Assembly (NCBI GenBank): GCA_002687175.1
Contig: NYZP01000034.1
Coordinates: forward strand, 27,951-91,950
Length of the DNA stretch: 64,000 nucleotides
DNA from: Parcubacteria group bacterium
GTDB taxonomy: Bacteria > Patescibacteriota > Patescibacteriia > Buchananbacterales > UBA6539
Direction: 5' to 3'
Below the pieces are notes generated by a model. That model worked only from the letters and a program-made list of their open reading frames with translations, was not told the origin of the DNA and ran no database searches. How positions within the stretch are numbered: position 1 is the stretch's first letter; the number at the start of each line of letters is the position of its first letter. Position numbers and translations under genes: made by a program. Positions 1-64,000 of this stretch are shown in pieces.

Positions 1-1
1 C

Positions 2-3000
2 TGTGCTCCAATTTATTGTAATAATGATTTTGAATGTCCAAATTTGTCTTGTAATGCCGATAAGGAACAGTTGGTCAGAGACGCCAAGCGGTTTGGTGAT
101 TTACGTGACTTACAGCTTGAGTTAGAAGACTATAAAGATGCTCAAGGTGGTTTTCCAACTTTAGGCGGTGGAACTTATATTCAGGACACCACTTTCTCGG
201 TCTGGCCTTCGTGGCAAAATACTTTAGCTTCGGAACTTGGTATTGGCATTGATATTGATCCACTTAATAAGTTTAAAGGGTGTGGTTTCCATTATTGTGA
301 TCAGAATTTTGATGGAGTTATCACTCCGGGATCAGAAACTAGGTTGTGCGAAATTGGCGACATCACCGCTTGCAGTAGCCAACCAGCCAACTGTTTACCG
401 CTTGATCCTGATCAACAGCAAACGTGTTGGGAAGAAGCCGCTGGCCAGTTTAGCTGTCCAGCAGACATGTTTGTTTATGCTTACCACTCAATTAATGGCG
501 GCGATGCTTATGAGCTGTACACTAATTTAGAATTTGAAGACGGTGAAGATTGGCGCACGGCCATTGACCCACTTTACCGTTTACCACTAACCGGACAAGC
601 GCCTAATGAACCGGAATGTCGGTTACTTGATTTAGAAATTTTTAAAGCCACGGTTTCCGGCAGTACCAAGGCAGCCAGTTGTGAGTTAGCCGGTGGTGAT
701 GCTGACGGTGACGGCATTTGTGATGATATTGATAACTGTAAGCCAACTGTTGATTGTGCCAATCCACTTGATTGTTTTAACCCTGATCAACGCGACAGCG
801 GGGGACTACCAGGGTTAGGTGATGCTTGTGACGTTACTTGTGCTGGTGACGCTGACAACGATGGTGTTTGTGACCAAGAAGATATCTGCCGGACGGTCAG
901 AAACCCAGCTGGAGTTTGTGGTCCTGGTCCTTTAGATGATCTTGGTCAGTGTGATTTTGATGAAGACGGTATTGGTGATGCTTGTGATCCTTGCAGTGAT
1001 ACTGATGGTGACGGTTGGGGGGATGTAAATACCCCGGGCACTGATTTACAAATTTGTCCGGTTGATAACTGTACTGAAGCAGCTGGATTTCTCTCGGCTG
1101 ACCACTTTGGCTACTGTAATGACAATATCACAGCATGTAGTTTAACTGGCACTGATATCTGTGGTGGTTTGGGCCTAGGAGAATGTACTGATTTTGGAAA
1201 TACTTATAATCCTTTGCAAGAAGATTTTGACAACGACCAAGTTGGGTATATTTGTGATGCTTGTTTGGATTTTGATGGTGACAGTTTTGGTGACTACTCA
1301 TTTTATACCGGTAACACAAGCCCTTGGTCAGTGTTTGATTTAACTCCCGATCAATACGAACATTTCCAAGCCTGTGAATCAACAGACCCTAGTTATCAAA
1401 TGCTGGAAAATCAACTGTGGCTATTAGATTTTGATGGTGATGATAACCTTGACAATGATGATATCAGCGGTCCGGAGGGCTACCTTACTTGGTTTAATGC
1501 TGATCCGCGACCATCTTGTCCGGTTGGTGATTGTGATGTTGATTATGATGGTGATATTGACGAAGCTGACAAAACAAAATTCCAAATAATTATAGCTACA
1601 AATTTTGGTGCAGTTGATATTAATAATAATCCAGATCTAGACATTTGTACGGCTGGCCCTAATGGGTATGATTGCTTTGATGAATTTGGTATTGAAGTTA
1701 GTTGTTTTAATCCGGCGGTGCCTATTTGGCAAGATTTGTTTGGTAACGATTATGAAAATAGTCAGGAAGATATTGATTTAGACCTTAAAGGTAATATTTG
1801 TGATGGGGCATCTTGCGGTGATGCGATTAGACAAGGTCCGGTCGAGGGATGTGATTGTGGTGATCCGCTCCATGGAATTTCCAATGACCCTAACAATCCC
1901 GATATTTGTACTGGTTTAAATGGTGCAGAGTGTGAAGTTGGTTATGGTTCAGGGCAAAGCTGTCGTTACTGTGATTTTAGCTGTACTTATACCACGCTGG
2001 TTGGGGCATTTTGCGGTGATGGCACGGTTGATACTGGTGAAGGGGAAGTGTGTGACGAGGGCTCGGCTAATAACACCATCGGCCGATGTGATGCTGACTG
2101 TCAATGGACATTTTGCGGTGACGGTATTGCCCAGTGGCCCAATGGCTCAGGGGTTTTTGAGGTTTGTGACGGTCTTGGCTGTAATGCCACTTGTAGCGAT
2201 ATTCTAACCGGCCCAGCTAATAATGTTTGTGAGTTAAGTGGTGGTTGGATATCGGCTCCTTTGCCAGCCAACGTTACCAGTCGAATTTATACTGCCGGCG
2301 ATTCTTCAGAAAATTTTGACTTTGCCTGCAGTGTCATTGAAAATAACGAAGTTAGTTCAACAATTGATATTGAGAATAATAGTATTCCCAAAATTGGTGT
2401 AGTGTTTGCCGTAGATTTATCTGGAAGCATGGAATATTGTTTAGATGGATCTAATCCTTGTCCCCCAGGAGAACAACGGGTAGATTTTTTGAAAGAAGCT
2501 TTGCCGCCAGTAATTGAAAATATGTACCTTGAACTTGAAGACGTTGAAATTGGTTTAGTTAGATTTAGAAATTTACTAGGCTGGGATTATTTTTCAGATT
2601 GGAAGTGTGATGGTAAGTCACTTTGTGCGGTGGACGACACCCTAATGGATGGTGCCACAGCTTATAGTGGATCGGTGCTAGATTATTTTAACGCCTCAAT
2701 TGCTTCATTTCCGCCAAACGGTGGGACACCAATGACATCAGGTCTTAATATTTCTCGGGATGTTTTGCAAGACTATATTGCCAGTTTTGATTTAGATAAA
2801 AAAATAATAATTTTAATGAGTGATGGATCACCTAATAGAGTACCAAACGCTAAAAATGCGGCCAATACTGCTAAAGCTTTGGGAATAGAAATTTATTCCG
2901 CCAGTTTCGGTGGTGTTGCCTCAACTATGAATTTATTATCTTCAAATTGTTCTGATTCTACTGATCAGGGTTCTTGCGATCCAAGCTCTTGTGGATCAGA

Positions 3001-3430
3001 TTTTTGCCATCAGTCATCTGACAATATATCGTCATTGTATAATGCAATTATATTTGAAATTGAAAATTCATTATTTGATGCATTTAATATTTTTATTGAT
3101 TTAAGCCAAACCAGTAAATCATTGAGCTATAATTTGCAAACCGGTACTGCCACCTACCAAGATGAGATTATAAATTTTGGATCCGATCTTTGTTCAAGTC
3201 CAACACATATTTTTCAACTTACAGACGTTGATGATAATTCAAATATAACGTTTAGCAATACTATGCTCAGGTATTGTCCAGTGGCTGACGCTGATGGCGA
3301 TGGCTTTATTAATGAGTTTTGGAATGGTAATGACTGTGATGATAACGACGCCACGATTAATCCGGGCGCAAGTGAAGAATGTGGCGACAGTATTGATCAA
3401 AATTGTGATGGCGTTGATTTATCATGTTAA
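2..3430 (+). CDS. Giant secreted Cys/Asp-rich surface protein, 5'-partial (frame is open to the window edge), with thrombospondin type-3-like Ca-binding repeats and a von Willebrand factor A domain
   Basis: The ORF 44..3430 continues upstream with no stop from position 2. Repeated DxDxDGxxDxxD/CxD motifs occur throughout. Around aa 780-950 there is a vWA-like MIDAS 'VFAVDLSGSM' motif followed by a 'LMSDGSPN' segment. Stop at 3428-3430. Confidence 0.6.
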   Translation, partial: CAPIYCNNDFECPNLSCNADKEQLVRDAKRFGDLRDLQLELEDYKDAQGGFPTLGGGTYIQDTTFSVWPSWQNTLASELGIGIDIDPLNKFKGCGFHYCDQNFDGVITPGSETRLCEIGDITACSSQPANCLPLDPDQQQTCWEEAAGQFSCPADMFVYAYHSINGGDAYELYTNLEFEDGEDWRTAIDPLYRLPLTGQAPNEPECRLLDLEIFKATVSGSTKAASCELAGGDADGDGICDDIDNCKPTVDCANPLDCFNPDQRDSGGLPGLGDACDVTCAGDADNDGVCDQEDICRTVRNPAGVCGPGPLDDLGQCDFDEDGIGDACDPCSDTDGDGWGDVNTPGTDLQICPVDNCTEAAGFLSADHFGYCNDNITACSLTGTDICGGLGLGECTDFGNTYNPLQEDFDNDQVGYICDACLDFDGDSFGDYSFYTGNTSPWSVFDLTPDQYEHFQACESTDPSYQMLENQLWLLDFDGDDNLDNDDISGPEGYLTWFNADPRPSCPVGDCDVDYDGDIDEADKTKFQIIIATNFGAVDINNNPDLDICTAGPNGYDCFDEFGIEVSCFNPAVPIWQDLFGNDYENSQEDIDLDLKGNICDGASCGDAIRQGPVEGCDCGDPLHGISNDPNNPDICTGLNGAECEVGYGSGQSCRYCDFSCTYTTLVGAFCGDGTVDTGEGEVCDEGSANNTIGRCDADCQWTFCGDGIAQWPNGSGVFEVCDGLGCNATCSDILTGPANNVCELSGGWISAPLPANVTSRIYTAGDSSENFDFACSVIENNEVSSTIDIENNSIPKIGVVFAVDLSGSMEYCLDGSNPCPPGEQRVDFLKEALPPVIENMYLELEDVEIGLVRFRNLLGWDYFSDWKCDGKSLCAVDDTLMDGATAYSGSVLDYFNASIASFPPNGGTPMTSGLNISRDVLQDYIASFDLDKKIIILMSDGSPNRVPNAKNAANTAKALGIEIYSASFGGVASTMNLLSSNCSDSTDQGSCDPSSCGSDFCHQSSDNISSLYNAIIFEIENSLFDAFNIFIDLSQTSKSLSYNLQTGTATYQDEIINFGSDLCSSPTHIFQLTDVDDNSNITFSNTMLRYCPVADADGDGFINEFWNGNDCDDNDATINPGASEECGDSIDQNCDGVDLSC

Positions 3431-3440
3431 ATTATTTTTC

Positions 3441-6400
3441 ATGAAATTTAGAAACAAAATTATTTTTCTACTAATTCCCTTGTTGCTGTTTTTAGGGTTA
3501 CTTGGTTTTGGCTTAACAGTTTTTGCCTTAGACTCTTGTCTGCCGACACAAGAGGGAACTACTCGTGATTGTGCTTTGCAAGAAGGTGTTTGTCAGGGTT
3601 CAGTTGAGTGGTGCTTGGGCGGTTTTTGGCAAGGCTGTGGCGCGCCAAATTATGGTGTTAACTATGAACTGTTTGAACTGAGTTGTGATGATACCTTGGA
3701 TAACGACTGTGATGGGTTAACAGACACCGAAAGTGGTATTGAAGATTCTGACTGTTGGTGTACTGTTGATTTTACACTGGCGGAAACCGAGTGTAATGAT
3801 GGTATTGATAATGATGGTGATACATTTTGTGATTTTGCAGGTTGTTGTGATGATGGCTCTGGTGAGCCACAGGCAAGTTGTAGTGGTACTTGGCTAGAAC
3901 CGGATCTTGGTTGTAACTCTGGCCAAGACAACAGCGAACTTAGTGCTAATACTATCTGTGGTAATCTTGTCTGTGAATTTGGGGAATCGTGCGCCGCTGA
4001 CTGTTCAACCGAAGCTTTTTGTAATGACGGGGTAGATAACGAAGAAAATGGCGAGGCTGATTGTGGCGACTCGGCATGCCTGGGTCAAGCTGACGGCACG
4101 GGCAGAATTTGTTGTTCTGGTGATGCCCAATGTGGCGGCTGTCAATACTGTCAACAAGGTCTACTAACAGAAGAGGCTGAATATGGTAATGGATCTACAA
4201 ATTTTATTAATCGTTGTGAGGTTCAAATAAATGGACCAAGTGGACGTTTATGTAATAATGACTGTTCTTTTTGTGATAATGGTTTTTGCACCAACAGAGA
4301 TGAAGGCGATACTACGGAATGTACCAGTGGATTTGTCTGCGATGAGCCTCCATCAGTAACTGATCCACCAACGGCGTCTTGCATATTAGCGATAACACCA
4401 TTTATTGCAACAACTTTTACTTCTCTTGGTATTGAGGCGGTAAATGGTGGAGCCCCTCCCAACCCAAACACTCTTATTATTTCAAATAGCGGAACCGGAA
4501 TTTTAGACTGGACTGCAACCGTAGATGTTCCCTGGCTTTCTTTAAATATTGCCAACGGTGGCAATGGACCAACAGAAGTTATTGTCTCTTACGATATTAA
4601 TGGCATGTCGGTTGGGTCTAATGTTGGCACAATTACTATTACCGACGATACCGCTACAAACGTTCCATTTTATATAACCATTACTTTAACCATTCAAGCA
4701 CCAACTATAGAGTTATCACCAACATTTTTTGAGGTTGAGGCAATGGAAGGTGATACACCAGCCAGCCAAACCTTGACCATTCAAAATAGTGGTGACGCTG
4801 TTTTAAATTGGCTGGCCGAAAATTTACCGGGCTGGCTTACCATTTTGCCATCTGGAGGAACTGTTACTGATGGTAGTTCAGAAAATGTTACTTTATCTTT
4901 TTCAGATTCTTTAATTCCTGATATTTATACTGATACGTTTGATATTTCAGATCCCAATGCCAGTAATGATCCTCAAACTGCAGATGTTGTATTAACCATT
5001 AATTCAGCACCATTACCAGTAATTTCTCTGTCTCAGACAACTTTTAGTAATTCAGCAGTTGAGGGTAGTAGTAATCCTGCTGATGAAATTTTAACTATCA
5101 CTAATAGTGGTGACAGTGGCTCAATCCTTACTTGGAGTTTTAGTGATAGTCCACCAGCTTGGTTAAGTTTTATTGGAGCTACCAGTGGCACATTAGCCCA
5201 AGGTGAGTCGGACAATGTTACCTTAAGATATGATATTTCAACTTTAAATCCAAGTATTAATAATTTTACTTTTGACGTAGAAGATCCAACGGCGCCAATC
5301 AGTCCTCAGACTGTTTCAGTTGATTTAGAAATTACCGCCGTGCCCGTGGCAACTATTTCACTGACTCCAGGTAGTTTTATAGCTAGTGCTGATGAAGGTT
5401 CCTCGCCGGCTAATCAAATTTTAAATATTGAAAATTCTGGTGGCGTTGGTTCCACGCTTACCTGGTCAGTGAGCAATGATCAGAGCTGGTTAAGTTTGTC
5501 ACCAGCTAGCGGCACAATTACTGCACCCGGTTCTACCAATGTTACTTTAAATTATACAACCGAGGGACTGGTTGATGGACCTCACTCAGACACAATTACC
5601 GTTGACGCCCCCGGTGCTACTAACGATCCGCAAACCGCCAGCGTGGATCTCACAATTATAAATGTTCCAGTCACTTTTCTTTTAACAGTTACTACTGATG
5701 GTGGGGGAACCGGCTCAGTTGTAACTGTTCCCTCAGGAGACATTAACTGTCCAGGAGACTGTAATCAAACTTATAACGAAGGTACTTTAGTTGAGTTAGC
5801 CGCTTCACCTGATGGTGGTTCTACTTTTAGGGAGTGGTCTGCTAACTGTGTAGTTAATGGAAATGGCAACTGTGAAGTTACAATGGATGCTGCTAGAGCA
5901 GTAACTGCCACTTTTGATCCTATTACAGAGTGTAATAATGGTAGTGATGATGATCTAGATGGCGACATAGATCTGCTAGACGGTGGTTGTGATGGTCCAT
6001 TAGACAACGATGAAACAAACTGTGGTGATGCCGTTTGTGAGGGTGGGGAATCTTGTTTAGCCGCTAGTTGTGCGGTCGATTGTGTTGAAGACATCCCTGG
6101 TGGTTGTACTACACTTGCCGGTGATGGGCCTGGTTTTTGTGGCAATGAATTTTGTGATCCAGGTGCTGGTGGTACCAGTGATAATGGTTGGATTTGTCAA
6201 CTTCGTGATTTTGATTGTGCTGGAACTTGTGGCCAGTGCACCGGTAGTGGTAGTTGTGAAATTAATCATAATTCTTGTACCGGCCAATGTTCTCAATGTG
6301 TATTTAATTCTGGTCCGGTATCTTATGATTGTGAGGGTGTATTTGACGAGCAAGATACCTATGGTGACCCGGGCAATAACGTTTTATGTAGTGCTGATGA

Positions 6401-7325
6401 AATTTATGTTGGTGGTGATTGTGCTGGTGTACCATGCACCTGTAATAGTATTGGTGTTTGTGTGTCCACTGCTGATACTGATTTAGATGGTCTGGGTGAT
6501 CCTTTTGATGTTTGTCCGTACGACCCAGACAACGATTTTGACGGTGATGGTATTTGTGCGGTTGGTTGTAATACTGGTTCATCACAGTTTGGCTCCAAGA
6601 CTAATGGGTTTATTTGTGATGCTGGCCCAGGCACCGTTGTTTATGACCAATGTCAGGGTGTTGGTAGTTGCGACAATTCTAACAGTTGTTGGGCGGCTTT
6701 TGGGGCCTCTGATTACCTTAATGTTTATTTAAATGGCACACTGGTGGTTGGAAATTTATATTTACCTGAGGTTGGTGGTTATAAAACTGCCGGTGAAATT
6801 ATTGGTAATGGCGGAAATCCTTATCCTGCCCTACCAGTGAAAGTGTACTTTAAGCCAGCTGATTATAATGTAACCAGTGGTGGTTCTGATGATGTTGTCA
6901 CTTTTGAAGGTTTAACTAATACTTGGTGGGACAGAAATATTAGCGGTGTTTTTATGAGTGTTGATGAAAGTGGTTTGTGCGATCATATCGATTTACCACA
7001 GAAGGCAACAGATTTAACCACAACGCCAACTTTGCCAGTAACTTGCTATACTCAAGATGATGCCAGCGATGGTGGTTTCTTAGGACCACCACCAAGTGAT
7101 TGGCAGGAGGCCTCTTTTGATGATACTGACATCGCACTTTGGCAAATTCCACAACCTGGTAATAACGCTTCAGTACCACTGTTATCAATCTCCTCCTCAC
7201 TCTGGGATGAAACTTATTCAATCTGGGGTCGGGAGTATAGTGACTTTCCAGCTACTTGTGGAGATTCGCCAAAATATTGTGAATTTAGCTTCAGTCATAC
7301 TTATTGTCGATCGGAAGTATTTTAA
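3441..7325 (+). CDS. Giant surface protein: signal/TM peptide, Cys-rich DNDxDG repeats, five tandem Ig-like (BACON/HYR-like) domains, an InlB B-repeat-like domain, and C-terminal thrombospondin type-3-like repeats
   Basis: The track ORF 3294..7325 is in a different frame from the upstream gene. The likely true start is the ATG at 3441, giving 'MKFRNKIIFLLIPLLLFLGLLG' (signal/TM), directly after the upstream stop. The motif 'L(T)IxNSGxxxLxWxxxxxxxWLSxxPxSGTxxxGxSxNVTL' recurs five times. 'GGGTGSVVTVPSGDINCPGDCNQTYNEGTLVELAASPDGGSTFREWS' is a divergent InlB B-repeat, and 'DTDLDGLGDPFDVCPYDPDNDFDGDGIC' is TSP3-like. Confidence 0.6.
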   Translation: MKFRNKIIFLLIPLLLFLGLLGFGLTVFALDSCLPTQEGTTRDCALQEGVCQGSVEWCLGGFWQGCGAPNYGVNYELFELSCDDTLDNDCDGLTDTESGIEDSDCWCTVDFTLAETECNDGIDNDGDTFCDFAGCCDDGSGEPQASCSGTWLEPDLGCNSGQDNSELSANTICGNLVCEFGESCAADCSTEAFCNDGVDNEENGEADCGDSACLGQADGTGRICCSGDAQCGGCQYCQQGLLTEEAEYGNGSTNFINRCEVQINGPSGRLCNNDCSFCDNGFCTNRDEGDTTECTSGFVCDEPPSVTDPPTASCILAITPFIATTFTSLGIEAVNGGAPPNPNTLIISNSGTGILDWTATVDVPWLSLNIANGGNGPTEVIVSYDINGMSVGSNVGTITITDDTATNVPFYITITLTIQAPTIELSPTFFEVEAMEGDTPASQTLTIQNSGDAVLNWLAENLPGWLTILPSGGTVTDGSSENVTLSFSDSLIPDIYTDTFDISDPNASNDPQTADVVLTINSAPLPVISLSQTTFSNSAVEGSSNPADEILTITNSGDSGSILTWSFSDSPPAWLSFIGATSGTLAQGESDNVTLRYDISTLNPSINNFTFDVEDPTAPISPQTVSVDLEITAVPVATISLTPGSFIASADEGSSPANQILNIENSGGVGSTLTWSVSNDQSWLSLSPASGTITAPGSTNVTLNYTTEGLVDGPHSDTITVDAPGATNDPQTASVDLTIINVPVTFLLTVTTDGGGTGSVVTVPSGDINCPGDCNQTYNEGTLVELAASPDGGSTFREWSANCVVNGNGNCEVTMDAARAVTATFDPITECNNGSDDDLDGDIDLLDGGCDGPLDNDETNCGDAVCEGGESCLAASCAVDCVEDIPGGCTTLAGDGPGFCGNEFCDPGAGGTSDNGWICQLRDFDCAGTCGQCTGSGSCEINHNSCTGQCSQCVFNSGPVSYDCEGVFDEQDTYGDPGNNVLCSADEIYVGGDCAGVPCTCNSIGVCVSTADTDLDGLGDPFDVCPYDPDNDFDGDGICAVGCNTGSSQFGSKTNGFICDAGPGTVVYDQCQGVGSCDNSNSCWAAFGASDYLNVYLNGTLVVGNLYLPEVGGYKTAGEIIGNGGNPYPALPVKVYFKPADYNVTSGGSDDVVTFEGLTNTWWDRNISGVFMSVDESGLCDHIDLPQKATDLTTTPTLPVTCYTQDDASDGGFLGPPPSDWQEASFDDTDIALWQIPQPGNNASVPLLSISSSLWDETYSIWGREYSDFPATCGDSPKYCEFSFSHTYCRSEVF

Positions 7326-7361
7326 TTAATAATAATTTTATTAAAAATTAACCATAAATTT

Positions 7362-8195
7362 ATGTTTGACGAAAAACCAATTCAACAAAATTCCGCTATT
7401 TCTCAACCTAGTGACAAGCCGGCCAATCCGCCACAAGATTTACCAATTGGCACACCAATTCCCGCGCCGGGAGCTCCTGACACCAGTGCTGGTCAACCGC
7501 CAAGTCAACCATCACCAGATAAACTGCCCGAAATACCGAAAGACCCGATACCCAGCCCTGATGCCGAGCCTCAAGATATTTTAGAGGGATTAGACAAGGG
7601 TGAAGATAAAGACGACCCAGTCAGAGGTCCGGCCGCTCCAATTGCTCCGCCGCCACCGATTATCGGTGACAAGTCACCAGTTCCCCCAGCGATGACACCA
7701 CCAGAAAAGCCAATCACTAAAGAGCCATTTTTTAAGGCGCACAAAAAGGCTTTCGTCGTTATTATTGTCTTACTGTTAGGCGGTGGTGCCTTAGCCTTTG
7801 GTGGTTACTATGGTTATTCTCTATTAGTAAATCCTGAGCCTACTGTTACGCCACCAGTTAATACCTCACAGACAAATCAAGGAACAACGAACACCAATCA
7901 GACAACTAACACCAATCAAGCTGTTAATCAAAATGCCAATGTTAATCAAGCACCGCCGCAACCAGTTGATACCGACCGTGATGGCCTGACCGACGAAGAC
8001 GAAGCCAAGTATGGTACCAGTCCAACGGAAGTTGATTCCGATCAAGATGGGTTAACCGATCGCGACGAAGTTAAGGTGTTTGATACTGATCCGAACAATG
8101 CCGACACTGATGGCGATACTTACCTTGATGGTGCCGAAGTTAGAGCTGGCTATGATCCAAAAGGTGATGGTCGTTTATTAGAGATTGAACCGTAA
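7362..8195 (+). CDS. Membrane-anchored protein with a Pro-rich N-terminus, one TM helix, a T/N/Q-rich low-complexity linker and TSP3-like Ca-binding repeats
   Basis: TM segment 'VVIIVLLLGGGALAFGG', linker 'TNTNQTTNTNQAVNQNANVNQ', and repeats 'DTDRDGLTDEDE', 'DSDQDGLTDRDE', 'DTDGDTYLDGAE'. Confidence 0.5.
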   Translation: MFDEKPIQQNSAISQPSDKPANPPQDLPIGTPIPAPGAPDTSAGQPPSQPSPDKLPEIPKDPIPSPDAEPQDILEGLDKGEDKDDPVRGPAAPIAPPPPIIGDKSPVPPAMTPPEKPITKEPFFKAHKKAFVVIIVLLLGGGALAFGGYYGYSLLVNPEPTVTPPVNTSQTNQGTTNTNQTTNTNQAVNQNANVNQAPPQPVDTDRDGLTDEDEAKYGTSPTEVDSDQDGLTDRDEVKVFDTDPNNADTDGDTYLDGAEVRAGYDPKGDGRLLEIEP

Positions 8196-8235
8196 AAAAA
8201 GTTAAACTGAACGGAAACAGAGATAAATATTCTTT

Positions 8236-9345
8236 ATGTTTAAATTAAAACCAAAAAAAACTGCAGAAAATTCGGAATTTCAGGCTTTAGCTGGTCAGAC
8301 CGAAAATTCTTCAAAAACCAAACGTCACAAAAAAGATCAAGAGCCTAAACCGCTTGATCCAAAAGTAAAGGAGCAAATTCATGTTATGCCCCAGCGGTTT
8401 TACGTTAAACCAAAAAAGAAACGCACTGGTTTAATTATTATTATTGTGGTGGGAGTTTTGTTGATTGGTGGTTTAGGCGGACTGGCTGTCTATTTAGCTC
8501 TTAATTTAGATAACACAAATCCTGCTCCACCAGTTAATACTAACCAAACCGAAACAACAAATACTAATCAAACTGAATCGGTTAACCAAAACAGTAGTAT
8601 TAACCAGAATGCCAATATCAATAACAATGCTAATGTTAACTTAAATACTAACGTTAATTCTAATACCAACGCTAACGTAAATGTTAACACCAACGTAAAT
8701 CAAAATAGTAATACTAACAGTAATCAAAGTGTTAACACCAACACTAATGAAACACCCGAGCCAGAAATTATCAGTTTAACACCTCTACCCCAAGCACCAG
8801 ACAGTGACAATGATGGCTTAACTTTAGCCGAAGAAAGTTTGTACGGTACTAATCCGGAGCTAGGGGATAGTGATGGTGACGGTTTTCTTGATGGTACAGA
8901 ATTACTTAATGGTTATGATCCAATTAGACCGGGAGTAACTTTAGTTGAAGGTGGTATTTTTACTGATTATCTGCATCAATCATATTCAATAATATTTCCC
9001 AAAAATTGGAGCTTGCAGGAACAGGGAGCGACCAAAGACCAAGTATTGTTCATATCAACTACCGGAGAGTTCATTGAAGTGTTGGTCATACCAAATGCCA
9101 ATAATCTATCTTTGACCAATTGGTATCAACAACAGTTTCCGGACATTAGCGTAAGTCAAACTACAGCAGTTACCATTAATAATTTTTTGGGGTTACGTCA
9201 TCCTGACCAGCGCAGTTATTATCTAGTGGCTAATCAAGATGATGACAATATATTTTTGCTAACTTATAATGTTGGAGAATTTACTAAAACGAATTTTACC
9301 ACCACCTTTCAGACTATGGTAAAGCAGTTCAAATATTTACCCTAA
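8236..9345 (+). CDS. Paralog of the 7362..8195 protein: basic N-terminus, one TM helix, long N/T/V-rich linker, TSP3-like repeats and a C-terminal globular domain
   Basis: TM 'LIIIIVVGVLLIGGLGGLAVYLAL'. The linker 'NTNVNSNTNANVNVNTNVNQNSNTNSNQ' is encoded by an AAT/ACT-rich imperfect tandem repeat (8520-8750). Repeats 'DSDNDGLTLAEE' and 'DSDGDGFLDGTE'. Confidence 0.5.
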   Translation: MFKLKPKKTAENSEFQALAGQTENSSKTKRHKKDQEPKPLDPKVKEQIHVMPQRFYVKPKKKRTGLIIIIVVGVLLIGGLGGLAVYLALNLDNTNPAPPVNTNQTETTNTNQTESVNQNSSINQNANINNNANVNLNTNVNSNTNANVNVNTNVNQNSNTNSNQSVNTNTNETPEPEIISLTPLPQAPDSDNDGLTLAEESLYGTNPELGDSDGDGFLDGTELLNGYDPIRPGVTLVEGGIFTDYLHQSYSIIFPKNWSLQEQGATKDQVLFISTTGEFIEVLVIPNANNLSLTNWYQQQFPDISVSQTTAVTINNFLGLRHPDQRSYYLVANQDDDNIFLLTYNVGEFTKTNFTTTFQTMVKQFKYLP

Positions 9346-9358
9346 AAATTATAAGAAT

Positions 9359-9805
9359 ATGATTAAGTTTGAGGTTAATCAGCAGGCTGGAAAAAAAATT
9401 TCTTTGAAACTCTGGCAAAAATGGATCAGTAAAATTACTAAAACTTTAAAATTAAAGAATGATTTAGAAATTTCTATTGCGGTTGTCGGAGACCAGAGAA
9501 TTAAAAAATTAAACGCCACTTACCGGCAGAAAAATAAAGTAACCGATGTTTTGAGTTTTGGTGCTTTAACTAAAACCAGTAAATTTAATAAAGTTAATCA
9601 GCAATATTTAGGAGAAATTGTTATTGGCTATCAGCAGGCCGTAAGGCAATCTAATAAAATTGGTCATTCAGTTAATCAAGAATTTGAAAAATTATTAGTT
9701 CACGGGTTCTTGCATTTATTAGGCTATGATCACGAAAAAGATAATGAGGCTAAGACAATGGAAAAACTTGAACAAAAAATCATCAGTAAAAATATTAATA
9801 AGTAG
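9359..9805 (+). CDS. ybeY: Endoribonuclease YbeY (rRNA maturation factor)
   Basis: Carries the 'HGFLHLLGYDHEKD' H-x3-H-x5-H metal-binding motif at the expected size of about 150 aa. Confidence 0.8.
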   Translation: MIKFEVNQQAGKKISLKLWQKWISKITKTLKLKNDLEISIAVVGDQRIKKLNATYRQKNKVTDVLSFGALTKTSKFNKVNQQYLGEIVIGYQQAVRQSNKIGHSVNQEFEKLLVHGFLHLLGYDHEKDNEAKTMEKLEQKIISKNINK

Positions 9806-9895
9806 TAAAGTTGTATAAATTATTGGTTAATCTAAGTTGTCTACTGAAATTTAATATGTTAAAGTATTTAATATCATAGTTAATAGGTTATCACT

Positions 9896-11152
9896 ATGGC
9901 AGAAAAAGAAATTATCGTCGGCCTTGATATCGGCTCAACCGCCATTAGATTGGCCGTGGGTCAAAATGTCGGTGACGATGAAGATAAAATTCATATCATT
10001 GGTTCAGCCGAAGTTCCGGCTGAAGGCATTAGCAAAGGTATCATCAGTAGTATTGAGGATGCTGTTTCTTCAATTTCTGCTTGTTTGGAAAAAGCTGAAC
10101 GGATGGTTGGTGTACCATTACAAACTGCCTGGGTAGGAATTTCCGGTAGTCATATAATTTCTCAAGAAAGTCAGGGAGTGGTCGCGGTAGCCAGAAGTAA
10201 TGGCGAAATTTCGGAAGATGATATTGAACGTTCAATCGATGCCGCCCGTATTGTGGCGACACCACCAGATTATGAAATTTTACACGTCATCCCAAAAAGT
10301 TTTACCGTTGATGGTCAGATAGGCATCAAAGATCCTTTGGGGATGACCGGCGTACGCCTGGAAGTTGATACTCAAATTATTCAAGGTTTAAGTTCACAGA
10401 TTAAAAATTTAACTAAGGCTGTTTATCGACCGGGAATTAATATTGAAGATTTAGTGCTGTCAATTTTGGCAACATCCGAAGCGGTGTTAAGTAGTCGACA
10501 AAAAGAATTAGGAGTTGTCGTTATTGATGTTGGTGGTGCGACGACCAGCATGGCAGTATTTGAAGAAGGAGATATTTTACACACCGCCGTGTTGCCGGTA
10601 GGTTCTGATCATATTACTTCGGACATCGCCATTGGTTTACGTATTGCCATTGATACTGCTGAAAAGATTAAGTTGGAATACGGTTCAGCCACCACTGACA
10701 AAATTTCCAAAAAAGACGAGATTGATATTGGTGAATTGGAGGGTCGAGAAAGCAATTTTGTGTCGAAAAAGTATGTCGTCGAGATAACCGAGGCTAGGGT
10801 GGAGGAAATCCTTGATAAGGTTGACGCCGAGTTGAAGAAGATTGATAAAAGTGGTAAACTTCCAGCAGGCGTTATTTTAACTGGCGGTGGAGCAAAATTA
10901 AACGGTTTAGTCGATGCAACTAAGAAAAATTTGCGTTTGCCGGCTAATTTAGGCAAGACTTTTAACATCACCAGCGCTATTGATAAGATCAATGATCCAG
11001 CTTTTTCTACTGCTATTGGCTTAGTTATCTGGGGATCCCAGTTAGTGGGTCAAAAAAGAGGTGGTGGTCTTGGTAAGTTGTTAAATAATCTACCAAACCT
11101 TAAAGGCTTAACAAACCAAGGTAAAAAATGGTTTAAAAAGATAATTCCTTAA
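9896..11152 (+). CDS. ftsA: Cell division protein FtsA
   Basis: N-terminal 'IVGLDIGSTAIRLAVGQ' actin-fold phosphate-1 motif. Length 418 aa, immediately upstream of ftsZ. Confidence 0.85.
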   Translation: MAEKEIIVGLDIGSTAIRLAVGQNVGDDEDKIHIIGSAEVPAEGISKGIISSIEDAVSSISACLEKAERMVGVPLQTAWVGISGSHIISQESQGVVAVARSNGEISEDDIERSIDAARIVATPPDYEILHVIPKSFTVDGQIGIKDPLGMTGVRLEVDTQIIQGLSSQIKNLTKAVYRPGINIEDLVLSILATSEAVLSSRQKELGVVVIDVGGATTSMAVFEEGDILHTAVLPVGSDHITSDIAIGLRIAIDTAEKIKLEYGSATTDKISKKDEIDIGELEGRESNFVSKKYVVEITEARVEEILDKVDAELKKIDKSGKLPAGVILTGGGAKLNGLVDATKKNLRLPANLGKTFNITSAIDKINDPAFSTAIGLVIWGSQLVGQKRGGGLGKLLNNLPNLKGLTNQGKKWFKKIIP

Positions 11153-11155
11153 TTT

Positions 11156-12325
11156 ATGGCTGAAATCAAACCGGAAATTGAAACGTTTGCGAAAATTAAA
11201 GTGGTAGGGGTTGGTGGTTCGGGGGGCGCTGCCATCAATAGGATGGTTCGCTCCAGATTAAAAGGAGTTGAATTTTTAGCGATTAATACCGATGTTCAGG
11301 CTTTACATCATTCTCAGGCTAATACTAAGCTTCATATTGGTAAAATGACCACCAGAGGCTTAGGGGCTGGTATGGATCCAGACATGGGAGGAAAAGCAGC
11401 TGAAGAAAGCCAGAGTGAAATACGCGATCTTTTAAAGGATGCTGACATGGTTTTTATAACCTGTGGTTTAGGCGGTGGTACGGGTACGGGCGCTGCGCCA
11501 ATTATTGCCAATATGGCAAAAGAAGCTGGGGCGTTGACCGTGGCCGTAGTCACTAAGCCATTTACCTTTGAAGGAGTGCAGCGACGTGAAATTGCCGAGC
11601 AAGGTTTTAATAATTTGAAAGACAAGGTAGATGCTATTGTAACGGTGCCAAATGATCGGCTGTTACAAATTATTGATAAAAAAACTTCTTTGCTGGAAGC
11701 TTTCAAAATATGTGATGATGTTTTAAAACAGGGTGTTCAGGGTATTGCTGAGTTAATAACTGTGCCGGGACTAGTTAATGTTGACTTTGCTGACGTTAAA
11801 ACCATTATGTCCGACACCGGTTCAGCTTTAATGGGTATTGGCCAGGGTAGTGGTGACAATCGGGCCGCTGAGGCTGCCAAGTCAGCAATCTCCAGTCCGC
11901 TTCTTGAATTATCAATTGATGGTGCTAGAGGAATTTTATTTACGGTTGTTGGTGGATCAAGCCTGGGAATGCACGAAGTTAACGAGGCTGCTAAAATTAT
12001 TACTCAATCGACTGATTCATCAGCGAAAGTTATTTTTGGCGCCGTGGTTGATGAAGATATGAAAGATGAGGTAAAAATTACGGTTATTGCTACTGGCTTC
12101 ACTGAACGAGACGGCAAGGGGATCAGTGAGTCGGTATTAAATCAAGATTCGGTTTATTCGCCCAGCGAGTTTGTTGCTAATCAAGAACCGGTTGAAGAAG
12201 TGCGCGAGGTTAAACGGGTACCAAAAAAGAAGGTAGCTAAGAAAACTGTTGTTAAAGATGTTGAAAAAACTGCCGAAGAGGAAGAATTAGAAATTCCCGC
12301 CTTCATTAGAAAAAAAATGAAATAA
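11156..12325 (+). CDS. ftsZ: Cell division GTPase FtsZ
   Basis: Tubulin signature 'GGGTGTGAAPIIA' and 'GVGGSGGAAINRM'. K/E-rich C-terminal tail. Confidence 0.9.
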   Translation: MAEIKPEIETFAKIKVVGVGGSGGAAINRMVRSRLKGVEFLAINTDVQALHHSQANTKLHIGKMTTRGLGAGMDPDMGGKAAEESQSEIRDLLKDADMVFITCGLGGGTGTGAAPIIANMAKEAGALTVAVVTKPFTFEGVQRREIAEQGFNNLKDKVDAIVTVPNDRLLQIIDKKTSLLEAFKICDDVLKQGVQGIAELITVPGLVNVDFADVKTIMSDTGSALMGIGQGSGDNRAAEAAKSAISSPLLELSIDGARGILFTVVGGSSLGMHEVNEAAKIITQSTDSSAKVIFGAVVDEDMKDEVKITVIATGFTERDGKGISESVLNQDSVYSPSEFVANQEPVEEVREVKRVPKKKVAKKTVVKDVEKTAEEEELEIPAFIRKKMK

Positions 12326-12413
12326 AACAAGAACAAAACCAATAAAAAAGTAAAATAATAAAAAAAGCAAAAAAGTTCCAAAAAGAAAAAAATAAAGTAG
12401 TGCGAGGTTGAAA

Positions 12414-12445
12414 ATTTATAATAAGACACCAGGTCTTATTTTTTA
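12414..12445 (+). terminator. Rho-independent terminator after ftsZ
   Basis: Stem 'ataagac'/'gtcttat' (12421-27 / 12433-39) with a 5-nt loop, followed by a T6 run. Confidence 0.55.
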
Positions 12446-12520
12446 GTCGCCAGAATGGTGAGCTAAACTTTTTTAGTCGCCAGAATTTCGGGCTAAACTT
12501 TTTTAGTCGATAATAACGGT
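12439..12520 (+). repeat. About 2.5 tandem copies of a 30-bp unit 'ttttttagtcgccagaatNNNgNgctaaac' in the nrdJ upstream region (possible operator/regulatory array)
   Basis: Copy 1 at 12439-12468 and copy 2 at 12469-12498 differ at 4 positions. A truncated third copy 'ttttttagtcga' follows at 12499-12510. Confidence 0.6.
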
Positions 12521-12587
12521 TGACATTTAATAGGTAGAATATTTCTAGCTGGTAAATGCTAATTGTTATACTTTATATATTAAAAAT

Positions 12588-14999
12588 ATGATATTAGGAT
12601 TAGGAGAACAAAAAGTAAAAATAGCAAAAAATGCCATGAAGGTGCTGGAAAGTCGTTATCTTCTTAAAGATGAAGAGGGTAACGTGATCGAAAAACCACT
12701 AGAAATGTTTAAGCGAGTGGCCAGTCACATTATTAAAGCTGAAGATCAATATAAGGTTGATAAAGAAAAGAAGGAACAGTTGGAAAAAGCCTTTTTGGAA
12801 ATCATGATTAATTTGGAGTTTTTGCCAAACAGTCCGACTTTTAGTGGAGCGGGAACTAAGCTTGGTCAACTAGCAGCTTGTTTTGTACTCCCAGTTGGCG
12901 ATTCGATGAATGAAATTTTTGAATCAATTAAAAATACTGCTTTAATACATAAGTCAGGTGGTGGTACGGGATTTGCTTTTTCACGTTTGCGACCGGCCAA
13001 AGACCCAGTTCGCTCAACCAGTGGTATGGCTTCCGGGCCAATTTCCTTTATGAACGTTTTTGATGCTGCTACCGAGACCATTAAACAAGGTGGTACCAGG
13101 CGCGGAGCTAACATGGGAATCCTCAGAGTGGATCATCCTGATATCATGGAATTCATTACCGCCAAAGAGGATAATGATAAATTAAATAATTTTAATATTT
13201 CGGTGGCTATTACTGATAAGTTTATGGAAGCCTTGGAGAAAGATGAAGAGTACGATTTAGTTAATCCTCATGACAATAAAGTTTTTGGTCAGTTAAAAGC
13301 TAAAGAAGTTTGGGCGAAGATTCTCCATCACGCTTGGAAGAATGGTGATCCTGGACTTATTTTTATTGATCAAATAAATCGACAGAATCCAACCAGACAC
13401 ATTGGTTTGATTGAAAGTACCAATCCTTGTGGTGAACAACCATTGTTGCCCTATGAATCATGCAATTTGGGGTCCATTAATTTGTCTAATTTTGTTAAAG
13501 AGAAAAAGATTGATTATAATAGATTGAAAGATGTAATTGAAGTATCGATTAGATTTTTGGACAATGTGATTGACATGAATCGTTATCCGCTTAAAGAGAT
13601 TGAGCAGATGACCAAAAATAATCGTAAAGTTGGTTTAGGCGTGATGGGCTGGGCGGATATGTTGATTAAGCTTGGCATTGCCTATAATTCTACAGAAGCG
13701 ATTGACCTTGCCGATGAACTGATGAGTTTCATTCGAAAACATGCTGATAAAGCTTCAGTGGCTTTGGCTAAAGAAAAAGGAGTTTTTCCAAATTTTGAAG
13801 GTAGTAGTTACGACACTCCTGACAGTGAAGGGATGCGAAATTCTACTCGAACGACAGTCGCGCCAACCGGTACTTTAAGTATTATTGCTTCCTGCTCTTC
13901 AGGGATTGAACCAATTTTTGCTTTAGCTTATGTTCGTCGGTCACACATTGGCAGAAAAGGTGACGATTGGGTTGAGTTAATTGAAGTTAATCCCGAGTTT
14001 GAACGTATTGCTAAAGAACGAGGATTTTACTCTAAGGAATTGATGGAAAAAATTTCGCAATCAAATTCCATTCAAGATTTTGAAGAAATTCCTGATGATG
14101 TTAAAAAAGTATTTGTCACTGCCTACGATACTTTGCCAGAATGGCATGTTCGAATGCAAGCAGCTTGGCAGAAACATATTGATCAAGCGGTGTCCAAGAC
14201 CATTAATTTCCCTAACGATGCTTCGGAAGCTGATGTTGCCAAAGCTTATATTTTGGCCCACGAAACTGGTTGCAAGGGAATTACTATTTATCGTGATGGC
14301 AGTCGGGCAGTGCAAGTTTTATCAACTGGTAAAACCAAAAAAGATGCTAAGGCTACTTCTGACTCGGAAGCGCCGGAACAGCCATTCTATAAAAGAGAAC
14401 GGCCAACAGCAATGCGAGGCACAACCTACAAGAATAATATTTCCTATGGAGATCTATATGTCACCATTAATGATGATGAACAAGGCAATCCGTTTGAAAT
14501 TTTTGCGACTATTGGCAAGGCCGGTGGATTTTTCTCGGCCAAGTCAGAAGCGATTTGTCGTTTAGCCTCCCTTTCTCTAAGGGCTGGTATTCCACCCGAA
14601 GAAGTTATTGCTCAAATCAAAGGGATTCGTGGACCAATGCCATCATGGAGTGAAGGTGGTATGGTGCTGTCATTACCAGATGCTATTGCTCAGATTATGA
14701 TAAGACACATTACTAAAGAACAACCTAAGCTCGGTTTAGAATTTAAGTCACAAAGCAGTGAACAAATTAGCAAAGAGGGCATGGGTCAGCCAGCAGTTAA
14801 CCCAATTGCTAACCCAGTTCCCAGCCCAATACCAGTTGCCGTTGGCACTGGTAATCAAAATGGTAATCCAAACGGGGTAACCATTAAACGTGAAATAGCT
14901 GATTACGGTACGGCTCCAGAATGTCCGGAGTGTAGCAGTATCCTAGAAATTTCTGAAGGCTGTTTAAAGTGTAACGGTTGTGGTTATACACATTGCTAG
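12588..14999 (+). CDS. nrdJ: Class II adenosylcobalamin-dependent ribonucleotide reductase (NrdJ) with a C-terminal Cys-rich tail
   Basis: Active-site region 'NPCGEQPLLPYESCNLGSINLS' and overall RNR class II architecture. C-terminal 'CPECSSILEISEGCLKCNGCGYTHC' tail. The start could alternatively be an internal ATG near 12636. Confidence 0.85.
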   Translation: MILGLGEQKVKIAKNAMKVLESRYLLKDEEGNVIEKPLEMFKRVASHIIKAEDQYKVDKEKKEQLEKAFLEIMINLEFLPNSPTFSGAGTKLGQLAACFVLPVGDSMNEIFESIKNTALIHKSGGGTGFAFSRLRPAKDPVRSTSGMASGPISFMNVFDAATETIKQGGTRRGANMGILRVDHPDIMEFITAKEDNDKLNNFNISVAITDKFMEALEKDEEYDLVNPHDNKVFGQLKAKEVWAKILHHAWKNGDPGLIFIDQINRQNPTRHIGLIESTNPCGEQPLLPYESCNLGSINLSNFVKEKKIDYNRLKDVIEVSIRFLDNVIDMNRYPLKEIEQMTKNNRKVGLGVMGWADMLIKLGIAYNSTEAIDLADELMSFIRKHADKASVALAKEKGVFPNFEGSSYDTPDSEGMRNSTRTTVAPTGTLSIIASCSSGIEPIFALAYVRRSHIGRKGDDWVELIEVNPEFERIAKERGFYSKELMEKISQSNSIQDFEEIPDDVKKVFVTAYDTLPEWHVRMQAAWQKHIDQAVSKTINFPNDASEADVAKAYILAHETGCKGITIYRDGSRAVQVLSTGKTKKDAKATSDSEAPEQPFYKRERPTAMRGTTYKNNISYGDLYVTINDDEQGNPFEIFATIGKAGGFFSAKSEAICRLASLSLRAGIPPEEVIAQIKGIRGPMPSWSEGGMVLSLPDAIAQIMIRHITKEQPKLGLEFKSQSSEQISKEGMGQPAVNPIANPVPSPIPVAVGTGNQNGNPNGVTIKREIADYGTAPECPECSSILEISEGCLKCNGCGYTHC

Positions 15000-15027
15000 T
15001 TAAAGTTTAAATATAAAAGAGAAATAA

Positions 15028-15062
15028 AAACAAACCCCTACTAGGCAGGGTTTGTTTTTTAA
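15028..15062. terminator. Bidirectional hairpin terminator between nrdJ and the convergent minus-strand gene
   Basis: Stem 'aaacaaacccct' ... 'agggtttgttt' followed by a T-run on the plus strand. Confidence 0.5.
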
Positions 15063-15137
15063 TATTATATAAAAAAACGGTAGTAAGCACTTAGCTTGCT
15101 ACCGATGAAGTACAATGAACCTTTGGTTGGTTCTGGT

Positions 15138-15659
15138 TTATGTCTCCTCTTGCCTGTTCTTTGCGAGAGCTTTTTCGAACATTTTTTGCATCTCTTCTTC
15201 CAGGCTCCACCGGGGAATCGGTTCTGCGTACCAGTTAGCGTCGAATAGGAGCTTGGAAAATTCCAGTAACTCTTCCCAGCTTGCGTCGCCATGAGTAAAT
15301 TGGAGAAATCCTACCTCAACTTCAGAGCTGTCCAATTCGACTGTTATCGCACTGAGAAGCGAGCATCCGGGCGGACCCATCGCTATTTCTCCTTCGTTGG
15401 TTAGTGTGGTAGTGGCGAGGTCGAACCAGAGCCAATGAGAGTCAGAAAACTCGAACCGCGGATTACGCCAGTCATCGCTACTCATACTCCGCCTAACACC
15501 AATGACGCCTGGGGCGAATTCCTGAACCTCCGCCGGAGATCCGTAGAAGGTCGGAGGGTCTTCCTCTTTGGCTACTACCAGAAGTTGCTTTCCTGTTAGC
15601 TTTTGCCGTTCTTCGGTATCGGTCATGACCTTTTCCTCTCGAGTCATTTTCACGATCAT
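15138..15659 (-). CDS. Hypothetical protein in a GC-elevated segment with its own promoter and terminator
   Basis: The listed ORF is 15138..15701; the likely start is 'MIVKMTREEK' (15659) or the 'MTDTEE' ATG (15626, preceded by a 'gagga' SD). A minus-strand promoter TTGACA-17-GATAAT lies around 15716-15688, and a minus-strand terminator hairpin at 15066-15110. GC is visibly higher than in neighbouring genes. Confidence 0.45.
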   Translation of the reverse strand: MIVKMTREEKVMTDTEERQKLTGKQLLVVAKEEDPPTFYGSPAEVQEFAPGVIGVRRSMSSDDWRNPRFEFSDSHWLWFDLATTTLTNEGEIAMGPPGCSLLSAITVELDSSEVEVGFLQFTHGDASWEELLEFSKLLFDANWYAEPIPRWSLEEEMQKMFEKALAKNRQEET

Positions 15660-15727
15660 TTTAGTTGACCTAGAACAATATATCTTATTATTATCACGCA
15701 TTATATTTAATTGTCAAGACTATCTTA

Positions 15728-16267
15728 TTGGTTTATAATAATGTAATGAAAAGCGACCTGGGAAAAATCCATGTCTACACTGGTGACGGCAAAGGAAAAA
15801 CCACTTCGTCATTTGGTTTAACCATGCGCGCCATTGGTGCCGGCTATAAAGTTTATATTATTCAGTTTCTCAAAGGTCAGGACTATAGTGAATTAAAGAT
15901 CATAAAAAAATTGCCTAAAGTTGGTTTTAAACGTTTTGGTCTAAAAACTTTTGTTTATCAAAAAGGCACCAGAGTGGACAAGAGTTTAGCCAAGCAGGCT
16001 TTAGACTGGTCATTCAAAATTGTTAAGTCGGGAAAATATGACATGGTAATCTTAGACGAAATATTTCCCGCAGTTTTTTTTAAACTTATTAAAAACAGTG
16101 ACATCATAAAAATTATCAAAGCCAAGCCAGAAAATGTTGAGCTGGTAATGACTGGCCGTCGGGCTCCTGAGCAAGTTATTAAATTGGCTGATTACGTTAC
16201 TGATATGAAAGAAGTTAAACATCCTTACCAAAAAGGCTTGGTGGCCAGGAAGGGGATTGAGGATTAG
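15728..16267 (+). CDS. cobO: Cob(I)alamin (corrinoid) adenosyltransferase, CobA/CobO/BtuR family
   Basis: 'IHVYTGDGKGKTTSSFGLTMRAIGAGYKVYIIQFLKG' matches the P-loop and N-terminal signature of CobA-type ATP:corrinoid adenosyltransferases. The start may be the ATG at 15746. Confidence 0.7.
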   Translation: MVYNNVMKSDLGKIHVYTGDGKGKTTSSFGLTMRAIGAGYKVYIIQFLKGQDYSELKIIKKLPKVGFKRFGLKTFVYQKGTRVDKSLAKQALDWSFKIVKSGKYDMVILDEIFPAVFFKLIKNSDIIKIIKAKPENVELVMTGRRAPEQVIKLADYVTDMKEVKHPYQKGLVARKGIED

Positions 16268-16270
16268 GTT
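16251..16270 (+). repeat. Direct repeat A (20/20 identical with 17998-18017): the 3' end of cobO, encoding '...VARKGIED*'
   Basis: 'aggggattgaggattaggtt' recurs 1.73 kb downstream. The second copy still encodes 'VVARKGIED*' but with synonymous codon changes (gcc agg -> gct aga). Confidence 0.8.
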
Positions 16271-16289
16271 GTAGGAGATTATTGTTGAT

Positions 16290-16540
16290 TGGCATTATCA
16301 TCAAGGTTGTCATAAATTTAGTGGCCCAGCCCTGAAGGGCAGGGCTATCGTGTAATTGTTATAAGCAGGTGACGAGAGTAGTCCCGCCGGAGGCGGGGCT
16401 TTATTGTATATCCCTGGACTAAAGGATTGGCCTGGGCGAAGGTGGGTACTGAGGTAGATCCATCCATCATTTTATGGGTACGGGGGGGTTGAGAAGGTTG
16501 GGGTAGGGTTTGAAATAGTAAGGGAGTTGATGTAATATAG
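16290..16540 (+). other. GC-rich, hairpin-dense noncoding segment at the left end of the insertion
   Basis: Hairpins 'gccc(a)gccct-UGAA-gggc(a)gggc' (16323-16344) and 'ccgcc-gga-ggcgg' (16385-16397), followed by a G-rich tract (16473-16512). Confidence 0.4.
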
Positions 16541-16544
16541 ATTT

Positions 16545-17978
16545 ATGGAAAGAGAATTAAATTACAATCCAGAAGCTGAGGTTCGCAAGGAACGCACTTC
16601 TCTAAGGGAAATTTTTACTTTAGCAAAAGGCAAAATAGTTGAAGAGCTAATAAAATTTTTGTCGAAAAAAGATGACGAAAAAGTTGAAGCATATGTTAAA
16701 AAGGTGGGAAAAATGGCTGATCTTAATAGAGCCACTGGAGATTTTTTTCGTTCACTTATACCACAATCCTTAAATCTCCCGCAACGGGAATATGAGCATA
16801 CCGATGAAAGAAATGTATATGAGCATCTTGTTGACAATGCGCAATCTGTCCAACAACGTCGTCATCAACAACCAGAAACTATCTCTGGAGAATCTTATAA
16901 AGATTATGCAGATAATCTAGATGACCCCAGTCTTTCTGAAGCCTCGGAAAAAATCAGTGCAGTAGAGGAATCTGAAACTGGTGGGGTTAAGACTCAAAGT
17001 GCAATAGCGTCATATTCACAGGAAGGTGGAAAGAATGTAGTTAGAGAATTTGTTTATAATAATTTTCATACAATGAAAGATGGCAGAGCAGTTAGTTTAT
17101 CATATGCCGCACTCTTGATCGTAGATATTAAAAGTGGTCAAGGAATCGAATTAAAACAATTACTGCCTACTGGCTATGAATTTGTTCCTTCTCAACTTAA
17201 CGAGAGGACTCTTGAATTAGTCAAGGAGAAGGGAGAATCAAGCTCAAAGCTCATCTCACGTTTAATGCGTCATGACCTTAAGGAATACAGAGGAACGAAA
17301 GAAGCAAAGGACAATTTTGTCCTTGCAGGGAAAAAGGTGGAGTATGGCGATCTAACTGAAAAAGGAGGTATGCTATCTCTCTTACATGAGATTGCTCATA
17401 GCTGGCAAAGGGCTCATGATTTGGCAGAAGGGCGATATAACTTTGAAGATTTTTATAAAGAAGTTGGCCTGGAAGTAGCAGTGTTAAATTCTATCAGGAA
17501 AGAAGTTGAAGCAGGAGAATGGGAGCAAGAAGATTATCAAAACAGAGTTCTACCCGAGACGATAGCTGACCTAAAGAAGATTGGTGTAGAAATTGACGAA
17601 GATTATTTTTACCAGACAGACAGACCTGGTCGAAAAGGAGAAATTCGGATAAGAAGGTTGGGCGAAGAGCTACCTAGTGGTGAGTACTCATATGATCACT
17701 TTTTTATCAAAACTGATAAACTTGCCCCCTTGGTTGATGATTACGCCAGAGAAGAACGAGATGCCTGGGCTCATGCCATTCGAGTTTTGCGTTTCTTAAG
17801 AAAAAAAGGGATTGATCTTGAACCACAGCTTAAGAGCTCAAAAGATTTTAGAGAAATTATTGACCCCGCTTTAGGCTCGTATCAAAAAAGTTTAGACAAG
17901 GAAGTTGAGTTTTCCGCCGAACCTGAAAGTAGAAAATTTCTTCGAAGAAAATCAATTGACCAAGCAGATGCGGTCTGA
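16545..17978 (+). CDS. Hypothetical 477-aa protein with an HExxH motif ('LLHEIAHSW'), possibly metallopeptidase-like, encoded inside the insertion
   Basis: The ORF is intact. I recognise no family fold beyond the HEIAH motif. GC is intermediate to high. Confidence 0.4.
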   Translation: MERELNYNPEAEVRKERTSLREIFTLAKGKIVEELIKFLSKKDDEKVEAYVKKVGKMADLNRATGDFFRSLIPQSLNLPQREYEHTDERNVYEHLVDNAQSVQQRRHQQPETISGESYKDYADNLDDPSLSEASEKISAVEESETGGVKTQSAIASYSQEGGKNVVREFVYNNFHTMKDGRAVSLSYAALLIVDIKSGQGIELKQLLPTGYEFVPSQLNERTLELVKEKGESSSKLISRLMRHDLKEYRGTKEAKDNFVLAGKKVEYGDLTEKGGMLSLLHEIAHSWQRAHDLAEGRYNFEDFYKEVGLEVAVLNSIRKEVEAGEWEQEDYQNRVLPETIADLKKIGVEIDEDYFYQTDRPGRKGEIRIRRLGEELPSGEYSYDHFFIKTDKLAPLVDDYAREERDAWAHAIRVLRFLRKKGIDLEPQLKSSKDFREIIDPALGSYQKSLDKEVEFSAEPESRKFLRRKSIDQADAV

Positions 17979-17982
17979 AATG

Positions 17983-18017
17983 ACGTGGTTGCTAGAAAGG
18001 GGATTGAGGATTAGGTT
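17983..18017 (+). pseudogene. Displaced partial duplicate of the cobO 3' end (direct repeat B)
   Basis: A short frame 'NDVVARKGIED*' ends in the same 20-bp sequence as cobO. The identity is higher at the protein level than at the DNA level. Confidence 0.6.
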
Positions 18018-18212
18018 ATAGTAAAGTTAATATAGTTTGCTAAATAAAATCGCCATAGTGATAGATGACGATTTTTTTGACAGAAATCAGTTTGATTATT
18101 TTCTTATTTCGTGATAAAACAAGCTTATTATTGCACTTTGAAATTACCATAACACAAATTTGTGTTTACCAATTTAAATCCGGAAGCGGGTAGCTTACAA
18201 GGAGAAGGCACC

Positions 18213-20003
18213 ATGAAAAATGAAGGTGAAGTTGTTAAGCTCTCGCTACCACGAGGGTATACTAAACTACCAGTTGAAGAACTGGAAAGTCTGTACCGCG
18301 AGATCGAGGATCGCCGCACCGATGATGCCGAGCTGGCCGAGACACTTAAGCATCGGTTAAGAAAGGTCATCAGACGTAGGAAAGGGTCTTTAAGTATTGC
18401 TACAACAACTCCGTCAATTGAGCTTGATTCCGGTTTGCCAAGTTTTCCGGTACACAACACCGGAGGTTTGCCGGTTGGCGGGGCGAATTGTCTGCTTGAT
18501 CCGATCTCAATTGTTCATGAACAATGGTTCAGAGTTGTTAAGGAAATTGCCTGCGGCCTGATTGGCCAAACCGATGGGATAACTCCTACATTCAGTATTG
18601 AGGAAGTGCGCGACGACAGAAAGAGTGCCGTCCGCTTTGTAGTTCGTTGGAGTATTCCACGATTTTTGAGTATTGAAGATCTGTTAGGGGTCTTCAAAGT
18701 TACTCAAGAATCTTTTAGGAGCCGTCAGGTGACTGGACACAAAAGCGTTGATCGACCAAAAGCCAGTGGCTGGGAGCAAGTTATTAGCTACTATGACGTT
18801 AATGACCATATTGTTAAAGGCCGCCGAGGTGTCTATTTTGGGCCTGAAGGTGATTGGGATAATCATGCTACTGGCGTAATCGTGTCGCGACAGTTCAAAA
18901 ATACTAGCGAAGCCATGTATCTGCAGTCGGAGTATCCGGACGAATTTCTTTCACGTTGGGCTCAAACAAAACCGAAAAAGTGTGAGACATTCATCGAAGT
19001 TCGACTGCCGTCAGAAAAGGAAAAGTTTACCCAGCAGGAAGACGCCTTGTATCTGGTGGTTCAGTTGGCGTTTTTGTTCGCCAAACAAAAACGTTTAGAA
19101 AAGCGTCTTCTAATGGCCGCTATTTTCAAAGCGCTCAACCGAGTCGGCACCGCGCCGATCGCCAGAGAGAAGCTGTTTGGTATGCGTGAAATTTTAGAGG
19201 CGGTTGAGCGTACTTTGTTACTGCCACTGGAACAACCAGTGCTGGCTCAAGAGCTGGGTATTGTTCCGGAATCCATTCTGGAGGTCGGCGTTAAGGGAGT
19301 GGGCAAGACTTTTCTGGCTCATTACCTGATGGCCGGTGATTACGCGGCCATTTTTGTGGCCATTAATTGCAGTTCGTTGTTGATCGATCTTCAGCAAAGA
19401 GGTGCTTCTATCTTGGAACGGATCGATCAGATTTCCGATGAATGCCAGCTACCGGTGGTGTTGATTATCGATGACATTGATATTGTTCTGGATAAAAAGG
19501 AAAAAACAGTGGCTATGGTACTCAACTGGATGCAAAGTATCCGGCAGAAAGGTTTTTACATTCTGGCCACCACCAACTATCCGGAACGGATCGATGACCG
19601 GATGATGGAACCTGGACGGTTGTCTCGCATCTTGCACGTTGACTTGCCTAATCCACAGGATCGTTGTGGAGTGTTAGACAGCCACACCAAGGATCTACCG
19701 ATTGCCGAAAAAGAACGGCAAGCGGTCATTAAGTGGTTGGCCAAGGAAACCAAGGGCTGGACCCAGCGTTTTCTTTGGGAGTTAGTCCAAGAGGCCGCCC
19801 GTAACTGTGGTTTGGCCTTACTTGGCGGAAAAATTCAAAGTCAGGCTAATGGCACCGAAGTGATGCTCAAGCGGGAGCACTTTGAACAAGCGTTAAAGGA
19901 ATTGTCCCAGCGCATTGATAAGAAAAGTATTGGTGAGGAGAACGATAGGGTTCATAAATTTGTGAGTAAGAAGAGGCAAGAGATTGGTTTTCGGACCGAT
20001 TGA
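18213..20003 (+). CDS. Classic-clade AAA+ ATPase (CDC48/FtsH-like ATPase module) with an uncharacterised N-terminal domain of about 330 aa
   Basis: Walker A 'GVKGVGKT', Walker B 'VVLIIDDID', and second region of homology 'LATTNYPERIDDRMMEPGRLSRILHVDLPNPQDR'. SD 'aaggag' precedes the ATG at 18213 (the track ORF starts at 18162). GC is clearly elevated. A 16-bp perfect palindrome 'aacacaaatttgtgtt' lies about 50 bp upstream. Confidence 0.65.
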   Translation: MKNEGEVVKLSLPRGYTKLPVEELESLYREIEDRRTDDAELAETLKHRLRKVIRRRKGSLSIATTTPSIELDSGLPSFPVHNTGGLPVGGANCLLDPISIVHEQWFRVVKEIACGLIGQTDGITPTFSIEEVRDDRKSAVRFVVRWSIPRFLSIEDLLGVFKVTQESFRSRQVTGHKSVDRPKASGWEQVISYYDVNDHIVKGRRGVYFGPEGDWDNHATGVIVSRQFKNTSEAMYLQSEYPDEFLSRWAQTKPKKCETFIEVRLPSEKEKFTQQEDALYLVVQLAFLFAKQKRLEKRLLMAAIFKALNRVGTAPIAREKLFGMREILEAVERTLLLPLEQPVLAQELGIVPESILEVGVKGVGKTFLAHYLMAGDYAAIFVAINCSSLLIDLQQRGASILERIDQISDECQLPVVLIIDDIDIVLDKKEKTVAMVLNWMQSIRQKGFYILATTNYPERIDDRMMEPGRLSRILHVDLPNPQDRCGVLDSHTKDLPIAEKERQAVIKWLAKETKGWTQRFLWELVQEAARNCGLALLGGKIQSQANGTEVMLKREHFEQALKELSQRIDKKSIGEENDRVHKFVSKKRQEIGFRTD

Positions 20004-20020
20004 TTGTTTACGGCTCGAGT

Positions 20021-20052
20021 CAAATAAGACTTGAGCCATTTTTTTAGAAGGA
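20021..20052 (+). terminator. Terminator after the AAA+ gene
   Basis: 'ggctcgagtc aaataa gacttgagcc' followed by a T7 run. Confidence 0.6.
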
Positions 20053-20161
20053 ATTTATATTAAATATCTAAGTGTGTCTTGACAAATTCGGTAATGTTTG
20101 ATAGTGTTTTATGATGTTAAAAATAGCGGCGGCTGTTCAAAGTTAGAGGAGGAAAATAGCT

Positions 20162-20416
20162 ATGAAAGTCGTAGTAATGAGAAATGCCTTAGATGAGCTG
20201 GGGAAGAGGATGGTTATGGGAATCGTCGAAGCCATTGGTGGTGAAATCCTCAGCGCTCCAGACACCATGGTTGCCTTGGCAAATGACGACTGCAAAGATG
20301 GTCCAAGTATCATTTGCAGCATCATGAAGGATGAGAGACAGACATTTACGGCTGTCGAAGAATTGGCAGGCAAACAAGAGATTGAGGTTGTCAATCTTGA
20401 CTTCATGAAGGTATAA
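20162..20416 (+). CDS. Small (84-aa) hypothetical protein with a strong RBS and its own terminator
   Basis: SD 'agaggagg' lies 8 nt upstream of the ATG. A perfect hairpin terminator 'aggtcgtcaaaa/ttttgacgacct' plus T-run at 20451-20480. Confidence 0.5.
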   Translation: MKVVVMRNALDELGKRMVMGIVEAIGGEILSAPDTMVALANDDCKDGPSIICSIMKDERQTFTAVEELAGKQEIEVVNLDFMKV

Positions 20417-20518
20417 CATTCTTGCAAAATGACCATGCTTTTTAACACAAAAGGTCGTCAAAATTTTGACGACCTCTTTTTTTATTTATGCTATCTACTT
20501 ATCCCCATCACGGTTTAT

Positions 20519-20547
20519 TTGACAGGACATCTCCAGTATTATACAAT
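20519..20547 (+). promoter_or_regulatory. Sigma70-like promoter (TTGACA-17-TACAAT) driving the riboswitch transcript
   Basis: -35 'ttgaca' at 20519-24, a 17-nt spacer, and -10 'tacaat' at 20542-47. Confidence 0.55.
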
Positions 20548-20571
20548 CATATTACCTTAAAAAATAGTTTT

Positions 20572-20760
20572 AATTTCAGGGAAGTGAGGTGTGATTCCTC
20601 CGCTGACCCGCAACTGTGAAACCTCTATCTAAATTAGGTAAGGGGTTAAGCCAGACCACTGAAATTAGAGCTAACTATAATTCACTAAGCTCTTCGAGGT
20701 ACGAGAGTCGGTGATGTCTGATATGGACATTTTCGCTCTCCCTTGAACAGGGAGATTTTT
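20572..20760 (+). promoter_or_regulatory. Cobalamin (AdoCbl) riboswitch with an SD-sequestering terminator-like expression platform
   Basis: 'cagGGAAGtgaGGTGtgAtTCCtccGCTGaCCCGCAACTGTgAA' matches the conserved 5' core of the cobalamin riboswitch. A B12-box-like 'AAGCCAGACCACTG' lies at about 20647-20660. The 3' hairpin 'ctccc ttgaaca gggag' plus U-run (20735-20760) pairs with the 'agggag' SD 9 nt upstream of the ATG at 20766. Confidence 0.7.
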
Positions 20761-20765
20761 AATTT

Positions 20766-22643
20766 ATGAGAACAAAAAGAAATGGTATTCTACCATTCTT
20801 GACTCCTCGGCTCGGAAATAAAAAGTCTAAGACTTTTTATTTCTCTCGCTCTACGTCGTCAATCAAGAATTTTTGTTTAAGCTTAGCGGCCGTGGCAATG
20901 TTGCTGCAGCCGGTTTTAGCTGCCGCCGGAGTTTCTGAAGGCGTTAGCTATTTGGAGGCACAAACTCAAGATCCATGGATTACCATGGCTTTAGTTGCTG
21001 CCGGTGAGTCTGGTATTTCTACCAGTCACTTAACTTCAGTTTCCGGAACTACGGCGACTGACTATGCTAAAACTATTTTAGCTTTAGCCGCAGTTAACGA
21101 AAATCCCGCAACTTTTGGGGTGATTGATTTTGTGGCCGAACTAAAAAGCTATCACCAAGGCGGTCAAATGGGTGATGACAGTTTGATTAACGACGATGCT
21201 TGGTCAATTTTGGCCTTATCATCAGTCGGTGAATCTGGTACGGACGAAATGGAAGATGCCAAAGATTTTATTTTAGACAATCAAAATCCTGATGGTGGTT
21301 GGAGTTGGGGCGTTGGTGGTGCTAGTGATACCAATGACACCTCAGCCATGATCATGGCGTTAATTGAGTCTGGCGTTAGTGCAGGGGACTCAGTTATTAC
21401 TTCAGCTTTAAATTATTTAGAAGAAACCCAAAACGACGATGGTGGTTTTGGTTTTGACGGAGACTCTGATTCTGATTCTGGTTCAGACTCTTGGGTAATT
21501 GCCGCTTTAATTAAAGCCGGCATTAATCCAAACAGTTGGCAAGAGGAAGGTAACAGTCCAATTGACCATCTAGAAACTTTGCAGGATGATGATGGTGGTT
21601 TTTGGTGGGTGCCAGAAGGTGAATCAGAATTTAACAATAAAGCGATGACTGCTTTTGCGGTAGTTGCTTTAAGTGGCTCATCTTATCCGGTTGGTTACTT
21701 TGCCGGTGGTGACGCAGGTCCGCTAGCTGGAACTTTTAGCCTAAGAATTGAAGGGGCTAGTCGCACCATCTGTGACAGTTTTGTTGAAGCGGAAAACGGT
21801 TTAGATATTGTAGAAAACGGTTCAGAAATTTGTGATTACACTTATACTATTGAAGATACCGCTTTTGGTCCTTACTTGTCAGAAGTGGCTGGTGAAGCGG
21901 CTGAAGGTCTTGAAGGTTGGCTTTATCTGGTTGATTATGTTTCACCGCCAATTGGTGCCGCTGATTATGTTTTAGTAGAAGGCGAAGAAGTACTTTGGTA
22001 CTATGGTGAGTGGGGAATTAGTCCACTGCGATTAATTGTTTCCGATGATGAAGTAGATTCTGGAGACAGCACCACAATTACCGTTGAATATTATGAAGAT
22101 GGTTCTTGGCTACCGTTGGCCGGTGCTACTATTAAAGGTGCTGACCAAGACTACACTGCTAACGGTTCAGGACAATTAGCTCTAGGTTTAGATGATGGTT
22201 TTTACAACCTTTACGCCGAAGAAGATGGTTATGTCAGAAGTGCTAAAGTCGGAGTTACCTTTGGCGAGGGAGTTTCCGGAAATATTGGTTTAACCGTTGA
22301 AATTGATCAAGGCGGTGGCGGTGGTGGCGGTGATGGTATTGGTTTAGACATCGATACCAGTAGTATTGACTTTGGTATTTTAAGTCCTGGTGAAATTGCT
22401 GAAAGTATTGTTGGTATCATCGGTAATGTTGGTACTATTGATATCACAGTCAGCGCCTCGGTTTCTGGTGACACACTGTTTACTTCAAATTTAACAATTA
22501 ACGCCGTTGCTCCTAGTCAGTATTCACAAGACTTTAATGCCGGTGAAGGTGGTTCCGCTACTGTCGCCTTAAGTGTGCCAGAAAATTATCTTGGTTCAGG
22601 TGTTAAAAACGGTGAGCTGATTTTTTGGGCCACGCCTCAATAA
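20766..22643 (+). CDS. Secreted protein with prenyltransferase/terpene-cyclase-like (alpha/alpha toroid) repeats plus C-terminal beta-rich domains; first gene of the riboswitch-controlled locus
   Basis: Signal peptide 'LSLAAVAMLLQPVLAAAG'. Repeats 'NPDGGWSWGVGG..AMIMALIESG', 'NDDGGFGFDG..WVIAALIKAG', 'DDDGGFWWVPEG..AFAVVALSG' are of the QxxDGGW type. A poly-Gly tract is present. Confidence 0.55.
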   Translation: MRTKRNGILPFLTPRLGNKKSKTFYFSRSTSSIKNFCLSLAAVAMLLQPVLAAAGVSEGVSYLEAQTQDPWITMALVAAGESGISTSHLTSVSGTTATDYAKTILALAAVNENPATFGVIDFVAELKSYHQGGQMGDDSLINDDAWSILALSSVGESGTDEMEDAKDFILDNQNPDGGWSWGVGGASDTNDTSAMIMALIESGVSAGDSVITSALNYLEETQNDDGGFGFDGDSDSDSGSDSWVIAALIKAGINPNSWQEEGNSPIDHLETLQDDDGGFWWVPEGESEFNNKAMTAFAVVALSGSSYPVGYFAGGDAGPLAGTFSLRIEGASRTICDSFVEAENGLDIVENGSEICDYTYTIEDTAFGPYLSEVAGEAAEGLEGWLYLVDYVSPPIGAADYVLVEGEEVLWYYGEWGISPLRLIVSDDEVDSGDSTTITVEYYEDGSWLPLAGATIKGADQDYTANGSGQLALGLDDGFYNLYAEEDGYVRSAKVGVTFGEGVSGNIGLTVEIDQGGGGGGGDGIGLDIDTSSIDFGILSPGEIAESIVGIIGNVGTIDITVSASVSGDTLFTSNLTINAVAPSQYSQDFNAGEGGSATVALSVPENYLGSGVKNGELIFWATPQ

Positions 22644-22661
22644 AGAAATAAAGAATAAACT

Positions 22662-23177
22662 ATGTTAAAGCGAAGCTGGTTGATCCTGATAATCTTATTT
22701 TTTGGAAGTTTAGTTTTTAGTCAATCAGCTTCTGCCGTAGGTGTTGGTGTAAAACCAAAAGAAGTTCAACTGGACGTTAGAGTAGGGCAAGAAACCACGA
22801 CCGAAATTTTAGTGATTAACATTGCTAAAGAACCGGCTCTTTACCAAGTGACGGCCGATGCCTTGGAAGATGAAATCAGCATCAGCCCTCAAGATTTTAA
22901 GATGGAAGCCGACACCAATAGACTTGTAACTATTATTGTTAAGCTTAAAACGCCGGGACTGTTCAACACTAATTTGTCAGTGGTGGCGCGTCCATTAGGC
23001 GCCGGTGGCTTAACCGCCGCTTCGGGCGTAAAAGTTCCAATAACCATTACTGCTTCGGGATTTCCTTTATGGTGGTGGGGAGCAGGCCTCTTCGTTCTAG
23101 TTTGCTTAAGTTGGTTATTTAGAGTAAAATTAAAAAAGAAACTTAGAAAAGCTAAAATCAGTAACCCAGAACTATGA
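22662..23177 (+). CDS. Cell-surface protein with a signal peptide, a beta-rich domain, and a C-terminal TM anchor with a basic tail
   Basis: N-terminal 'LILIILFFGSLVFSQSASA'. C-terminal 'LWWWGAGLFVLVCLSWLFRVKLKKKLRK'. Confidence 0.45.
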   Translation: MLKRSWLILIILFFGSLVFSQSASAVGVGVKPKEVQLDVRVGQETTTEILVINIAKEPALYQVTADALEDEISISPQDFKMEADTNRLVTIIVKLKTPGLFNTNLSVVARPLGAGGLTAASGVKVPITITASGFPLWWWGAGLFVLVCLSWLFRVKLKKKLRKAKISNPEL

Positions 23178-23629
23178 AGTTAATTGCCAAAATAATTATA
23201 ATCGTTACCATATTTGCTGCTGGTTTTTATATTGGTCAACAAGCCTTGGCACCAGCAAATGGCTCTAAAGTAGTAGGTGAAGAAAATAGTGAACAAATAA
23301 CAGTCAGTTTAATGTTTGACTTTGGTGATGGTGAAGTACGAACTTTTAATGATGTGGTTTTATCAAAGAATGCGACGATGCTTGAACTTTTAGAAAAAGT
23401 AACTACTGACAATGATTTAGAATTTAGGATCACAGATTATGGTGGTGGTTTAGGAGCGTTAATTGAGTCAATTAATAATTATTCATCTGATGCTCGGAAT
23501 AATCGCTATTGGCATTTCTGGGTGAATAATGTTTACTCCGACATTGGAGCCAGTAATTACATTTTAGAAAATAGTGATGTGGTTGAATGGAAATATACTT
23601 TAAATCAATTTAATTTAATAGTTAATTAA
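23174..23629 (+). CDS. DUF4430-like protein (beta-domain of the transcobalamin/intrinsic factor family; putative cobalamin-binding)
   Basis: N-terminal TM/signal. C-terminal 'NRYWHFWVNNVYSDIGASNYILENSDVVEWKY' matches the W-x-F-x-VNG..GA..Y.L..GD.V.W.Y signature of DUF4430. The start overlaps the previous gene (ATGA). Confidence 0.55.
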   Translation: MKLIAKIIIIVTIFAAGFYIGQQALAPANGSKVVGEENSEQITVSLMFDFGDGEVRTFNDVVLSKNATMLELLEKVTTDNDLEFRITDYGGGLGALIESINNYSSDARNNRYWHFWVNNVYSDIGASNYILENSDVVEWKYTLNQFNLIVN

Positions 23630-23635
23630 AAAGTT

Positions 23636-24175
23636 ATGGATAAAAGAACAAAATTGATCATCTCTTTCATCTTAATTGTTCTAGCAGTGGCAACCAGAAC
23701 ATTGCCACATCTTTGGAACTTTGCACCAATTGCGGCCATTGCCCTTTTTGCCGGTGTCTATATGGGCCGTAGTTATGCCTTAATTTTACCACCAGTTGCT
23801 ATGCTGGCTGGTGATATGTTTATTGGTTTTTACTCTTTACCTCTAATGGCCGTAGTTTATGGCAGTTTTATGTTGATTGGCTTGATTGGTGTTTGGATTA
23901 AAAAACACAAGAGTTTAGAAACAGTTATTGCTGCCAGCATTTCCGCTTCAGTGGTATTTTTTCTGGCCACTAATTTAACCTATTGGCAGTTCTCACCTTT
24001 ATATTCTCATGACCTAGCAGGTTTATTGACTGCATTTTCTAGTGCCTTACCATTTTTCCGTAATACTTTATTAGGTGATCTATTCTATACTGGAGTATTA
24101 TTTGGTGCTTACGAAGCAGTTATAATGTGGTCAAAACAGAAGAAATTAGCATTTCAGACTGCAAAAAATATCTAA
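23636..24175 (+). CDS. Small polytopic membrane protein, ECF-transporter S-component-like (putative cobalamin substrate-capture or transport component)
   Basis: 179 aa with about 5-6 predicted TM helices. Last gene of the riboswitch-controlled operon. Terminator at 24197-24228. Confidence 0.4.
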   Translation: MDKRTKLIISFILIVLAVATRTLPHLWNFAPIAAIALFAGVYMGRSYALILPPVAMLAGDMFIGFYSLPLMAVVYGSFMLIGLIGVWIKKHKSLETVIAASISASVVFFLATNLTYWQFSPLYSHDLAGLLTAFSSALPFFRNTLLGDLFYTGVLFGAYEAVIMWSKQKKLAFQTAKNI

Positions 24176-24196
24176 AATAATCTAAAAATATTATAA

Positions 24197-24228
24197 AAAA
24201 CTGTGGATAAGTATCCACAGTTTTTTTA
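24197..24228 (+). terminator. Terminator ending the B12 locus
   Basis: 'ctgtggata agt atccacag' followed by a T7 run. Confidence 0.6.
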
Positions 24229-24395
24229 TAATAAAATTTCTGTTTGTGGTATAATATATGAAGTTAGCTTAGAAGCGTTACAGTTGAATTTAATTTTATA
24301 AAAACTATATGACTTAAGATATTTCTATATAAAATACATTCGCCAAAACAAAAATAAAAATTTTAATCAATTTAATTTAATAAGTAAAAATATTT

Positions 24396-25094
24396 ATGAT
24401 TAAAATTAAAAGTCAGTTATCAAAAATGAGTCAATTTTTTCAAAGCGCGGCCGTAGTTGTAATAGCCTCGCTTTTTGTTATGTCGGTTGTTTATGCCGCT
24501 TCAACTATTGGTACAAACATAACGACCGAAGGTACGGTCGAGGTTTCCGGAGCTCATGCTTCAACCACTGGTTTCATGGTGATCGGTACTGCCTTAGACG
24601 CTACTCTGTCTCCATCAGCTGGTGATTTGTTTGTTTCAAATAACGCTACGGTGACTACATCACTACATGTGGGTAGCAACGCCACTATAACTAACACTTT
24701 AGAAATTAATGGTGCCTATGCTTCGACCACTGGTTATTTAGCAGTTGGTACAGACTTTTCGGCCCTGATGAGTGGTGGTGATATATTTAACTCAGGCAAT
24801 GCTACGTCCAGTGGGAATCTAAGTGTTGGTGGCTTTGCTTCAACAACCGGTTACTTAAAAGTTGGTGGTGGAGTTATTGATATGTCAACCGGAACCCCAA
24901 CTACTACCCCGGGAATATTTTCTCGTGATCGAACGAATTCAACATCAACTGTCAGTGTTGGTGATATTGATGATGGGAGCGCTGCAACTGTAAGCAATGG
25001 TTGTTTAGAAATGGCAGTTGAAGGAGTTTATTATAACTGTATGGTTGACGCCGGTGTTGGTGATCTAAATTGCGTCATTGGTAGATGTAATTAA
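24396..25094 (+). CDS. Secreted repeat protein of unknown function
   Basis: Signal peptide, then three repeats of 'GAxASTTGYLxVGT'. Confidence 0.4.
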   Translation: MIKIKSQLSKMSQFFQSAAVVVIASLFVMSVVYAASTIGTNITTEGTVEVSGAHASTTGFMVIGTALDATLSPSAGDLFVSNNATVTTSLHVGSNATITNTLEINGAYASTTGYLAVGTDFSALMSGGDIFNSGNATSSGNLSVGGFASTTGYLKVGGGVIDMSTGTPTTTPGIFSRDRTNSTSTVSVGDIDDGSAATVSNGCLEMAVEGVYYNCMVDAGVGDLNCVIGRCN

Positions 25095-25132
25095 AACAGA
25101 GAAAATTAATTAACCTTAAATCTTATAATATT

Positions 25133-26734
25133 ATGAGAAAGATTTTCTTGACAATATCAGGGGTTACCATATTTTCTCTGGCCTTAGGTTTGCCTTTGGC
25201 AGCCTTGGCAGCAGTTATAACTTTTGATGGTACTACAACTTTAGCTATGCCTAATGGTAGAAACGTGGATGTACTAACAGGCTCAACTGTTGAGGCCTTC
25301 ACAGTTAATGACGACTCAACTCTTTCACTTGATTTAGCTAGCGATTCCAACGTTAGTTTAGAGGCGACTGATAGCTGGATAATGTCAGTTTCTCCAGAAA
25401 TTGCCCAAAACAGTTGTTCCGGCACAACCGCTTCAATGAACATAACTTCGGCTACGACCCAAACAGTGACTGTTACAATCAGTGGTGACCTTTGTGGTGC
25501 TGCTGGTGGTGGTCCTGGAGGAGGCGGTGGCGGTGGCGGTGGCGGCGGTGTCCCAGCTGTACCACCAACTGAGACCTCGGCGGTGATTAATGGTGGTAAT
25601 GATCAAACGGACAGTGTTAATGTTACTTTAACTTTAGCGGCAACTTCGGCAACTCTTATGTTAGTTTCTAATACCTCCGATTTTTCTGATTCTGACTCCA
25701 CTTGGGAAGATTATGCTACCTCTAAATCATGGACTCTAACTTCTGATTTAGGAACCAAAACAGTCTATGTTAAATATCGCAGTTCCAGTGGCGGTGAATC
25801 AGCAGCTGTTACAGATACTATTGAATTAGTAGCTGCTACTGAACCGGAAAGTTCCGATGTCAGTGGTTCTGCTGGCGGTAGTGTGAGTTTAAGTGATGAT
25901 AGTGCAGCTGTTTCAGTACCAGCTGGCGCTATTACTGGAAGTGGTACAGTTAGTATTACCCCAACCACAAGTTATACTTCTCCTGGCGGCAGTGATAAAA
26001 TTGTTGGTGGTAAAGTTTATGATTTACTCTTAACCGTTGACGGTTCAACAGTGGCTACTTTTGATGAATTTGTTACTTTAACTTTTAGTTACAATGACGG
26101 CGATGTTAGTGGTATTGATGAGTCAACTTTATCGATTAAATATTGGAGTGAGGCAACGGCCGAGTGGCTTGATTTAGGTGGTACTGTTGACTCAGATAAT
26201 AATACAGTTACCGTTGAAACCGCTCACTTTACTCAGTTTGCTATTGTTGGACAACAGTTATCTGGTGGTGGTGAACTTGTAAAATTGGAGTGTGCCGCAG
26301 ATGCTGGTGTTAATGATCCCTGCAAAGCAGTCTATTATTTAGGTGACGATGGTAAGCGGTATGTTTTCCCTAATGAAAAAACTTACAACACCTGGTACAG
26401 TGATTTCTCGTCAGTAACAACTATCAGTGCCGACGATTTAGCTACTTATATGATTGGTGGCAATGTAACATATCGACCAGGAGTTAAATTGGTTAAGATT
26501 CAGACTAATTCAAAGGTTTACGCTATTAGCGGTGGCGGTGTCTTACGTTGGGTATCCACCGGAGAGGCTGCCGAAGGATTATACGGAAGTAGCTGGGCCA
26601 GTATGGTTGAAGATATTCCTGATGCTTTTTTCATTAATTACACTGAGGGGGCTGATATTGCGGAGACTGCTGATTATGATAAAGCGGCCATTTTGAATGT
26701 AGCTGTGGACATTAATACTGATAAAGGCTTGTAA
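25133..26734 (+). CDS. Secreted or surface protein with a poly-Gly tract
   Basis: Signal peptide. 'GGGPGGGGGGGGGGGVPAVPP' is encoded by a GGY tandem repeat at 25507-25548. Terminator at 26752-26790. Confidence 0.4.
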   Translation: MRKIFLTISGVTIFSLALGLPLAALAAVITFDGTTTLAMPNGRNVDVLTGSTVEAFTVNDDSTLSLDLASDSNVSLEATDSWIMSVSPEIAQNSCSGTTASMNITSATTQTVTVTISGDLCGAAGGGPGGGGGGGGGGGVPAVPPTETSAVINGGNDQTDSVNVTLTLAATSATLMLVSNTSDFSDSDSTWEDYATSKSWTLTSDLGTKTVYVKYRSSSGGESAAVTDTIELVAATEPESSDVSGSAGGSVSLSDDSAAVSVPAGAITGSGTVSITPTTSYTSPGGSDKIVGGKVYDLLLTVDGSTVATFDEFVTLTFSYNDGDVSGIDESTLSIKYWSEATAEWLDLGGTVDSDNNTVTVETAHFTQFAIVGQQLSGGGELVKLECAADAGVNDPCKAVYYLGDDGKRYVFPNEKTYNTWYSDFSSVTTISADDLATYMIGGNVTYRPGVKLVKIQTNSKVYAISGGGVLRWVSTGEAAEGLYGSSWASMVEDIPDAFFINYTEGADIAETADYDKAAILNVAVDINTDKGL

Positions 26735-26810
26735 AAATAAATTATTTAAAAAGAAGGTGCCATAATTTGGCACCTTCTTTTTTTTAGTAAAATATTGTAT
26801 AATAATTTAT

Positions 26811-27158
26811 ATGGTTCCTAAAAGTTTAAACAAAAATAAATCAACAAATAGATCATCTCAGTCGCCTCAGTCGACTAACCAACAAATTTTGGAGCTCAGG
26901 AAATTGGTAGAAGAAAATTTAGAAGTTTCAAAAAAGTTGTTAGAGACTAATGATAAACTTAGGCACTGGATTATTTTTCAACGTATTTGGACAGTGTTAA
27001 AATTATTAATAATTATCGTACCGTTAATTTTAGGAGCAATTTATCTACCGCCTTTACTAAGCCAGGCGATAGAACCTTATAAAGAACTCTTAAATCTGGG
27101 TCAAGGGGCTGATAGTTTAAATTTTATTGATCAGCTAAATGAAAAAATTAATCAGTAG
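26811..27158 (+). CDS. Hypothetical small membrane protein
   Basis: One TM helix 'LKLLIIIVPLILGAIYLPPLL'. Confidence 0.3.
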   Translation: MVPKSLNKNKSTNRSSQSPQSTNQQILELRKLVEENLEVSKKLLETNDKLRHWIIFQRIWTVLKLLIIIVPLILGAIYLPPLLSQAIEPYKELLNLGQGADSLNFIDQLNEKINQ

Positions 27159-27486
27159 TCAGTCAACTACAAGTTTGAGTGATTTTACTAAATTTGAACA
27201 ACAGGTCCTAAAATCAGTTAATCAGATACCAATTGGAAAAGTGACGACATATGTCTATTTAGCTCAAGCAATTAATAATTCAAAGGCTTCCAGAGCAGTG
27301 GGTAATGCCTTGCATAAAAATCCTTGGGCACCAAAAGTTCCTTGTCACCGAGTAGTCAGGAGTGATGGTTTAATCGGTGGTTATGGTGGAGGAGTAAAAA
27401 AGAAATTATTACTTTTGCAAAGTGAAGGGATAGAGGTTGAAAAAAATAGAATCAAAAATTTTAAACAATTGTTATACAAGTTTTAA
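27139..27486 (+). CDS. ogt: Methylated-DNA-protein-cysteine methyltransferase (Ogt/MGMT DNA-binding domain family)
   Basis: Active-site motif 'VPCHRVV'. Confidence 0.6.
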   Translation: MKKLISSQSTTSLSDFTKFEQQVLKSVNQIPIGKVTTYVYLAQAINNSKASRAVGNALHKNPWAPKVPCHRVVRSDGLIGGYGGGVKKKLLLLQSEGIEVEKNRIKNFKQLLYKF

Positions 27487-27489
27487 TTT

Positions 27490-27888
27490 ATGTCAAAAAG
27501 AACAGTAAAAATTTTTTCGATATTTGTTGCGGTAGCTATTGTTGGCAGTTTGTTTATATATTTTTTTCGTGGCTACGGTGATAGGTTGGTTAGCAGTTTT
27601 ATTTCGGAAATAACAATCTGTGGCAATATTGTCGATGAAGAAAGTTGCCAAGAAAAAAACTTTTGTGAAGGAATCTACGGTCCTAGTTGTCCCGGCTGTG
27701 AAGACTTGGAATTTAAACGTTGTCAAAGAGTACCATTAAATGCTTTAGTCCAAATGGAAGAGGAAAAAGTTTTATGTCAGGACACGGGAGGTGAGTGGTA
27801 TACCAACAAGTTAGGAAATTTTTGTTTATGTCAACAAGCTGGGTTAAATAAAATTTTTGATAAGGAATTAGGTTGTATTAATAAATAA
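27490..27888 (+). CDS. Small Cys-rich secreted/membrane protein
   Basis: N-terminal TM, then 10 Cys in about 100 aa. Confidence 0.3.
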   Translation: MSKRTVKIFSIFVAVAIVGSLFIYFFRGYGDRLVSSFISEITICGNIVDEESCQEKNFCEGIYGPSCPGCEDLEFKRCQRVPLNALVQMEEEKVLCQDTGGEWYTNKLGNFCLCQQAGLNKIFDKELGCINK

Positions 27889-27901
27889 ATTTGGATCAAC
27901 A

Positions 27902-29003
27902 ATGAAAAATATCAGCGAAAAATTTAATGAGCTGAAAAGTAAAATTTCAGCCACACGGAGGTTACTTTGACCTTAATGGTTTAAAAAAACAGATAAAAAA
28001 GTTTGAAGATGAGATGAGTAAGAAAAATTTTTGGCAGGATCAAGAAAGAGCAAAAAGCGTAAGTCAGCAAGCTGAAAATTTAAAATTAGTGATTGAACCA
28101 TGGGAAAAATTGACTCAAGAAGTTACTGAAAATTTGGAATTTTCCCAAGAAGCTTTGGCCGAAGAAGACACTTCTTTAATTAAAGAATTAACCAAGGATT
28201 ATAATCGTTTAATCAAAAAATTTGAGAAACTGGAGTTTCTCGTTTTGTTTTCCGAAAAGTATGATGTCAACGACGTCATCTTGTCTATTCATGCTGGTAC
28301 CGGAGGAGTGGAGGCTCAAGATTGGACCGAAATGCTTTTACGAATGTACCTAAGATATTGTGAGCGAAAAAAATTAACCACAAAAATAATTGATGAGAGT
28401 CGTGGACAAGAAGCGGGGATTAAAAGTGTTACTTTAGAAATTTCTGGTGCTTATGCTTATGGAAATTTAAAATCCGAAGCCGGAGTACATCGTTTAGTGA
28501 GAATTTCACCATTTGATGCCGAGAAGATGCGCCACACCTCTTTTGCTTTAGTAGAGGTTTTGCCAGTCCTGTCCGATTTAGATCAAGTGGACATTAAGGA
28601 AAGTGAGCTAAAAATTGATACTATGAAGTCGTCCGGTCCTGGTGGTCAAGGTGTTAATACTACTGATTCAGCTGTGCGCATTACCCATTTACCATCTGGG
28701 ATTGTGGTAAAGTGCCAAAATGAGCGATCTCAATTACAGAACAAAAAAACGGCTTTGAAGCTGTTGCAGGCTAAATTAGCTAAATTGCAAGAGCAAGCCC
28801 AAGGCAAAGAATTGGCTAAAATTAGAGGAGAAATACTGGCAGCTCAGTGGGGAAACCAAATAAGGTCTTATGTTTTACAGCCCTACAAGATGGTTAAGGA
28901 TCATCGGACTAATTTTGAGACTAAAGATCCTAGCAGAGTTTTAGACGGGGAACTTGACGATTTTAGTGAAAGTTATCTAAAATACATTAACAGCGCTAAA
29001 TAG
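27902..29003 (+). CDS. prfB: Peptide chain release factor 2 with a programmed +1 ribosomal frameshift
   Basis: ORF0 '[22 protein letters not shown]' ends at the CUU UGA C site (27965-27971), preceded by the SD-like 'ggagg' (27957-61). The +1 frame continues into the annotated ORF 28014..29003, which carries the RF2 'SPF' and 'GGQ' motifs. Confidence 0.85.
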
Positions 29004-29029
29004 TAAAATATGGTAGAAATCTAATAATT

Positions 29030-29965
29030 ATGAAAATTTTAGTTACCGGTGGTGCCGGGTTTATCGGTTCACATTTATGTAAGTTTTTGATAGATCAGGG
29101 AAACCAAGTTGTTTGTTTAGACAATTTTTTCAGTGGTCAAAAAAGAAATATTGAGCCTTTTTTGAATAACTCTAATTTTGAATTAATGGAGCATGATATT
29201 ACTGTTCCCTTTGATGTTGAAGTTGAGCAAATTTACAATTTAGCTTGCCCGGCCTCACCTCTTTATTATCAAAAAAATCCAGTAGAAACTGTGCGGACTT
29301 CAGTCTTGGGAGCGATTAATGTTTTAGACCTTGCCAAAAAATTGGGCGGGATAAAAGTTTTACAAGCTTCTACTTCAGAAGTTTATGGTGATCCGGAAAT
29401 TCATCCCCAAACCGAGGAGTATAATGGCAACGTTAACCCGATTGGTCCACGAGCATGTTATGATGAGGGTAAGCGTTGTGCGGAAACTTTATTTTTTAAT
29501 TATAATCGTGAGCACAACATTCCCATTAAGGTCGTCAGAATTTTTAATACTTATGGTCCGAACATGGCCCTTGATGATGGGCGAGTAGTTTCTAATTTTA
29601 TCACCCAGGCCCTGCGGGGAAATAAATTAACTGTCCATGGTGATGGTAGTCATACTAGATCGTTTTGTTATGTATCTGATATGGTTGAGGGAATATATAA
29701 GATGATGTTATCAACTGATTTTACGGGGCCGGTTAATTTAGGTAATCCTGACGAATTTACCATAAAAGAGTTGGCCGAAAAAATTACGGCAAAACTTGAT
29801 GGCAGTATTTCTTATGACGCGGTGCCAGCTGAAGACAGAGAAGGGGATCCTGAAAGACGTAAACCAGATATTAGTTTGGCTAAGAATAAACTTGATTGGA
29901 AGCCAAATATTAAACTAGACGACGGTCTAGATAAAACTATTAATTATTTTAAAGAAGTAATATGA
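29030..29965 (+). CDS. UDP-glucuronate decarboxylase (UDP-xylose synthase), SDR family
   Basis: '[14 protein letters not shown]' Rossmann motif. 'YDEGKRCAE' is the UXS-type YxxxK region. Confidence 0.6.
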
Positions 29966-30876
29966 AATCATTAGTCACTGGAGGTGCTGGGTTTATTGGT
30001 AGTAATTGCGTTGATGCTTTAATTGATAAGGGTCACGAAGTTATTATCATTGATAATCTTTCAACTGGGAAAAAAGAAAACATAAATTCTAAAGCTAAAT
30101 TTATTGAAGCTGATATAACTAATCTTGAAGAAATTAAACCTCACTTTGAAGGAGTTGATTATGTTTTTCATTTTGCCGCTTTACCGCGTGTTCAAGTTTC
30201 AATTGAAGATCCAATCAGTACCCATAATATTAATATTAACGGAACTTTAAATGTTTTGTTGGCTGCCAGAGATGCCAAGGTAAAACGTTTAGTTTATTCC
30301 GCCTCATCATCGGCTTATGGTGACAATGATCAAATGCCATTGCAAGAAGATTTTTTGCCAGCTCCAATGAGCCCTTACGGTTTGCATAAGTACGTTGGTG
30401 AACATTATGCTCGGTTATTCTCTTTGCTTTATGGTTTGGAAACTGTCAGCCTACGTTACTTTAATGCTTATGGTCCGCGGATGGCTTTTGAAGGATCATA
30501 TTTTACGGTGGTCGCTACTTTTTTATTGCAGAAAAAGCAAGGGAAAATATTAACTATCGTTGGTGACGGTAACCAGACTCGTGATTTTACTTATGTTGGA
30601 GATATAGTAAATGCTAATATTGCAGCCGCCACTAGTACTAAGGTTGGTAAAGGAGAAGTGATAAATATTGGTGCCGGGAAAAATTATTCAGTTAATGAAA
30701 TTGCTAAAAGAATCGGTGGGGAAACTACTAATATTGATCCACGTATTGAACCAAAGGACACTCTAGCCGATAACACTAAAGCCAAGGAATTACTTGATTG
30801 GCAGCCAGAGGTTGATTTAGATGAAGGGTTAAAAAATAGCATTGATTGGTTTGATTCAGTTGATTATATAAATTAA
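29962..30876 (+). CDS. NAD-dependent sugar-nucleotide epimerase/dehydratase
   Basis: '[12 protein letters not shown]' and the 'YGLHKYVGE' YxxxK motif. Confidence 0.6.
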
Positions 30877-30883
30877 ATAAATT

Positions 30884-31423
30884 ATGGATAGAGACTATTT
30901 AGATCAAAGAATTCGTAAAATTCCCAATTTTCCTAAAGAGGGGATTTTATTTTATGATGTTACAACTTTATTTGAAGATGGTGAGGCTTATAAAAAAGTT
31001 ATTGATGAAATGTGCAAGAAATATGAAGGCCAACAGATTGATAAAGTTGTTGGTATTGATGCCCGTGGTTTTTTGTTGGCCTCAACCATAGCCTATAAAT
31101 TAGGTGCCGGTGTATCAGTAGTTCGTAAAAAAGGTAAGTTGCCTTATAAAACACGTTTATCTGTCTACGAGAAAGAGTATGGCCCGGACACTATAGAGAT
31201 GCATGATGACACAATTAAGCCTGGTGAAAAAGTGATTATTGTTGATGATCTGTTAGCTACTGGTGGTACGATGCTGGCTTCAATAGATTTGGTTCAACAG
31301 CTTCAGGGAGAAATTATTGGTATTGATTTTATTATCAATCTTTCTTTTTTGCCAGGAATGGAAAAACTCAAAGATTATCGGGCTCATTTTTTAATTGATT
31401 ACGACAACGAGGATATTAATTAA
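30884..31423 (+). CDS. apt: Adenine phosphoribosyltransferase
   Basis: PRPP-binding 'IIVDDLLATGGTM'. Size 179 aa. Confidence 0.75.
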   Translation: MDRDYLDQRIRKIPNFPKEGILFYDVTTLFEDGEAYKKVIDEMCKKYEGQQIDKVVGIDARGFLLASTIAYKLGAGVSVVRKKGKLPYKTRLSVYEKEYGPDTIEMHDDTIKPGEKVIIVDDLLATGGTMLASIDLVQQLQGEIIGIDFIINLSFLPGMEKLKDYRAHFLIDYDNEDIN

Positions 31424-31427
31424 AAAC

Positions 31428-32219
31428 ATGTCAGAGAAAAATATTAAAATTGGAGTGATTGGTGGTTCAGGTCTTGATGACCCTAAATTGTTAACTGATT
31501 TTGAAGAGCTTGAGGTGGATACTAATTTTGGTAAGCCATCGTCAAAATTAATTTCTGGAAAAATTGGTGATCGTCAAGTAGTATTTATTGCTCGTCATGG
31601 ACAAGGTCATACTATTTCGCCAACTAAAGTTCCGTTTCGGGCAAATATTCAGGCCTTGAAAGACGTCGGCTGTTCGCATATCTTAGCGGCCACGGCTTGT
31701 GGGTCGTTACGTGAAGAATTAAAACCCGGTGATATTATTTTTTTAGATCAATTTATTGATAATACAAAACTAAGAACCATAACTTTTTTTGAAGATTTTA
31801 AGGATAAGGTGGTTCATACTCCAATGGCTGAACCATTTTGTCATAACTTACGTCAGATATTTATTGAAGCAGCTAAAAATTTAAGTTTGTCATTTCATGA
31901 AAAGGGCACAATGGTGACCATTGAAGGTCCGCGGTTTTCCACTAAGGCCGAATCACACATGTTCCGCAGCTGGGGAGCAGATCTTATTAACATGTCTACG
32001 GTACCAGAAGTAAGCTTAGCCAGAGAGATTGGTATTTGTTACAGTTCGGTAGCGATGTCAACTGATTATGATTGCTGGAAAGAAGATGAAGAACCAGTAA
32101 CCTGGGAACAGATTAAAAAAATTATGGATCAAAATTCAGAAAATGTAAAAAAATTATTTTTGGAAGTTATACCCAAAATTAATTTTTATGACTGTAGTTG
32201 TAAAGGGACATTAGGATAA
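31428..32219 (+). CDS. mtnP: 5'-methylthioadenosine/purine nucleoside phosphorylase
   Basis: 'KIGVIGGSGL' and 'FIARHGQGHTISPTKVPFRANIQAL'. The track start 31395 overlaps apt; the ATG at 31428 is more likely. Confidence 0.65.
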   Translation: MSEKNIKIGVIGGSGLDDPKLLTDFEELEVDTNFGKPSSKLISGKIGDRQVVFIARHGQGHTISPTKVPFRANIQALKDVGCSHILAATACGSLREELKPGDIIFLDQFIDNTKLRTITFFEDFKDKVVHTPMAEPFCHNLRQIFIEAAKNLSLSFHEKGTMVTIEGPRFSTKAESHMFRSWGADLINMSTVPEVSLAREIGICYSSVAMSTDYDCWKEDEEPVTWEQIKKIMDQNSENVKKLFLEVIPKINFYDCSCKGTLG

Positions 32220-32239
32220 TCAACAATTAGAATTTTAAA

Positions 32240-33922
32240 ATGATTTTTAGCTCGCCTAAAACTCGAACCATCTTTATTGTTATTTTTTTAGTAGCGACGA
32301 TTCTACGTTTGTGGTCTTTGAGTTCAGCCGACATGTTCAATGATGAAGTTTATTATGGTTTAAGGTCGATTGGCTATATTGATTATGTTGGCCTAACCAC
32401 TCAAACTACGCCAATTGATTGGTTTGATCCTTTACCTAAATGGACTAGGCTTTCTTTTCATGATCATCCACCTCTGGTGTTTTTTATCCAACATATCTTT
32501 TTTAGTCTTTTTGGCGTATCGGTTTTTGTCACCAGATTACCGTTTGTTTTGGCCGGGTTGATTTCTATTTTTTTAATTTTTATAATAAGCAAAAAATTAT
32601 TTGATGAAAGAACCGCCTTGGTCGCTTCGGCTTTAGCAGCCATATTATCTTTGTCGGTTTGGGTTTCACGGCTGGCCTTAATGGAATCAATGGTAATAAT
32701 GCTTATTCTGATAGCTTGGTATTTATTCCTAAAAGTTTTGGAAGATAAGAAGTATTTTTATTATTGGGGCGCAGTAATTGGTCTATGTTTTTTAGCTAAA
32801 TACACAACTTTTCCCATCCTGATTGTTTTTTTAATTTATTTGGCAGTTTATAAGCGTCAGGTTTTCAAAAACTACCGTATTTATTTGAGTCTTCTGTTGG
32901 CGTTAGTTATTTTTAGTCCAGTGTTGATTTATAATATTTTACTATTTCAAAATACTGGACATTTTGATTTACAAATTGCCGCTTTTCTTAATCAAGATGT
33001 GCCTGAATGGCAAACTTTAACTGACAAGATATCTGGGGGGCCAATTGATAATTTTTTGGCTATTGGTCCGGGATTGCTGGGGGCTTTTTCTCCGGCCAGC
33101 TTGACCCTTTTAATTTTGGCGGTATTTTTCTCACTTGTTAAATGGTTGAAGCGAAAAGAGTCCAGCCCGTTTTTGTTAGTTTTATTTTTAGCATTTTATT
33201 TTTTATTATTCATTGCTATCAAATCTCCTCCACGTTTCATTACTCTTATTTTTCCTTTTGTTGTAATTTTAATTGCCTATTGTTTAACAGCGGTATGGAA
33301 TAATACTGATGGTGTGAAAAATATTTTTTTAGGTATTGGAATAGCTTTATTTTTTATTTATGAATTATTTTTTTCAATCAACACCAATTTAACTATCATT
33401 TCTTATGGTCTACCTAACATAACATTTTCGATGGTTAGACCTTTTTCTTCTGATTTTGCGGTGAGTAAGCTTGATAAATATTTAACTGATGAATTATCTG
33501 GCACAACCTCAGCGGTGATTCCACAAAGTGGCAACAATTTTTTGGATGAATTTATTGCTAATCGAGCTAACAAAGTTGATTTAAGTAAAACACCAGCTTA
33601 TACTTTGTTTGTTTATGACACTCGGCTTTCGGAAATCGTGACCCTCTGGCTTTTCGAGAGACGATTTATCTACGACGCCATTCCCACAACTTATTCTGAT
33701 GATTTTATGAAGCTACTTGATGCCAAGGGTCAAAATACTTTTAACAATTACAATATCTATTATATTACCGGTACCACTTTTGCTCAGTGGCGCCAGGCTT
33801 ATGCCGTTAAAACTCAATCAATTGAACTGGAAAATCGTTTAATTTCTCAAGGTTTAGAACCAGACATAATTTACAACAATTCAAATGTACCAATCTTTAA
33901 AGTTTATAAATTTAGTTTTTAA
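32240..33922 (+). CDS. Polytopic membrane glycosyltransferase, GT39/GT83 (ArnT/PMT-like) family
   Basis: About 12 TM helices; N-terminal loop carries the 'DE' and 'DHPPL' motifs. Confidence 0.5.
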   Translation: MIFSSPKTRTIFIVIFLVATILRLWSLSSADMFNDEVYYGLRSIGYIDYVGLTTQTTPIDWFDPLPKWTRLSFHDHPPLVFFIQHIFFSLFGVSVFVTRLPFVLAGLISIFLIFIISKKLFDERTALVASALAAILSLSVWVSRLALMESMVIMLILIAWYLFLKVLEDKKYFYYWGAVIGLCFLAKYTTFPILIVFLIYLAVYKRQVFKNYRIYLSLLLALVIFSPVLIYNILLFQNTGHFDLQIAAFLNQDVPEWQTLTDKISGGPIDNFLAIGPGLLGAFSPASLTLLILAVFFSLVKWLKRKESSPFLLVLFLAFYFLLFIAIKSPPRFITLIFPFVVILIAYCLTAVWNNTDGVKNIFLGIGIALFFIYELFFSINTNLTIISYGLPNITFSMVRPFSSDFAVSKLDKYLTDELSGTTSAVIPQSGNNFLDEFIANRANKVDLSKTPAYTLFVYDTRLSEIVTLWLFERRFIYDAIPTTYSDDFMKLLDAKGQNTFNNYNIYYITGTTFAQWRQAYAVKTQSIELENRLISQGLEPDIIYNNSNVPIFKVYKFSF

Positions 33923-33925
33923 ATT

Positions 33926-34909
33926 ATGAATAGAAGTATGCCCGCCAAAGGCGGGTCCGCCTCTGGCGGAAAACAAAAAATTCTAGTGGCCGGTAGTGTA
34001 GCTTATGATCGGATAATGAATTTCCCAGGGTATTTTAAAGATAATATCTTGCCTAATAAAATTCATATCCTAAACGTTTCTTTTTTTATTCAGGATTTAA
34101 AAGAGAGTTTTGGTGGTACTGCCGGTAATATTGTTTATACTCTAGGACTATTAGGTGTTAAGCCAACTCTGTTAGCCAACGTTGGAGCCAAAGATTTTTC
34201 AGTTTATAAAAAATGGTTTCAAAAAAATAAAATTGATATTTCTAAAGTAAAAATTGTTAAAAATCAACAAACTGCCTCAGCATATATAATTACCGATAAG
34301 GCTGATAACCAGATTACTGGATTTTATCCTGGAGCAATGAAAGATCCAATAACTAAGAGTAAAATTGATTTAGCAAAAGTTGGCTTAGCTATTGTATCTC
34401 CTCAGCACCCGGTTGATATGGTAAATCTACCAAAAATTTTTCGAGCAAAAAAAATTCCTTATATATTTGATCCTGGTCAACAAGTAGCCTCACTGTCTGG
34501 TGCTCAATTAAAAAGCGCCATTATTGGCAGCAAGGTTTTAATTGGTAATGATTACGAAATCGCTCTGATACGGAAAAAAACCAGTTTATCTATAAACCAA
34601 CTTCTTAAAAAAACTAATATTTTGATAACCACCTTAGGGGCCAGTGGATCAATGTTGCGACAAGGGAGCAATACAATTAAAATTCCAGCCGCTAAACGAG
34701 CCAATACTCTTGATCCAACTGGTGGGGGCGACGCCTATCGGGCCGGTCTGATTAAAGGGCTAGTAGATGATTTACCTCTACAAAAAGTAGGTCAATTGGC
34801 TACGGTGACAGCTGTTTATTCAGTTGAAAAATATGGCACTCAAGTCCATAAGTTTACCAAGACTGGTTTAGTCAAGAGGTATCGACAAAATTTTAAAGAA
34901 CCTATATAA
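33926..34909 (+). CDS. PfkB-family carbohydrate/nucleoside kinase (likely adenosine kinase) with an N-terminal palindromic-element-encoded insertion
   Basis: 'DPTGGGDAYRAGLIKG' ATP-site motif. N-terminal 'AKGGSASGGK' is encoded by the palindromic unit at 33941-33974. Confidence 0.6.
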   Translation: MNRSMPAKGGSASGGKQKILVAGSVAYDRIMNFPGYFKDNILPNKIHILNVSFFIQDLKESFGGTAGNIVYTLGLLGVKPTLLANVGAKDFSVYKKWFQKNKIDISKVKIVKNQQTASAYIITDKADNQITGFYPGAMKDPITKSKIDLAKVGLAIVSPQHPVDMVNLPKIFRAKKIPYIFDPGQQVASLSGAQLKSAIIGSKVLIGNDYEIALIRKKTSLSINQLLKKTNILITTLGASGSMLRQGSNTIKIPAAKRANTLDPTGGGDAYRAGLIKGLVDDLPLQKVGQLATVTAVYSVEKYGTQVHKFTKTGLVKRYRQNFKEPI

Positions 34910-34940
34910 TTATTTAGTAATTAAATAACTCCAAGTAAAA

Positions 34941-36203
34941 ATGCCACACGACGTTACTTCCCTCAAATTAGCACCTCAAGGTAAAAAAAGAATTGAATGG
35001 GCAGCTCAAGACATGCCCGTCTTAGAAGAGATAAAAGATCGTTTTACAAAGTCAAAACCCTTAAAAGGTTTAAAAGTTTCTTGTTGCTTGCACGTTACTG
35101 CAGAAACTGCCAATTTAGTTCGGGTGCTAAAGGCCGGTGGCGCTAACGTACTTTTGTGTGCTTCCAATCCACTGTCCACCCAAGATGATGTGGCGGCAGC
35201 TTTAGTTAAAAGTTATGGGATTAAAGTTTATGCCAGAACTGGTGAGGATCGGACAACTTATTATAAACATTTAGAAGCGGCTCTGAAACATAAGCCGGAA
35301 GTAACCATGGATGATGGCGCTGATTTACTGTCATTACTTCACTCCAATAAATACCAAAAACAAGCCCTACAAGTCAAAGGTTCTATGGAAGAAACCACCA
35401 CTGGGGTTATTCGTCTGCAGGCTATGGAAAAAGCGGAAAAATTGATGGTCCCGATTATTGCAGTTAACGATGCTAAAACAAAAAATATGTTTGATAATCG
35501 GTATGGCACCGGACAATCAACTTTGGACGGAATAATCAGAGCAACCGATCTTTTACTGGCTGGTAAAACAGTAGTGGTGGTAGGTTATGGTTGGTGCGGT
35601 CGGGGATTTGCCATGCGCGCTCGAGGGATGGGGGCCAATGTTATTGTAACTGAAGTTGATCAGATTAAAGGCCTAGAAGCCGTAATGGACGGTTTTCGAG
35701 TGATGCCAATGAGTCGAGCCGCCAGCGTGGGAGATTTATTCTGCACCTTAACTGGCGATATTCATGTTTTAAGAAAAGAGCATTTTAAAAAAATGAAAGA
35801 CGGAGCGACTATTTGTAATTCAGGCCATTTTGATGTGGAAATCGATATTCCGGCACTTAAAAAATTGTCTCGTAAATTTAGAAAAAATGTTCGTGATTTT
35901 GTTGATGAATATACCTTGCCCGGCAACAGAAGAATTTATTTACTAGGCCAGGGGAGACTGATCAATTTAGCCGCGGCCGAAGGTCACCCAGCCTCGGTTA
36001 TGGATATGAGTTTTTCAACACAGGTTTTAGCGACCGAGTATGTCTTGAAAAATCACAAGAAATTATTAAACAAAGTTTATTACGTTCCAGAAAAAATTGA
36101 AAATTGGATTGCCAAAGCAAAGTTAAAGTCTTTTGGTATCAGTATTGATAAGTTAACCAAAGAGCAGGAGAAGTACTTAGCCAGCTGGGATATCGGAACA
36201 TAG
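34941..36203 (+). CDS. ahcY: S-adenosyl-L-homocysteine hydrolase
   Basis: NAD site '[28 protein letters not shown]'. 420 aa. Confidence 0.8.
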
Positions 36204-36277
36204 ATAATGAGACCCTGAAACAAGTTCAGGGTCTCATTAAGAGAAATCAACATAGCGCCCCTTTAACGGGGGCGCTT

Positions 36278-36796
36278 TTGCTTAAGCAAAATATGATAAA
36301 AGAACGAAAATTAAATAGATATTCAAACTATAATTATAATTTACCAGGTTATTATTTTATTACGATATGTGTCCAGGATCGTATAAAGTATTTTGGAAAA
36401 ATTGGTGATGGTCGGATGATTTTAAATAAATACGGAAAAATTGCAATTAAATATTTAATGAAAATCCCAAATTTTTATACGAACGTTGCCATTGATGAAT
36501 TTGTGATAATACCAAATCATATTCACATTATTATTGAAATTAAATCCGTAGGGACAGAACAATGTTCTGTCCCTACGGGGGTCAAAAATATTAATTATGG
36601 TTTATTGTCAAAGGTGGTTAAATCCTTTAAAGACGTTACAACCAAAGAAATTCACGGTGCATTGAATGATTACCATTTTCAATGGCAACGTTCCTTTTAT
36701 GATCATATTATTCGAGATGAAAATGGTTTATATAATATTAGGCAATATATAATTAATAATCCTTCGCAGTGGAACAGAGACAGAAATAATGTTTAA
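36278..36796 (+). mobile_element. IS200/IS605-like Y1 (HuH) transposase, REP-associated tyrosine transposase (RAYT)-like
   Basis: HuH 'NHIHIIIE' and catalytic-Tyr region 'RSFYDHIIRDE'. GC-rich hairpins lie upstream at 36212-36270. A 33-bp perfect palindrome sits inside the CDS at 36546-36578. Confidence 0.6.
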
Positions 36797-38171
36797 CACA
36801 AATTCCAAAATTTTTAGATTTTTTTTAATCTGTTTTATTATAGGTGTCGCTCTGGCATCATTTATTGCAATTAATGATTTTTGGTTGTTTTTGATGGGAT
36901 TATTGATAATGATTGGTTCAGTTTTTTTATGGTCAAAAAAATTTTGGCGCTTTATATTTATCGGCGTAATTATTATTGTTGTAGGAATTTGGCGTTATCA
37001 ATTTTCTGTACCAAAAATAGATGAAACAAAAATATCTTTTTATGTAGAGCAACAAGTTTTTTTTAAAGGTCTGGTAGTCAAAGAAGCTGATCAAAGAATT
37101 AACCATACAAAATTAACTGTTGAGGTTCAAGGATTAGAGAATAAAAAAGTTAACGGTAAAGTCTTAGTCGGTGTACCGTTATATCCTAAGTATCAATATG
37201 GTGACTTGGTTAGCATTAGCTGTAAATTGAGGTCGCCCGAGCCATTCAACGGTTTTGCTTATGATCGATATTTGGCAAAAAGTGATATCTACTCTCAATG
37301 TAGCTTCCCTCGAGTTAAATTAATTAGCCGTGGTAATGGAGACTATCTGTTAACTAAAATTTTTGAATTTAAAAATAAATTAAAATTAATCATTAATAAA
37401 AATTTACCAGAACCACAGGCCAGTTTATTTTCGGCTATTTCGTTAGGGTCACGGCGTGGTGTGCCTCAAGAATTGTCTGACAAATTCAGCATTACTGGCA
37501 CTAGCCATTTGATTGCTATTTCGGGAATGCATATTACCATTATCACAGTCATTCTGATGAAAATTGGTTTAGCGCTTTACCTGCCTCGCAAAAAAGTTTT
37601 CTGGTTAGTTACTTTAATGCTAATTGGCTATGTAACGATGATTGGTTTTCCAGCATCAGCGGTTCGCGCTTCCACCATGGGTTTTTTAGCAATGTGGGCT
37701 TTGTATCTCGGTCGACTTAATCAATCGGTGAATGCTTTAATCTTTGCCGCTTTTGTCATGATTTTGGTAAATCCTAAAATTTTGCGTGACGACATTGGTT
37801 TTCAGCTATCTTTTTGTGCGGTTATAGGTTTAATTTATATGTCACCAATGTTTGAGAAGTGGTTGGCAAAAATGCCGTCGTATTTGGGAATTAAAGAATC
37901 GTTACAAATGACCCTGGCGGCTCAGATTACCACTATGCCATTAATTATTTTTAATTTTGGTCGGTTATCTTTAATTGGTCTGTTAGCAAATCTTCTAGTT
38001 TTACCAGTTTTACCTTATTTAATGATCGTTGGTTTTAGCGCTTTATTATTAAGTCTTGTCTTTACAAGCTACAGTTTTTATTTATTTTGGCCAGTATTTT
38101 TTATTTTATCTTATCTAATTAAAGTAATAGAGTGGTTAAGTCTAGTACCGTTAGCGGCAATAAATTTTTGA
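36789..38171 (+). CDS. comEC: ComEC/Rec2 competence channel, membrane (competence) domain
   Basis: 'SHLIAISGMHITIIT' motif with multiple TM helices. Confidence 0.65.
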   Translation: MFNTNSKIFRFFLICFIIGVALASFIAINDFWLFLMGLLIMIGSVFLWSKKFWRFIFIGVIIIVVGIWRYQFSVPKIDETKISFYVEQQVFFKGLVVKEADQRINHTKLTVEVQGLENKKVNGKVLVGVPLYPKYQYGDLVSISCKLRSPEPFNGFAYDRYLAKSDIYSQCSFPRVKLISRGNGDYLLTKIFEFKNKLKLIINKNLPEPQASLFSAISLGSRRGVPQELSDKFSITGTSHLIAISGMHITIITVILMKIGLALYLPRKKVFWLVTLMLIGYVTMIGFPASAVRASTMGFLAMWALYLGRLNQSVNALIFAAFVMILVNPKILRDDIGFQLSFCAVIGLIYMSPMFEKWLAKMPSYLGIKESLQMTLAAQITTMPLIIFNFGRLSLIGLLANLLVLPVLPYLMIVGFSALLLSLVFTSYSFYLFWPVFFILSYLIKVIEWLSLVPLAAINF

Positions 38172-38199
38172 AGAAAAACCGCAGCTTCATTTATATCCT

Positions 38200-39063
38200 A
38201 TGCGATCAAATGTCAAAAAAATTATTATTAGCTTGTTTGCTATTTTGATAGCCACTTTTATGATTATCACTTATGTGATTTTTTTGGCCAGCAAGCCATC
38301 GGATTTAAAATTTTATGTTTTTGATATTGGTCAAGGTGATGCGATGTTGATTAGAACTCCCAGCCATCACAATATTTTAATTGATGGTGGTCCGGACAAT
38401 AGCGTTGTCTATAAGTTAGGGGAGTATTTGCCATTTTATGACCGCACTATTGATTTAATGATTTTGTCACATCCTCACACTGATCATTTAGCTGGTCTTA
38501 ATGAAGTCTTAGCTAGATACAAAGTGAAACATATCTTAACAACTGGAATTTTTTATAAGTCAGCGTTTTATGCAGCTTGGCTTAATAGTATTTTAGAAAA
38601 AAATATATTTATGGAAATAGTAACTAAATCAAAAAAAATTTTTTTGGGTGAAACAGAATTAAATATTATATTACCAAATCAAAACTATATTAATCAAGAA
38701 ATCAAAAATTTAAATAATGCTTCGATTGTGATCAAATTAAATTTTGCCAGCACCTCAATTATGCTAACCGGTGACTACGAAGACGAAGAAAGCCTAGTTG
38801 GTGTTCATGATTTAAATGCTGATATTTTAAAAGTAGGTCATCACGGTTCTCACAATGCTAATAGCTTTGAATTTTTATCTGCAGTTAATCCTGCTTACGC
38901 CACTATTTCTAGCGGTGTTGATAATAAATTTGGTCATCCTCATTTATCAACCCTAAATGACTTAAGTAGCTTAGAAGTTAAGGTTTTTAATACTGCTTTA
39001 GCTGGCGATATTATTTTTAGCTCTGACGGAGAGGTTATTACCTACTACTTGAAAAATAAATAA
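38200..39063 (+). CDS. ComEC-type metallo-beta-lactamase domain protein (split from the membrane domain)
   Basis: 'MILSHPHTDHLAGL', 'VGHHGSHN', and 'KFGHPH'. Confidence 0.65.
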   Translation: MRSNVKKIIISLFAILIATFMIITYVIFLASKPSDLKFYVFDIGQGDAMLIRTPSHHNILIDGGPDNSVVYKLGEYLPFYDRTIDLMILSHPHTDHLAGLNEVLARYKVKHILTTGIFYKSAFYAAWLNSILEKNIFMEIVTKSKKIFLGETELNIILPNQNYINQEIKNLNNASIVIKLNFASTSIMLTGDYEDEESLVGVHDLNADILKVGHHGSHNANSFEFLSAVNPAYATISSGVDNKFGHPHLSTLNDLSSLEVKVFNTALAGDIIFSSDGEVITYYLKNK

Positions 39064-39083
39064 AACCTGTTATAATAGTTAAT

Positions 39084-39461
39084 ATGGAAAACAATAGTCA
39101 CAAAATTTTACTAGTAGAAGATGACCCCACTCTACTAGAAATGTACTCAATTAAGGCTAAAGAGGACGGTTTGAATTTAATAGAAGCCGAAGATGGCTTA
39201 ACCGGTTTAGAGTTAGCCCAACAAGAATTACCAGACGTCATTTTACTGGATATTATGATGCCTAAAATGGATGGTTTTGCGGTTTTAACAGAACTAAAAA
39301 AAGATGAGAAAACAAAAAATATTCCGGTTGTGATGTTAACTAATTTGGGCCAAAAGGCTGACGTTGAAAAAGGGAAAAAACTGGGAGCCGTTGATTATGT
39401 CGTCAAAGCTTCGATGACCCCAACTCAAGTAATTGAAAAAGCTAAATCATATTTAAAGTAA
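39084..39461 (+). CDS. Stand-alone response-regulator receiver domain
   Basis: 'ILLVEDDP' and 'VILLDIMMPKMDGF'. Confidence 0.7.
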   Translation: MENNSHKILLVEDDPTLLEMYSIKAKEDGLNLIEAEDGLTGLELAQQELPDVILLDIMMPKMDGFAVLTELKKDEKTKNIPVVMLTNLGQKADVEKGKKLGAVDYVVKASMTPTQVIEKAKSYLK

Positions 39462-39470
39462 TTGTAAATA

Positions 39471-40073
39471 ATGGCAGATCTAAAAAAGGAAAGAACATTG
39501 GTTATTATTAAACCAGATGGTGTGCAACGGTCTTTAATCGGGGAAATTATAAGACGAATTGAAAGAACCGGATTAAAATTCGTTGCTTTTAAATTTTTAG
39601 TGGCAACCGAAGATCAATGCTGGGAACATTATCACAAGGAAGAAGCTTGGTTTTTAGAAAAAGGTAATAGAATAACCCAAGACAGAAAAAATCAAAATTT
39701 ACCAATCGAGAAAGAGCCTTTGGAATACGGCAAAGATATTATTCAATCAAATGTTGATCTTTTTACTTCCGGACCGGTTTTAGCGATGGTGGTGGAAGGA
39801 AATGGTGCGGTTGGTATTACTAAAAAATTAATTGGCGCGACCGAGCCGACAACTTCTGATGTTGGCACAATTAGGGGTGATTACACGTTGGATTCTTATG
39901 AGCTATCAAGTATTGATAATCGGGCAGTCAGAAACTTAGTTCATTGTTCTGACAGTACAGAAGAAGCTGGTCGTGAGATCAAAATTTGGTTTGATGATAA
40001 GGATATAATTAAATACAGATTAGTTGCAGATCAAATTTTATACGATGTAAATTTAGACGGAATTTTAGAGTAG
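39471..40073 (+). CDS. ndk: Nucleoside diphosphate kinase (long form)
   Basis: 'ERTLVIIKPDGVQRSLIGEIIRRIE' and 'NLVHCSDS' (catalytic His region). Confidence 0.75.
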   Translation: MADLKKERTLVIIKPDGVQRSLIGEIIRRIERTGLKFVAFKFLVATEDQCWEHYHKEEAWFLEKGNRITQDRKNQNLPIEKEPLEYGKDIIQSNVDLFTSGPVLAMVVEGNGAVGITKKLIGATEPTTSDVGTIRGDYTLDSYELSSIDNRAVRNLVHCSDSTEEAGREIKIWFDDKDIIKYRLVADQILYDVNLDGILE

Positions 40074-40170
40074 GTAGATCATATAACATACAGCATGTAG
40101 CAATTAATGTTCAACAAGGCGCAGAAATGCGTTTTTTTGATTATATTTAATCTGGAGAGTTATTTTTATT

Positions 40171-40522
40171 GTCATCCCTGCGAAAGCAGGGATCCAGAAA
40201 TACTATGAGAAGTTACTATACATATATTTTAGCCAGTAAGAGAAATGGAACGCTTTATATTGGTGTTACTAATGATTTAGTCAGGAGAGTTAATGAGCAC
40301 AAAGAAGGTTTGATTAAAGGTTTTACCAGAAAATATAAAGTTAAAATGCTAGTTTATTATGAAGAATTTGATGACATTGGCTTGGCAATTCAAAGGGAGA
40401 AAAATTTGAAGAAGTGGAAGCGCAATTGGAAGTTACTATTAATTGAAAACTTTAATTCTAACTGGGAGGATTTGTACTTCAAGTTATTTTAAATGCTGGA
40501 TCCCTGCTTTCGCAGGGATGAC
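40171..40522 (+). mobile_element. Compact 352-bp mini-element: a GIY-YIG nuclease ORF bracketed by 27-bp perfect inverted-repeat hairpins
   Basis: IR-L 'gtcatccctgcgaaagcagggatccag' (40171-97) and IR-R 'ctggatccctgctttcgcagggatgac' (40496-522). Each is also a GAAA-tetraloop hairpin. Confidence 0.6.
40205..40492 (+). CDS. Small GIY-YIG endonuclease (UPF0213-like)
   Basis: 'YYTYILASKRNGTLYIGVTNDLVRRVNEH' GIY-YIG motif. The true start is the ATG at 40205. Confidence 0.7.
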   Translation: MRSYYTYILASKRNGTLYIGVTNDLVRRVNEHKEGLIKGFTRKYKVKMLVYYEEFDDIGLAIQREKNLKKWKRNWKLLLIENFNSNWEDLYFKLF

Positions 40523-40727
40523 AAATAAAGGAGCAGTACGTTAAATAGTTGCTACAGGCTTTGTGCTATATGTTACATGAAAATAGCCTAAAATAGGCTG
40601 TTTTTTTATTATGGTCGCCAAAAGTGTACTGGACAATGATGGACAGTGGATATCTTATGCTTGACAATGCTGGACAAGATCTTTAAAATTAAGTCAAGTT
40701 GACCAGATTGGTCGCTAAACAAAAACT

Positions 40728-40904
40728 GTGCCAAACTATAATGTTCTAACCCTCGAAGAGGTTGCAAAGATCATGAAGGTAAGCCTTAAAACGGTTTACC
40801 GCTGGGTTGGTTCAAAAAAATTACGGGCAGCGAAGATAGGGCACAAAACATATCGGGTTTTAGAGAAAGATCTAATTAAGTTCATAAACGATCATATGGA
40901 ATGA
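40728..40904 (+). CDS. Unannotated 58-aa excisionase/MerR-type HTH DNA-binding protein (Xis family)
   Basis: 'LTLEEVAKIMKVSLKTVYRWVGSKKLRAAKIGHKTYRV' matches the excisionase-family HTH. GTG start at 40728, stop at 40902-04. Absent from the ORF track, presumably because it is short. Two approximately 17-bp direct repeats lie upstream at 40633-40680. Confidence 0.55.
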   Translation: MPNYNVLTLEEVAKIMKVSLKTVYRWVGSKKLRAAKIGHKTYRVLEKDLIKFINDHME

Positions 40905-40955
40905 ACTGATTAGGTCTTTTTTGCTACCTAATTTTTATAAGTCGTTAGTTAAACA

Positions 40956-41273
40956 ATGTCACCATACTTAAGTAAAAATTACCGCTTCAAGAAAAAGCCA
41001 CGACTGCAATCGCTTCGTGAAGCCGGGCTTTTTGTTGGCTTTTCTATGTTGGCGATAATGTTGACCTTGTTTGTCTTGGGATGGATTGCCTATGCCTTTG
41101 AAGCTCAAGCCGCTTCGGGAATTAACCAACAGCTAAACTACCAGGGTAAGATGACCGATTCGTCTGGGTTGACCGTATCAGATGCTTCATGGAACTTTAA
41201 GTTTGAACCAGAGGCCACCACCGAAGAGATTGTGGTTGAGGATGGAGACACTGTGCAAACAAGTTCACTATAA
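40956..41273 (+). CDS. Hypothetical small membrane protein
   Basis: One TM helix 'LFVGFSMLAIMLTLFVLGWIAYAF'. Confidence 0.35.
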   Translation: MSPYLSKNYRFKKKPRLQSLREAGLFVGFSMLAIMLTLFVLGWIAYAFEAQAASGINQQLNYQGKMTDSSGLTVSDASWNFKFEPEATTEEIVVEDGDTVQTSSL

Positions 41274-41332
41274 CGTGTTATCCTGAACTTGTTTCAGTAT
41301 CTCATTCAACGAGATTCCGAAACAAGTTCGGA

Positions 41333-42967
41333 ATGACAATAAAAAGGTTTAAACTCATGTTTAAAATAAAAATCGCATTACTAACAGTACTGTCCGGAGT
41401 AGTTATGTGGCTGGCCCATAATTATTCTATTTTGTGGTTCGTCTCTTTGATTGGTTTAATTCCAATACTGTATATAGTCTACACCCAAAATTTAAAGCAT
41501 TATCAAAATTTTTTGGTTGGTTTTGTTGCCGGTACTATCATGCTGGCCGGTGTCATGCTGTGGCACTGGAATATGTTGCCGCTTGATTGGGCTGGCATTA
41601 ACAATTCAGCCAGCGAACTATTTTTAGTTTTTTATATCTGGATATTGTCGTCAACTACCGCTGGCCTCATTGGGCTTTGGACATTAGGCTTAGGATATTT
41701 AAAAAGAAATAATTGGTTTGACTTATTATTGGCTCCGGCGTTGTGGGTGGTGATTGAGTTTATTAGATCAATTGTTGTTTCAATTTTGTGGCATGGCGAG
41801 GGCTCGACAATTGGATCACACTGGAGCATATCTTTTGTTGGTTATGATCTAGCAGCAGCAAATTTTTTGTTACCATTTGGGGCCATCGGCGGCGTGTACA
41901 TTTTAAGTTTCATCGTTATTCTGTTTAACCTACTTTTATTTTTTTATTTCAGAGATTATTTAGAAAAACAGAATTTAACAATTCATTATAAATTAGCCGG
42001 GGTTGTTATTTTAGTTATTGTTATTTTTAACATTGGCAATTCAATTATTCGTCATCAGTCAGAGCCAGAAAAAATTGTTCCAGTGGCTGTGGTTAATACT
42101 TACTTAGAATCATTTTCGCGAATAACCAAAGATCAGTTTGGAGATATCACTGATAGCCATAAGGCTCTGCTTAGCACTATCAAAAAGGAGAATCGTTCTC
42201 CTAAAATAATAATTTTTCCTGAAGACTCAAGGTTCTTAGTTGGTTTAACAGTTGCCGAAGAACAAAATTTTTTAAAAGAAATATTTAATGATCAAGAAGT
42301 TTTAATTATTGATTCTGCAAGAATACCCAAAGAAGAAGGCAAACCAGTAGCTTTAACTTTTAATTTTTTAAACATCACGGAAGATCAAATCGTTTTTTCT
42401 GATAAACAATTTTTAATACCACATGGTGAATACATTCCTTATTTAAGCGCCGGTATTCTTAGATTAACCGGCAATGGCGAATGGGTAGATAATTTCAGTG
42501 CCTCCCGTGGATTTTCCAAAGGGAAAAATGTAAAATTAGTTGACTTTATGGATTTTAAAATTGGTGCCTTGGCCTGCTCCGAAGCAATGTCATTATCATT
42601 TAATCGTAAACTGGTTGATCAAGGAACTGGTTTTATTATAAACATAGCCTCACACTCATTATTTAACGGTTCAAAAATTTTGTATAATCAGATTTTAAAC
42701 ATGGGCAAGTTACGGGCTATTGAAAATAATCGATACTACGTTCATGCCGGAAATTTTGTTCCTTCGTTTGTTATTGATAATCAAGGCAGGTTAGTTCAAG
42801 AGTCTGATTGGGGAGAGGATTCATTAATTTATCAAGATATTGCGATTATTGAAAGTGATTCTTTCTACAACCGTTTTGGACGCTGGATCTTTTCTGGATT
42901 ATTCATACTAATTATCTTCATAGGTCTATTAGTTAGATTAAAGCCTAAATTTGGGAAATATATCTGA
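41333..42967 (+). CDS. lnt: Apolipoprotein N-acyltransferase-like (TM domain plus CN-hydrolase domain)
   Basis: Six to seven N-terminal TM helices. C-terminal nitrilase-fold domain with a Cys in 'IGALACSE'. Confidence 0.5.
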   Translation: MTIKRFKLMFKIKIALLTVLSGVVMWLAHNYSILWFVSLIGLIPILYIVYTQNLKHYQNFLVGFVAGTIMLAGVMLWHWNMLPLDWAGINNSASELFLVFYIWILSSTTAGLIGLWTLGLGYLKRNNWFDLLLAPALWVVIEFIRSIVVSILWHGEGSTIGSHWSISFVGYDLAAANFLLPFGAIGGVYILSFIVILFNLLLFFYFRDYLEKQNLTIHYKLAGVVILVIVIFNIGNSIIRHQSEPEKIVPVAVVNTYLESFSRITKDQFGDITDSHKALLSTIKKENRSPKIIIFPEDSRFLVGLTVAEEQNFLKEIFNDQEVLIIDSARIPKEEGKPVALTFNFLNITEDQIVFSDKQFLIPHGEYIPYLSAGILRLTGNGEWVDNFSASRGFSKGKNVKLVDFMDFKIGALACSEAMSLSFNRKLVDQGTGFIINIASHSLFNGSKILYNQILNMGKLRAIENNRYYVHAGNFVPSFVIDNQGRLVQESDWGEDSLIYQDIAIIESDSFYNRFGRWIFSGLFILIIFIGLLVRLKPKFGKYI

Positions 42968-43260
42968 ATCCTTGACTAATTTAATTAGATAGATTATCAT
43001 AATTAAAACTATGACTTCCCAACGAATTAACATTTCGACTGCGCTCAGTGCAGGCATTATTATTAACATTATTATCCAGCCTTTAGGTGGAAGTCTTTCG
43101 ATGAAGTAAACACTAAGCAATACGATCTGACAGACCTTCCACCAGGAAGGTTTTTTTGATTGTTTTGCTTGGGCAGAACATATACTTAGGAGGAGGGCAC
43201 CTGCTCTTTGTCACAACTTAACCAGAAACTTTGGAAAATTTACAGAAGGAGAAACATAAC

Positions 43261-43890
43261 ATGAGTTCAGGTAGTCTTTTAATGAATGACGTTCCCGACG
43301 GGAGTGTAGCTACTCGTTTTCAAACTGAAGACTATATTAAGGCGATGATCGGTACCATTGATTTTGGTGACGTAACGATTGGACCGGAAATTGTAACAAA
43401 GGTTTTCCACCGTTGTCAGGAATTGGCAACTCAAGGAGTTACCTTTGACGAAGCTCAAGCTTCGTTTATACTACTGGTCTTGGAAGAATTTGGTTTAGAG
43501 TTAGCCCAGTTCAAATGCTTGTCCGGTCAGGTTACAGTATCTTTTGGCGAGGACAGAGAATCGATATGTGACGCAACCATAAAGGTTGATACCGGCGTCG
43601 ATGAGCCAAAGCATGTAGCTTATGAGGATGCTACACCAGTTAGAGCCTTAAACGGTGCTTTGCAGAAAGTTGTTGTTTCTTTAGCTGACGGGATTACCTT
43701 AGGCAATGTTGTTAAGGAACGTATTCCAACTTCTGATGGCGCTCCAGAGGTTTATCGGGCTACTATTACCTTGGAAAATTGTACTGATACGTGGACCTCT
43801 GTTGGCGTTGGACCGAACCTGATTGAGGCCTTTATTAAGGCCTTGCTCGATGGCTATCGCTATGCCGCTTATCGGCACAATTTGCCATAA
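43261..43890 (+). CDS. Hypothetical protein with a LeuA-allosteric-domain-like C-terminus
   Basis: 'TDTWTSVGVGPNLIEAFIKALLDGY' resembles the GxGPxxAxxxAL motif of the 2-isopropylmalate synthase regulatory domain. SD 'aaggag' precedes the ATG at 43261. Terminator at 43899-43937. Confidence 0.35.
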   Translation: MSSGSLLMNDVPDGSVATRFQTEDYIKAMIGTIDFGDVTIGPEIVTKVFHRCQELATQGVTFDEAQASFILLVLEEFGLELAQFKCLSGQVTVSFGEDRESICDATIKVDTGVDEPKHVAYEDATPVRALNGALQKVVVSLADGITLGNVVKERIPTSDGAPEVYRATITLENCTDTWTSVGVGPNLIEAFIKALLDGYRYAAYRHNLP

Positions 43891-43956
43891 TCCTGGTTAA
43901 AATGCTCATAGCTGGTCACTTTTTAGTGATCAGCTTTTTTTGTGGAAAAGTAAGAT

Positions 43957-44010
43957 TTTCCGCCAGAGGTAGCCTGTCCGTCCTCTGGCGGAGATGCGCC
44001 TATGGCGCAG
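43957..44010. repeat. Intergenic GC-rich palindromic units (CCGCCAGAGG...CCTCTGGCGG; GCGCC-tat-GGCGC)
   Basis: 10-bp stem 'ccgccagagg'/'cctctggcgg' (43961-70 / 43982-91). Same family as the in-frame units at 33941 and 63188. Confidence 0.6.
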
Positions 44011-44255
44011 ACATCCATAAATTAATATAAATTACTAATATAGATGTGGGGTTGACATCATCTGCCAGTCTGTTAACCTAACTATATGAGATTTATTGCT
44101 CGAACAAACCTACTGGGTTTACTGCTAGCCAACAGCTAGGTGGTTTGAGTTGTAGATAAAAAATACAAGTAATCAATCATCTAGTTCAAATCTGGGCTAG
44201 TTTTTTTGTTGTTTGAAATTGAATTGATCTTTTAACAAAAAGAGGAGAATATATT

Positions 44256-44636
44256 ATGGCCAGTATGGAGTCTTGCTGGGAACTAGCTGATGTTAGATTA
44301 TCTACTGTTAGGTGTGGAGAACAAATGGTTTTTGTTAATCTAAGATTTGGTCAGGAAAATCATAATGATACCTCAAATGACAGCTGTCTTTTTTCAGCCG
44401 TGATTAAAGCTATTGCCAGAGCAACAGACATTGAACTATCTTTGATTCAATTTAATGTCCGGCAGGTAAATGATCACGAGGTAGAAGTTCACGCTACAAT
44501 TCGCAGCAATGGACAATTAACTATTGTTACTGGAATTGATAATGATATTATCTCAGCTTTTGCCAAGGTGGTGGTTGCGGCTGTTAACCGTTCTTTAGAG
44601 AAAAATAAGACGCCAGGATTTATACCTGGATGTTAA
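44256..44636 (+). CDS. Hypothetical protein, LeuA-allosteric-domain-like (paralog-like of 43261..43890)
   Basis: 'GQLTIVTGIDNDIISAFAKVVVAAVNRSL'. Confidence 0.35.
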   Translation: MASMESCWELADVRLSTVRCGEQMVFVNLRFGQENHNDTSNDSCLFSAVIKAIARATDIELSLIQFNVRQVNDHEVEVHATIRSNGQLTIVTGIDNDIISAFAKVVVAAVNRSLEKNKTPGFIPGC

Positions 44637-44689
44637 ATAGAAGATATTTTTGACCGTGTTCGTATTTATTACAGCCCGGTCTTTTTTTA

Positions 44690-44756
44690 CCCCCCACTTT
44701 TTTAATAAAAGTGTGGGGGTTTATTTGACCACGTCGTTCGCGAACGACGTGGTTGA
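44690..44756 (+). terminator. Two consecutive strong hairpins (terminators) after the 44256..44636 gene
   Basis: 'cccccac(t)ttt..aaaagtgtggggg' and the 26-bp perfect palindrome 'ccacgtcgttcgcgaacgacgtgg'. Confidence 0.5.
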
Positions 44757-44786
44757 CAAATTTTTTATATTTGTTAGAATTTAATT

Positions 44787-44940
44787 TCAACGGCGGCCTG
44801 TTGTAGTCGAAAGCTAGTGAGAGAGGTCTCTCCTCCTGGGTTCTAAGAGATCTGATGCTTTCTGAGCGTCTTCTGGAATTACAGACGCTTACCGACAAGA
44901 CTCCAGGCCGCCGTTCCTTATTTGTTCTTTATTTTTTTTG
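44787..44940 (+). ncRNA. Candidate structured small RNA with its own promoter, a 12-bp terminal closing helix and a 3' U-tract
   Basis: Promoter TTGACA (44753-58), 16-nt spacer, TAGAAT (44775-80). 5' 'aacggcggcctg' (44789-800) pairs with 3' 'caggccgccgtt' (44904-15). Internal hairpins are present. U-run at 44932-39. No plausible ORF; the minus-strand track ORF 44620..44898 is likely spurious. Confidence 0.35.
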
Positions 44941-45041
44941 GACTCTATCCATTAGCTGGCTGGTCGTGAAAGGTGCCTCTGAAATTCTTCACAAGGGGTG
45001 AAGATTATTAAAGAGGTTCACGGAACCCAGGAAAGAGTCCT

Positions 45042-45111
45042 CGGCGTGTAGCTCAGGAAGAGCGCCTTGCTTGGGGCAAGGAGGTCGTAGGTGAAAATCC
45101 TGCCACGCCAA
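45042..45111 (+). tRNA. tRNA-like element, possibly tRNA-Pro(UGG), with an atypical T-loop and a short D-loop (could be a pseudo-tRNA or att remnant)
   Basis: Acceptor 'cggcgtg'/'cacgcca' (C1-A72 mismatch), U8 A9, D-stem gctc/gagc, anticodon stem ccttg/caagg, loop 'cuUGGgg' (T33, G37), variable 'aggtc', T-stem gtagg/cctgc. The T-loop is 'tgaaaat' rather than TTCRANY. Confidence 0.3.
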
Positions 45112-45392
45112 CTCAATCTTCCGGTCCTAGACAAATTAGTCTAGGACCTTTTTTTATTTGACATATTTTTTTCAATGATATAGTCTTTATATATAGTATG
45201 AAAAAAGCAATTTCTGAAAATTTAGCCCATAAGTGGTTTTTCGTCACTTATTTTACTGACCGAACAGGTTAGCTGGCTTTATTTATAGTAATTGTTTAAA
45301 CAAAAACTTAAAAAATAAAGTCAACTGACCGACATAAGGCCAGTTTTTTGTTTTTTGGGAGTAGCATGGAACCTTATAACAGGGAGGAAAAA

Positions 45393-45866
45393 ATGGAAAC
45401 TCAAGCCGAAGGAGATATTGTGGGGTTCGAAGTCCAACTGGGTAGTGCTGTTTGTAGTGTTTTAACTACACTGCCAGATAAGAATATTACTGACCGGGAG
45501 TTGGTGATCAAGAAGGCCTTACTTTATGTCTCGGTTAATGGGTCACAAAGGGCCAAGGCCAATAAAACTATTCGTCAGTTAGTGGCGGCAACACCAGTTT
45601 GTTACGGCGTACTGCGCAAGAATACGTTTTGGCGAATAGTTTTGGACTATTTGACTGTTGAAGAAGCGGTTCAGGCATATTTGGTACGTTTCCCAAAAAC
45701 CTTGACTGATCGACAACGTCAAAGTATCATTGACTATTTGGTTGACGAAAGAAAGTTTTCATTCGAGTTAGTCAATCAGTGCATGGTTAAGTTTGGCCGC
45801 CGTCGACGAATTGGCTACAAACATAGCTGTACCCGTAAAAGTCATCATGGTTTTGTATCCAACTAG
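45393..45866 (+). CDS. Hypothetical protein
   Basis: SD 'agggagg' precedes the ATG at 45393 (the track ORF starts at 45348). Basic C-terminus. Confidence 0.35.
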   Translation: METQAEGDIVGFEVQLGSAVCSVLTTLPDKNITDRELVIKKALLYVSVNGSQRAKANKTIRQLVAATPVCYGVLRKNTFWRIVLDYLTVEEAVQAYLVRFPKTLTDRQRQSIIDYLVDERKFSFELVNQCMVKFGRRRRIGYKHSCTRKSHHGFVSN

Positions 45867-45879
45867 GAGGATAGTTTAT

Positions 45880-46074
45880 ATGAGTGGAACGTGTTTGGTG
45901 ATCAAAAAAGGTCAAGAGGATCTTATTGAGAGAGTGTTATCGGCTGCTTTTCCCGGCCTGGAATTTGAACCAGTTACTAACGATTCGAAGCATATGCTTC
46001 GGGTCAAAGGTGATTCCGACCAAGTCGGAGAAGTTCGTTCTTTGTTTAATGGAGTAGAGCAAGTTGCCTACTAG
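45880..46074 (+). CDS. Hypothetical small protein (64 aa)
   Basis: SD 'aggagg' lies 8 nt upstream of the ATG at 45880. Terminator hairpin at 46083-46113. Confidence 0.35.
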   Translation: MSGTCLVIKKGQEDLIERVLSAAFPGLEFEPVTNDSKHMLRVKGDSDQVGEVRSLFNGVEQVAY

Positions 46075-46154
46075 AAGCTTATGTCCAGAGTGTTTAACAT
46101 TCTGGACTTTTTTTATAATTGACATTGCTTTTTTTGGGTGATAAAATATAAATG

Positions 46155-46417
46155 AACTTCACTTTCATGATTGGTAAAAGTTTTGGGACAACCTGTGATA
46201 GTAGGGATTCTATAGCGGATGCAACTGTGGTTGTTAACCTGCGAACCCAAAGGTCAAACGCAGCAAATCTTACGTTAAAGTGTATCATATACTTTAAAGG
46301 TAATATTTACTGACACGGCTGGCTTTCACTTAGCCAAAATCTTTGGCCAGTTATAAGTGGAGTTCTATAATTGGGAATTCTACCAATAAAACCTGAATTT
46401 ACCAGGTTTATTTTTTT
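46155..46417 (+). ncRNA. Promoter-to-terminator noncoding transcription unit of about 260 nt (candidate sRNA or cis-regulatory leader of the downstream gene)
   Basis: TTGACA (46119-24), 17-nt spacer, TAAAAT (46142-47). Terminator 'aaacctg aattta ccaggttt' plus T9 (46388-46417). No ORF longer than a spurious minus-strand one. Internal hairpins, e.g. 'ctgcg..cgcag'. Confidence 0.35.
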
Positions 46418-46422
46418 GCCTT

Positions 46423-47208
46423 ATGGATAAAGATTTAAAAAAACTTATCGAGATTTCTCAAAGCGGGGGAGCGGTTTTAAAAAAGTATTTTGGAAAAAAG
46501 CTTGATGTTATTAATGAAAAGTATAATGCCTCTGACTTGCAAACCACCGTCGATCTAGAATCCGAAAAAGTTATTATTGATCAGCTTAAAAAATATTTTC
46601 CTGATTATAATATTTTATCGGAAGAAGTTGGCAAGATTGACAACGGTTCTAAATTTACTTTTGTTATTGACCCACTTGACGGTACAAACAATTTTGTTTT
46701 GGGAATAGCTAATTTTACCTCGGTCATTGGTTTACTAGAAGGAGACAAAGGAATTATGGCGGCGGTTAATAGTCCAATGACTAATGAAACATTTTATGCG
46801 GCCAGTGGCAGGGGGGCGTTTTTAAATGGTAAAAAAATTAAGGTTAATACTGAATCAGACATGACGAGGTCAACAATCTCCCATGAAGTTGATTATCATC
46901 ACGACCAAACCAGAACGCTTAATATTAGGCACGAACTAGGTGCAAATATTAAGGTAAAGCGATTGTTAACTGACTGGTCTCCACAGTTTATGATATGTTT
47001 GTTGGCAGCTGGTCGGCTTGAAGGTATTATCAGAGAAGAAGGTGAGATTCATGATTATGTGGCTGGTAAAATAATTGCCCGTGAAGCTGGCGCTAAAATA
47101 ACAGATTATCAAGGTAAGCCGGATCAAAGTGATAAAACTGATAAATTTATTATGAGTAATGGTACCCAGGTTCATGACAGGCTGATTGAAGTAGTAAATA
47201 AAAAATAA
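46423..47208 (+). CDS. Inositol monophosphatase family protein
   Basis: 'VIDPLDGTNNF' and 'EE.G' motifs. Confidence 0.7.
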   Translation: MDKDLKKLIEISQSGGAVLKKYFGKKLDVINEKYNASDLQTTVDLESEKVIIDQLKKYFPDYNILSEEVGKIDNGSKFTFVIDPLDGTNNFVLGIANFTSVIGLLEGDKGIMAAVNSPMTNETFYAASGRGAFLNGKKIKVNTESDMTRSTISHEVDYHHDQTRTLNIRHELGANIKVKRLLTDWSPQFMICLLAAGRLEGIIREEGEIHDYVAGKIIAREAGAKITDYQGKPDQSDKTDKFIMSNGTQVHDRLIEVVNKK

Positions 47209-47218
47209 TTCTAAATTT

Positions 47219-47818
47219 ATGTCCAAGTTTCCTTATCCTAAAAATGATGCCGCTACTGACGCACCATTAATCGACGTCATTAAAAAACGTTGGAGTCCTT
47301 TGGCCTTTTCTAATAAACCAATTGAGCCAGAGAAGATTCAAGCTTTACTTGAGGCTATGCGTTGGGCTCAGTCATCACGCAATGAACAACCGTGGCGGTT
47401 GATCTATGCTACCAAAGATGATGCTGAAGATTTTGAACGACTATCTTCTCTTTTAACCGAAGGTAATAGTTGGGCCAAGGATGCTTATTTTTTAGCATTA
47501 GGCTGTACAGTACCAAATCACGTTTATAAAAATAAACCAAACCGGATGGCCATGTACGACACTGGAGGAGCAATTAGTAATATTTTTCTTCAGGCGGTTG
47601 GTATGGATCTAGTGGCTCATGAAATGGGTGGTTACGATAAAGAAGCCGCCTACAAAGTTTTGGAAATTCCCCAGGACATTATTGTTACGGCAATGATAGC
47701 CATTGGTTATCCTGGTGATGAAAGTAAGATTGACCAAGACAAACAAAAAAAGCGTTTTGATCAACATCAAGAACGCAAGGATTTACCAGAAGTAGCTTTT
47801 AAAGGTAAGTGGCAATAA
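47219..47818 (+). CDS. Nitroreductase family protein
   Basis: 'KRWSPLAFSNKPI' and 'RNEQPWRLIY'. Confidence 0.55.
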   Translation: MSKFPYPKNDAATDAPLIDVIKKRWSPLAFSNKPIEPEKIQALLEAMRWAQSSRNEQPWRLIYATKDDAEDFERLSSLLTEGNSWAKDAYFLALGCTVPNHVYKNKPNRMAMYDTGGAISNIFLQAVGMDLVAHEMGGYDKEAAYKVLEIPQDIIVTAMIAIGYPGDESKIDQDKQKKRFDQHQERKDLPEVAFKGKWQ

Positions 47819-48252
47819 AAAATATGGACAAATTATTTCCCAATGAAGAAGTTATCGTATCTGAATACTTTGACGTACATCAAGATTGGGAAGTGCCAAT
47901 TCCTGGATTTTTTATTCTGGCGGCTAAGAGAAAAGTTAGATCAATCGCCGAATTTACCGACGATGAGTCTAAGGAATTTATTTTTCTAGTAAGAAGTATC
48001 CGGCAAGGAATGAAAGAAGTTTTAGATATTAATGATGTTTATATTTTTCAAAATGAAGACACTGAACATAATTTTCATCTTTGGATATTTCCTCGCTATG
48101 ATTGGATGGAAAAGTTTGGTCGAAAGATAGAGTCAGTAAGGCCAATTATGTTATATGCCCAGAAGGAAATGATAGATGAAAAAACGGCCCAAGAAGTTAA
48201 GACGATGGCCGCTATGATGAATGATTATATGAAAGAGAATTTTAATAAATAA
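47809..48252 (+). CDS. HIT-like hydrolase (weak)
   Basis: 'HNFHLWIFPR' resembles the histidine-triad region. Confidence 0.3.
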   Translation: MAIKNMDKLFPNEEVIVSEYFDVHQDWEVPIPGFFILAAKRKVRSIAEFTDDESKEFIFLVRSIRQGMKEVLDINDVYIFQNEDTEHNFHLWIFPRYDWMEKFGRKIESVRPIMLYAQKEMIDEKTAQEVKTMAAMMNDYMKENFNK

Positions 48253-48296
48253 AAAATAGGGTATTAAAAAAATAATGACAGGTTATTATCCCATCA

Positions 48297-48506
48297 TTAT
48301 TTTTTTGTTTCCTTATTTTTCTTTGCCTTGTCCCTATTGTTGGACTTAGCAAGATTCTTTAGACAGCTGGTGCAAATGGATATTTTTTTGCCATCAATTT
48401 TTTTAGACTGAAGGTTTAATTTTTGTCGTCTGATGGTTTTAACCTGAGAATGACTTTTCCAGTTTGCTTTTAATGGCTGCCGTTTACAGATATCGCACTG
48501 AGCCAT
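48297..48506 (-). CDS. rpmB: Ribosomal protein L28
   Basis: 'MAQCDICKRQP...SHSQVKTIRRQKLNLQ...ICTSCLK' matches the L28 family. Confidence 0.7.
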   Translation of the reverse strand: MAQCDICKRQPLKANWKSHSQVKTIRRQKLNLQSKKIDGKKISICTSCLKNLAKSNNRDKAKKNKETKK

Positions 48507-48588
48507 AAATTTAATGATTATTAATTTATACTTTATCCTAGCAGATTTATTTTAATAAATCAAGTCCCTGTGTTATTATATAAGTATT

Positions 48589-49239
48589 ATGGAAGGAATT
48601 ATTTTTCTAATTTTTATTGTCACCTTTATTTTAGCGGTTATTTTTCATGAGGTGGCTCATGGCTGGGTGGCTAACTATTTTGGTGATGATACTGCCAGAA
48701 TCTCTGGACGCTTATCATTAAATCCAATTGTTCATATTGATCCAATTGGTTCTATTTTGGTTCCGGTTTTATTGTGGATTTCATCAACCGGTTTTTTATT
48801 TGGTTGGGCTAAACCAGTACCGGTGAACCCTCATCGGCTTAGAGGTGGTGCTCAGTCTTATCGTTTGGTGACCATGGCGGGTATATTTACCAATTTGGTC
48901 TTAGCAGTCGTGGCGGCTTTAGTTTTAAAGTTAACAACTCAATTTTTATCAATCCCAACTAATAATTTAGGAGTAACTTTTTTTACGGCTATGTTACAGA
49001 TCAACCTGGTTTTAGCGGTTTTTAATTCTTTGCCTTTGCCAGGATTTGATGGATTTAATTTTTTAACCACCTTTAGCTGGTTTTCTGGCTTGGTTAAGCG
49101 AACACCGTTGGCTGATCCGATGTTTATGGCTCGGTATGGTTTGTTTGCCTCTATATTGTTGATTTTTTTATTTATGCCATTTATTGGAGCAATTTTTTCT
49201 TTTGTTTTTGGCTGGTTTATCCTCATATTTGGCTTATAA
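48589..49239 (+). CDS. Site-2-protease family (M50) membrane metalloprotease
   Basis: 'FHEVAHGW' HExxH within a TM helix, and the 'NSLPLPGFDG' LDG-type motif. Confidence 0.65.
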   Translation: MEGIIFLIFIVTFILAVIFHEVAHGWVANYFGDDTARISGRLSLNPIVHIDPIGSILVPVLLWISSTGFLFGWAKPVPVNPHRLRGGAQSYRLVTMAGIFTNLVLAVVAALVLKLTTQFLSIPTNNLGVTFFTAMLQINLVLAVFNSLPLPGFDGFNFLTTFSWFSGLVKRTPLADPMFMARYGLFASILLIFLFMPFIGAIFSFVFGWFILIFGL

Positions 49240-49261
49240 TTATCTTTACCTCTAAAATTCT

Positions 49262-49300
49262 AATCGGGGTTGACGACATCAGTAAAATTAGTTAGTATAC
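49262..49300 (+). promoter_or_regulatory. str operon promoter candidate
   Basis: 'cggggTTGACGacatcagtaaaattagtTAGTATact'. The 'cggggttgac' motif also precedes tuf at 52866. Confidence 0.4.
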
Positions 49301-49355
49301 TTTTGTATTTATAAACTGCCATTAGGGCAGATTTTTAAGACCAAAATTTTAAAAA

Positions 49356-49832
49356 ATGCCTACAATCAATCAGTTAATTAGAAAAAAGAGAAAGTCTCAG
49401 CCTAAGAAAGCCAAAACTCCGGCTTTAAGGTTAGTTTCTAATACCTTAAAACGTAAAAAGAAAGAGAACCCTAAGGGGGCGGCTTTTAAGCGTGGTGTTT
49501 GTTTGAAAGTTACTACTACTACCCCAAAGAAACCAAACTCAGCTTTAAGAAAAATTGCTAGGGTTCGTTTATCTAATGGCATGGAAGTTACCGCTTACAT
49601 TCCTGGTGAAGGACATAATTTACAAGAGCATTCAGTGGTTTTACTTCGTGGCGGTCGAGTTAAAGATTTGCCTGGTGTACGATATCATATTGTACGTGGT
49701 GTTTACGATACCACCGGGGTTGATGGCCGTAAACAAAGCCGAAGTTTATACGGGGCTAAGAAAAGTGCTGGTGGATCCAAGGCCAAAGCTCCGGCGACTG
49801 AGGTTGCTCCAGCAGAAGCTAAAACAGAATAA
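49356..49832 (+). CDS. rpsL: Ribosomal protein S12 (with an N-terminal insertion and an A/K-rich C-terminal tail)
   Basis: '[59 protein letters not shown]'. Confidence 0.9.
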
Positions 49833-49835
49833 TAT

Positions 49836-50300
49836 ATGCGTGGAAAAACTCCAATCAGAAAAATTAAACCTGACCCTAAATATCAAAGTGTTAATATTGC
49901 AAAACTTATTAATCAAGTGATGCGCAAGGGCAACAAATCAACTGCCCAAAAAGTTGTTTATGACTGTTTTGATATTATTAAAGAAAAGACCAAAAAAGAT
50001 CCTTTGGAAATTTTTGATGGAGCTTTAAGAAATCTTGGTCCGGAAGTGGAAGTTAAGTCTCGACGAATTGGTGGCGGTAACTATCAAATTCCAGTAGCGG
50101 TAGTTGGTAACCGTCGCAACACCTTGGCCTTTCGTTGGCTGATTGGTGCTGCTAATGCTCGTAAGGGTGCGCCGATGAGACAAAAATTAGCCGATGAATT
50201 GATTGCCGCTTTTAATAAAGAAGGTGCTGCTATTAAAAAGCGTACCGATATTTATAAGATGGCTGAATCTAATCGTGCCTTTGCTCACTTTATTCGATAA
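49836..50300 (+). CDS. rpsG: Ribosomal protein S7
   Basis: 'GKKSTAQKVVYD...VEVKSRRIGGGNYQIPV'. Confidence 0.9.
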   Translation: MRGKTPIRKIKPDPKYQSVNIAKLINQVMRKGNKSTAQKVVYDCFDIIKEKTKKDPLEIFDGALRNLGPEVEVKSRRIGGGNYQIPVAVVGNRRNTLAFRWLIGAANARKGAPMRQKLADELIAAFNKEGAAIKKRTDIYKMAESNRAFAHFIR

Positions 50301-50316
50301 ATTTTTTTAATAAATT

Positions 50317-52428
50317 ATGGCTCGTGACTACACTCTAGATAAAACTCGTAATATTGGAATTATCGCACACATTGACGCCGGTAAGACTACTGTCACCGAG
50401 CGTATTTTGTTTTACACTGGAAAAAAACATAAAATTGGTGAAGTTCATGAAGGTGAAGCGGAGATGGACTGGATGGAACAAGAGCGTGAGCGGGGAATTA
50501 CCATTACTTCGGCCGCGACAACTTGCTTTTGGGCACCTCGTGGTGAGGAAGACAATAAATGCCGAATTAATATTATTGATACACCTGGCCACATTGATTT
50601 TACGGCCGAGGTTCAGCGTTCACTCCGTGTATTGGACGGTGGCGTTGTGGTGTTTGACGGCGTAGCTGGTGTAGAACCACAATCAGAAACGGTTTATCAT
50701 CAAGCCGAAAAGTTTAAAGTTCCCTTGATGGCGTTCATTAATAAGATGGATCGAACCGGTGCTGATTTTTATTCTGATTTAGATGGTATTAGAGACCGGC
50801 TTACCAAAAATGCTTATCCGATTCAGTTACCCATTGGTGCTGAAGACAAATTTTTAGGAGTGATTGATTTATTAACTCAAAGAGCTTACATTTTTAAAGA
50901 CGATATGGGTAAGGAAGTTGAAGAAACTGATGTCCCTGATGACATGAAAGAAAAAGCGGATAAGTACCGAGCGGAAGTTATTGAAGCAATTGTTCAGCAT
51001 GATGAAGCTTTAATGAATAAATATTTGGGCGGTGAAACCGTTGAGCTTAAAGATTTAAAAAGAGTTTTACGACAAGCCACTATTGATAACGAAATAATGC
51101 CAGTTTTAGTTGGCTCGGCTTTAAAAAATAAAGGTGTCCAGCAGTTACTTGATGCTGTTTGTGACTATTTACCAAATCCTTTAGAGATTCCACCAGTCGT
51201 CGGTTTTCATCCAAAGAACGAAGAGACCGAAGAAAAACGTGAAGCTAATGATGATGATCCTTTTTCCGCTTTGGCTTTTAAAATTGCCGTTGATCCTTAC
51301 GTTGGTAAGCTCTGTTTTTTTAGAGTTTATTCCGGTACTGTTGAAGCAGGTTCTTATATTTTAAATTCCTCAACAGGTAAAAAAGAACGAATTGGTCGGA
51401 TCGTTAGAATGCATGCTAACTCTCGCGAAGAAGTAAAAAAAGTTTATGCCGGGGAAATTGCTGCCGGCGTTGGCTTAAAAGATACTTTCACGGGACATAC
51501 TTTATGCGATGAAACTAACCCTGTAGTGTTAGAATCGATTACTTTTCCTGATCCGGTTATCTCAGTCGCCATTGAACCAAAGACTAAAGCTGATCAAGAA
51601 AAAATGGGTCTAGCACTACAGAAACTGGCTGAAGAAGATCCAACCTTTGTGGTTAAAGGAGATGAAGAAACCATGCAGACAATTATATCTGGTATGGGTG
51701 AACTTCACTTGGAAGTTTTGGTTGACCGAATGAAACGAGAATTTAAAGTTGAAGCTGGTGTTGGTAAACCACAAGTTGCTTTTAAAGAAACTATTAAGGC
51801 CGAGGCTGATGCGGAAGGTAAATATATTAAACAGTCTGGTGGTCGTGGCCAATATGGTCATTGTTTAATCAAGATTGAACCTCAAGGTCAAGGTGAAGGA
51901 TTTGAATTTATTGATAAAGTTAAAGGTGGTACTATTCCTAAAGAGTATATTCCAGCCATCAAAAAAGGAATTAAAGAAGCTATGGACAAAGGAGTGATTG
52001 CTGGGTATCCTTTGATTGATATTAAAGCCACTGTTTACGATGGATCTTTCCATGAAGTTGACTCCTCGGAAGTAGCTTTTAAAATTGCCGCTTCAATGGC
52101 CTTACAAGCTGCTGTTAAAAAAGCCAATCCAATTCTACTTGAACCAATGATGAGAGTTGAAGTGATTACCCCAGAAAGTTTTATGGGAGATGTGATTGGT
52201 AACTTGAATTCTAAACGTGGTCAGATTGAAGAAATGCGTGATCGAGGTCAAACAAAAGTGATTGATGCTAGAGTTCCCTTGGCCGAGATGTTTGGTTATG
52301 CCACTGAGCTTCGCTCAATGTCTCAAGGTAGAGCTTCTTACAGTATGGAATTTGACGATTTTGGTGAAGTACCATCAAACGTTGCTGAGGAAATTAAAGG
52401 TCAAGATAGTAAGCCAACTAAAAAATAA
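50317..52428 (+). CDS. fusA: Elongation factor G
   Basis: '[14 protein letters not shown]' and 'DTPGHIDF'. 703 aa. Confidence 0.95.
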
Positions 52429-52469
52429 TTTTTATTTTGTGGAGGGCTAAGTAATAAATATTTAAACTT

Positions 52470-52847
52470 ATGCCTAATTCCTTTGACAAGATCATTAACT
52501 TGATCAATAAAACTGGAGACAACTGTGTTGTTTTAGATCATCAAGGCAATCCTGCTTATGTGGTGGTTAAATTCGATAAATACCAGAGTATGATTCTCAA
52601 TAAATCAGAAGTAGCTGGATTAACCGAGGATGAGCTATTGGACAAAATCAATCGCGATGTAGCAACTTGGAAAGCCAATCAGGATGCCGAGGATCAAGAC
52701 AATTGGCAAGCGGTAAATAGTGCTGTTGAAGAGATAAAAATTAGCAGAGAGATTGATGATACGGACAATAAATTGCTTAATAAAGCAAAAAATGATCAGG
52801 ATAAAAATGACACTGACGAAAAATACTATTTTGAGCCGATTGATTAG
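52470..52847 (+). CDS. Acidic hypothetical protein inserted between fusA and tuf
   Basis: 125 aa with a D/E/K-rich C-terminus and no recognisable motif. Confidence 0.4.
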   Translation: MPNSFDKIINLINKTGDNCVVLDHQGNPAYVVVKFDKYQSMILNKSEVAGLTEDELLDKINRDVATWKANQDAEDQDNWQAVNSAVEEIKISREIDDTDNKLLNKAKNDQDKNDTDEKYYFEPID

Positions 52848-52865
52848 TCTTTATTCGTTGCCGAA

Positions 52866-52905
52866 CGGGGTTGACATCTCGTAGCAATTTATTATATACT
52901 CAAGA
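52866..52905 (+). promoter_or_regulatory. tuf promoter candidate
   Basis: 'cggggTTGACAtctcgtagcaatttattATATACt' (-35 at 52872-77). Confidence 0.4.
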
Positions 52906-53010
52906 GTGCATTTTATTAAATCATTATTAAATATTAATACGATCTGTTCTGGTAAAATAAATTTCAGAACTGGTTCATAAAAGATCGTAAAAAAGGGAAA
53001 ATTTAAAAAT

Positions 53011-54201
53011 ATGGCAGATAAATTCGACAGAAGTAAACCTCATCTTAATGTTGGTACAATTGGTCACGTTGACCATGGTAAAACAACTTTAACGGCGGCA
53101 CTTTTAGCTTACCTAAACAAAAAGGGTAATAAAGCTAGTGACAAGTCAGTTGATCAGATTGACAGTGCACCAGAAGAAAAAGATAGAGGAATTACTATTG
53201 CCACCGCTCATGTTGAGTATGAGAGTGACTCTCGTCACTACGCTCACATTGACTGTCCAGGTCACGCTGATTACGTTAAAAACATGATTACCGGTGCTGC
53301 TCAAATGGATGGTGCTATTTTAGTTGTTGCCGCTACTGACGGCCCAATGCCTCAAACTCGTGAGCACATTTTGCTGGCCAGACAAGTTGGTGTACCAGCG
53401 ATGGTAGTATTTCTAAATAAAGTTGATCAAGTTAAAGATCCTGAGTTAATTGATCTAGTTGAGGAAGAAATTAGAGATCTTCTTAAAAAATATGAATTCC
53501 CAGGAGATGAAGTACCAATCATCAGAGGCTCAGCTTTAAAGGCATTAGAAAATCCTGACGATGCTGAAGCTATTAAACCAATGGAAGAGTTAGTTAAAGC
53601 AATTGATGAATATATTCCAGAACCTACTCGGGATGTTGATAAACCTTACTTAATGGCGATTGAAGATATTTTTTCAATTGAAGGTCGTGGTACCGTTGTT
53701 ACTGGTAAAATTGACCGTGGAATTATTAAGGTTAATGAAGAAGTTGAAATTGTCGGACTTCGGGACACTCAAAAAACAACAGTTACAGGTGTTGAGATGT
53801 TTAACAAGTCATTAGATGAAGGACAGGCTGGAGATAATGCTGGTATCCTGATTCGTGGAACCAAGAAGGATGAAGTCGAACGCGGACAAGTTTTGGCTAA
53901 ACCAGGTAGTATTACTCCACATACAGAATTTGAAGGTGAAACCTATATCTTAACCAAAGAAGAAGGTGGCCGTCACAGCCCATTCTTTAAAGGTTACAAG
54001 CCACAATTTTATATTGGTACGGCCGATGTAACCGGTGATGTTGAATTACCAGAAGGTGCTGAAATGGTTATGCCAGGTGACACTGTTAGCATTAAGATCA
54101 AATTAATTAAAGCAGTTGCCTTGGAAGAAAAACAACGATTTGCTATTCGAGAAGGTGGAAAAACTATAGGCGCTGGTGTGGTAACTAAAATTATTAAATA
54201 A
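53011..54201 (+). CDS. tuf: Elongation factor Tu
   Basis: '[18 protein letters not shown]' and 'DCPGHADY'. Confidence 0.95.
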
Positions 54202-54273
54202 AAAATTTGTAGCGATCCCGAGAAATCGGGGTCGCTACTTAGATTAAATATAAACTAATGTTCTTTCAACCAG

Positions 54274-54639
54274 ATGGCAATTAAGAAAATTCCGGTTTCC
54301 TCTCGTAAAGCTGATGAGGAATCCGAAGAAGGTAAACAAAAAATCAGAATTAAAATTAAAGCTTACGATCATAAAATAATTGATCAGTCTACCAAGACAA
54401 TCATGGAAACGGTTGAGCGTACCGGGGCTAAAGTTTTAGGTCCTGTACCTTTGCCAACCGAGAAGAAAAAATACACTGTTATGAAATCTTCGTTCGTTCA
54501 TAAAGATTCACGTGAACAGTACGAGATGCGTATCCATAAAAGACTACTAGACATTGTTAACCCGGGACCGAAGACCATTGATTCGTTACAGAATTTAAAC
54601 TTACCAGCTGGAGTAGACGTTGAAATTAAAATGGCCTGA
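54274..54639 (+). CDS. rpsJ: Ribosomal protein S10
   Basis: '[16 protein letters not shown]...' at the head of the S10 operon. Confidence 0.85.
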
Positions 54640-54814
54640 CATTAGGCAAAATAATCTTTAGAAATATAGAGAAAGCTTCCGATCACCAGATTGAGAAAAA
54701 CCTCTGTAGTTCCCAATGATTATTCAAGGAGATTAAAAACTTATAAAATTAAAGCCATACAATTCGCCAAGATTTAATCTGGCTTCTTGAGGCAGATTTT
54801 TATTTTTAATAAAT

Positions 54815-55660
54815 ATGAAATTCATTCTTGCAGAAAAAAAAGAAATGACCCAGAAATTTGAAGAAAACGGAACAGTAATTCCGGTGACTAAGGTTATTGC
54901 AAATCCTTGTGTTGTAACACAGCTTAAGGACATTAAAAAAGACGGCTATACTGCCGTTCAAATTGGTTTTGGTAGTAAGAGGAATTTATCTAAATCGGTC
55001 AAAGGACATTTAAAAAATTTAGGCAACTTTCGTTATCTTAAGGAATTTAAAATATCCGATGAAGACGCTAAAAAGTTAGCCGTTGGTAATAAAATAACAG
55101 TTAATATTTTTCAATCAGGTGACAAGGTTAAGGTATCCGGCACCTCTAAAGGTAAAGGTTTTCAGGGGGTAGTGAAACGTCATGGTTTTCATGGTTCTCT
55201 GGCTTCTCATGGTCACAAAGATCAGTTAAGAATGCCGGGGTCAATTGGCGCTACTGGACCAGCCCATGTTTTTAAAGGTAAAAAAATGCCAGGTCAAATG
55301 GGTAATAGCCAAGTAACGGTTACAAATTTAGAGATTGTTGAGATTGATTCTGATAAAAATGAAATTTTTATAAAAGGTGCTGTTCCGGGAGCCCGGAATA
55401 ATTTACTATTAATTTCTGGTGTTGGTGATTTAGTAATTGAAGAAGAAAAGTCAGTTGACGATTCAGGCAATAGACAAGAAACAACCACAGAAAATGAAGA
55501 TAAAGATACTAAGGATTCTGTCGAAGCAAAAAAATCACCAGAAGTTGAGTCTAGCAAAAAAGAAGATGAACCAATTAAAGATTCTGTTGAGAAACAAGAG
55601 ACTACGGAAGTTAAAGCAGAAGAAAAAAAGCCAGAGGCTAAAATTGAGGCCAGTAAATAA
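54815..55660 (+). CDS. rplC: Ribosomal protein L3 with a C-terminal K/E-rich extension of about 70 aa
   Basis: 'SKGKGFQGVVKRHGF' plus the C-terminal KE-rich tail. Confidence 0.85.
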   Translation: MKFILAEKKEMTQKFEENGTVIPVTKVIANPCVVTQLKDIKKDGYTAVQIGFGSKRNLSKSVKGHLKNLGNFRYLKEFKISDEDAKKLAVGNKITVNIFQSGDKVKVSGTSKGKGFQGVVKRHGFHGSLASHGHKDQLRMPGSIGATGPAHVFKGKKMPGQMGNSQVTVTNLEIVEIDSDKNEIFIKGAVPGARNNLLLISGVGDLVIEEEKSVDDSGNRQETTTENEDKDTKDSVEAKKSPEVESSKKEDEPIKDSVEKQETTEVKAEEKKPEAKIEASK

Positions 55661-55663
55661 TTT

Positions 55664-56446
55664 ATGGAAAAAGTAACGGTTTACAATATTAAGGGTGAAA
55701 AAGTAAAAGAAATGGATTTAAATCCAGACATTTTTGGTCTGGAAATAAAACCAGAATTAGTTCAACAGGCCGTTATAGCTCAACAGGCAAATTCTCGACA
55801 AAATTTGGCTCACACTAAAGATCGTAGCGATATTCGTGGTGGTGGTAAAAAACCATGGCGTCAAAAAGGTACTGGTCGAGCACGACACGGTTCAATTCGT
55901 TCACCACTATGGATAGGTGGTGGAGTAACATTTGGTCCCAGAAAAAATAGAAACTATTCAACGAAGATTAATAGAAAAGCCAAGAGTAAAGCAATGCTAA
56001 TGAGTTTATCTGACAAAGCTACTAATCACAAAATTGTGCTTTTAGATAAGCTGGAGCTTGAAGAAGCTAAAACTAAAAAAGTTTTTGAAATGTTACAAAA
56101 TTTAAAATTACGACAGAAAAAGGAAGTTCAAAAAAAGTCCAAACAAACTGAAAAAAAAGAGGCTGATAAAAAAGCAGTCAATAAAGTTAAAAATAAAAAG
56201 CCCTCAGTTAAAAGTGTTTTAGTGGTTCTGCCAAGCAAAAATGATAAGGTTAAAAGAGCTACTAGCAACATTAATAAAGTGGACACTATTTTAGCTGATA
56301 GTCTCAACGTTGTTGATATCTTAAAAAATCAATATTTATTATTACCGGTTGATTCACTGGAAAAAATTAAAAAAACTTTTATTTCCGTTTCAGCGCCAAC
56401 TAAAGTTAGTGCAAAGGCTGAGATTAAGGCGAACAAGAAAAAATAA
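55664..56446 (+). CDS. rplD: Ribosomal protein L4 (K-rich C-terminal extension)
   Basis: 'RGGGKKPWRQKGTGRARHGSIRSP'. Confidence 0.85.
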   Translation: MEKVTVYNIKGEKVKEMDLNPDIFGLEIKPELVQQAVIAQQANSRQNLAHTKDRSDIRGGGKKPWRQKGTGRARHGSIRSPLWIGGGVTFGPRKNRNYSTKINRKAKSKAMLMSLSDKATNHKIVLLDKLELEEAKTKKVFEMLQNLKLRQKKEVQKKSKQTEKKEADKKAVNKVKNKKPSVKSVLVVLPSKNDKVKRATSNINKVDTILADSLNVVDILKNQYLLLPVDSLEKIKKTFISVSAPTKVSAKAEIKANKKK

Positions 56447-56450
56447 TTAT

Positions 56451-56996
56451 ATGGGAATTTTTGATAAATTTAAAAAACAAGATGACAAACGCCAATCAGA
56501 TAGTAAAGCTGATGATAAAGTTGCTAAAGTAGCTGAACAAAAACAGCCAGAAGAGTCAGCTGGTAAATCAGCTAAAGAGAAAATTGATTCGCCAAAAATT
56601 GATTCCCCGGTGAAAAAGGTAAAATCTGATAAGGTAAAACCAAATGTTGCTAAACCAGGTAAAGTAGCCACTGACAAAAAAGGGAAATCAGATGTTATAA
56701 AAGGTAAGACCGCTCAAGCTTACAAAGTCTTAGTCAAGCCGTTAGTAACCGAGAAGGCTAGCGATTTGGGAGTTTTAAATAAATATGTTTTTGCAATTGC
56801 TGTTGGTATGAATAAAATAGAGGTTAAAAAAGCAATTCGTACAATTTATAAAGTTGAACCAGTCAAAATTAATATAGCTAATTTTAAGGGAAAAAATGTT
56901 CGGTATGGACGTGTTAAAGGTAAAACTAAATCATGGAAAAAAGCCGTGGTAACCTTAAAACCCGGCGATAAGATTGAAGTTTACGAAGGAGTTTAA
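56451..56996 (+). CDS. rplW: Ribosomal protein L23 with an N-terminal K-rich extension of about 85 aa
   Basis: The L23 core '[13 protein letters not shown]...[17 protein letters not shown]' sits at the C-terminus. The start is likely the ATG at 56451, directly after the rplD stop (the track ORF begins at 56349). Confidence 0.8.
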
Positions 56997-56998
56997 AT

Positions 56999-57844
56999 AT
57001 GGGTATTAAAGTTTACAAACCAACTACTCCAGGTCGCCGAAAAACATCGGTTGATACTTTTTCTGATATTACCAAAAAACGACCAGAAAGAAAGTTAACT
57101 AAGATTAAAAAAAGACAAGGTGGTCGAAATGCTCAAGGTAGAATTACCGTTCGTCATCGAGGTGGGGGAGCAAAACAGTTTTATCGTTTAATTGATTATA
57201 AGCGAAATAAGTTTGATATGCCGGCCACTGTGAAAGCCATTGAATATGATCCAAACCGTAATGCTCGTATTGCTTTGGTTGAATATCAAGATGGTGAAAA
57301 ACGTTACATTATTTTACCAGTTGATCTTAAAGTTGGTGCTCAGGTTATTTCTTCAGAAAATCGGACAGAAATTCAACCTGGTAACCGTATGCCTCTTGAA
57401 CATTTGCCTTTAGGTTCAATAATTTATAATATTGAGATTACTCCTGGCAAGGGTGCCCAGTTAGTTAGAACGGCCGGATCTAATGCTAAATTAATGGCCG
57501 TTGAAGGAAAGTATGCTACAATCAGAATGCCTTCAGGAGAGGTTAGGTTAATTTCTAAAAAATCTCATGCCACCATTGGTCAAGTTTCTAACCCCGATGC
57601 GATGCATATCAGAATTGGTAAGGCTGGTCGTAAAAGACATATGGGTATTAGACCAACTGTTCGTGGTAAGGCAATGAATCCTGTTGATCATCCTCATGGT
57701 GGTGGTGAAGGAAGTAATCCAATTGGTCTTAAGGCACCAAAAACACCTTGGGGTAAAAAAGCCCTTGGAGTATTAACTAGAAAGAAGAAAAAATATTCTG
57801 ATAAATTTATTGTTAGAAATCGTAAAAAGAAGAGAAGAAAATAA
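56999..57844 (+). CDS. rplB: Ribosomal protein L2
   Basis: '[17 protein letters not shown]' and 'HPHGGGEG'. Confidence 0.95.
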
Positions 57845-57856
57845 TTATTTAAAAAT

Positions 57857-58195
57857 ATGCCAAGAAGTTTAAAAAAAGGTCCATACGTTAATGAAAGATT
57901 ATTAAAAAAACTCAAGAATTTAAAGCCGGGTGACAAAACGGTGGTAAAAACTTGGGATCGTGCCTGTATGATAACCCCAGAGATGGTTGGTTATACAGTG
58001 GGAGTTCATAACGGCAAAACACACGTTCCTGTTTTAGTTATCGAAAATATGGTTGGTCATCGCTTAGGTGAATTTTCACCAACCAGAAAGTTTATTATTC
58101 ATGGTGGTAAAATTGCTAAGGAACAACAAAAAGCGGCAGCCCAAAAAGCCGCTGATGATAGAAAGAAAGCCTTAGCTGCAGACGAAAAGAAATAA
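57857..58195 (+). CDS. rpsS: Ribosomal protein S19 (C-terminal A/K extension)
   Basis: '[10 protein letters not shown]' and '[11 protein letters not shown]'. Confidence 0.9.
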
Positions 58196-58205
58196 TTACA
58201 GATAA

Positions 58206-58856
58206 ATGGTAAAAGATGATAAAAAATTAAATAAAGATGTAGCTAAATCCGATAAAGCTAAAGTTGCTGTCAAGCAAGAAGCTAAAGCTGTAGAAAAAAA
58301 GGATGACAAGAAACAGACAATAGTCTCGGAAGTTAAGGCTAGTGCACGGTTTATTAAAATTGCACCACGCAAGGTTCGTTTAACGATTAATCAGTTAACA
58401 GGTCTAGAGGTTGAAAAATCTTTAGATCACTTAAAATTTGTACATAAAGGTGCGGTGAAGCCAGTTACCAAATTAATTAAATCAGCTATTGCTAATGCGG
58501 AAAATAATTTTAAATTAGATAAAAAGGATTTATTTATCAAAAAAATTGCGGCTGATGACGGCCCAATTATTAAAAGATTTAAACCAAGAGCTTATGGTCG
58601 TTCAGCCCCAATCAGAAAAAGAACCAGTCATATTTCGTTAATTTTAGGTGTTAAGGAAGGGGCCAAACTAAGAGTTGATACTAAAAAGGCTGATAAACAA
58701 GTTAAAAAAGAAGAAAGCAAAAAAGAGGAAGTTAAAGTAGTAAAACCAGAGGAAGTTAAGAAAGAAGGACCAAAGGGAAGCAATAAGGGACCAGAAGAAA
58801 AAGGTCAGAGCAAAGAAGGATTTTTAAAGGGAATGTTTAGGAGAAAAACAGGTTAA
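58206..58856 (+). CDS. rplV: Ribosomal protein L22 with N- and C-terminal K/E-rich extensions
   Basis: Core 'ARFIKIAPRKVRLTINQLTG...' located centrally. Confidence 0.8.
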   Translation: MVKDDKKLNKDVAKSDKAKVAVKQEAKAVEKKDDKKQTIVSEVKASARFIKIAPRKVRLTINQLTGLEVEKSLDHLKFVHKGAVKPVTKLIKSAIANAENNFKLDKKDLFIKKIAADDGPIIKRFKPRAYGRSAPIRKRTSHISLILGVKEGAKLRVDTKKADKQVKKEESKKEEVKVVKPEEVKKEGPKGSNKGPEEKGQSKEGFLKGMFRRKTG

Positions 58857-58870
58857 TAATTAAAATTACT

Positions 58871-59548
58871 ATGGGACAAAAAGTACATCCAAAAATATTT
58901 CGTATCGGCGGTGTTTACACCTGGAATTCAAAGTGGTTTTCTAAACGAGACTACGCTAAGTTTTTGCAGCAAGATATTTTAATTAGAAAATTTTTAAAAA
59001 GTGAATTAAAGGAAGCAGCAATATCTCAAGTTGAGATAGAACGTTCAGCTACTGTAACCACAGTGATAATTCATTCTGCTAAACCAGGCATCATCATTGG
59101 CCGTGGTGGTCAAGGCGTTGAACAATTAAAGAAAAAAGTTAAGGCTAAATTTTTGGAGCCCAAATCAAGTTTAAATATAAATATCAAAGAGATAACTAAC
59201 CCAAACATAGAAGCAGAACTTGTTGTTCAGTCTATTATTATAGATTTGGAAAAAAGAATGCCTTACCGTCGTGTAATGAAACAAGCTATTAACCGCGTGG
59301 AAAAAACTGAAGCTAAAGGTATTAAAATCATAGTTGCTGGAAGATTAAATGGTGCGGAAATTGCCAGAACAGAAACTTTGACTTCTGGTAGCTTACCATT
59401 ACACACCTTAAGAGCTGATATTAATTATTCCAGAGGAGTTGCTAGAACAACTTATGGTGCCATTGGTGTTAAAGTATGGATTTATCGTGGAGAAATATTT
59501 AAGAAAGACCAAGGCAAGAGCAATGAGTCACTAAATAAGACCAAGTAA
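58871..59548 (+). CDS. rpsC: Ribosomal protein S3
   Basis: '[13 protein letters not shown]' and the KH domain. Confidence 0.95.
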
Positions 59549-59550
59549 TT

Positions 59551-59955
59551 ATGTTATCACCCAGAAAAGTAAAACATAGAAAATGGCATAAAGGTGTTTT
59601 AAGAGGTAATGCAACTTCTAATACTAAGATTAATTTTGGTAAATACGGAATAAAAGCCATGGGTAATTGTTGGTTAACTGCTCGTCAAATTGAGTCTGCT
59701 CGTAGAGCAATGACCCGTTTTGTTAAGCGTGGCGGTAAGATTTGGATTCGAGTTTTTCCTGATAAGCCAGTTACCAAAAAAGGTGAACAATCAACTATGG
59801 GTTCCGGTAAAGGAGCTGTTGATCATTACGTAGCAGTTATTAAACCAGGAATGATTTTATTTGAAATGGATGGTGTACCAGAAGATGTAGCCAAACAGGC
59901 CTTGCATTTGGCCGCTTATAAATTACCCGTCAAAACCAGTTTTGTTGTTAAATGA
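59551..59955 (+). CDS. rplP: Ribosomal protein L16
   Basis: '[15 protein letters not shown]'. Confidence 0.95.
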
Positions 59956-60062
59956 TAACTAGGTTGTAGCTTTTTAGCTTCTTAAGTTTTTAGGGGACTG
60001 GATCAAGTTCAGTAAAACAAAGTTTAAGAATCTAAAAAGCTAATAACCTAAAAACCTAAACT

Positions 60063-60311
60063 ATGAAGTATAAAGAGTTAAAAAATAAATCAGATAAAGA
60101 GCTTAATAAAATTTTGACTGACTGGCAGGAAAAATTAAGAGATTTAAAATTTAAAACAGCGGCTGATCAGTTGAAAAATATAAGAGAACTTAGAGATGTA
60201 AAAAAGACTATTGCTAAGACCATCTTTCTATTAAGCCAGAAAAATAAAGATAATGTTCCCGCGAAGGTAATCCAGATAAAAGATCAATCCAGTGATAATA
60301 AAACTAAATAA
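60063..60311 (+). CDS. rpmC: Ribosomal protein L29
   Basis: 'ELKNKSDKELNKIL..KLRDLKFK'. Confidence 0.8.
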   Translation: MKYKELKNKSDKELNKILTDWQEKLRDLKFKTAADQLKNIRELRDVKKTIAKTIFLLSQKNKDNVPAKVIQIKDQSSDNKTK

Positions 60312-60316
60312 TTTTT

Positions 60317-60577
60317 ATGACTACCGAAGATAAAAAAGACCATAAAAAGGTAACCAAAAGAAAATTTGAAGGAATTGTGGCTTCTGATAAAGGTGACAAA
60401 ACTATTATTGTTGAAGTCAGAAGAACAAAAATTCATTCAAAGTATTTAAAAAGATTTATTGTTTCTAAAAAATATGCTGTTCATGATCCGGCAAACAAGT
60501 ACAAGGTCGGTGATAAAGTTTCATTTGTTGAAACTAGGCCTATCAGTAAAAATAAACGGTGGATAGTTATTAACTAG
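60317..60577 (+). CDS. rpsQ: Ribosomal protein S17
   Basis: 'KFEGIVASDKGDKTIIVEV'. Confidence 0.85.
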   Translation: MTTEDKKDHKKVTKRKFEGIVASDKGDKTIIVEVRRTKIHSKYLKRFIVSKKYAVHDPANKYKVGDKVSFVETRPISKNKRWIVIN

Positions 60578-60591
60578 CCGTAAGATAAATT

Positions 60592-60963
60592 ATGATTCAA
60601 GTCCAAACAATGTTAAAAGTCGCTGATAATACTGGTGCTAAAAGGCTGCAATGTATTAAAGTTTTAGGTGGCACCAAAAGACGCTACGCCCATGTCGGTG
60701 ATTTAGTGACAGTTTCAGTTAAAGAAGCAGTACCACACAGCACGGTCAAGAAGGGGGAAGTATTGCATGCGGTGATTGTTCGGACGAGAAAAGAAATCAG
60801 ACGGACAGATGGTTCTTACGTTCGTTTTGGTGACAACGCTGCGGTGATTATTGATAAAAAAAGTAAAGAGCCTAAGGGTACCAGAATTTTTGGTCCTGTT
60901 GCTCGAGAGTTAAGAAACAAAGGATTTAGTAAAATTATATCATTAGCACCTGAAGTTTTATAG
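60592..60963 (+). CDS. rplN: Ribosomal protein L14
   Basis: '[17 protein letters not shown]'. Confidence 0.95.
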
Positions 60964-60968
60964 AATAT

Positions 60969-61277
60969 ATGAGAATTATAAAAGGCGATAAAGTAAAAAT
61001 ATTAAGTGGTAAAGACAAGGGCAAGATTGGTAAGGTATTGCAGATTTTTAATAAGAAAAATAGAGTAACAGTGGAAGGTGCTAATTTACTTTTTAAAAAT
61101 GTCCGTCCTAAAAAGCAAGGGGAAAAGGGACAACGAATTCAGTTTCCTTCTCCACTGATGGTTTCCAATGTAGCATTGGTTTGTCCGAAGTGTAATAAAC
61201 CAACCAGAGTAGGTTTTAAAATTTTAGAAGGCAAGACTAAAACTAGATCTTGCAAGAAATGTAAACAAACTATTTAA
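60969..61277 (+). CDS. rplX: Ribosomal protein L24 with a C-terminal CxxC...CxxC zinc-ribbon tail
   Basis: KOW 'IKGDKVKILSGKDKGKIGKV'. C-terminal 'CPKCNKPTRVGFKILEGKTKTRSCKKC'. Confidence 0.85.
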   Translation: MRIIKGDKVKILSGKDKGKIGKVLQIFNKKNRVTVEGANLLFKNVRPKKQGEKGQRIQFPSPLMVSNVALVCPKCNKPTRVGFKILEGKTKTRSCKKCKQTI

Positions 61278-61279
61278 AT

Positions 61280-61825
61280 ATGAGTAGAATTAAAGAAAAA
61301 TATAATAAAACAGTTATTGCGGCATTAACCGAGAAGTTTGGTTATAAAAATAAAATGGCAGTACCAAAAATTGAGAAGGTAGTGGTTAACGTTGGTACCG
61401 GTCGTGGTTTAAGCGATTCAAAGTTTAATCAAGTTGTTGAAGATACTTTGCAGAGAATAACTGGTCAAAAACCAGTTAAAGGAAGTGCCAAAAAATCAAT
61501 TTCTAATTTTAAAATCAGAGCTGGGCAAACTGTTGGTATGACTGTTACTTTACGTGGTCAAACCATGGATCACTTTATTGATAAGCTAGTTAATATTACT
61601 TTACCTCGAGTTAGAGATTTTCGTGGTTTAAATCATAAATCAGTTGACTCGCAGGGAAATTTAAATATTGGTTTTACCGAGCACATTGCTTTTCCAGAGA
61701 TTAAGTCTGATGAGGTTGAAAAAATTCATGGATTAGAGGTTGCAGTGGTGACTAGCGCTAAGACTAAAGAAGAGGGTTTAGAATTACTAACACTTTTGGG
61801 TTTTCCCTTCCAAAAACAGGAGTAA
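61280..61825 (+). CDS. rplE: Ribosomal protein L5
   Basis: 'RDFRGLN' and '[12 protein letters not shown]'. Confidence 0.95.
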
Positions 61826-61827
61826 AT

Positions 61828-62013
61828 ATGGCAACATCAGCTAGAATAGCAAAATCAAAAAAGAAAGCTAAGTTTACCACGCGGGTAGTACATCGTTGTT
61901 GGCGTTGTGGTAGAAATCGAAGTTATATGAGAGACTTTAATCTATGCCGAATTTGCTTCAGAGAACTGGCCAATAATGGCCAAATACCCGGTGTTAGAAA
62001 ATCAAGTTGGTAA
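61828..62013 (+). CDS. rpsN: Ribosomal protein S14 type Z (zinc-binding)
   Basis: 61 aa with '[20 protein letters not shown]'. Confidence 0.9.
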
Positions 62014-62036
62014 GATAAACTTTAAATAATATTTAT

Positions 62037-62438
62037 ATGACAGACCCAATTGCTGACATGCTTACAAGAATAAGAAACGCCCAGGCCGTTAGAAAGCCAG
62101 AGGTTGTTTTACCATTTTCAAAATTAAAAATGGCTGTCGCGGAAATTTTAAAAGAACAAGATTATATTAGAAAGATTGAAAAAATTGAAAAAGGTAATAA
62201 TGGTGGTAACCATGAAGAGCTGAAGTTAATTTTGAAATATCAAGGTAGTCAACCAGCCATTTCCATGTTAAAGAAAATAAGTAAACCGGGCCGTCGAATC
62301 TATGTTACGGCTGACAAATTACCAGTAGTTTTAAATAATTTTGGTATTGCCATTATTTCTACTTCTAATGGTCTAATGACCAATAAAGAAGCCAAAAAGA
62401 AAAAATTGGGTGGCGAAGTAATTTGTGAAATTCATTAA
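62037..62438 (+). CDS. rpsH: Ribosomal protein S8
   Basis: 'MTDPIADMLTRIRNA'. Confidence 0.95.
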   Translation: MTDPIADMLTRIRNAQAVRKPEVVLPFSKLKMAVAEILKEQDYIRKIEKIEKGNNGGNHEELKLILKYQGSQPAISMLKKISKPGRRIYVTADKLPVVLNNFGIAIISTSNGLMTNKEAKKKKLGGEVICEIH

Positions 62439-62991
62439 TATTATGAGTAGAGTAGGCAAACAACCAATAAAGATTCCCGAAGGCGTTGACGTTAAAGTTG
62501 AAGATTTTAACGTGAAAGTTAAAGGACCAAAAGGTGAGTTAAATCAACAAGTTCATCGCTTAGTTAATATTGATCAAAAAGATAATGAATTAATGGTGTC
62601 GGTAAAAAATCCAGAGGAAAAATTACAAAAATCTTTATGGGGATTATTCCAAAGATTAATTGTCAACATGATTACTGGTGTTACTGAAGGATATTCAAAA
62701 AAATTGGAAGTCAATGGTGTTGGCTATAAGGCAGCCGTCGCTGGCGACATTTTGAATTTGCAGCTTGGCTATTCTCATCCAATTGATTATAAAATTCCTG
62801 AAGGTATTAAAGTTGAGGTGGAAAAAAATGTTATTACTGTTTCCGGAATTGATAAACAACAAGTTGGCCAAATTTCCGCAGAGATTAGAGCAAAAAGAAA
62901 ACCAGAACCTTACAAAGGTAAAGGTATTAAATATGCTGACGAGGTGATCAGAAGAAAAGTTGGTAAGACCGCTTCCAAAGGGGCTGAATAA
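62425..62991 (+). CDS. rplF: Ribosomal protein L6
   Basis: 'SRVGKQPIKIPEGV'. Confidence 0.95.
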   Translation: MKFINIMSRVGKQPIKIPEGVDVKVEDFNVKVKGPKGELNQQVHRLVNIDQKDNELMVSVKNPEEKLQKSLWGLFQRLIVNMITGVTEGYSKKLEVNGVGYKAAVAGDILNLQLGYSHPIDYKIPEGIKVEVEKNVITVSGIDKQQVGQISAEIRAKRKPEPYKGKGIKYADEVIRRKVGKTASKGAE

Positions 62992-63002
62992 AAATTATTA
63001 CT

Positions 63003-63392
63003 ATGGCTAATAAAGAAAAAATTAAATTAGAGAAGAAAATTAGACGTAAAGGCCGAGTGCGGGTTAAAATTTCGGGAACCGCCAAGAAACCAAGGCTTAA
63101 TGTTTTTCGTAGTTTAAAACATATTTTTGTTCAATTAATTGATGATCAGAAAAGTGTTACGGTAGTTTCAGTTAAAGACTCCGAGATTTCCGCCAAAGGC
63201 GGATCCGCCTCTGGCGGAAAAGAAAGTAAAGTCAAAAAAACTGACATTGCATTTAAAGTAGGGGAACTAGTTGCTGTTAAAGCTAAAGAAAAAGGAATCA
63301 CCGAAATTGTTTTTGATAAATCTAGTAATAAATATCATGGCCGCATTAAAGCTGTAGCTGAAGGAGCCAGAAAAGGCGGCTTAATTTTTTAA
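63003..63392 (+). CDS. rplR: Ribosomal protein L18 carrying an in-frame palindromic-element insertion ('AKGGSASGGK')
   Basis: L18 core 'RLNVFRSLKHIFVQLIDD' and 'KVGELVAVKAKEKGITEIVFD'. The palindromic unit at 63188-63221 is identical in sequence family to 33941-33974. Confidence 0.85.
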   Translation: MANKEKIKLEKKIRRKGRVRVKISGTAKKPRLNVFRSLKHIFVQLIDDQKSVTVVSVKDSEISAKGGSASGGKESKVKKTDIAFKVGELVAVKAKEKGITEIVFDKSSNKYHGRIKAVAEGARKGGLIF

Positions 63393-63396
63393 AATT

Positions 63397-63960
63397 ATGG
63401 CAGATAATAAAAAAACCAGTAAATTTGGTAATGATAAAAGAGGTGGACGAGTAGTTGATCGTGAGTTTGATCAGGTTATCGTTGATATTGCCCGAGTGAC
63501 TCGAGTAATGGCTGGAGGCAAAAGAATGAGGTTTCGTGCTTGTGTGGCCATTGGTGACCGAAAAGGTAGAGTAGCCCAAGCCGTGGCAAAAGGAGCAGAT
63601 GTTACCTTGGCGGTTAATAAAGCAGTCGCTAAAGCTAAAAAGGTGATGATAACTGTACCAATCGTTAATGGTACCATTCCTCATCGAGTTGATATCAAGC
63701 TTGGTGCCGCTAAACTTTTGATCAAGCCGGCTCCTAAAGGAACAGGAATTATTGCTGGCGGAGCTGTGAGAACAGTTCTAGATTTGGCTGGTATTGCCGA
63801 TGTGGTGGCAAAAATATTAGGAACTAATAATAAGATTAACAACGTTAAAGCAACCATTGAAGCATTAAAAAGATTGAAACGAGTTGAGAAAACACCGGCT
63901 CAAGTTAAAGAAGAGCAGAAAAAAGTTGTTGAAACTGTTGAAAAAACCAAATCAGTATAA
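63397..63960 (+). CDS. rpsE: Ribosomal protein S5
   Basis: 'VVDIARVTRVMAGGKRMRFRACVAIGD'. Confidence 0.95.
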   Translation: MADNKKTSKFGNDKRGGRVVDREFDQVIVDIARVTRVMAGGKRMRFRACVAIGDRKGRVAQAVAKGADVTLAVNKAVAKAKKVMITVPIVNGTIPHRVDIKLGAAKLLIKPAPKGTGIIAGGAVRTVLDLAGIADVVAKILGTNNKINNVKATIEALKRLKRVEKTPAQVKEEQKKVVETVEKTKSV

Positions 63961-63963
63961 AAT

Positions 63964-64000
63964 ATGTCTGAACTATCCCTACACAATTTAAAGGTAAATA
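63964..64000 (+). CDS. rplO: 3'-partial ORF, probably ribosomal protein L15 (no L30 gene between rpsE and this ORF)
   Basis: 'MSELSLHNLKVN' resembles L15 N-termini, and the position follows rpsE. Confidence 0.35.
   Translation, partial: MSELSLHNLKVN

What the first reader, a model, noticed from the sequence alone, without database searches (positions are those of the whole stretch)
16241..18017. 1.73-kb insertion into the 3' end of cobO bounded by a 20-bp direct repeat that re-encodes the CobO C-terminus with synonymous changes
'aggggattgaggattaggtt' at 16251-70 (the CobO C-terminus ...LVARKGIED*) recurs at 17998-18017. There it still encodes ...VVARKGIED* but with different codons upstream (gcc agg -> gct aga). 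Conservation at the protein level with synonymous drift at the DNA level is the signature of site-specific integration into the 3' end of a conserved gene, where the incoming att copy restores the gene's end. The enclosed DNA has GC-rich hairpins (16323-16397) and a 477-aa HExxH protein, but no integrase. It is therefore either a decayed or non-autonomous integrative element, or cargo delivered in trans.
Basis: partly seen in the sequence, partly recalled or inferred. Interest (0 to 1): 0.7.

Follow-up and report, generated by a model that had tools for sequence, protein, structure and literature searches.

The report
Single-gene mobile cassette behind cobO
A 1.75-kb piece of DNA carrying one unknown zinc-enzyme-like gene has inserted just behind the vitamin-B12 gene cobO of a marine ultra-small (CPR) bacterium, and relatives of that gene sit in the same kind of repeat-flanked insertion behind other conserved genes, so the family looks like a minimal mobile element with no known recombinase.

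Summary
A 21-nt perfect repeat (44 nt at 84%) lies at 16250-16270 and 17997-18017. It brackets 1726 nt that hold only two hairpins, a leader and a 477-aa ORF (p477). The right copy re-encodes VVARKGIED* of CobO. Four related Patescibacteria lack p477: in three the AdoCbl riboswitch follows cobO within 39-88 nt, and the fourth has an unrelated 1.8-kb insert there.

The same architecture recurs. In 9 of about 33 loci with p477 homologs (26-41% identical to each other), the gene is bracketed by 18-45-nt repeats copying the end of an adjacent gene: DAGK, gatB, comM, tig, tRNA-Glu, a terminator. The right copy begins within 17 nt of the p477 stop codon in 7 of 9. Two fragments are clearly homeologous (comM 30 aa, gatB Pfam-positive), so the cassette carries a target-gene end from a previous host.

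No integrase occurs in the window or in any annotated context. p477 models confidently (pLDDT 86) but matches no solved fold. It keeps an invariant HExxH…E zincin-like motif and is acidic.

The best reading is a minimal cassette integrated by recombination across its carried target-gene end. The catalyst is unknown, and may be p477 itself.

The parts
15746..16267 (+). cobO (ATP:corrinoid adenosyltransferase), intact; this is the target gene
   Evidence: Pfam PF02572 E=3.2e-60, covering profile positions 3-171 of 172. Syntenic ftsZ-RNR-cobO-riboswitch-DUF4430 operon in relatives.
16231..16274 (+). Left repeat copy (attL-like). The perfect core is 16250-16270. It covers the last 12 codons of cobO, the TAG stop and 7 nt beyond.
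16320..16400 (+). Two GC-rich hairpins at the left end of the insert. The second (16380-16400, followed by TTTATTG) is terminator-like and probably ends cobO transcription.
   Evidence: Terminator scan and fold. The whole 277-nt leader does not fold better than shuffles (z = -0.79). It has no Rfam hit and no similarity to the leaders of other cassettes.
16510..16538 (+). Promoter-like site (TTGAAA-17-TAATAT) 7 nt upstream of the p477 start codon
   Evidence: Consensus scan only, 9 of 12 matches; inferred.
16545..17978 (+). p477: a 477-aa protein of an uncharacterised CPR-restricted family with invariant HExxH (281-285) and E404/R405/W408/H410. It is the only gene in the insert.
   Evidence: - No Pfam, NCBIfam, PHROG or PADLOC hit.
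- 37 homologs, and about 100 50%-identity clusters at E<1e-30.
- Invariant columns from the alignment.
- AF2 model pLDDT 86.3, pTM 0.83.
- No significant PDB or BFVD fold match.
- Sub-threshold hits to the zincin families DUF6782, SprT-like, M78 and M91.
- pI 5.4.
17978..18021 (+). Right repeat copy (attR-like). The perfect core is 17997-18017. It is a cobO' fragment encoding (ND)VVARKGIED* at 17979-18014 and starts at the last base of the p477 stop codon.
   Evidence: protein-level detection.
18049..18079 (+). Hairpin ATCGCCAT-N8-ATGACGAT followed by T7, a plausible original cobO terminator just right of the displaced fragment
   Evidence: Read directly from the sequence. Not flagged by the scanner because of one stem mismatch; inferred.
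18213..20416 (+). Context, not part of the cassette: an AAA+ ATPase gene (18213-20003; GTG start possible at 18162) and an 84-aa ORF (20162-20416). This is a separate lineage-specific, compositionally foreign insertion with no flanking repeats.
   Evidence: Pfam AAA E=4e-16. GC3 is 0.48 and 0.52 against 0.28-0.34 for host genes. Absent from relatives. No repeats.
20553..20717 (+). Context: AdoCbl riboswitch preceding the DUF4430 B12-uptake genes. It marks the far side of the ancestral cobO-riboswitch spacer.
   Evidence: Rfam RF01482, 57.6 bits, E=1e-8. The same riboswitch lies 39-88 nt after cobO in L008, L009 and L011.
15138..15701 (-). Context: a 187-aa ORF between RNR and cobO. It is lineage-specific and compositionally foreign.
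   Evidence: No family hit. GC3 0.52. Relatives have other genes, or none, in this spacer.

Best explanation
The segment 16271-17996, plus one repeat copy, is a minimal mobile cassette made of a short leader and one gene, p477.

It entered the chromosome by recombination between two sequences. One is a short copy of a cobO 3' end that the cassette carries immediately after the p477 stop codon. The other is the resident cobO 3' end. The crossover fell inside the 21-nt identical core, as in Campbell-type or att-like integration.

The products are:
- An intact cobO: native 5' part, then the core, then the cassette's left end with its own terminator hairpins.
- A displaced junction on the right: the cassette-borne cobO' arm, then the core, then the native downstream DNA with the old terminator.

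The cassette belongs to a family-wide pattern. p477 homologs elsewhere in CPR bacteria sit in the same arrangement behind other conserved genes. Each carries a fragment of its own target gene next to its stop codon.

What is shown:
- The repeat anatomy.
- Absence of the insert from relatives.
- Recurrence at nine independent loci.
- The homeologous, previous-host nature of some fragments.
- Absence of any known recombinase.

What is inferred:
- A discrete excised intermediate (circle or linear repeat-cassette-repeat).
- The catalyst. Because p477 is the only constant gene and the cassette's right end coincides with its stop codon, my leading guess (about 0.35-0.4) is that p477 promotes its own mobility, like a homing or selfish gene. 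A trans-acting recombinase or passive RecA/competence-driven recombination accounts for most of the rest.
For: 1. Repeat anatomy in the window.

2. Insertion status:
- Relatives L008-L011 share ftsZ-RNR-cobO-riboswitch-DUF4430 synteny and lack p477.
- The riboswitch lies 39-88 nt after the cobO stop in L008, L009 and L011, against 4.29 kb here.

3. Recurrence:
- L038: DAGK, 44/45 nt, unit 1483 nt, p477 ATG 2 nt after the target's stop codon.
- L047/48: 36/38 nt.
- L040: gatB; the fragment is Pfam GatB_Yqey, E=5e-14.
- L067: 3' end of tRNA-Glu, 18/18 nt.
- L071: tig, convergent orientation, 34/35 nt.
- L072: terminator after ykuD, 32/33 nt.
- L032: comM, 38/40-nt core inside a 30-aa homeologous fragment that starts 5 nt after the p477 stop.
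- L050: 27/27 nt.

4. The nine proteins are only 26-41% identical to each other. Eight keep both catalytic motifs. The two decayed copies (L040, L067) have the most diverged or most distant repeats.

5. Specificity:
- In 512 kb of CPR loci, the only repeats that duplicate a neighbouring gene's end, a tRNA 3' end or a terminator are the p477 ones.
- The other repeat pairs are tandem paralogs, duplicated riboswitches, paired tRNA genes, palindromic/terminator-like hairpins or one uncharacterised structured repeat (L052).
- The three other foreign genes around this same cobO have no repeats.

6. In L032 and in the window the divergence lies in the arm next to p477, while the core is identical. 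The incoming DNA therefore shared only the short target segment with the recipient. That implies a discrete element, not a long chromosomal fragment.

7. No integrase, transposase or known nuclease domain in the window or in the annotated neighbourhoods of homologs.
Against: - No empty site at close distance. All seven contigs of this population carry the insert, and the next CobO is 72% identical.
- Scans for the 21-mer in JGI metagenomes and IMG/VR found nothing, so no attP or attB junction was seen.
- About 24 of 33 p477 loci show no flanking repeat or protein-level fragment. Two lineages have p477 near secA, which could reflect vertical inheritance.
- Against p477 as the catalyst: the family is acidic (median pI 5.5). 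Its only recognisable feature is a zincin protease-type motif. It has no detectable DNA-binding or recombinase/nuclease fold.
- Uniform decay of a 44-nt duplication would leave a 21-nt perfect run with P about 0.05. For the window alone, an old duplication is therefore not excluded.
Confidence: 0.7

Rival explanations
1. This is a non-autonomous or decayed integrase-dependent island. A tyrosine or serine integrase encoded elsewhere, or since lost, recombined attP with the cobO 3' end. p477 is passenger cargo.
For: - The core-plus-arm anatomy and the targeting of gene 3' ends, including a tRNA (L067), are classic for integrases.
- Only 64 kb of this genome is visible, so an integrase acting in trans cannot be excluded.
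Against: - No integrase appears in the window or in the annotated homolog contexts.
- Nine independent cassettes share p477 but no att motif. This is the reverse of the constant-site, variable-cargo pattern of cis-mobilizable elements or integron cassettes.
- No full-length 'parent' element with both an integrase and p477 was seen in any of the roughly 33 loci.
Confidence: 0.2
2. Integration is passive and homology-guided. A repeat-cassette-repeat fragment or an excised circle is taken up by the competence machinery. Host RecA or a single-strand annealing activity recombines it through the short conserved target segment. p477 persists because it is useful or addictive, for example as a zincin effector or toxin, and not because it moves DNA.
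For: - The cassette carries its own homology to the target, and the repeats share no motif, so the process is sequence-independent.
- The window encodes ComEC (PF03772), and competence is reported as prevalent in Patescibacteria (PMC12455944).
- p477 looks like a protease and is acidic.
Against: - Identity cores of 18-27 nt (window, L050, L067) are at or below what RecA uses efficiently. This point rests on established knowledge and was not tested here.
- A general mechanism should leave the same repeats around other recently acquired genes. None were found in 512 kb, including three foreign genes next to this cobO.
- The tight junction between the p477 stop codon and the fragment in 7 of 9 cases is not predicted.
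Confidence: 0.22
3. This is a transposon-like insertion with an unusually long target-site duplication. Staggered cuts 18-45 nt apart were followed by mutational decay of the duplicated segment.
For: - Five cassettes have sharp, nearly perfect repeats of 18-45 nt (L038, L050, L067, L071, L072).
- Half of any later divergence would fall in the functional copy and so be synonymous. This could mimic the codon-position bias.
Against: - Repeat length is not fixed.
- There are no terminal inverted repeats or conserved ends.
- In L032 a 9/9 in-register match lies 33 nt beyond a scrambled stretch. In L040 a 70-residue GatB-domain fragment is conserved at protein level. Neither can arise by neutral decay of a duplication.
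- No transposase fold was found.
Confidence: 0.05
4. This is an assembly artefact or a chance repeat.
For: The repeat is short (21 nt), and the source data are metagenome assemblies.
Against: - No matches are expected by chance.
- The structure is identical in assemblies from at least 5 samples and different assemblers.
- The two copies have different flanks, and their left arms differ at 6 of 19 positions.
Confidence: 0.01

Closest known systems
Integrative genomic islands and cis-mobilizable elements (CIMEs): att-flanked islands without their own integrase. Named from memory; PMC5704250 and PMC7563491 were listed but not read.
   Same: - Insertion at the 3' end of a conserved gene or tRNA.
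- Direct repeats with an identical core.
- The target gene is kept intact.
- No integrase inside the element.
   Different: - CIMEs derive from, and coexist with, integrase-bearing parents, share a conserved att site and vary in cargo.
- Here the gene is constant and the att sequence differs at every locus.
- No integrase-bearing parent was seen.
- The unit can be as small as one ORF plus 4 nt plus the repeat (L038).
[quoted passage not shown] The Allomyces atp6 case is recalled from memory.
   Same: - Architecture of intact conserved gene, then selfish ORF, then a displaced or duplicated 3' fragment of that gene.
- The fragment is homeologous.
- Patchy, single-copy distribution.
- Some copies are degenerate (L040, L067).
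   Different: - p477 has none of the known homing-endonuclease motifs or folds, and it is acidic.
- No cleavage site or nuclease activity is known.
- The hosts are bacteria, not organelles.
Integron gene cassettes (from memory)
   Same: A compact unit of one ORF, sometimes promoterless (L038), with the recombination site immediately after the stop codon. A circular intermediate is presumed.
   Different: - Integron cassettes end in attC imperfect palindromes and are inserted at attI by IntI, in arrays.
- Here the site is a copy of the target gene's end, there is no array, and no IntI was seen.
Zincin (HExxH) metallopeptidases: minimal families SprT-like, M78 (ImmA/IrrE), M91 (NleD), DUF6782, and the ArdC C-terminal domain
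   Same: - An invariant HExxH on a helix preceded by strands, with an invariant Glu on a later helix.
- Sub-threshold Pfam hits.
   Different: - No hit reaches a curated threshold.
- The overall 477-aa architecture (long N-terminal helices, a beta-rich middle domain, a helical C-terminal part) has no match in the PDB or BFVD.

Membership tests
Integrase-mediated integrative element / genomic island | Encodes, or sits next to, a tyrosine or serine recombinase | tested here: not met
   No recombinase domain in the insert, in the 64-kb window or in the annotated homolog contexts.
Integrase-mediated integrative element / genomic island | Flanked by direct repeats (attL/attR) with an identical core at the 3' end of a gene or tRNA, leaving the target intact | tested here: met
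   21-nt core within a 44-nt repeat at the cobO end, with cobO intact. The same holds at eight other loci.
Integrase-mediated integrative element / genomic island | Present/absent polymorphism, with an empty site in relatives | tested here: inconclusive
   Relatives at 63-72% CobO identity lack the insert. No close relative or precise empty site exists in the databases searched.
Integrase-mediated integrative element / genomic island | Excision to a circular form carrying attP | not testable with these tools
   This needs read-level data or an experiment.
Insertion sequence / DNA transposon | Transposase of a known class (DDE, HUH, serine, tyrosine, DEDD) | tested here: not met
Insertion sequence / DNA transposon | Conserved element ends or terminal inverted repeats, and a fixed-length target duplication | tested here: not met
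   No shared end sequences among the nine cassettes. Repeats range from 18 to 45 nt, with homeologous extensions in L032, L040, L047 and the window.
Free-standing homing endonuclease gene | Protein with a LAGLIDADG, GIY-YIG, HNH, His-Cys, PD-(D/E)xK or EDxHD nuclease domain | tested here: not met
   No such Pfam domain or fold match.
Free-standing homing endonuclease gene | Single-copy selfish ORF beside a conserved gene, with patchy distribution, degenerate copies, and foreign flanking sequence or partial gene duplication | tested here: met
   literature analogue PMC6279837.
Integron gene cassette | attC imperfect-palindrome site and insertion at attI next to intI | tested here: not met
   The repeats are copies of the neighbouring gene's end and are not palindromic. 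No IntI is present in the window. attC covariance models were not run.
Zincin (gluzincin-like) metallopeptidase, for p477 | HExxH on the active-site helix plus a downstream Glu or His third ligand | tested here: met
   H281, E282, H285, E404 and H410 are invariant in 33 sequences and lie on helices 275-290 and 393-420 of the model.
Zincin (gluzincin-like) metallopeptidase, for p477 | Significant sequence or fold match to a curated peptidase family | tested here: inconclusive
CobA/CobO/BtuR adenosyltransferase, for the target gene | Full-length match to PF02572 above threshold | tested here: met
   203.7 bits against a cutoff of 25.7.

The most novel reading that the evidence does not exclude
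p477 defines a new class of self-mobilising, single-gene element. In this reading a zincin-like metal enzyme, with no relation to tyrosine, serine, DDE, HUH or known homing nucleases, cuts or recombines DNA at the 3' end of a conserved gene. It then inserts its own gene using a portable copy of the target's end that it carries right after its stop codon.
Probability: 0.3. Interest if true: 0.9.

Novelty: new variant of a known kind. Interest (0 to 1): 0.7.

Why it matters
Very little is known about how the ultra-small CPR/Patescibacteria gain genes.

Here one uncharacterised protein family repeatedly sits in a precise, repeat-flanked, one-gene insertion behind conserved genes, with no recognisable recombinase. 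If the protein moves itself, it would be a new enzymatic solution to DNA mobility, and a compact, homology-carrying insertion module of possible engineering interest. If it is moved in trans, the cassettes mark an unrecognised integration pathway in CPR genomes.

Either way, the family offers a concrete, testable handle: defined junction sequences and an invariant HExxH motif to mutate. It also flags the cobO-riboswitch spacer of the B12 operon as an insertion hotspot.

Tried and rejected
- Close-relative empty site: all seven contigs with the identical CobO or p477 are the same population and all are filled. The next CobO is 72% identical.
- Exact 21-mer scans of JGI metagenomes and IMG/VR: 0 hits.
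- p477 homologs on viral contigs: none.
- A strain variant of the L038 host (L073) is also filled.
- Structured RNA in the 277-nt leader: no Rfam hit, fold z = -0.79, no similarity among cassette leaders. Rejected as a shared guide-RNA-like feature.
- Defence-system reading of p477 plus the adjacent AAA+ gene: PADLOC gives nothing for p477 and only weak IetA-like hits for the ATPase. Homologs elsewhere have no AAA+ neighbour. The adjacency is treated as coincidental.
- Domain fusions in longer family members: none informative.
- Distant short relatives: no Pfam family.
- Marginal 14-16-nt AT-rich or palindromic repeats (L031, L033/L057, L039, L049) were not counted as positives.
- Flanking repeats around other ORFs are tandem paralogs, duplicated riboswitches, REP-like hairpins or, in L052, an uncharacterised structured repeat.
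Full report
**Observation**

The exact match is 21 nt (16250-16270 / 17997-18017). It is the longest exact direct repeat in the whole 64 kb. Ungapped similarity extends to 44 nt at 84% (16231-16274 / 17978-18021), with a spacing of 1747 nt.

The left copy is the genuine end of cobO (15746-16267; PF02572, E=3e-60), which ends ...KGLVARKGIED*. The right copy begins at the last base of the stop codon of the 477-aa ORF and reads (ND)VVARKGIED*, with GTG GCC AGG changed to GTT GCT AGA. Four of the six coding mismatches are at codon position 3. The 19 nt left of the core match 13/19 in register (empirical P about 1e-4).

The cobO genes of relatives differ from the 21-mer at 2-5 positions, so the perfect core is not simple conservation. 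The same structure is present, base for base, in contigs from at least five independent samples, including GCA_002434675.1 and Tara Oceans assemblies. It is therefore not an assembly artefact.

**Context**

The organism is a marine member of the Patescibacteria (CPR). The closest CobO proteins come from Buchananbacteria, Falkowbacteria and 'Patescibacteria group' MAGs at 72% identity or less.

Four relatives share the gene order ftsZ, class II ribonucleotide reductase, cobO, AdoCbl riboswitch, DUF4430 B12-uptake genes.
- In L008, L009 and L011 the riboswitch starts 39-88 nt after the cobO stop.
- In the window it lies 4.29 kb away (20553-20717).
- L010 has a different 1.8-kb insert at the same place.

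The cobO-riboswitch spacer is therefore an insertion hotspot. In the window it holds two separate things:
- The repeat-bounded p477 unit.
- To its right, an AAA+ ATPase gene and an 84-aa ORF.

The AAA+ gene, the 84-aa ORF and the 187-aa ORF on the other side of cobO all have GC3 of 0.48-0.52, against 0.28-0.34 for host genes and p477. None of these three has flanking repeats.

No integrase, transposase or other recombinase domain is present anywhere in the window.

**The protein**

p477 has no Pfam, NCBIfam, PHROG or PADLOC match. It has 37 homologs in the word-indexed search. An exhaustive profile search finds about 100 50%-identity clusters at E<1e-30 and 400 at E<1e-3. All named sources are CPR, and none is on IMG/VR contigs.

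The alignment shows invariant H281, E282, H285, E404, R405, W408 and H410 (motifs LLHEIAHxWQ and EERDAWAHA). AlphaFold2 with this alignment gives a confident model (pLDDT 86.3, pTM 0.83). Fold searches found little:
- Foldseek against the PDB and BFVD finds nothing with E<0.01.
- Individual family members give sub-threshold Pfam hits to DUF6782, SprT-like, M78 and M91.

The family is acidic, with median pI 5.5. p477 is therefore a new family with a zincin-like active-site signature in an otherwise unmatched architecture. Nothing identifies it as a DNA enzyme, and nothing excludes that.

**The key result**

I fetched about 33 loci encoding p477 homologs. In nine of them, counting the window, the gene is bracketed by direct repeats that copy the end of an adjacent gene.

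| Locus | Target | Repeat | Notes |
|---|---|---|---|
| Window | cobO | 21/21 core in 37/44 | unit 1747 nt |
| L038 (Buchananbacteria) | DAGK-domain gene | 44/45 nt | unit 1483 nt; p477 ATG 2 nt after the target's stop; right copy 4 nt after the p477 stop |
| L047/L048 | 38-aa ORF | 36/38 nt | similarity continues at protein level |
| L040 | gatB | 52/62 nt plus extension | downstream fragment scores as a GatB_Yqey domain, E=5e-14 |
| L067 | tRNA-Glu(TTC) | 18/18 nt | last 17 nt of the tRNA plus 1 nt |
| L071 | tig | 34/35 nt | tig is convergent and the intact copy lies on the right |
| L072 | terminator hairpin after ykuD | 32/33 nt | |
| L032 (Falkowbacteria) | comM/yifB | 38/40-nt core | core sits inside a 30-aa fragment, GRTIADLTAEPNVTSSHVAEALQYRPKIGE* against GRTIADLEGVTQIQSAHVAEALQYRPKIGE*, starting 5 nt after the p477 stop; the 3-kb unit also carries a HicA-like toxin gene and three small ORFs |
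| L050 | unknown | 27/27 nt | 3.25-kb unit with two extra ORFs |

Further properties of the set:
- The nine p477 proteins are 26-41% identical to one another, so these are independent events spread across the family. Eight keep both motifs. The two decayed copies (L040 interrupted, L067 with a degenerate second motif) have the most diverged or most distant repeats.
- The right copy starts within 17 nt of the p477 stop codon in 7 of 9 cases. The left copy lies 0-370 nt upstream of the first cassette gene.
- The repeats share no motif, and the cassettes share no terminal sequence or leader.

**Controls**
- Of 197 other ORFs tested in the fetched loci (several of them non-CPR cobO loci), 9 had significant flanking repeats. 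All were tandem paralogs, duplicated riboswitches, REP-like hairpins or, for L052, an uncharacterised structured repeat.
- A whole-locus self-comparison of 512 kb of CPR DNA found 16 repeat pairs at 300-8000 nt. Seven are the p477 units, and none of the rest duplicates a neighbouring gene's end.
- About 24 p477 loci show no repeat or protein-level fragment.
- Two lineages have p477 near secA. Not every copy is a fresh insertion.

**Mechanism**

The homeologous fragments in L032 and L040 cannot be decayed target-site duplications. In L032 a 9/9 in-register match lies beyond a scrambled 33-nt stretch, and the conserved residues of ComM are kept. In L040 a Pfam-significant GatB domain piece survives. 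These are ends of orthologous genes from another lineage.

In the window and in L032 the diverged part is the arm next to p477, while the core is identical. This is the product expected when an incoming DNA shares only a short target segment with the recipient and recombines inside its best-matching stretch (attL = B-O-P', attR = P-O-B').

This implies a discrete element that carries a copy of its target's 3' end immediately after the p477 stop codon. It does not fit a long chromosomal fragment exchanged by ordinary homologous recombination. Integration leaves the target gene intact: here the insert even supplies two hairpin terminators after cobO, and the old terminator stays with the displaced fragment.

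What catalyses the exchange is not shown. I considered three options.
- p477 itself. For: it is the only constant gene, it defines the right end, the other foreign genes at this locus lack repeats, and intact copies have crisp repeats. Against: it is acidic, protease-like and unprecedented.
- A recombinase acting in trans. Against: none was seen in the window or in any annotated homolog context, and there is no common att motif.
- Passive RecA/competence-driven recombination. For: ComEC is present, and competence is reported as common in Patescibacteria (PMC12455944). Against: 18-27-nt cores are very short, and no other gene family shows the pattern.

I rate these at roughly 0.35-0.4, 0.2-0.25 and 0.2-0.25.

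**Comparison with known systems**

The anatomy resembles integrase-type islands and cis-mobilizable elements, but there is no integrase and the constant and variable parts are reversed.

It also matches the arrangement of conserved gene, selfish ORF and C-terminal gene fragment seen around free-standing homing endonuclease genes in fungal mitochondria (PMC6279837). However, p477 has none of the known nuclease motifs.

It resembles integron cassettes in compactness and in having the site right after the stop codon, but it has no attC or IntI.

It fails the defining tests for IS elements and transposons: no transposase fold, no inverted repeats, no fixed duplication.

I file it as a new variant of an integrative or homing-type element. 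There is a substantial chance (about 0.3) that it is a categorically new self-mobilising gene.

**Verdict**

The finding is more interesting than it first appeared, because the pattern is a property of the whole protein family. Interest 0.7.

Noticed in passing
window 20553-20717; L008 2504-2658, L009 10610-10761, L010 12332-12480, L011 10555-10708: An AdoCbl riboswitch precedes the DUF4430 / prenyltransferase-like / DUF6580 genes downstream of class II RNR and cobO, giving a compact B12 salvage and use locus in these CPR genomes. The spacer between cobO and the riboswitch holds different insertions in different lineages: 4.29 kb here, 1.8 kb of unrelated DNA in L010.
   Followed up: partly
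window 15138-15701 (-), 18213-20003 (+), 20162-20416 (+): Three lineage-specific genes flank cobO: a 187-aa ORF, an AAA+ ATPase with a 340-aa unknown N-terminal region, and an 84-aa ORF. Their GC3 is 0.48-0.52 against about 0.3 for the host genes, so they look recently acquired. They have no flanking repeats. Only the AAA domain of the ATPase has a family hit (CDC48/FtsH-like, with weak IetA/IteA matches).
   Followed up: partly
window 12439-12510: About 2.7 tandem copies of a 30-nt unit (TTTTTTAGTCGCCAGAAT..GCTAAAC) lie immediately upstream of a TTGACA -35-like hexamer and the ribonucleotide reductase gene. This could be an operator array. It does not resemble the NrdR box consensus as I recall it.
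   Followed up: no
window 23600-23620 and 24362-24382: A 21-nt AT-rich sequence (TTTAATCAATTTAATTTAATA; 18 nt exact) recurs about 15-30 nt upstream of the start codons of two consecutive genes, the DUF6580 gene and the next ORF. It may be a shared leader or regulatory motif rather than an insertion scar, because the DUF6580 gene is syntenic in relatives.
   Followed up: partly
window 17976-18014: The p477 stop codon TGA is followed in frame by the 11 codons of the cobO' fragment, ending at TAG. In L038 the fragment is not in frame, so this is probably coincidence. Read-through was not examined.
   Followed up: partly
L031 7736-7927: Two tandem tRNA-Leu(TAG) genes lie directly upstream of a p477 homolog. 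A GC-rich palindrome (CCTGCCTGCCGGCAGGCAGG) lies at and just upstream of the 5' end of the second tRNA (called at 7848-7927), with related copies upstream of and within the end of the p477 gene. This may be another integration footprint or a REP-like element.
   Followed up: partly
L052 3692-3779 and 5520-5610: A 91-nt imperfect (86%) direct repeat with strong hairpin potential flanks an alanine racemase-like gene in a CPR contig. It has no Rfam hit at gathering threshold and was not examined further.
   Followed up: no
window 43231-43890, 44256-44636, 45042-45112: Two short ORFs matching only the LeuA dimerisation domain (209 and 126 aa) lie just upstream of the single tRNA (Pro-TGG). They may be gene fragments in another variable spot.
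   Followed up: no
L008 2728-3717 and L011 10813-11811: Some relatives carry an extra prenyltransferase-like (alpha-alpha toroid) gene with its own second AdoCbl riboswitch between cobO and the DUF4430 gene. This duplicated riboswitch produces the direct repeats seen there.
   Followed up: partly

What the first reader, a model, noticed from the sequence alone, without database searches (positions are those of the whole stretch)
18140..20480. Foreign-composition module: palindromic operator, classic-clade AAA+ ATPase with novel N-domain, and an 84-aa partner ORF (candidate uncharacterised system)
The ATPase carries the full classic-AAA second region of homology (ATTNYPERIDDRMMEPGRL). That motif is normally restricted to CDC48/FtsH/katanin-type unfoldases. 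Here it is fused to an N-terminal region of about 330 aa that I cannot assign. GC content is well above the genome background. A perfect 16-bp palindrome 'aacacaaatttgtgtt' (18148-18163) sits in its promoter region, and a tightly expressed small ORF (strong SD, own terminator) follows. Together with the adjacent HExxH protein in the cobO-targeted insertion, this resembles accessory protein-remodelling or defence-type cassettes (ATPase plus effector or metalloprotease) rather than housekeeping genes.
Basis: partly seen in the sequence, partly recalled or inferred. Interest (0 to 1): 0.65.

Follow-up and report, generated by a model that had tools for sequence, protein, structure and literature searches.

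The report
Orphan AAA ATPase, not a module
The gene is a real but solitary member of a very rare family of AAA ATPases from candidate-phyla-radiation (CPR) bacteria, with an unassignable N-terminal domain and a degenerate substrate pore; it was inserted into a vitamin-B12 gene cluster and has no conserved link to its neighbours, so the proposed three-gene "system" is not supported.

Summary
A 596-aa classic-clade AAA ATPase lies at 18213-20003. Its roughly 315-aa N-terminal region has no match in Pfam, NCBIfam or PHROGs, by sequence in the PDB, or by fold in the PDB or BFVD. GC3 is 0.48 against a window mean of 0.30. A perfect 16-bp palindrome sits at 18151-18166, 3 nt off the stated position. 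An 84-aa ORF with a Shine-Dalgarno sequence (SD) and its own terminator follows.

In 12 homologue contexts the ATPase is always alone among unrelated housekeeping genes. The 84-aa ORF has no homologue among 5.8 billion proteins. The HExxH protein belongs to a separate CPR family that never neighbours this ATPase. Each gene has its own terminator. PADLOC gives only sub-threshold generic AAA hits.

Sister contigs keep the order RNR-cobO-riboswitch-B12 genes. The 4.2-kb HExxH+ATPase+84-aa segment is therefore a lineage-specific insertion directly after the cobO stop codon.

The ATPase family is tiny: 43 clusters among 1.84 billion representatives. Its motifs are atypical. Walker B is DD. There is no aromatic pore loop 1. 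Glu/Gln replaces the first SRH arginine. An invariant Arg sits at the sensor-2 position.

It is probably an ATP-dependent ring or switch that works through its N-domain rather than a threading unfoldase. Interest is moderate to low.

The parts
18151..18166 (.). Perfect 16-bp palindrome AACACAAATTTGTGTT, 47-62 nt upstream of the ATPase ATG. A possible local regulatory site; function unproven.
   Evidence: Read directly. One of 7 perfect 16-bp palindromes in the window against 1.55 expected. No near copies elsewhere in the window. Not conserved upstream of homologues. The RNA fold of the 5' region is not significant, z=-1.74.
18213..19157 (+). ATPase N-terminal region (aa 1-315). It comprises a helical hairpin (aa 21-60), a disordered linker carrying the conserved GLPxxP...GDxNLL motif (aa 61-95), an alpha/beta domain (aa 100-270) and two linker helices (aa 275-313). 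It is family-specific and its fold is unassigned.
   Evidence: AF2 models with pLDDT 77.7-79.4. 30 invariant residues in the N-domain alignment. The profile finds only 43 proteins among 1.84e9 representatives, and all 10 scanned members of the distant group (P0075-P0098) also carry PF00004. No fold match in the PDB or BFVD. No sequence match in the PDB.
19158..20003 (+). ATPase AAA module plus lid and C-terminal helices (aa 316-596). Walker A GVKGVGKT lies at nt 19287-19310, Walker B VLIIDDID at nt 19458-19481 and the SRH at nt 19566-19622. The invariant Arg519 lies in the lid.
   Evidence: PF00004 at 60.1 bits. p97/VAT alignments. Foldseek against p97 D2 gives TM 0.75. Motif tables.
20012..20037 (+). 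Intrinsic-terminator-like hairpin (10-bp stem plus T7) directly after the ATPase stop codon.
20162..20416 (+). 84-aa ORFan (NCBI hypothetical CMI53_05285) with the same atypical composition as the ATPase. It has its own SD. A TTGACA -35-like box lies at 20079-20084.
   Evidence: Its only hit among 5.8e9 proteins is itself. GC3 0.518. No Pfam, NCBIfam, PADLOC or PHROG hit.
20452..20475 (+). Terminator-like hairpin of the 84-aa ORF (10-bp stem plus T-run). It contains another perfect 16-bp palindrome.
16268..20498 (.). Lineage-specific 4.2-kb insertion between the cobO stop codon and the promoter of the AdoCbl riboswitch. It carries the HExxH gene, the ATPase and the 84-aa ORF.
   Evidence: Sister contigs L094, L095, L098/L099 and L100 go from cobO to the 625-aa gene with a gap of only about 250-700 bp. 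Junctions were mapped by alignment. No repeats of 9 nt or more are shared by the two ends.
16545..17978 (+). 477-aa HExxH protein. It lies in the same insertion but has native composition, and it belongs to an independent CPR family. It is not linked to the ATPase elsewhere.
   Evidence: 37 homologues. Invariant H281, E282, H285 plus the EERDAWAH motif. Homologue contexts lack this ATPase. GC3 0.278.

Best explanation
Identity. Window 18213-20003 encodes a stand-alone member of a very small family found mainly in MAGs labelled Parcubacteria, Paceibacterota or Saccharibacteria (CPR). Each member has one classic-clade AAA module fused to a family-specific N-terminal region of about 315 aa. In this marine Parcubacteria MAG the gene was acquired laterally. 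It sits with a co-compositional ORFan in a 4.2-kb block inserted between cobO and a B12 riboswitch. It has no conserved partner gene.

Inferred mechanism. The AAA module binds ATP and assembles into a ring through the retained trans-acting Arg469, as other classic AAA proteins do. Three features argue against a processive threading unfoldase: pore loop 1 has no aromatic residue and varies in length and sequence, pore loop 2 is shortened, and the catalytic site is rewired. The rewiring consists of Asp for the Walker-B Glu, Glu/Gln for the first SRH Arg, and an invariant Arg at the sensor-2 position. The more likely model is an ATP-gated oligomeric switch or remodeller with slow turnover. In that model the conserved N-domain, rich in invariant Arg, Trp, Tyr and Glu, does the ligand or client recognition.

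The palindrome, the 84-aa ORF and the HExxH protein are neighbours by insertion history, not components of the ATPase.
For: Shown:
- Classic-clade AAA identity. The clade-specific short helix between beta2 and alpha2 is present in the AF2 model as H386-394.
- Across 32 family members Walker A is intact and Walker B is DD, ED or DE. No member has an aromatic pore loop: p97 'MWFG' aligns to 'DLQQ'. The loop varies by 0-7 residues. R469 and R519 are invariant, and position 466 is always E or Q.
- The N-domain is an obligate fusion partner and occurs nowhere else: 43 hits among 1.84e9 representatives, and all 10 scanned distant-group hits also carry PF00004.
- The gene is solo in all 12 contexts examined.
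- Family members were found in only 6 of 185,579 species genomes. Three are CPR-labelled, two are labelled 'bacterium' and one 'Gammaproteobacteria'.
- The insertion is shown by synteny with sister contigs.
- Composition: GC3 0.48 against 0.30. The closest homologue (62% identity) lies in a contig of about 60% GC.
- The N-domain was not found in phages, plasmids or IMG/VR.

From the literature (PMC5039278): classic-clade AAA proteins normally have Ala at the sensor-2 position and need the Arg finger for hydrolysis.
Against: No biochemical data exist, so ring formation, ATPase activity and the non-threading mode are all inferences.
- Some working AAA rings, such as Cdc48 D1, have non-aromatic pore loops, so threading is not excluded.
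- Asp can act as a catalytic base.
- The sensor-2 assignment of R519 rests on HMMER alignments to p97 D1/D2, not on inspected coordinates.
- The ATPase gene is GC-richer than its flanks in 9 of 10 homologue loci and equal in the tenth. Part of the GC excess may therefore be intrinsic to the gene rather than a sign of transfer.
- The N-domain fold search covered only the PDB and BFVD; AFDB was unavailable.
Confidence: 0.6

Rival explanations
1. One reading: a three-gene accessory or defence cassette. An operator-controlled AAA+ ATPase works with an effector (the 84-aa protein) and/or the adjacent HExxH metalloprotease, as in IetAS-type ATPase+protease systems.
For: The three genes lie in one 4.2-kb lineage-specific insertion. 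The ATPase and the 84-aa ORF share an atypical composition. There are weak IetA/IteA hits. The HExxH motif is invariant in its family.
Against: The genes do not co-occur in any of 12 ATPase contexts or 3 HExxH contexts. The 84-aa ORF has no homologue at all. The HExxH gene has native composition, unlike the other two. Terminators separate the genes. The IetA and IteA scores are generic AAA similarity: 18 bits, and 19.8 against a cut-off of 510. No defence genes appear in homologue neighbourhoods.
Confidence: 0.07
2. A canonical substrate-threading unfoldase or disaggregase, a CPR-specific analogue of Cdc48/VAT/PAN. It would use the N-domain as a substrate or adaptor receptor and hand clients to a protease encoded elsewhere.
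For: The best sequence and structure matches are p97, VAT, PAN and FtsH. The classic-clade architecture with an N-domain is typical of such machines. A C-terminal conserved FV...GF tail could be a docking motif.
Against: None of 32 members has an aromatic-hydrophobic-Gly pore loop 1. That loop varies in sequence and length, and pore loop 2 is shortened. The canonical Arg finger position is Glu/Gln, and the Walker-B Glu is Asp in the core family. There is no conserved protease neighbour.
Confidence: 0.2
3. A largely inactive pseudo-ATPase scaffold, like p97 D1 or NSF D2. ATP binding would only stabilise an oligomer that displays six N-domains, and the N-domain would be the true enzyme or binding module.
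For: The catalytic motifs are degenerate: DD, E/Q at the finger position, and the ISS Asp replaced in LMQGIR. The N-domain has many invariant polar and aromatic residues (R141, W146, W187, Y193, Y208, R226, E262, R264, Q275) that suggest a binding or active site.
Against: Walker A, sensor-1 Asn, R469 and R519 are all conserved (R469 and R519 invariant, sensor-1 Asn nearly so) across very divergent members down to 20% identity. This argues for a functional nucleotide cycle. No enzymatic fold was recognised in the N-domain.
Confidence: 0.13

Closest known systems
Cdc48/p97/VAT (NSF/Cdc48/Pex family of classic-clade AAA)
   Same: It gives the best sequence and structure match for the AAA module: phmmer E 7e-39 overall, and Foldseek TM 0.75 to p97 D2. 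The general layout of a substrate- or adaptor-binding N-domain followed by an AAA module and lid is shared.
PAN / Rpt / Mpa-ARC proteasomal ATPases
   Same: Single classic AAA module of similar length, N-terminal helices followed by a globular domain, and partial NCBIfam hits (71 bits).
   Different: No OB fold or coiled-coil/OB signature was detected. Scores are far below the cut-off (71 against 500). The pore loop is missing. There is no C-terminal HbYX-type motif and no proteasome genes nearby.
FtsH
   Same: After the family itself, the next-best hits in the 5.8e9-protein search are FtsH proteins at E about 1e-11. FtsH is the only classic AAA protein common in bacteria.
   Different: No TM or FtsH_ext N-terminus and no M41 peptidase domain. 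TIGR01241 scores 59 bits against a cut-off of 600. This protein is not an FtsH fragment.
IetA/IteA (ATPase of the IetAS anti-phage system)
   Same: An AAA ATPase of comparable core that sometimes sits next to a protease. Weak HMM hits.
   Different: The scores are noise-level for a family assignment: 18 bits, and 19.8 against 510. There is no IetS-like protease partner and no conserved partner of any kind.
Degenerate or non-threading classic AAA rings (p97 D1, NSF D2, Bcs1). This comparison rests on my own knowledge, not on tests here.
   Same: Non-aromatic or absent pore loop 1 and variant acidic Walker-B pairs (ED in Bcs1). These rings assemble or gate rather than thread.
   Different: Those rings are either one ring of a tandem protein or membrane-anchored (Bcs1, with its own Bcs1_N domain). 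No Bcs1_N (PF08740) hit was seen here.

Membership tests
Classic-clade AAA (Pfam PF00004) | PF00004 score above the gathering threshold | tested here: met
   60.1 bits against 21.2, aa 357-477.
Classic-clade AAA (Pfam PF00004) | Walker A GxxGxGK[T/S] | tested here: met
   GVKGVGKT. G362, G364 and K365 are invariant in 32 sequences.
Classic-clade AAA (Pfam PF00004) | Walker B hhhhDE with a catalytic Glu | tested here: inconclusive
   An acidic pair is retained, but it is DD in the window protein and invariantly DD in the 13 core members. It is DD, ED or DE in the wider set.
Classic-clade AAA (Pfam PF00004) | Short alpha-helix insertion between beta2 and alpha2 | tested here: met
   AF2 DSSP gives E380-384, H386-394, H399-411. 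Feature definition from PMC5039278.
Classic-clade AAA (Pfam PF00004) | SRH with sensor-1 Asn and two conserved Arg (p97 R359/R362) | tested here: not met
   Sensor-1 N455 and R469 are conserved. The first Arg position is E466, and it is E or Q in all 32 members.
Classic-clade AAA (Pfam PF00004) | No sensor-2 Arg (Ala in the GAD motif) | tested here: not met
   Invariant R519 aligns with the Ala of p97 D1 and D2 'GAD'. The rule comes from PMC5039278.
Classic-clade AAA unfoldases | Pore loop 1 with the aromatic-hydrophobic-Gly motif | tested here: not met
   p97 MWFG/KLAG aligns to DLQQ. No conserved aromatic in 32 sequences, and the loop length varies.
Cdc48/p97/VAT | Tandem D1-D2 AAA modules plus a double-psi-barrel N-domain; TIGR01243 at or above 802 bits | tested here: not met
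FtsH | TM/FtsH_ext N-terminus and a C-terminal M41 peptidase; TIGR01241 at or above 600 bits | tested here: not met
   59.3 bits. No PF06480 or PF01434 hit.
Vps4/CdvC (meiotic clade) | N-terminal MIT domain, and an extra Arg directly before the Arg finger | tested here: not met
IetAS / other ATPase+effector defence systems | Model hit above threshold and a conserved adjacent effector gene | tested here: not met
   IteA scores 19.8 bits against 510, and PADLOC IetA 18 bits. No conserved neighbour in the 11 loci compared all-against-all.

The most novel reading that the evidence does not exclude
The family is a previously undescribed, deep branch of classic-clade AAA proteins largely confined to CPR bacteria, with a reorganised motor. 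A cis-acting sensor-2 Arg (R519) has taken over from the canonical trans Arg finger, which is now Glu/Gln. The pore loops have been lost. Work is done by an N-terminal domain with a new fold that binds or modifies a still-unknown client. This would be a non-threading mode of action for a single-ring classic AAA protein.
Probability: 0.3. Interest if true: 0.55.

Novelty: new variant of a known kind. Interest (0 to 1): 0.33.

Why it matters
Classic-clade AAA proteins other than FtsH are uncommon in bacteria, and nearly all studied ones thread substrates through aromatic pore loops. This family keeps the fold but changes three hallmark features: it loses the pore loops, replaces the canonical Arg finger, and gains a sensor-2 Arg. 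It could therefore help show how the classic clade diverged from other AAA+ proteins, and what minimal-genome CPR bacteria use such a protein for.

The practical value is limited. The family is extremely rare, it has no genomic context that points to a client, and the proposed multi-gene 'system' is not real. For the scan, the lesson is that adjacency inside one insertion, even with shared odd composition, does not make a functional module.

Tried and rejected
1. Defence-system assignment. PADLOC and NCBIfam give only sub-threshold generic AAA hits. Rejected.
2. Conserved neighbourhood. I looked up called genes around 6 homologues, one distant member and 3 HExxH homologues. I ran all-against-all BLAST of ORFs from 11 loci and tblastn of the neighbours against those loci. 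Only one weak antisense artefact appeared, in L015.
3. Homologues of the 84-aa ORF. None exist.
5. Mobile-element origin. The N-domain is absent from the phage, plasmid and IMG/VR collections. There is no integrase, tRNA (the only tRNA is at 45042), TSD or terminal repeat at the insertion ends.
6. Palindrome as a conserved operator. No related palindrome lies upstream of homologues, there are no further copies in the window, no promoter was called, and the RNA structure is not significant.
7. cobO disruption. cobO is full length, covering Pfam positions 3-171 of 172. Nothing is inserted into it; the insertion starts after its stop codon.
8. Literature. No paper links Parcubacteria with an AAA ATPase of this kind.
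Full report
**What is at 18140-20480**

The region holds four features.
- A perfect 16-bp palindrome, AACACAAATTTGTGTT, at 18151-18166.
- A long ORF. Its biologically sensible start is ATG 18213, preceded by aaggaga. It encodes 596 aa and stops at 20003. A terminator-like hairpin follows at 20012-20037.
- An 84-aa ORF at 20162-20416, with agaggagg upstream.
- A second terminator at 20452-20475.

The GTG start at 18162 in the ORF list, which NCBI also uses (MAF14268.1, 613 aa), overlaps the palindrome. It is not supported by the family alignment, in which all homologues begin at the MK... that corresponds to 18213. The window comes from a marine 'Parcubacteria group bacterium' MAG (Tara station 037, 0.1-0.22 um fraction).

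**The ATPase module**

Pfam PF00004 matches aa 357-477 at 60.1 bits against a cut-off of 21.2. NCBIfam gives only partial, far sub-threshold matches: CDC48 86 bits against 802, PAN 71 against 500, FtsH 59 against 600 and CdvC 46 against 650. phmmer against the PDB is led by p97 and VAT, D1 and D2. An AF2 model built on 13 family sequences has pLDDT 79.4 and pTM 0.74. Its C-terminal half superposes on p97 D2 with TM 0.75. It also contains the short helix between beta2 and alpha2 (H386-394) that defines the classic clade (PMC5039278). The call of a 'classic-clade AAA' is therefore correct.

The motifs are not canonical. In a 13-sequence core alignment and a 32-sequence extended alignment:
- Walker A is intact.
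- Walker B is invariantly DD in the core family, and DD, ED or DE in distant members.
- The segment aligned to the p97 pore loop 1 (MWFG or KLAG) reads DLQQ. No member has a conserved aromatic residue there, and the loop varies in length by up to 7 residues.
- The pore-loop-2 segment is about 8 residues shorter than in p97.
- In the SRH, sensor-1 Asn455 is nearly invariant and Arg469 is invariant. The position of the first arginine (p97 R359/R635) is Glu466, and it is Glu or Gln in all 32 sequences.
- In the lid, invariant Arg519 (GWTQRYL) aligns with the Ala of the classic 'GAD' motif. This is the sensor-2 position, where classic AAA proteins characteristically lack Arg.

The motor looks rewired rather than standard.

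**The N-terminal region**

Residues 1-315 have no hit in Pfam, NCBIfam, PADLOC or PHROGs. A profile against PDB sequences gives a best E of 0.81.

The region is well predicted, with core pLDDT of 85-94. It consists of:
- a helical hairpin (aa 21-60);
- a disordered linker that nevertheless carries the invariant motifs GLPxxP and GDxNLL;
- a six-stranded alpha/beta domain (aa 100-270);
- two linker helices.

An exhaustive HMMER search with the N-domain profile found only 43 proteins with E<=1e-3 among 1.84 billion cluster representatives. All ten members of the distant group that I scanned also carry PF00004. The N-domain therefore appears to be an obligate partner of this AAA module and was not detected elsewhere. 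It is not an FtsH, Cdc48, PAN or Vps4 N-domain.

**Distribution and context**

The 5.8-billion-protein search found 13 full-length relatives at 37-62% identity. The next hits drop straight to generic FtsH similarity at E about 1e-11. A scan of 185,579 species genomes found six carriers. They are labelled Paceibacterota, Parcubacteria group, Saccharibacteria, 'bacterium' (two) and 'Gammaproteobacteria' (one MAG).

I examined the neighbourhoods of six homologues and one distant member using gene calls. I examined five further loci by ORF comparison. Flanking genes differ every time: Mur ligase/GatC/ABC transporter, fumarase-type lyase/OMP decarboxylase, YkuD, hydrolase/DNA pol III delta'/RRF, acylphosphatase/methyltransferases, and Fpg/glycosyltransferase. 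In an all-against-all BLAST of ORFs from 11 loci, the only family shared by more than two loci is the ATPase and its antisense shadows. No defence genes are evident.

**The alleged partners**

The 84-aa protein has exactly one hit in the database, which is itself.

The 477-aa HExxH protein belongs to a separate family of at least 37 CPR hypothetical proteins (Magasanikbacteria, Falkowbacteria, Portnoybacteria, Pacebacteria). Its invariant residues are HExxH plus EERDAWAH. Three of its homologues that I looked up sit next to SecA/SecDF, toxin-antitoxin genes or surface proteins, and never next to this ATPase.

Terminator-like hairpins follow cobO (16380-16400), the HExxH gene (18043-18078), the ATPase and the 84-aa ORF.

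**Composition and insertion**

The compositional claim holds for two of the three genes. Among 49 ORFs (mean GC3 0.30, sd 0.07), the three highest values are the 84-aa ORF (0.518), a minus-strand 187-aa ORFan at 15138-15701 (0.516) and the ATPase (0.482). The HExxH gene (0.278) and cobO (0.378) look native.

A metagenome scan with CobO recovered sister contigs with 65-68% CobO, 72% RNR and 78-86% upstream-gene identity. They keep the order g9896-g11156-RNR-cobO-[riboswitch]-625-aa gene-171-151-179 aa genes. Only about 250-700 bp separate cobO from the 625-aa gene, and none of orf187, HExxH, the ATPase or the 84-aa ORF is present.

Alignments place the left junction directly after the cobO stop codon (16267). 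The right junction is at about 20498, just before TTATCCCCA...TTGACA, which follows the cobO stop directly in the sister contigs. Downstream is an AdoCbl riboswitch at 20553-20717.

The ATPase thus lies in a 4.2-kb lineage-specific insertion into a B12-themed cluster (class II RNR, CobO, and riboswitch-controlled DUF4430 genes). I found no TSD, terminal repeats, integrase or nearby tRNA. The mixed composition suggests more than one acquisition.

Lateral origin of the ATPase is plausible, because its closest relative (62% identity) sits in a contig of about 60% GC. However, the gene is GC-richer than its flanks in 9 of 10 homologue loci and equal in the tenth. Part of the excess may therefore be intrinsic to the gene. 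The N-domain is not found in phage, plasmid or IMG/VR collections.

**The palindrome**

It is real. The window holds seven perfect 16-bp palindromes where Markov simulations give 1.55+-1.17, so it is one of several. It has no close copies elsewhere in the window. It is not accompanied by a recognisable σ70 promoter. It is not matched by any conserved inverted repeat upstream of homologues, and it does not give a significant RNA structure. 'Operator' is possible but unsupported.

**Most likely function**

Shown:
- an ATP-binding classic-AAA fold, with conserved Walker A, an acidic Walker B pair, sensor 1, one SRH arginine and a lid arginine;
- no conserved pore loops;
- a conserved N-domain unique to the family, with many invariant Arg, Trp, Tyr and Glu residues;
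- a solo gene.

Inferred: the protein forms a nucleotide-dependent ring. It acts as an ATP-gated switch or remodeller through its N-domains rather than by threading a polypeptide, with slow or re-wired hydrolysis.

**Verdict**

The ATPase is a genuine member of a new, very rare variant of classic AAA proteins. The 'module/system' reading is not supported. Interest is moderate to low, at 0.33.

Noticed in passing
window 20553-20717 (+): AdoCbl (B12) riboswitch, RF01482, 57.6 bits. It lies upstream of a 625-aa DUF4430/prenyltransferase-like gene (20766-22643) and three small genes. Together with the class II RNR (12588-14999) and cobO (15728-16267) it forms a B12-themed cluster that is syntenic in sister metagenome contigs L094, L095, L098 and L100.
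   Followed up: partly
window 15138-15701 (-): 187-aa ORFan (NCBI hypothetical CMI53_05265), the only long (>=150 aa) minus-strand ORF in the window. Its GC3 of 0.516 matches the ATPase and the 84-aa ORF. It has no Pfam or PHROG hit. It is absent from sister contigs, where RNR and cobO are only 130 bp apart in L094, so it is a second small insertion of foreign composition.
   Followed up: partly
window 16545-17978 (+): The 477-aa HExxH protein defines an uncharacterised family widespread in CPR bacteria (at least 37 homologues, no Pfam model). Invariant residues are H281, E282, H285 and a downstream EERDAWAH motif, which makes it a putative novel zinc-metallopeptidase-like family. Its composition is native, unlike its neighbours in the same insertion.
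   Followed up: partly
window 18151, 18510, 20456, 28172, 36276, 44733, 45986: Seven perfect 16-bp palindromes where about 1.5 are expected from a first-order Markov model. Three fall within 18.1-20.5 kb. One of these (18510, ATTGTTCATGAACAAT) is inside the ATPase coding sequence.
   Followed up: no
window 20143-20461: The 84-aa ORF region is open in three frames: the + ORF, and antisense ORFs of 101 and 90 aa. Combined with the complete lack of homologues, this leaves some doubt that the 84-aa product is a real protein.
   Followed up: no
L098 5800-6320 (sister contig, cobO-riboswitch spacer): The spacer in this sister contig carries its own extra GC-rich hairpin-like inserts, absent from L094 and L095. 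This suggests that the cobO-riboswitch intergenic region is a recurrent site of small insertions.
   Followed up: no
L014 (CAYILY010000008.1): One carrier of the ATPase family is a MAG labelled 'uncultured Gammaproteobacteria'. This is either a mis-binned CPR contig or a sign that the family is not strictly confined to CPR bacteria.
   Followed up: no

What the first reader, a model, noticed from the sequence alone, without database searches (positions are those of the whole stretch)
20519..20765. Cobalamin riboswitch with an SD-sequestering expression platform
The conserved core 'GGGAAG-GGTG-A-TCC...GCTGACCCGCAACTGTGAA' and a B12-box-like 'AGCCAGACCACTG' are present. The terminal hairpin 'ctccc...gggag' plus U-tract pairs with the 'agggag' SD of the downstream ORF. 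A clean TTGACA/TACAAT promoter precedes it.
Basis: partly seen in the sequence, partly recalled or inferred. Interest (0 to 1): 0.55.

Follow-up and report, generated by a model that had tools for sequence, protein, structure and literature searches.

The report
Ordinary B12 riboswitch with transcription terminator
This is a genuine but ordinary vitamin-B12-sensing RNA switch in an uncultured Patescibacteria genome; it most likely shuts off a B12-uptake operon by stopping transcription early, not by hiding a ribosome-binding site.

Summary
The leader at 20553-20717 matches the Rfam cobalamin clan above threshold. The matching model is RF01482 (AdoCbl; 57.6 bits, threshold 50), not RF00174.

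Homologous leaders sit upstream of orthologous genes in many Patescibacteria loci. Their helices covary, including the L5-L13 kissing loop.

The "SD-sequestering" reading is not supported:
- The hairpin at 20737-20755 plus U-tract is an intrinsic terminator, found in all 22 related leaders.
- The P13/L13 region is complementary to the terminator's 5' half. That antiterminator is the predicted minimum-energy fold in the window and in 14 of 18 relatives.
- This genome shows no Shine-Dalgarno enrichment: 4 of 44 genes carry the motif, against an 8% background.

The mechanism matches the experimentally dissected P13/antiterminator/terminator platform of repressing corrinoid riboswitches.

The regulated operon encodes a transcobalamin-like secreted protein, a small membrane-anchored protein, a DUF4430 protein and an ECF-S-component-like membrane protein. 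A B12-dependent ribonucleotide reductase and a corrinoid adenosyltransferase lie nearby.

Verdict: a new member of a known kind, of low-to-moderate interest.

The parts
20452..20483 (+). Intrinsic terminator of the upstream gene (20162-20416). It isolates the riboswitch unit.
   Evidence: 10-bp stem AGGTCGTCAAAATTTTGACGACCT followed by CTTTTTTT.
20519..20547 (+). Sigma-70-type promoter: TTGACA, 17-nt spacer, TACAAT. The predicted transcription start is near 20554.
   Evidence: 11 of 12 positions. The Rfam match starts at 20553. A TTGACA-like -35 box sits at the same relative place in related loci.
20553..20717 (+). Cobalamin-clan aptamer including the P13 hairpin (Rfam RF01482, AdoCbl).
   Evidence: 57.6 bits against a gathering score of 50, model positions 1-149 of 149; on a MAFFT alignment of 11 orthologous leaders, 77.3% of cells are paired against 62.0% in shuffles (0 of 500 reach it) and 39-51% when the partners are slid.
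20566..20672 (+). Outer closing helix: 20566-20577 pairs with 20661-20672 (12 bp). It encloses the ligand-binding core, which comprises helices 20584-20589/20597-20601, 20604-20606/20610-20612, 20614-20616/20652-20654 and 20620-20624/20643-20647.
   Evidence: Compensatory changes are seen in these helices.
20606..20608 (+). L5 nucleotides A-C-C, which form the kissing loop with L13 G-G-U (20698-20700).
   Evidence: helix 4. Pair types are GC:5 / CG:4 / UA:1 for the middle pair, CG:11 for the second pair, and UA:4 / AU:2 / UG:1 / other:4 for the third.
20649..20661 (+). B12-box-like segment AGCCAGACCACTG.
   Evidence: It aligns to the model consensus AAGUCAGGUCUUU. AAGCC is nearly invariant in relatives.
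20682..20714 (+). P13 hairpin: 20682-20686/20710-20714 and 20689-20694/20703-20708. Loop L13 is CGAGGUAC (20695-20702).
   Evidence: Folded alone it gives -10.9 kcal/mol. It covaries in relatives (helix 8).
20690..20754 (+). Antiterminator, the ligand-free fold. Pairings: 20690-20699 with 20741-20746 and 20751-20754; 20703-20707 with 20736-20740; 20709-20711 with 20733-20735. It encloses the middle hairpin.
   Evidence: MFE -27.3 kcal/mol. It already gives -25.1 at nt 20749, against -14.4 for P13 plus the middle hairpin. Relatives.
20713..20731 (+). Middle hairpin (GAUGUCU-GAUAU-GGACAUU). It is compatible with both conformers.
   Evidence: A hairpin of different sequence is predicted between P13 and the terminator in nearly all of the 18 relatives folded (17 with a stable stem; L087 only -0.1 kcal/mol).
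20737..20765 (+). Intrinsic terminator, the ligand-bound fold. Stem 20737-20743/20749-20755, loop 20744-20748, U-tract 20756-20765. AGGGAG (20749-20754) is its 3' arm.
   Evidence: -10.3 kcal/mol. A strict script finds a terminator in 18 of 22 relatives; the other 4 have one by eye.
20766..22643 (+). Gene 1 of the regulated operon. A secreted transcobalamin-like protein: alpha/alpha toroid, DUF4430 beta domain and C-terminal beta-sandwich domains.
   Evidence: Pfam. PDB phmmer matches residues 346-409 to the transcobalamin beta domain, E 4.9e-4. The AF2 model's top Foldseek PDB hits are transcobalamin, haptocorrin and intrinsic factor, E 6e-12 to 5e-9, over about 415-430 columns.
22662..23177 (+). 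Gene 2: a 171-aa protein with an N-terminal signal-like segment and a C-terminal membrane anchor. Family unknown.
   Evidence: It is syntenic in 25 loci.
23174..23629 (+). Gene 3: a stand-alone DUF4430 (transcobalamin beta-domain-like) protein with an N-terminal membrane anchor.
   Evidence: Pfam PF14478, E 5.7e-15. Synteny.
23636..24175 (+). Gene 4: a DUF6580 six-helix membrane protein with the fold of ECF-transporter S-components. It is the putative corrinoid permease.
   Evidence: Pfam PF20221, E 1.3e-46. AF2 model pLDDT 93.9. Top PDB hits are FolT, RibU, ThiT and PanT, TM 0.56-0.65.
24195..24226 (.). Palindromic, bidirectional terminator-like hairpin that ends the operon.
   Evidence: 14-bp stem AAAAAACTGTGGATA...TATCCACAGTTTTTT.

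Best explanation
A sigma-70-type promoter (20519-20547) drives a leader of about 215 nt. Its aptamer (20553-20717) is a cobalamin-clan riboswitch and most likely binds adenosylcobalamin or a related corrinoid.

With ligand bound, loop L5 (ACC, 20606-20608) kisses loop L13 (GGU, 20698-20700). This locks the P13 hairpin (20682-20714). The downstream segment is then free to form the terminator hairpin 20737-20755, and RNA polymerase stops in the U-tract 20756-20765, just before the ATG at 20766.

Without ligand, L13 and the 3' arm of P13 (20690-20711) pair instead with the 5' arm and loop of the terminator (20733-20746). This antiterminator lets transcription continue into a four-gene operon (20766-24175). 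The operon encodes a secreted transcobalamin-like B12 binder, a small anchored protein, a DUF4430 protein and an S-component-like membrane protein. I read this operon as a corrinoid capture and uptake system that feeds the adenosyltransferase (15728-16267) and the AdoCbl-dependent ribonucleotide reductase (12588-14999) encoded upstream.

Shown here: family membership by covariance-model score; conservation and covariation of the aptamer helices and the kissing loop; the presence and conservation of the terminator; and the mutually exclusive antiterminator.

Inferred, not shown: ligand identity, the OFF direction in vivo, and the transport function of the operon.
For: **Family membership**
- RF01482 scores 57.6 bits against a gathering score of 50, full length.
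- Related leaders upstream of orthologous genes also reach Rfam gathering scores: RF01482 in L015, L003, L095, L083 and L081; RF00174 in L002, L004, L006 and L009.
- nhmmer finds the leader in about 65 of 160 loci.

**Structure**
- On an unbiased MAFFT alignment of 11 leaders, 77.3% of cells are paired against 62.0 +/- 1.7% in shuffles (0 of 500 reach it) and 39-51% when slid. 28 of 40 pairs show a change on both sides.
- The middle kissing-loop pair switches between G:C (5), C:G (4) and U:A (1).

**Terminator**
- 7-bp stem followed by TTTTT.
- Kept in all 22 relatives: 18 by a strict script and 4 by eye. This includes five loci whose start codon is 50-1176 nt further on.

**Antiterminator**
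- The window's platform MFE is -27.3 kcal/mol, against -24.2 for P13 + middle hairpin + terminator.
- At nt 20749, before the terminator's 3' arm exists, the antiterminator gives -25.1 against -14.4.
- In 14 of 18 relatives the platform MFE pairs at least 11 nt of the P13 region with the terminator region and has no terminator-internal pairs.
- Cognate P13-region/terminator-half duplexes average -14.1 kcal/mol, against -12.0 for non-cognate and -8.2 for shuffled. 0 of 20000 permutations reach the observed mean.
- The in-register L13/terminator-loop helix is 70.4% paired, against 39-51% when slid.

**Published precedent**

**Regulon**
- Transcobalamin-like fold of gene 1.
- S-component-like fold of gene 4.
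- The order NrdJ, CobO, riboswitch, operon is conserved in L083, L081 and L082.
- NrdJ passes NF006417 at 1157 bits against a cutoff of 961.
Against: - No experiment: ligand binding, termination and the direction of regulation are all inferred.
- The terminator stem is short (7 bp, -10.3 kcal/mol).
- The two platform conformers differ by only about 3 kcal/mol in the full-length fold.
- Formal covariation in the L13/terminator-loop helix is weak, because its UCGA core is almost invariant and self-complementary. Its covariation score is 0.155 against 0.126 in shuffles (12 of 500 reach it), and only one pair switches GC to CG.
- In 4 of 18 relatives the MFE is the terminator form rather than the antiterminator.
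- RF00174, the classic model, did not reach its threshold here.
- The adenosyltransferase falls just under the NCBIfam cutoffs: 178.1 against 185 bits.
Confidence: 0.8

Rival explanations
1. The first reader's model, alone or in addition to termination. The hairpin 20737-20755 sequesters a functional Shine-Dalgarno sequence (AGGGAG, 20749-20754), so B12 controls translation initiation at ATG 20766. In the dual version, the same hairpin both terminates transcription and masks the SD on read-through transcripts.
For: - The purine-rich 3' arm (GGGAG, GGGGA or AGGGA) lies a near-constant 7-12 nt before the ATG in 13 of 18 leaders.
- In the antiterminator fold, 20747-20750 and the U-rich stretch up to the ATG are unpaired.
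Against: - SD-like motifs are not enriched before start codons in this window: 4 of 44 genes against 8.2% of all 15-nt windows, and 2-6 of 44 at control offsets. Leaders are 81% A+T.
- The spacing from GGAG to the ATG is 11 nt, at the long edge for an SD.
- The antiterminator MFE itself pairs GGAG (20751-20754) with 20690-20693, so the motif is not freed in the ON state.
- The hairpin carries a canonical U-tract.
- Relatives with distant start codons keep the hairpin.
Confidence: 0.12
2. A trans-acting riboswitch-containing small RNA like EutX/Rli55 of Enterococcus and Listeria. In those, B12-dependent termination decides whether a downstream protein-sequestering module is made.
For: - It hits the Rfam model RF01482. 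From memory, that model was originally built around the Firmicute eut-locus AdoCbl element.
- EutX is described in PMC5821096 (listed).
Against: - The ATG of a conserved B12-related operon begins 10 nt after the terminator stem.
- No eut genes or ANTAR regulator appear among the genes annotated here.
- The same leader-gene linkage recurs in dozens of loci.
Confidence: 0.02
3. An activating (ON) corrinoid riboswitch, as reported for A. halodurans cobT. In that case P13 itself acts as the antiterminator.
For: Such switches exist (PMC10327014).
Against: - Here P13 (20682-20714) and the terminator (20737-20755) do not overlap and can coexist: with P13 enforced the fold gives -24.2 kcal/mol.
- The structure that excludes the terminator also excludes P13.
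- Uptake genes are expected to be repressed by B12.
Confidence: 0.03

Closest known systems
Rfam RF01482 (AdoCbl riboswitch aptamer), clan CL00101 (cobalamin)
   Same: - Full-length match above the gathering score.
- Same core, B12-box region and P13 hairpin. The L13 loop reads CUUCGAGG, as in the model consensus CuUCGAGGcA.
   Different: - The host is a Patescibacteria/CPR bacterium.
- An 18-nt longer hairpin occupies the variable P6 region.
- Ligand selectivity was not tested.
Repressing corrinoid riboswitch of Priestia megaterium metE (P13 / antiterminator / terminator model; PMC10327014)
   Same: - The kissing loop L5-L13 locks P13.
- Otherwise the 3' side of P13 pairs with the 5' side of an intrinsic terminator.
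- The antiterminator is more stable than P13 alone.
   Different: - Here the L13 loop bases that make the kissing loop (G20698, G20699) are themselves part of the antiterminator.
- A conserved middle hairpin sits between the two halves.
- The kissing loop is about 3 bp (ACC:GGU).
- The controlled genes are for uptake, not metE.
Translational cobalamin riboswitches (E. coli btuB; env8)
   Same: The same aptamer clan, and the same use of L5-L13 to transmit ligand binding.
   Different: In those, the ribosome-binding site lies in or next to P13/L13 and no terminator is needed. Here there is a canonical terminator, and the genome shows no SD usage.
EutX / Rli55 riboswitch-regulated small RNAs (PMC5821096)
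   Same: An AdoCbl aptamer followed by a terminator.
   Different: Those act in trans by sequestering an ANTAR regulator. This one is a cis leader of an operon.
Bacterial transcobalamin-like (alpha/alpha toroid + SLBB/DUF4430) surface proteins predicted to bind B12 (Burroughs et al. 2007, PMC1796856)
   Same: Gene 1 has a signal peptide, the toroid, the SLBB/DUF4430 domain and Ig-like domains. This is exactly the architecture that paper describes.
   Different: That paper did not use riboswitch evidence and predates CPR genomes. B12 binding remains untested.

Membership tests
Cobalamin riboswitch clan CL00101 / RF01482 AdoCbl | Covariance-model score at or above the curated gathering score | tested here: met
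   57.6 bits against 50, E 5.8e-8, model positions 1-149 of 149. Without P13 the core alone scores 46.1 bits.
Cobalamin riboswitch clan CL00101 / RF01482 AdoCbl | Conserved core helices supported by covariation in homologous sequences | tested here: met
   77.3% paired against 62.0% in shuffles (0 of 500 reach it) and 39-51% when slid. 28 of 40 pairs have a change on both sides.
Cobalamin riboswitch clan CL00101 / RF01482 AdoCbl | L5-L13 kissing-loop tertiary contact | tested here: met
   The three proposed pairs are 84.8% paired. The middle pair is GC:5, CG:4, UA:1 (helix 4).
Cobalamin riboswitch clan CL00101 / RF01482 AdoCbl | Direct binding of adenosylcobalamin or another corrinoid | not testable with these tools
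   Needs in-line probing, ITC or a reporter assay.
Cobalamin riboswitch clan CL00101 / RF01482 AdoCbl | Location in the 5' leader of B12-related genes | tested here: met
   The downstream operon encodes a transcobalamin-like protein, a DUF4430 protein and an S-component-like protein. The same linkage recurs in relatives.
   The whole-window gathering scan lists only RF01482 and reports no left-out clan match, whereas print such counts. In the permissive scan two weaker clan matches exist but their scores are hidden. The exact RF00174 score is therefore unknown.
Terminator-type repressing corrinoid expression platform (P. megaterium metE type) | Intrinsic terminator (GC-rich hairpin plus U-tract) downstream of P13 and not overlapping it | tested here: met
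   Terminator at 20737-20755 plus TTTTT. It coexists with P13 in the constrained fold and is conserved in relatives.
Terminator-type repressing corrinoid expression platform (P. megaterium metE type) | [quoted passage not shown] | tested here: met
   -25.1 kcal/mol against -14.4 at nt 20749. It is the MFE in 14 of 18 relatives. Cognate duplexes beat non-cognate ones, with 0 of 20000 permutations reaching the observed mean. The caveat is weak formal covariation in the invariant UCGA core.
Terminator-type repressing corrinoid expression platform (P. megaterium metE type) | Corrinoid-dependent premature termination | not testable with these tools
   Needs in vitro transcription or a reporter assay.
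SD-sequestering (translational) riboswitch platform | A functional Shine-Dalgarno sequence that is exposed in the ON state and paired in the OFF state | tested here: not met
   There is no SD enrichment in this window: 4 of 44 genes against an 8.2% background. GGAG (20751-20754) is paired in both the terminator and the antiterminator MFE folds. The 16S anti-SD could not be checked because no rRNA lies in the window.
EutX/Rli55-type trans-acting riboswitch sRNA | No cis-regulated ORF; a downstream ANTAR-binding module | tested here: not met
   A conserved ORF starts 10 nt after the terminator stem.
Transcobalamin / intrinsic factor / haptocorrin-like B12 binders (gene 1) | An alpha/alpha toroid domain followed by a beta (SLBB/DUF4430) domain | tested here: met
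   Pfam finds PF13243, PF00432 and PF14478. Foldseek top hits are 4zrp, 2bb5, 4kki and 2pmv, E 6e-12 to 1e-9, over both domains. The rmsd is high (about 22 Angstrom), so the relative domain orientation is not modelled.
Transcobalamin / intrinsic factor / haptocorrin-like B12 binders (gene 1) | Binds cobalamin | not testable with these tools
   Inferred only from the fold and the riboswitch linkage.

The most novel reading that the evidence does not exclude
The riboswitch marks the corrinoid acquisition route of Patescibacteria, which has not been characterised experimentally. In this reading, a secreted transcobalamin-like binder and a membrane-anchored DUF4430 protein hand B12 to a solitary S-component-like DUF6580 permease. 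These genes are kept next to the adenosyltransferase and the AdoCbl-dependent ribonucleotide reductase that consume B12. A second, protein-mediated layer of control may act through the TTATCC(A/C)C sites that flank the operon.
Probability: 0.4. Interest if true: 0.5.

Novelty: new member of a known kind. Interest (0 to 1): 0.25.

Why it matters
The RNA itself adds nothing new in kind. It is a textbook corrinoid OFF switch of the terminator type.

Its value is as an annotation anchor. It ties a widespread but uncharacterised gene set to B12 in ultra-small, host-dependent Patescibacteria, which cannot make the cofactor yet depend on an AdoCbl-dependent ribonucleotide reductase. That gene set comprises a transcobalamin-like toroid + DUF4430 protein, a stand-alone DUF4430 protein and DUF6580.

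It also illustrates a general caution. A purine-rich stretch before an ATG should not be read as a ribosome-binding site in a genome that does not use Shine-Dalgarno sequences.

Tried and rejected
- **Score for RF00174.** The tool keeps only the best clan member. I tried to unmask RF00174 by searching the core without P13. RF01484-type competition did not change: RF01482 still won at 46.1 bits and the two weaker clan matches stayed hidden. I can only say RF00174 did not reach its gathering score.
- **Formal covariation of the antiterminator, first attempt.** A MAFFT alignment of concatenated P13 and terminator halves (A4) was mis-registered by one column, so I abandoned it.
- **Formal covariation of the antiterminator, second attempt.** A fixed-register 13+13-nt construct (A5) gave conserved complementarity but little covariation, because the UCGA core is invariant. 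Support for the antiterminator therefore rests mainly on per-locus folds and the cognate versus non-cognate test.
- **PDB sequence search with DUF6580** found nothing meaningful. Only the fold search was informative.
- **Literature searches.** Patescibacteria plus cobalamin riboswitch returned nothing. The single CPR, riboswitch and B12 paper was irrelevant.
- **The palindrome-bearing insertion in gene 1** was searched in the window and in all loci. It is unique, so I did not pursue a repeat-element explanation.
- **No covariance model was built.** The MAFFT-based counts already sufficed.

Full report
**Observation**

- TTGACA at 20519-20524 and TACAAT at 20542-20547, with a 17-nt spacer. This matches 11 of 12 consensus positions.
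- The conserved core strings at 20579-20598 and 20602-20620.
- AGCCAGACCACTG at 20649-20661.
- The hairpin at 20737-20755, followed by TTTTTAATTT.
- The ATG at 20766.

The unit sits in a self-contained intergenic region. It is bounded upstream by the terminator of the preceding gene (20452-20483). No ORF of 60 aa or more overlaps it on either strand.

**Family membership**

A gathering-threshold scan of the whole window against Rfam 15 gives one riboswitch hit. RF01482 (AdoCbl, clan CL00101) covers 20553-20717 at 57.6 bits against a gathering score of 50, E 5.8e-8, over the full model.

The hit starts about 6 nt after the -10 box, which fits the predicted transcription start.

One search reports no left-out clan match, while searches do print such counts when they occur. 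Without the P13 hairpin the core alone scores 46.1 bits.

**Organism and relatives**

The downstream 625-aa protein is 100% identical to a Tara Oceans protein. It is 44-59% identical to hundreds of proteins from Patescibacteria such as Falkowbacteria, Buchananbacteria and Parcubacteria.

I fetched 160 loci encoding relatives.
- Rfam finds cobalamin-clan riboswitches directly upstream of the gene in L015, L003, L095, L083 and L081 (RF01482) and in L002, L004, L006 and L009 (RF00174).
- An nhmmer profile of six leaders detects the element in about 65 loci. These include distant relatives of the gene in Streptomyces.

On a plain MAFFT alignment of 11 leaders, I tested the structure transferred from the Rfam alignment of the window:
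- 77.3% of cells are paired, against 62.0 +/- 1.7% in column shuffles (0 of 500 reach it) and 39-51% when partners are slid by 1-3 columns.
- 28 of 40 pairs show changes on both sides.

The proposed kissing loop joins L5 A20606-C20607-C20608 to L13 G20698-G20699-U20700. Its middle pair switches between G:C (5), C:G (4) and U:A (1).

**Expression platform**

Downstream of P13 (20682-20714) lie a small hairpin (20713-20731) and the hairpin 20737-20755 with a U-tract. The scan tool calls the latter a terminator.

The unconstrained MFE of 20681-20765 is a different fold at -27.3 kcal/mol. In it, L13 and the 3' arm of P13 pair with the 5' arm and loop of the terminator:
- 20690-20699 with 20741-20746 and 20751-20754
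- 20703-20707 with 20736-20740
- 20709-20711 with 20733-20735

Forcing P13 yields P13 + middle hairpin + terminator at -24.2 kcal/mol.

When the transcript is cut at 20749, before the terminator's 3' arm exists, the antiterminator gives -25.1 against -14.4 kcal/mol.

So the two states are mutually exclusive and nearly isoenergetic. The antiterminator is the default, and G20698/G20699 are shared between the kissing loop and the antiterminator.

This is the logic demonstrated by compensatory mutagenesis for the P. megaterium metE corrinoid riboswitch (PMC10327014).

**Comparative support for the platform**

All 22 full-length related leaders have three elements: a P13 with loop UUCGAG(G/C), a middle hairpin of unrelated sequence, and a hairpin plus U-run.
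- A strict script finds the terminator in 18 of 22. The other four fail only because G-U extension eats the U-run or because the loop is long.
- In 14 of 18 loci the platform MFE pairs at least 11 nt of the P13 region with the terminator region and has no terminator-internal pairs.
- Cognate P13-region/terminator-half duplexes average -14.1 kcal/mol, against -12.0 for non-cognate and -8.2 for shuffled. 0 of 20000 permutations reach the observed mean.

A caveat applies to the L13/terminator-loop helix. It rests on an almost invariant, self-complementary UCGA core. Its in-register complementarity is conserved: 70.4% paired against 39-51% when slid. Formal covariation is weak, with only one pair switching GC (6) to CG (4). 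The variable, covarying part is the second helix, between the P13 3' arm and the terminator 5' arm.

**Why not SD sequestration**

[quoted passage not shown] The same motif set occurs in 8.2% of all 15-nt windows and in 2-6 of 44 genes at control offsets. Leaders are 81% A+T. The genome therefore shows no sign of using SD sequences.
- GGAG is 11 nt from the ATG.
- GGAG is also paired in the antiterminator MFE.
- Five relatives keep the terminator although their start codon lies 50-1176 nt downstream.
- A constant 7-12 nt gap between stem and ATG in 13 of 18 leaders leaves a minor dual role possible. I give this 0.12.

**What is regulated**

The N-terminal alignment shows that ATG 20766 (MRTKR...) is the orthologous start (MKxKI... 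in relatives).

- **Gene 1** carries an alpha/alpha toroid plus DUF4430. Residues 346-409 match the transcobalamin beta domain, E 4.9e-4. Its AF2 model (pLDDT 80) has transcobalamin, haptocorrin and intrinsic factor as best PDB matches, E 6e-12 to 5e-9, over both domains. Burroughs et al. predicted this architecture to bind B12 (PMC1796856).
- **Gene 3** is a stand-alone DUF4430 protein.
- **Gene 4** (DUF6580, model pLDDT 94) has the fold of ECF S-components: FolT, RibU, ThiT and PanT, TM 0.56-0.65.
- The operon ends at a palindromic terminator, 24195-24226.

Upstream lie an AdoCbl-dependent ribonucleotide reductase (12588-14999; NF006417 at 1157 bits against a cutoff of 961) and a corrinoid adenosyltransferase (15728-16267; Pfam 203 bits, just under the NCBIfam cutoffs).

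The order NrdJ, CobO, riboswitch, four-gene operon is conserved in L083, L081 and L082.

The functional reading is feedback repression of corrinoid capture and uptake by the cofactor that the neighbouring enzymes make and use. This is inference.

**Verdict**

This is a real riboswitch, ordinary in kind: a new member of RF01482 with a terminator-type OFF platform of an already dissected design. Interest is low to moderate. The main use is as functional evidence for a B12 acquisition module in Patescibacteria.

Noticed in passing
window 20781-20864 (palindrome arms 20815-20828 and 20830-20843): Relative to about 25 homologues, gene 1 carries an in-frame insertion of about 84 nt (28 codons) in the signal-peptide n-region. 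The insertion contains a perfect 14-bp AT-rich palindrome, GAAATAAAAAGTCT-A-AGACTTTTTATTTC. It is unique in the window and absent from all 160 loci. Homologue P0039 has a different insertion at the same spot. One gene caller started the identical Tara protein (P0001) 44 codons downstream, which cuts through the signal peptide.
   Followed up: partly
window 20499-20506 and 24203-24210 (inside 24195-24226); L001, L081, L084, L099, L005, L082, L015, L087 and L002 upstream of their riboswitch promoters: The DnaA-box-like motif TTATCC(A/C)C occurs only twice in 64 kb, against 4.8 expected by chance. Both copies flank the riboswitch operon. One lies 12 nt upstream of the -35 box. The other lies inside the palindromic end-of-operon hairpin CTGTGGATAAGTATCCACAG. 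A + strand copy sits just upstream of the riboswitch promoter in 10 of 24 related loci, and a second copy lies at the operon end in four. It may be an operon-specific protein-binding site.
   Followed up: partly
whole window (44 start codons): There is no Shine-Dalgarno enrichment: 4 of 44 genes against an 8.2% background. The 18 nt before start codons are 81% A+T, typically ...AAATTT ATG. Almost all ORFs of 150 aa or more are on the + strand.
   Followed up: yes
window 12588-16267 and 16545-20416: An AdoCbl-dependent ribonucleotide reductase (NrdJ) and a CobA/CobO-type adenosyltransferase lie upstream. In L083, L081 and L082 they directly abut the riboswitch. In the window three extra genes are wedged in between: a 477-aa protein of unknown family, a 613-aa AAA ATPase and an 84-aa protein.
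   Followed up: partly
L038-L079 (Streptomyces and other Actinobacteria), L011-L020 (Dehalococcoidia), L010/L021/L022 (Bathyarchaeia): Distant relatives of the toroid protein are also often preceded by a cobalamin-riboswitch core in nhmmer. The window protein weakly matches NCBIfam 'SCO2321 family membrane protein'. B12 linkage of this protein family therefore seems much wider than Patescibacteria.
   Followed up: no
L084 2751-2966, L099 694-879, L089 346-542, L097 2652-2850, L082 2665-2896: Some orthologous aptamers carry extra hairpins inserted in the loop after GGUG (L084, L099, L089, L097) or a much enlarged P6 region (L082). This probably explains why they fall below Rfam gathering scores.
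   Followed up: no
window 45042-45111: This is the only other Rfam hit: a tRNA scoring 49.7 bits with a short D-loop. It was not examined further.
   Followed up: no
window 24396-26734: Two secreted low-complexity proteins (232 and 533 aa, Gly/Ser/Thr-rich) with no Pfam family follow the operon terminator.
   Followed up: no
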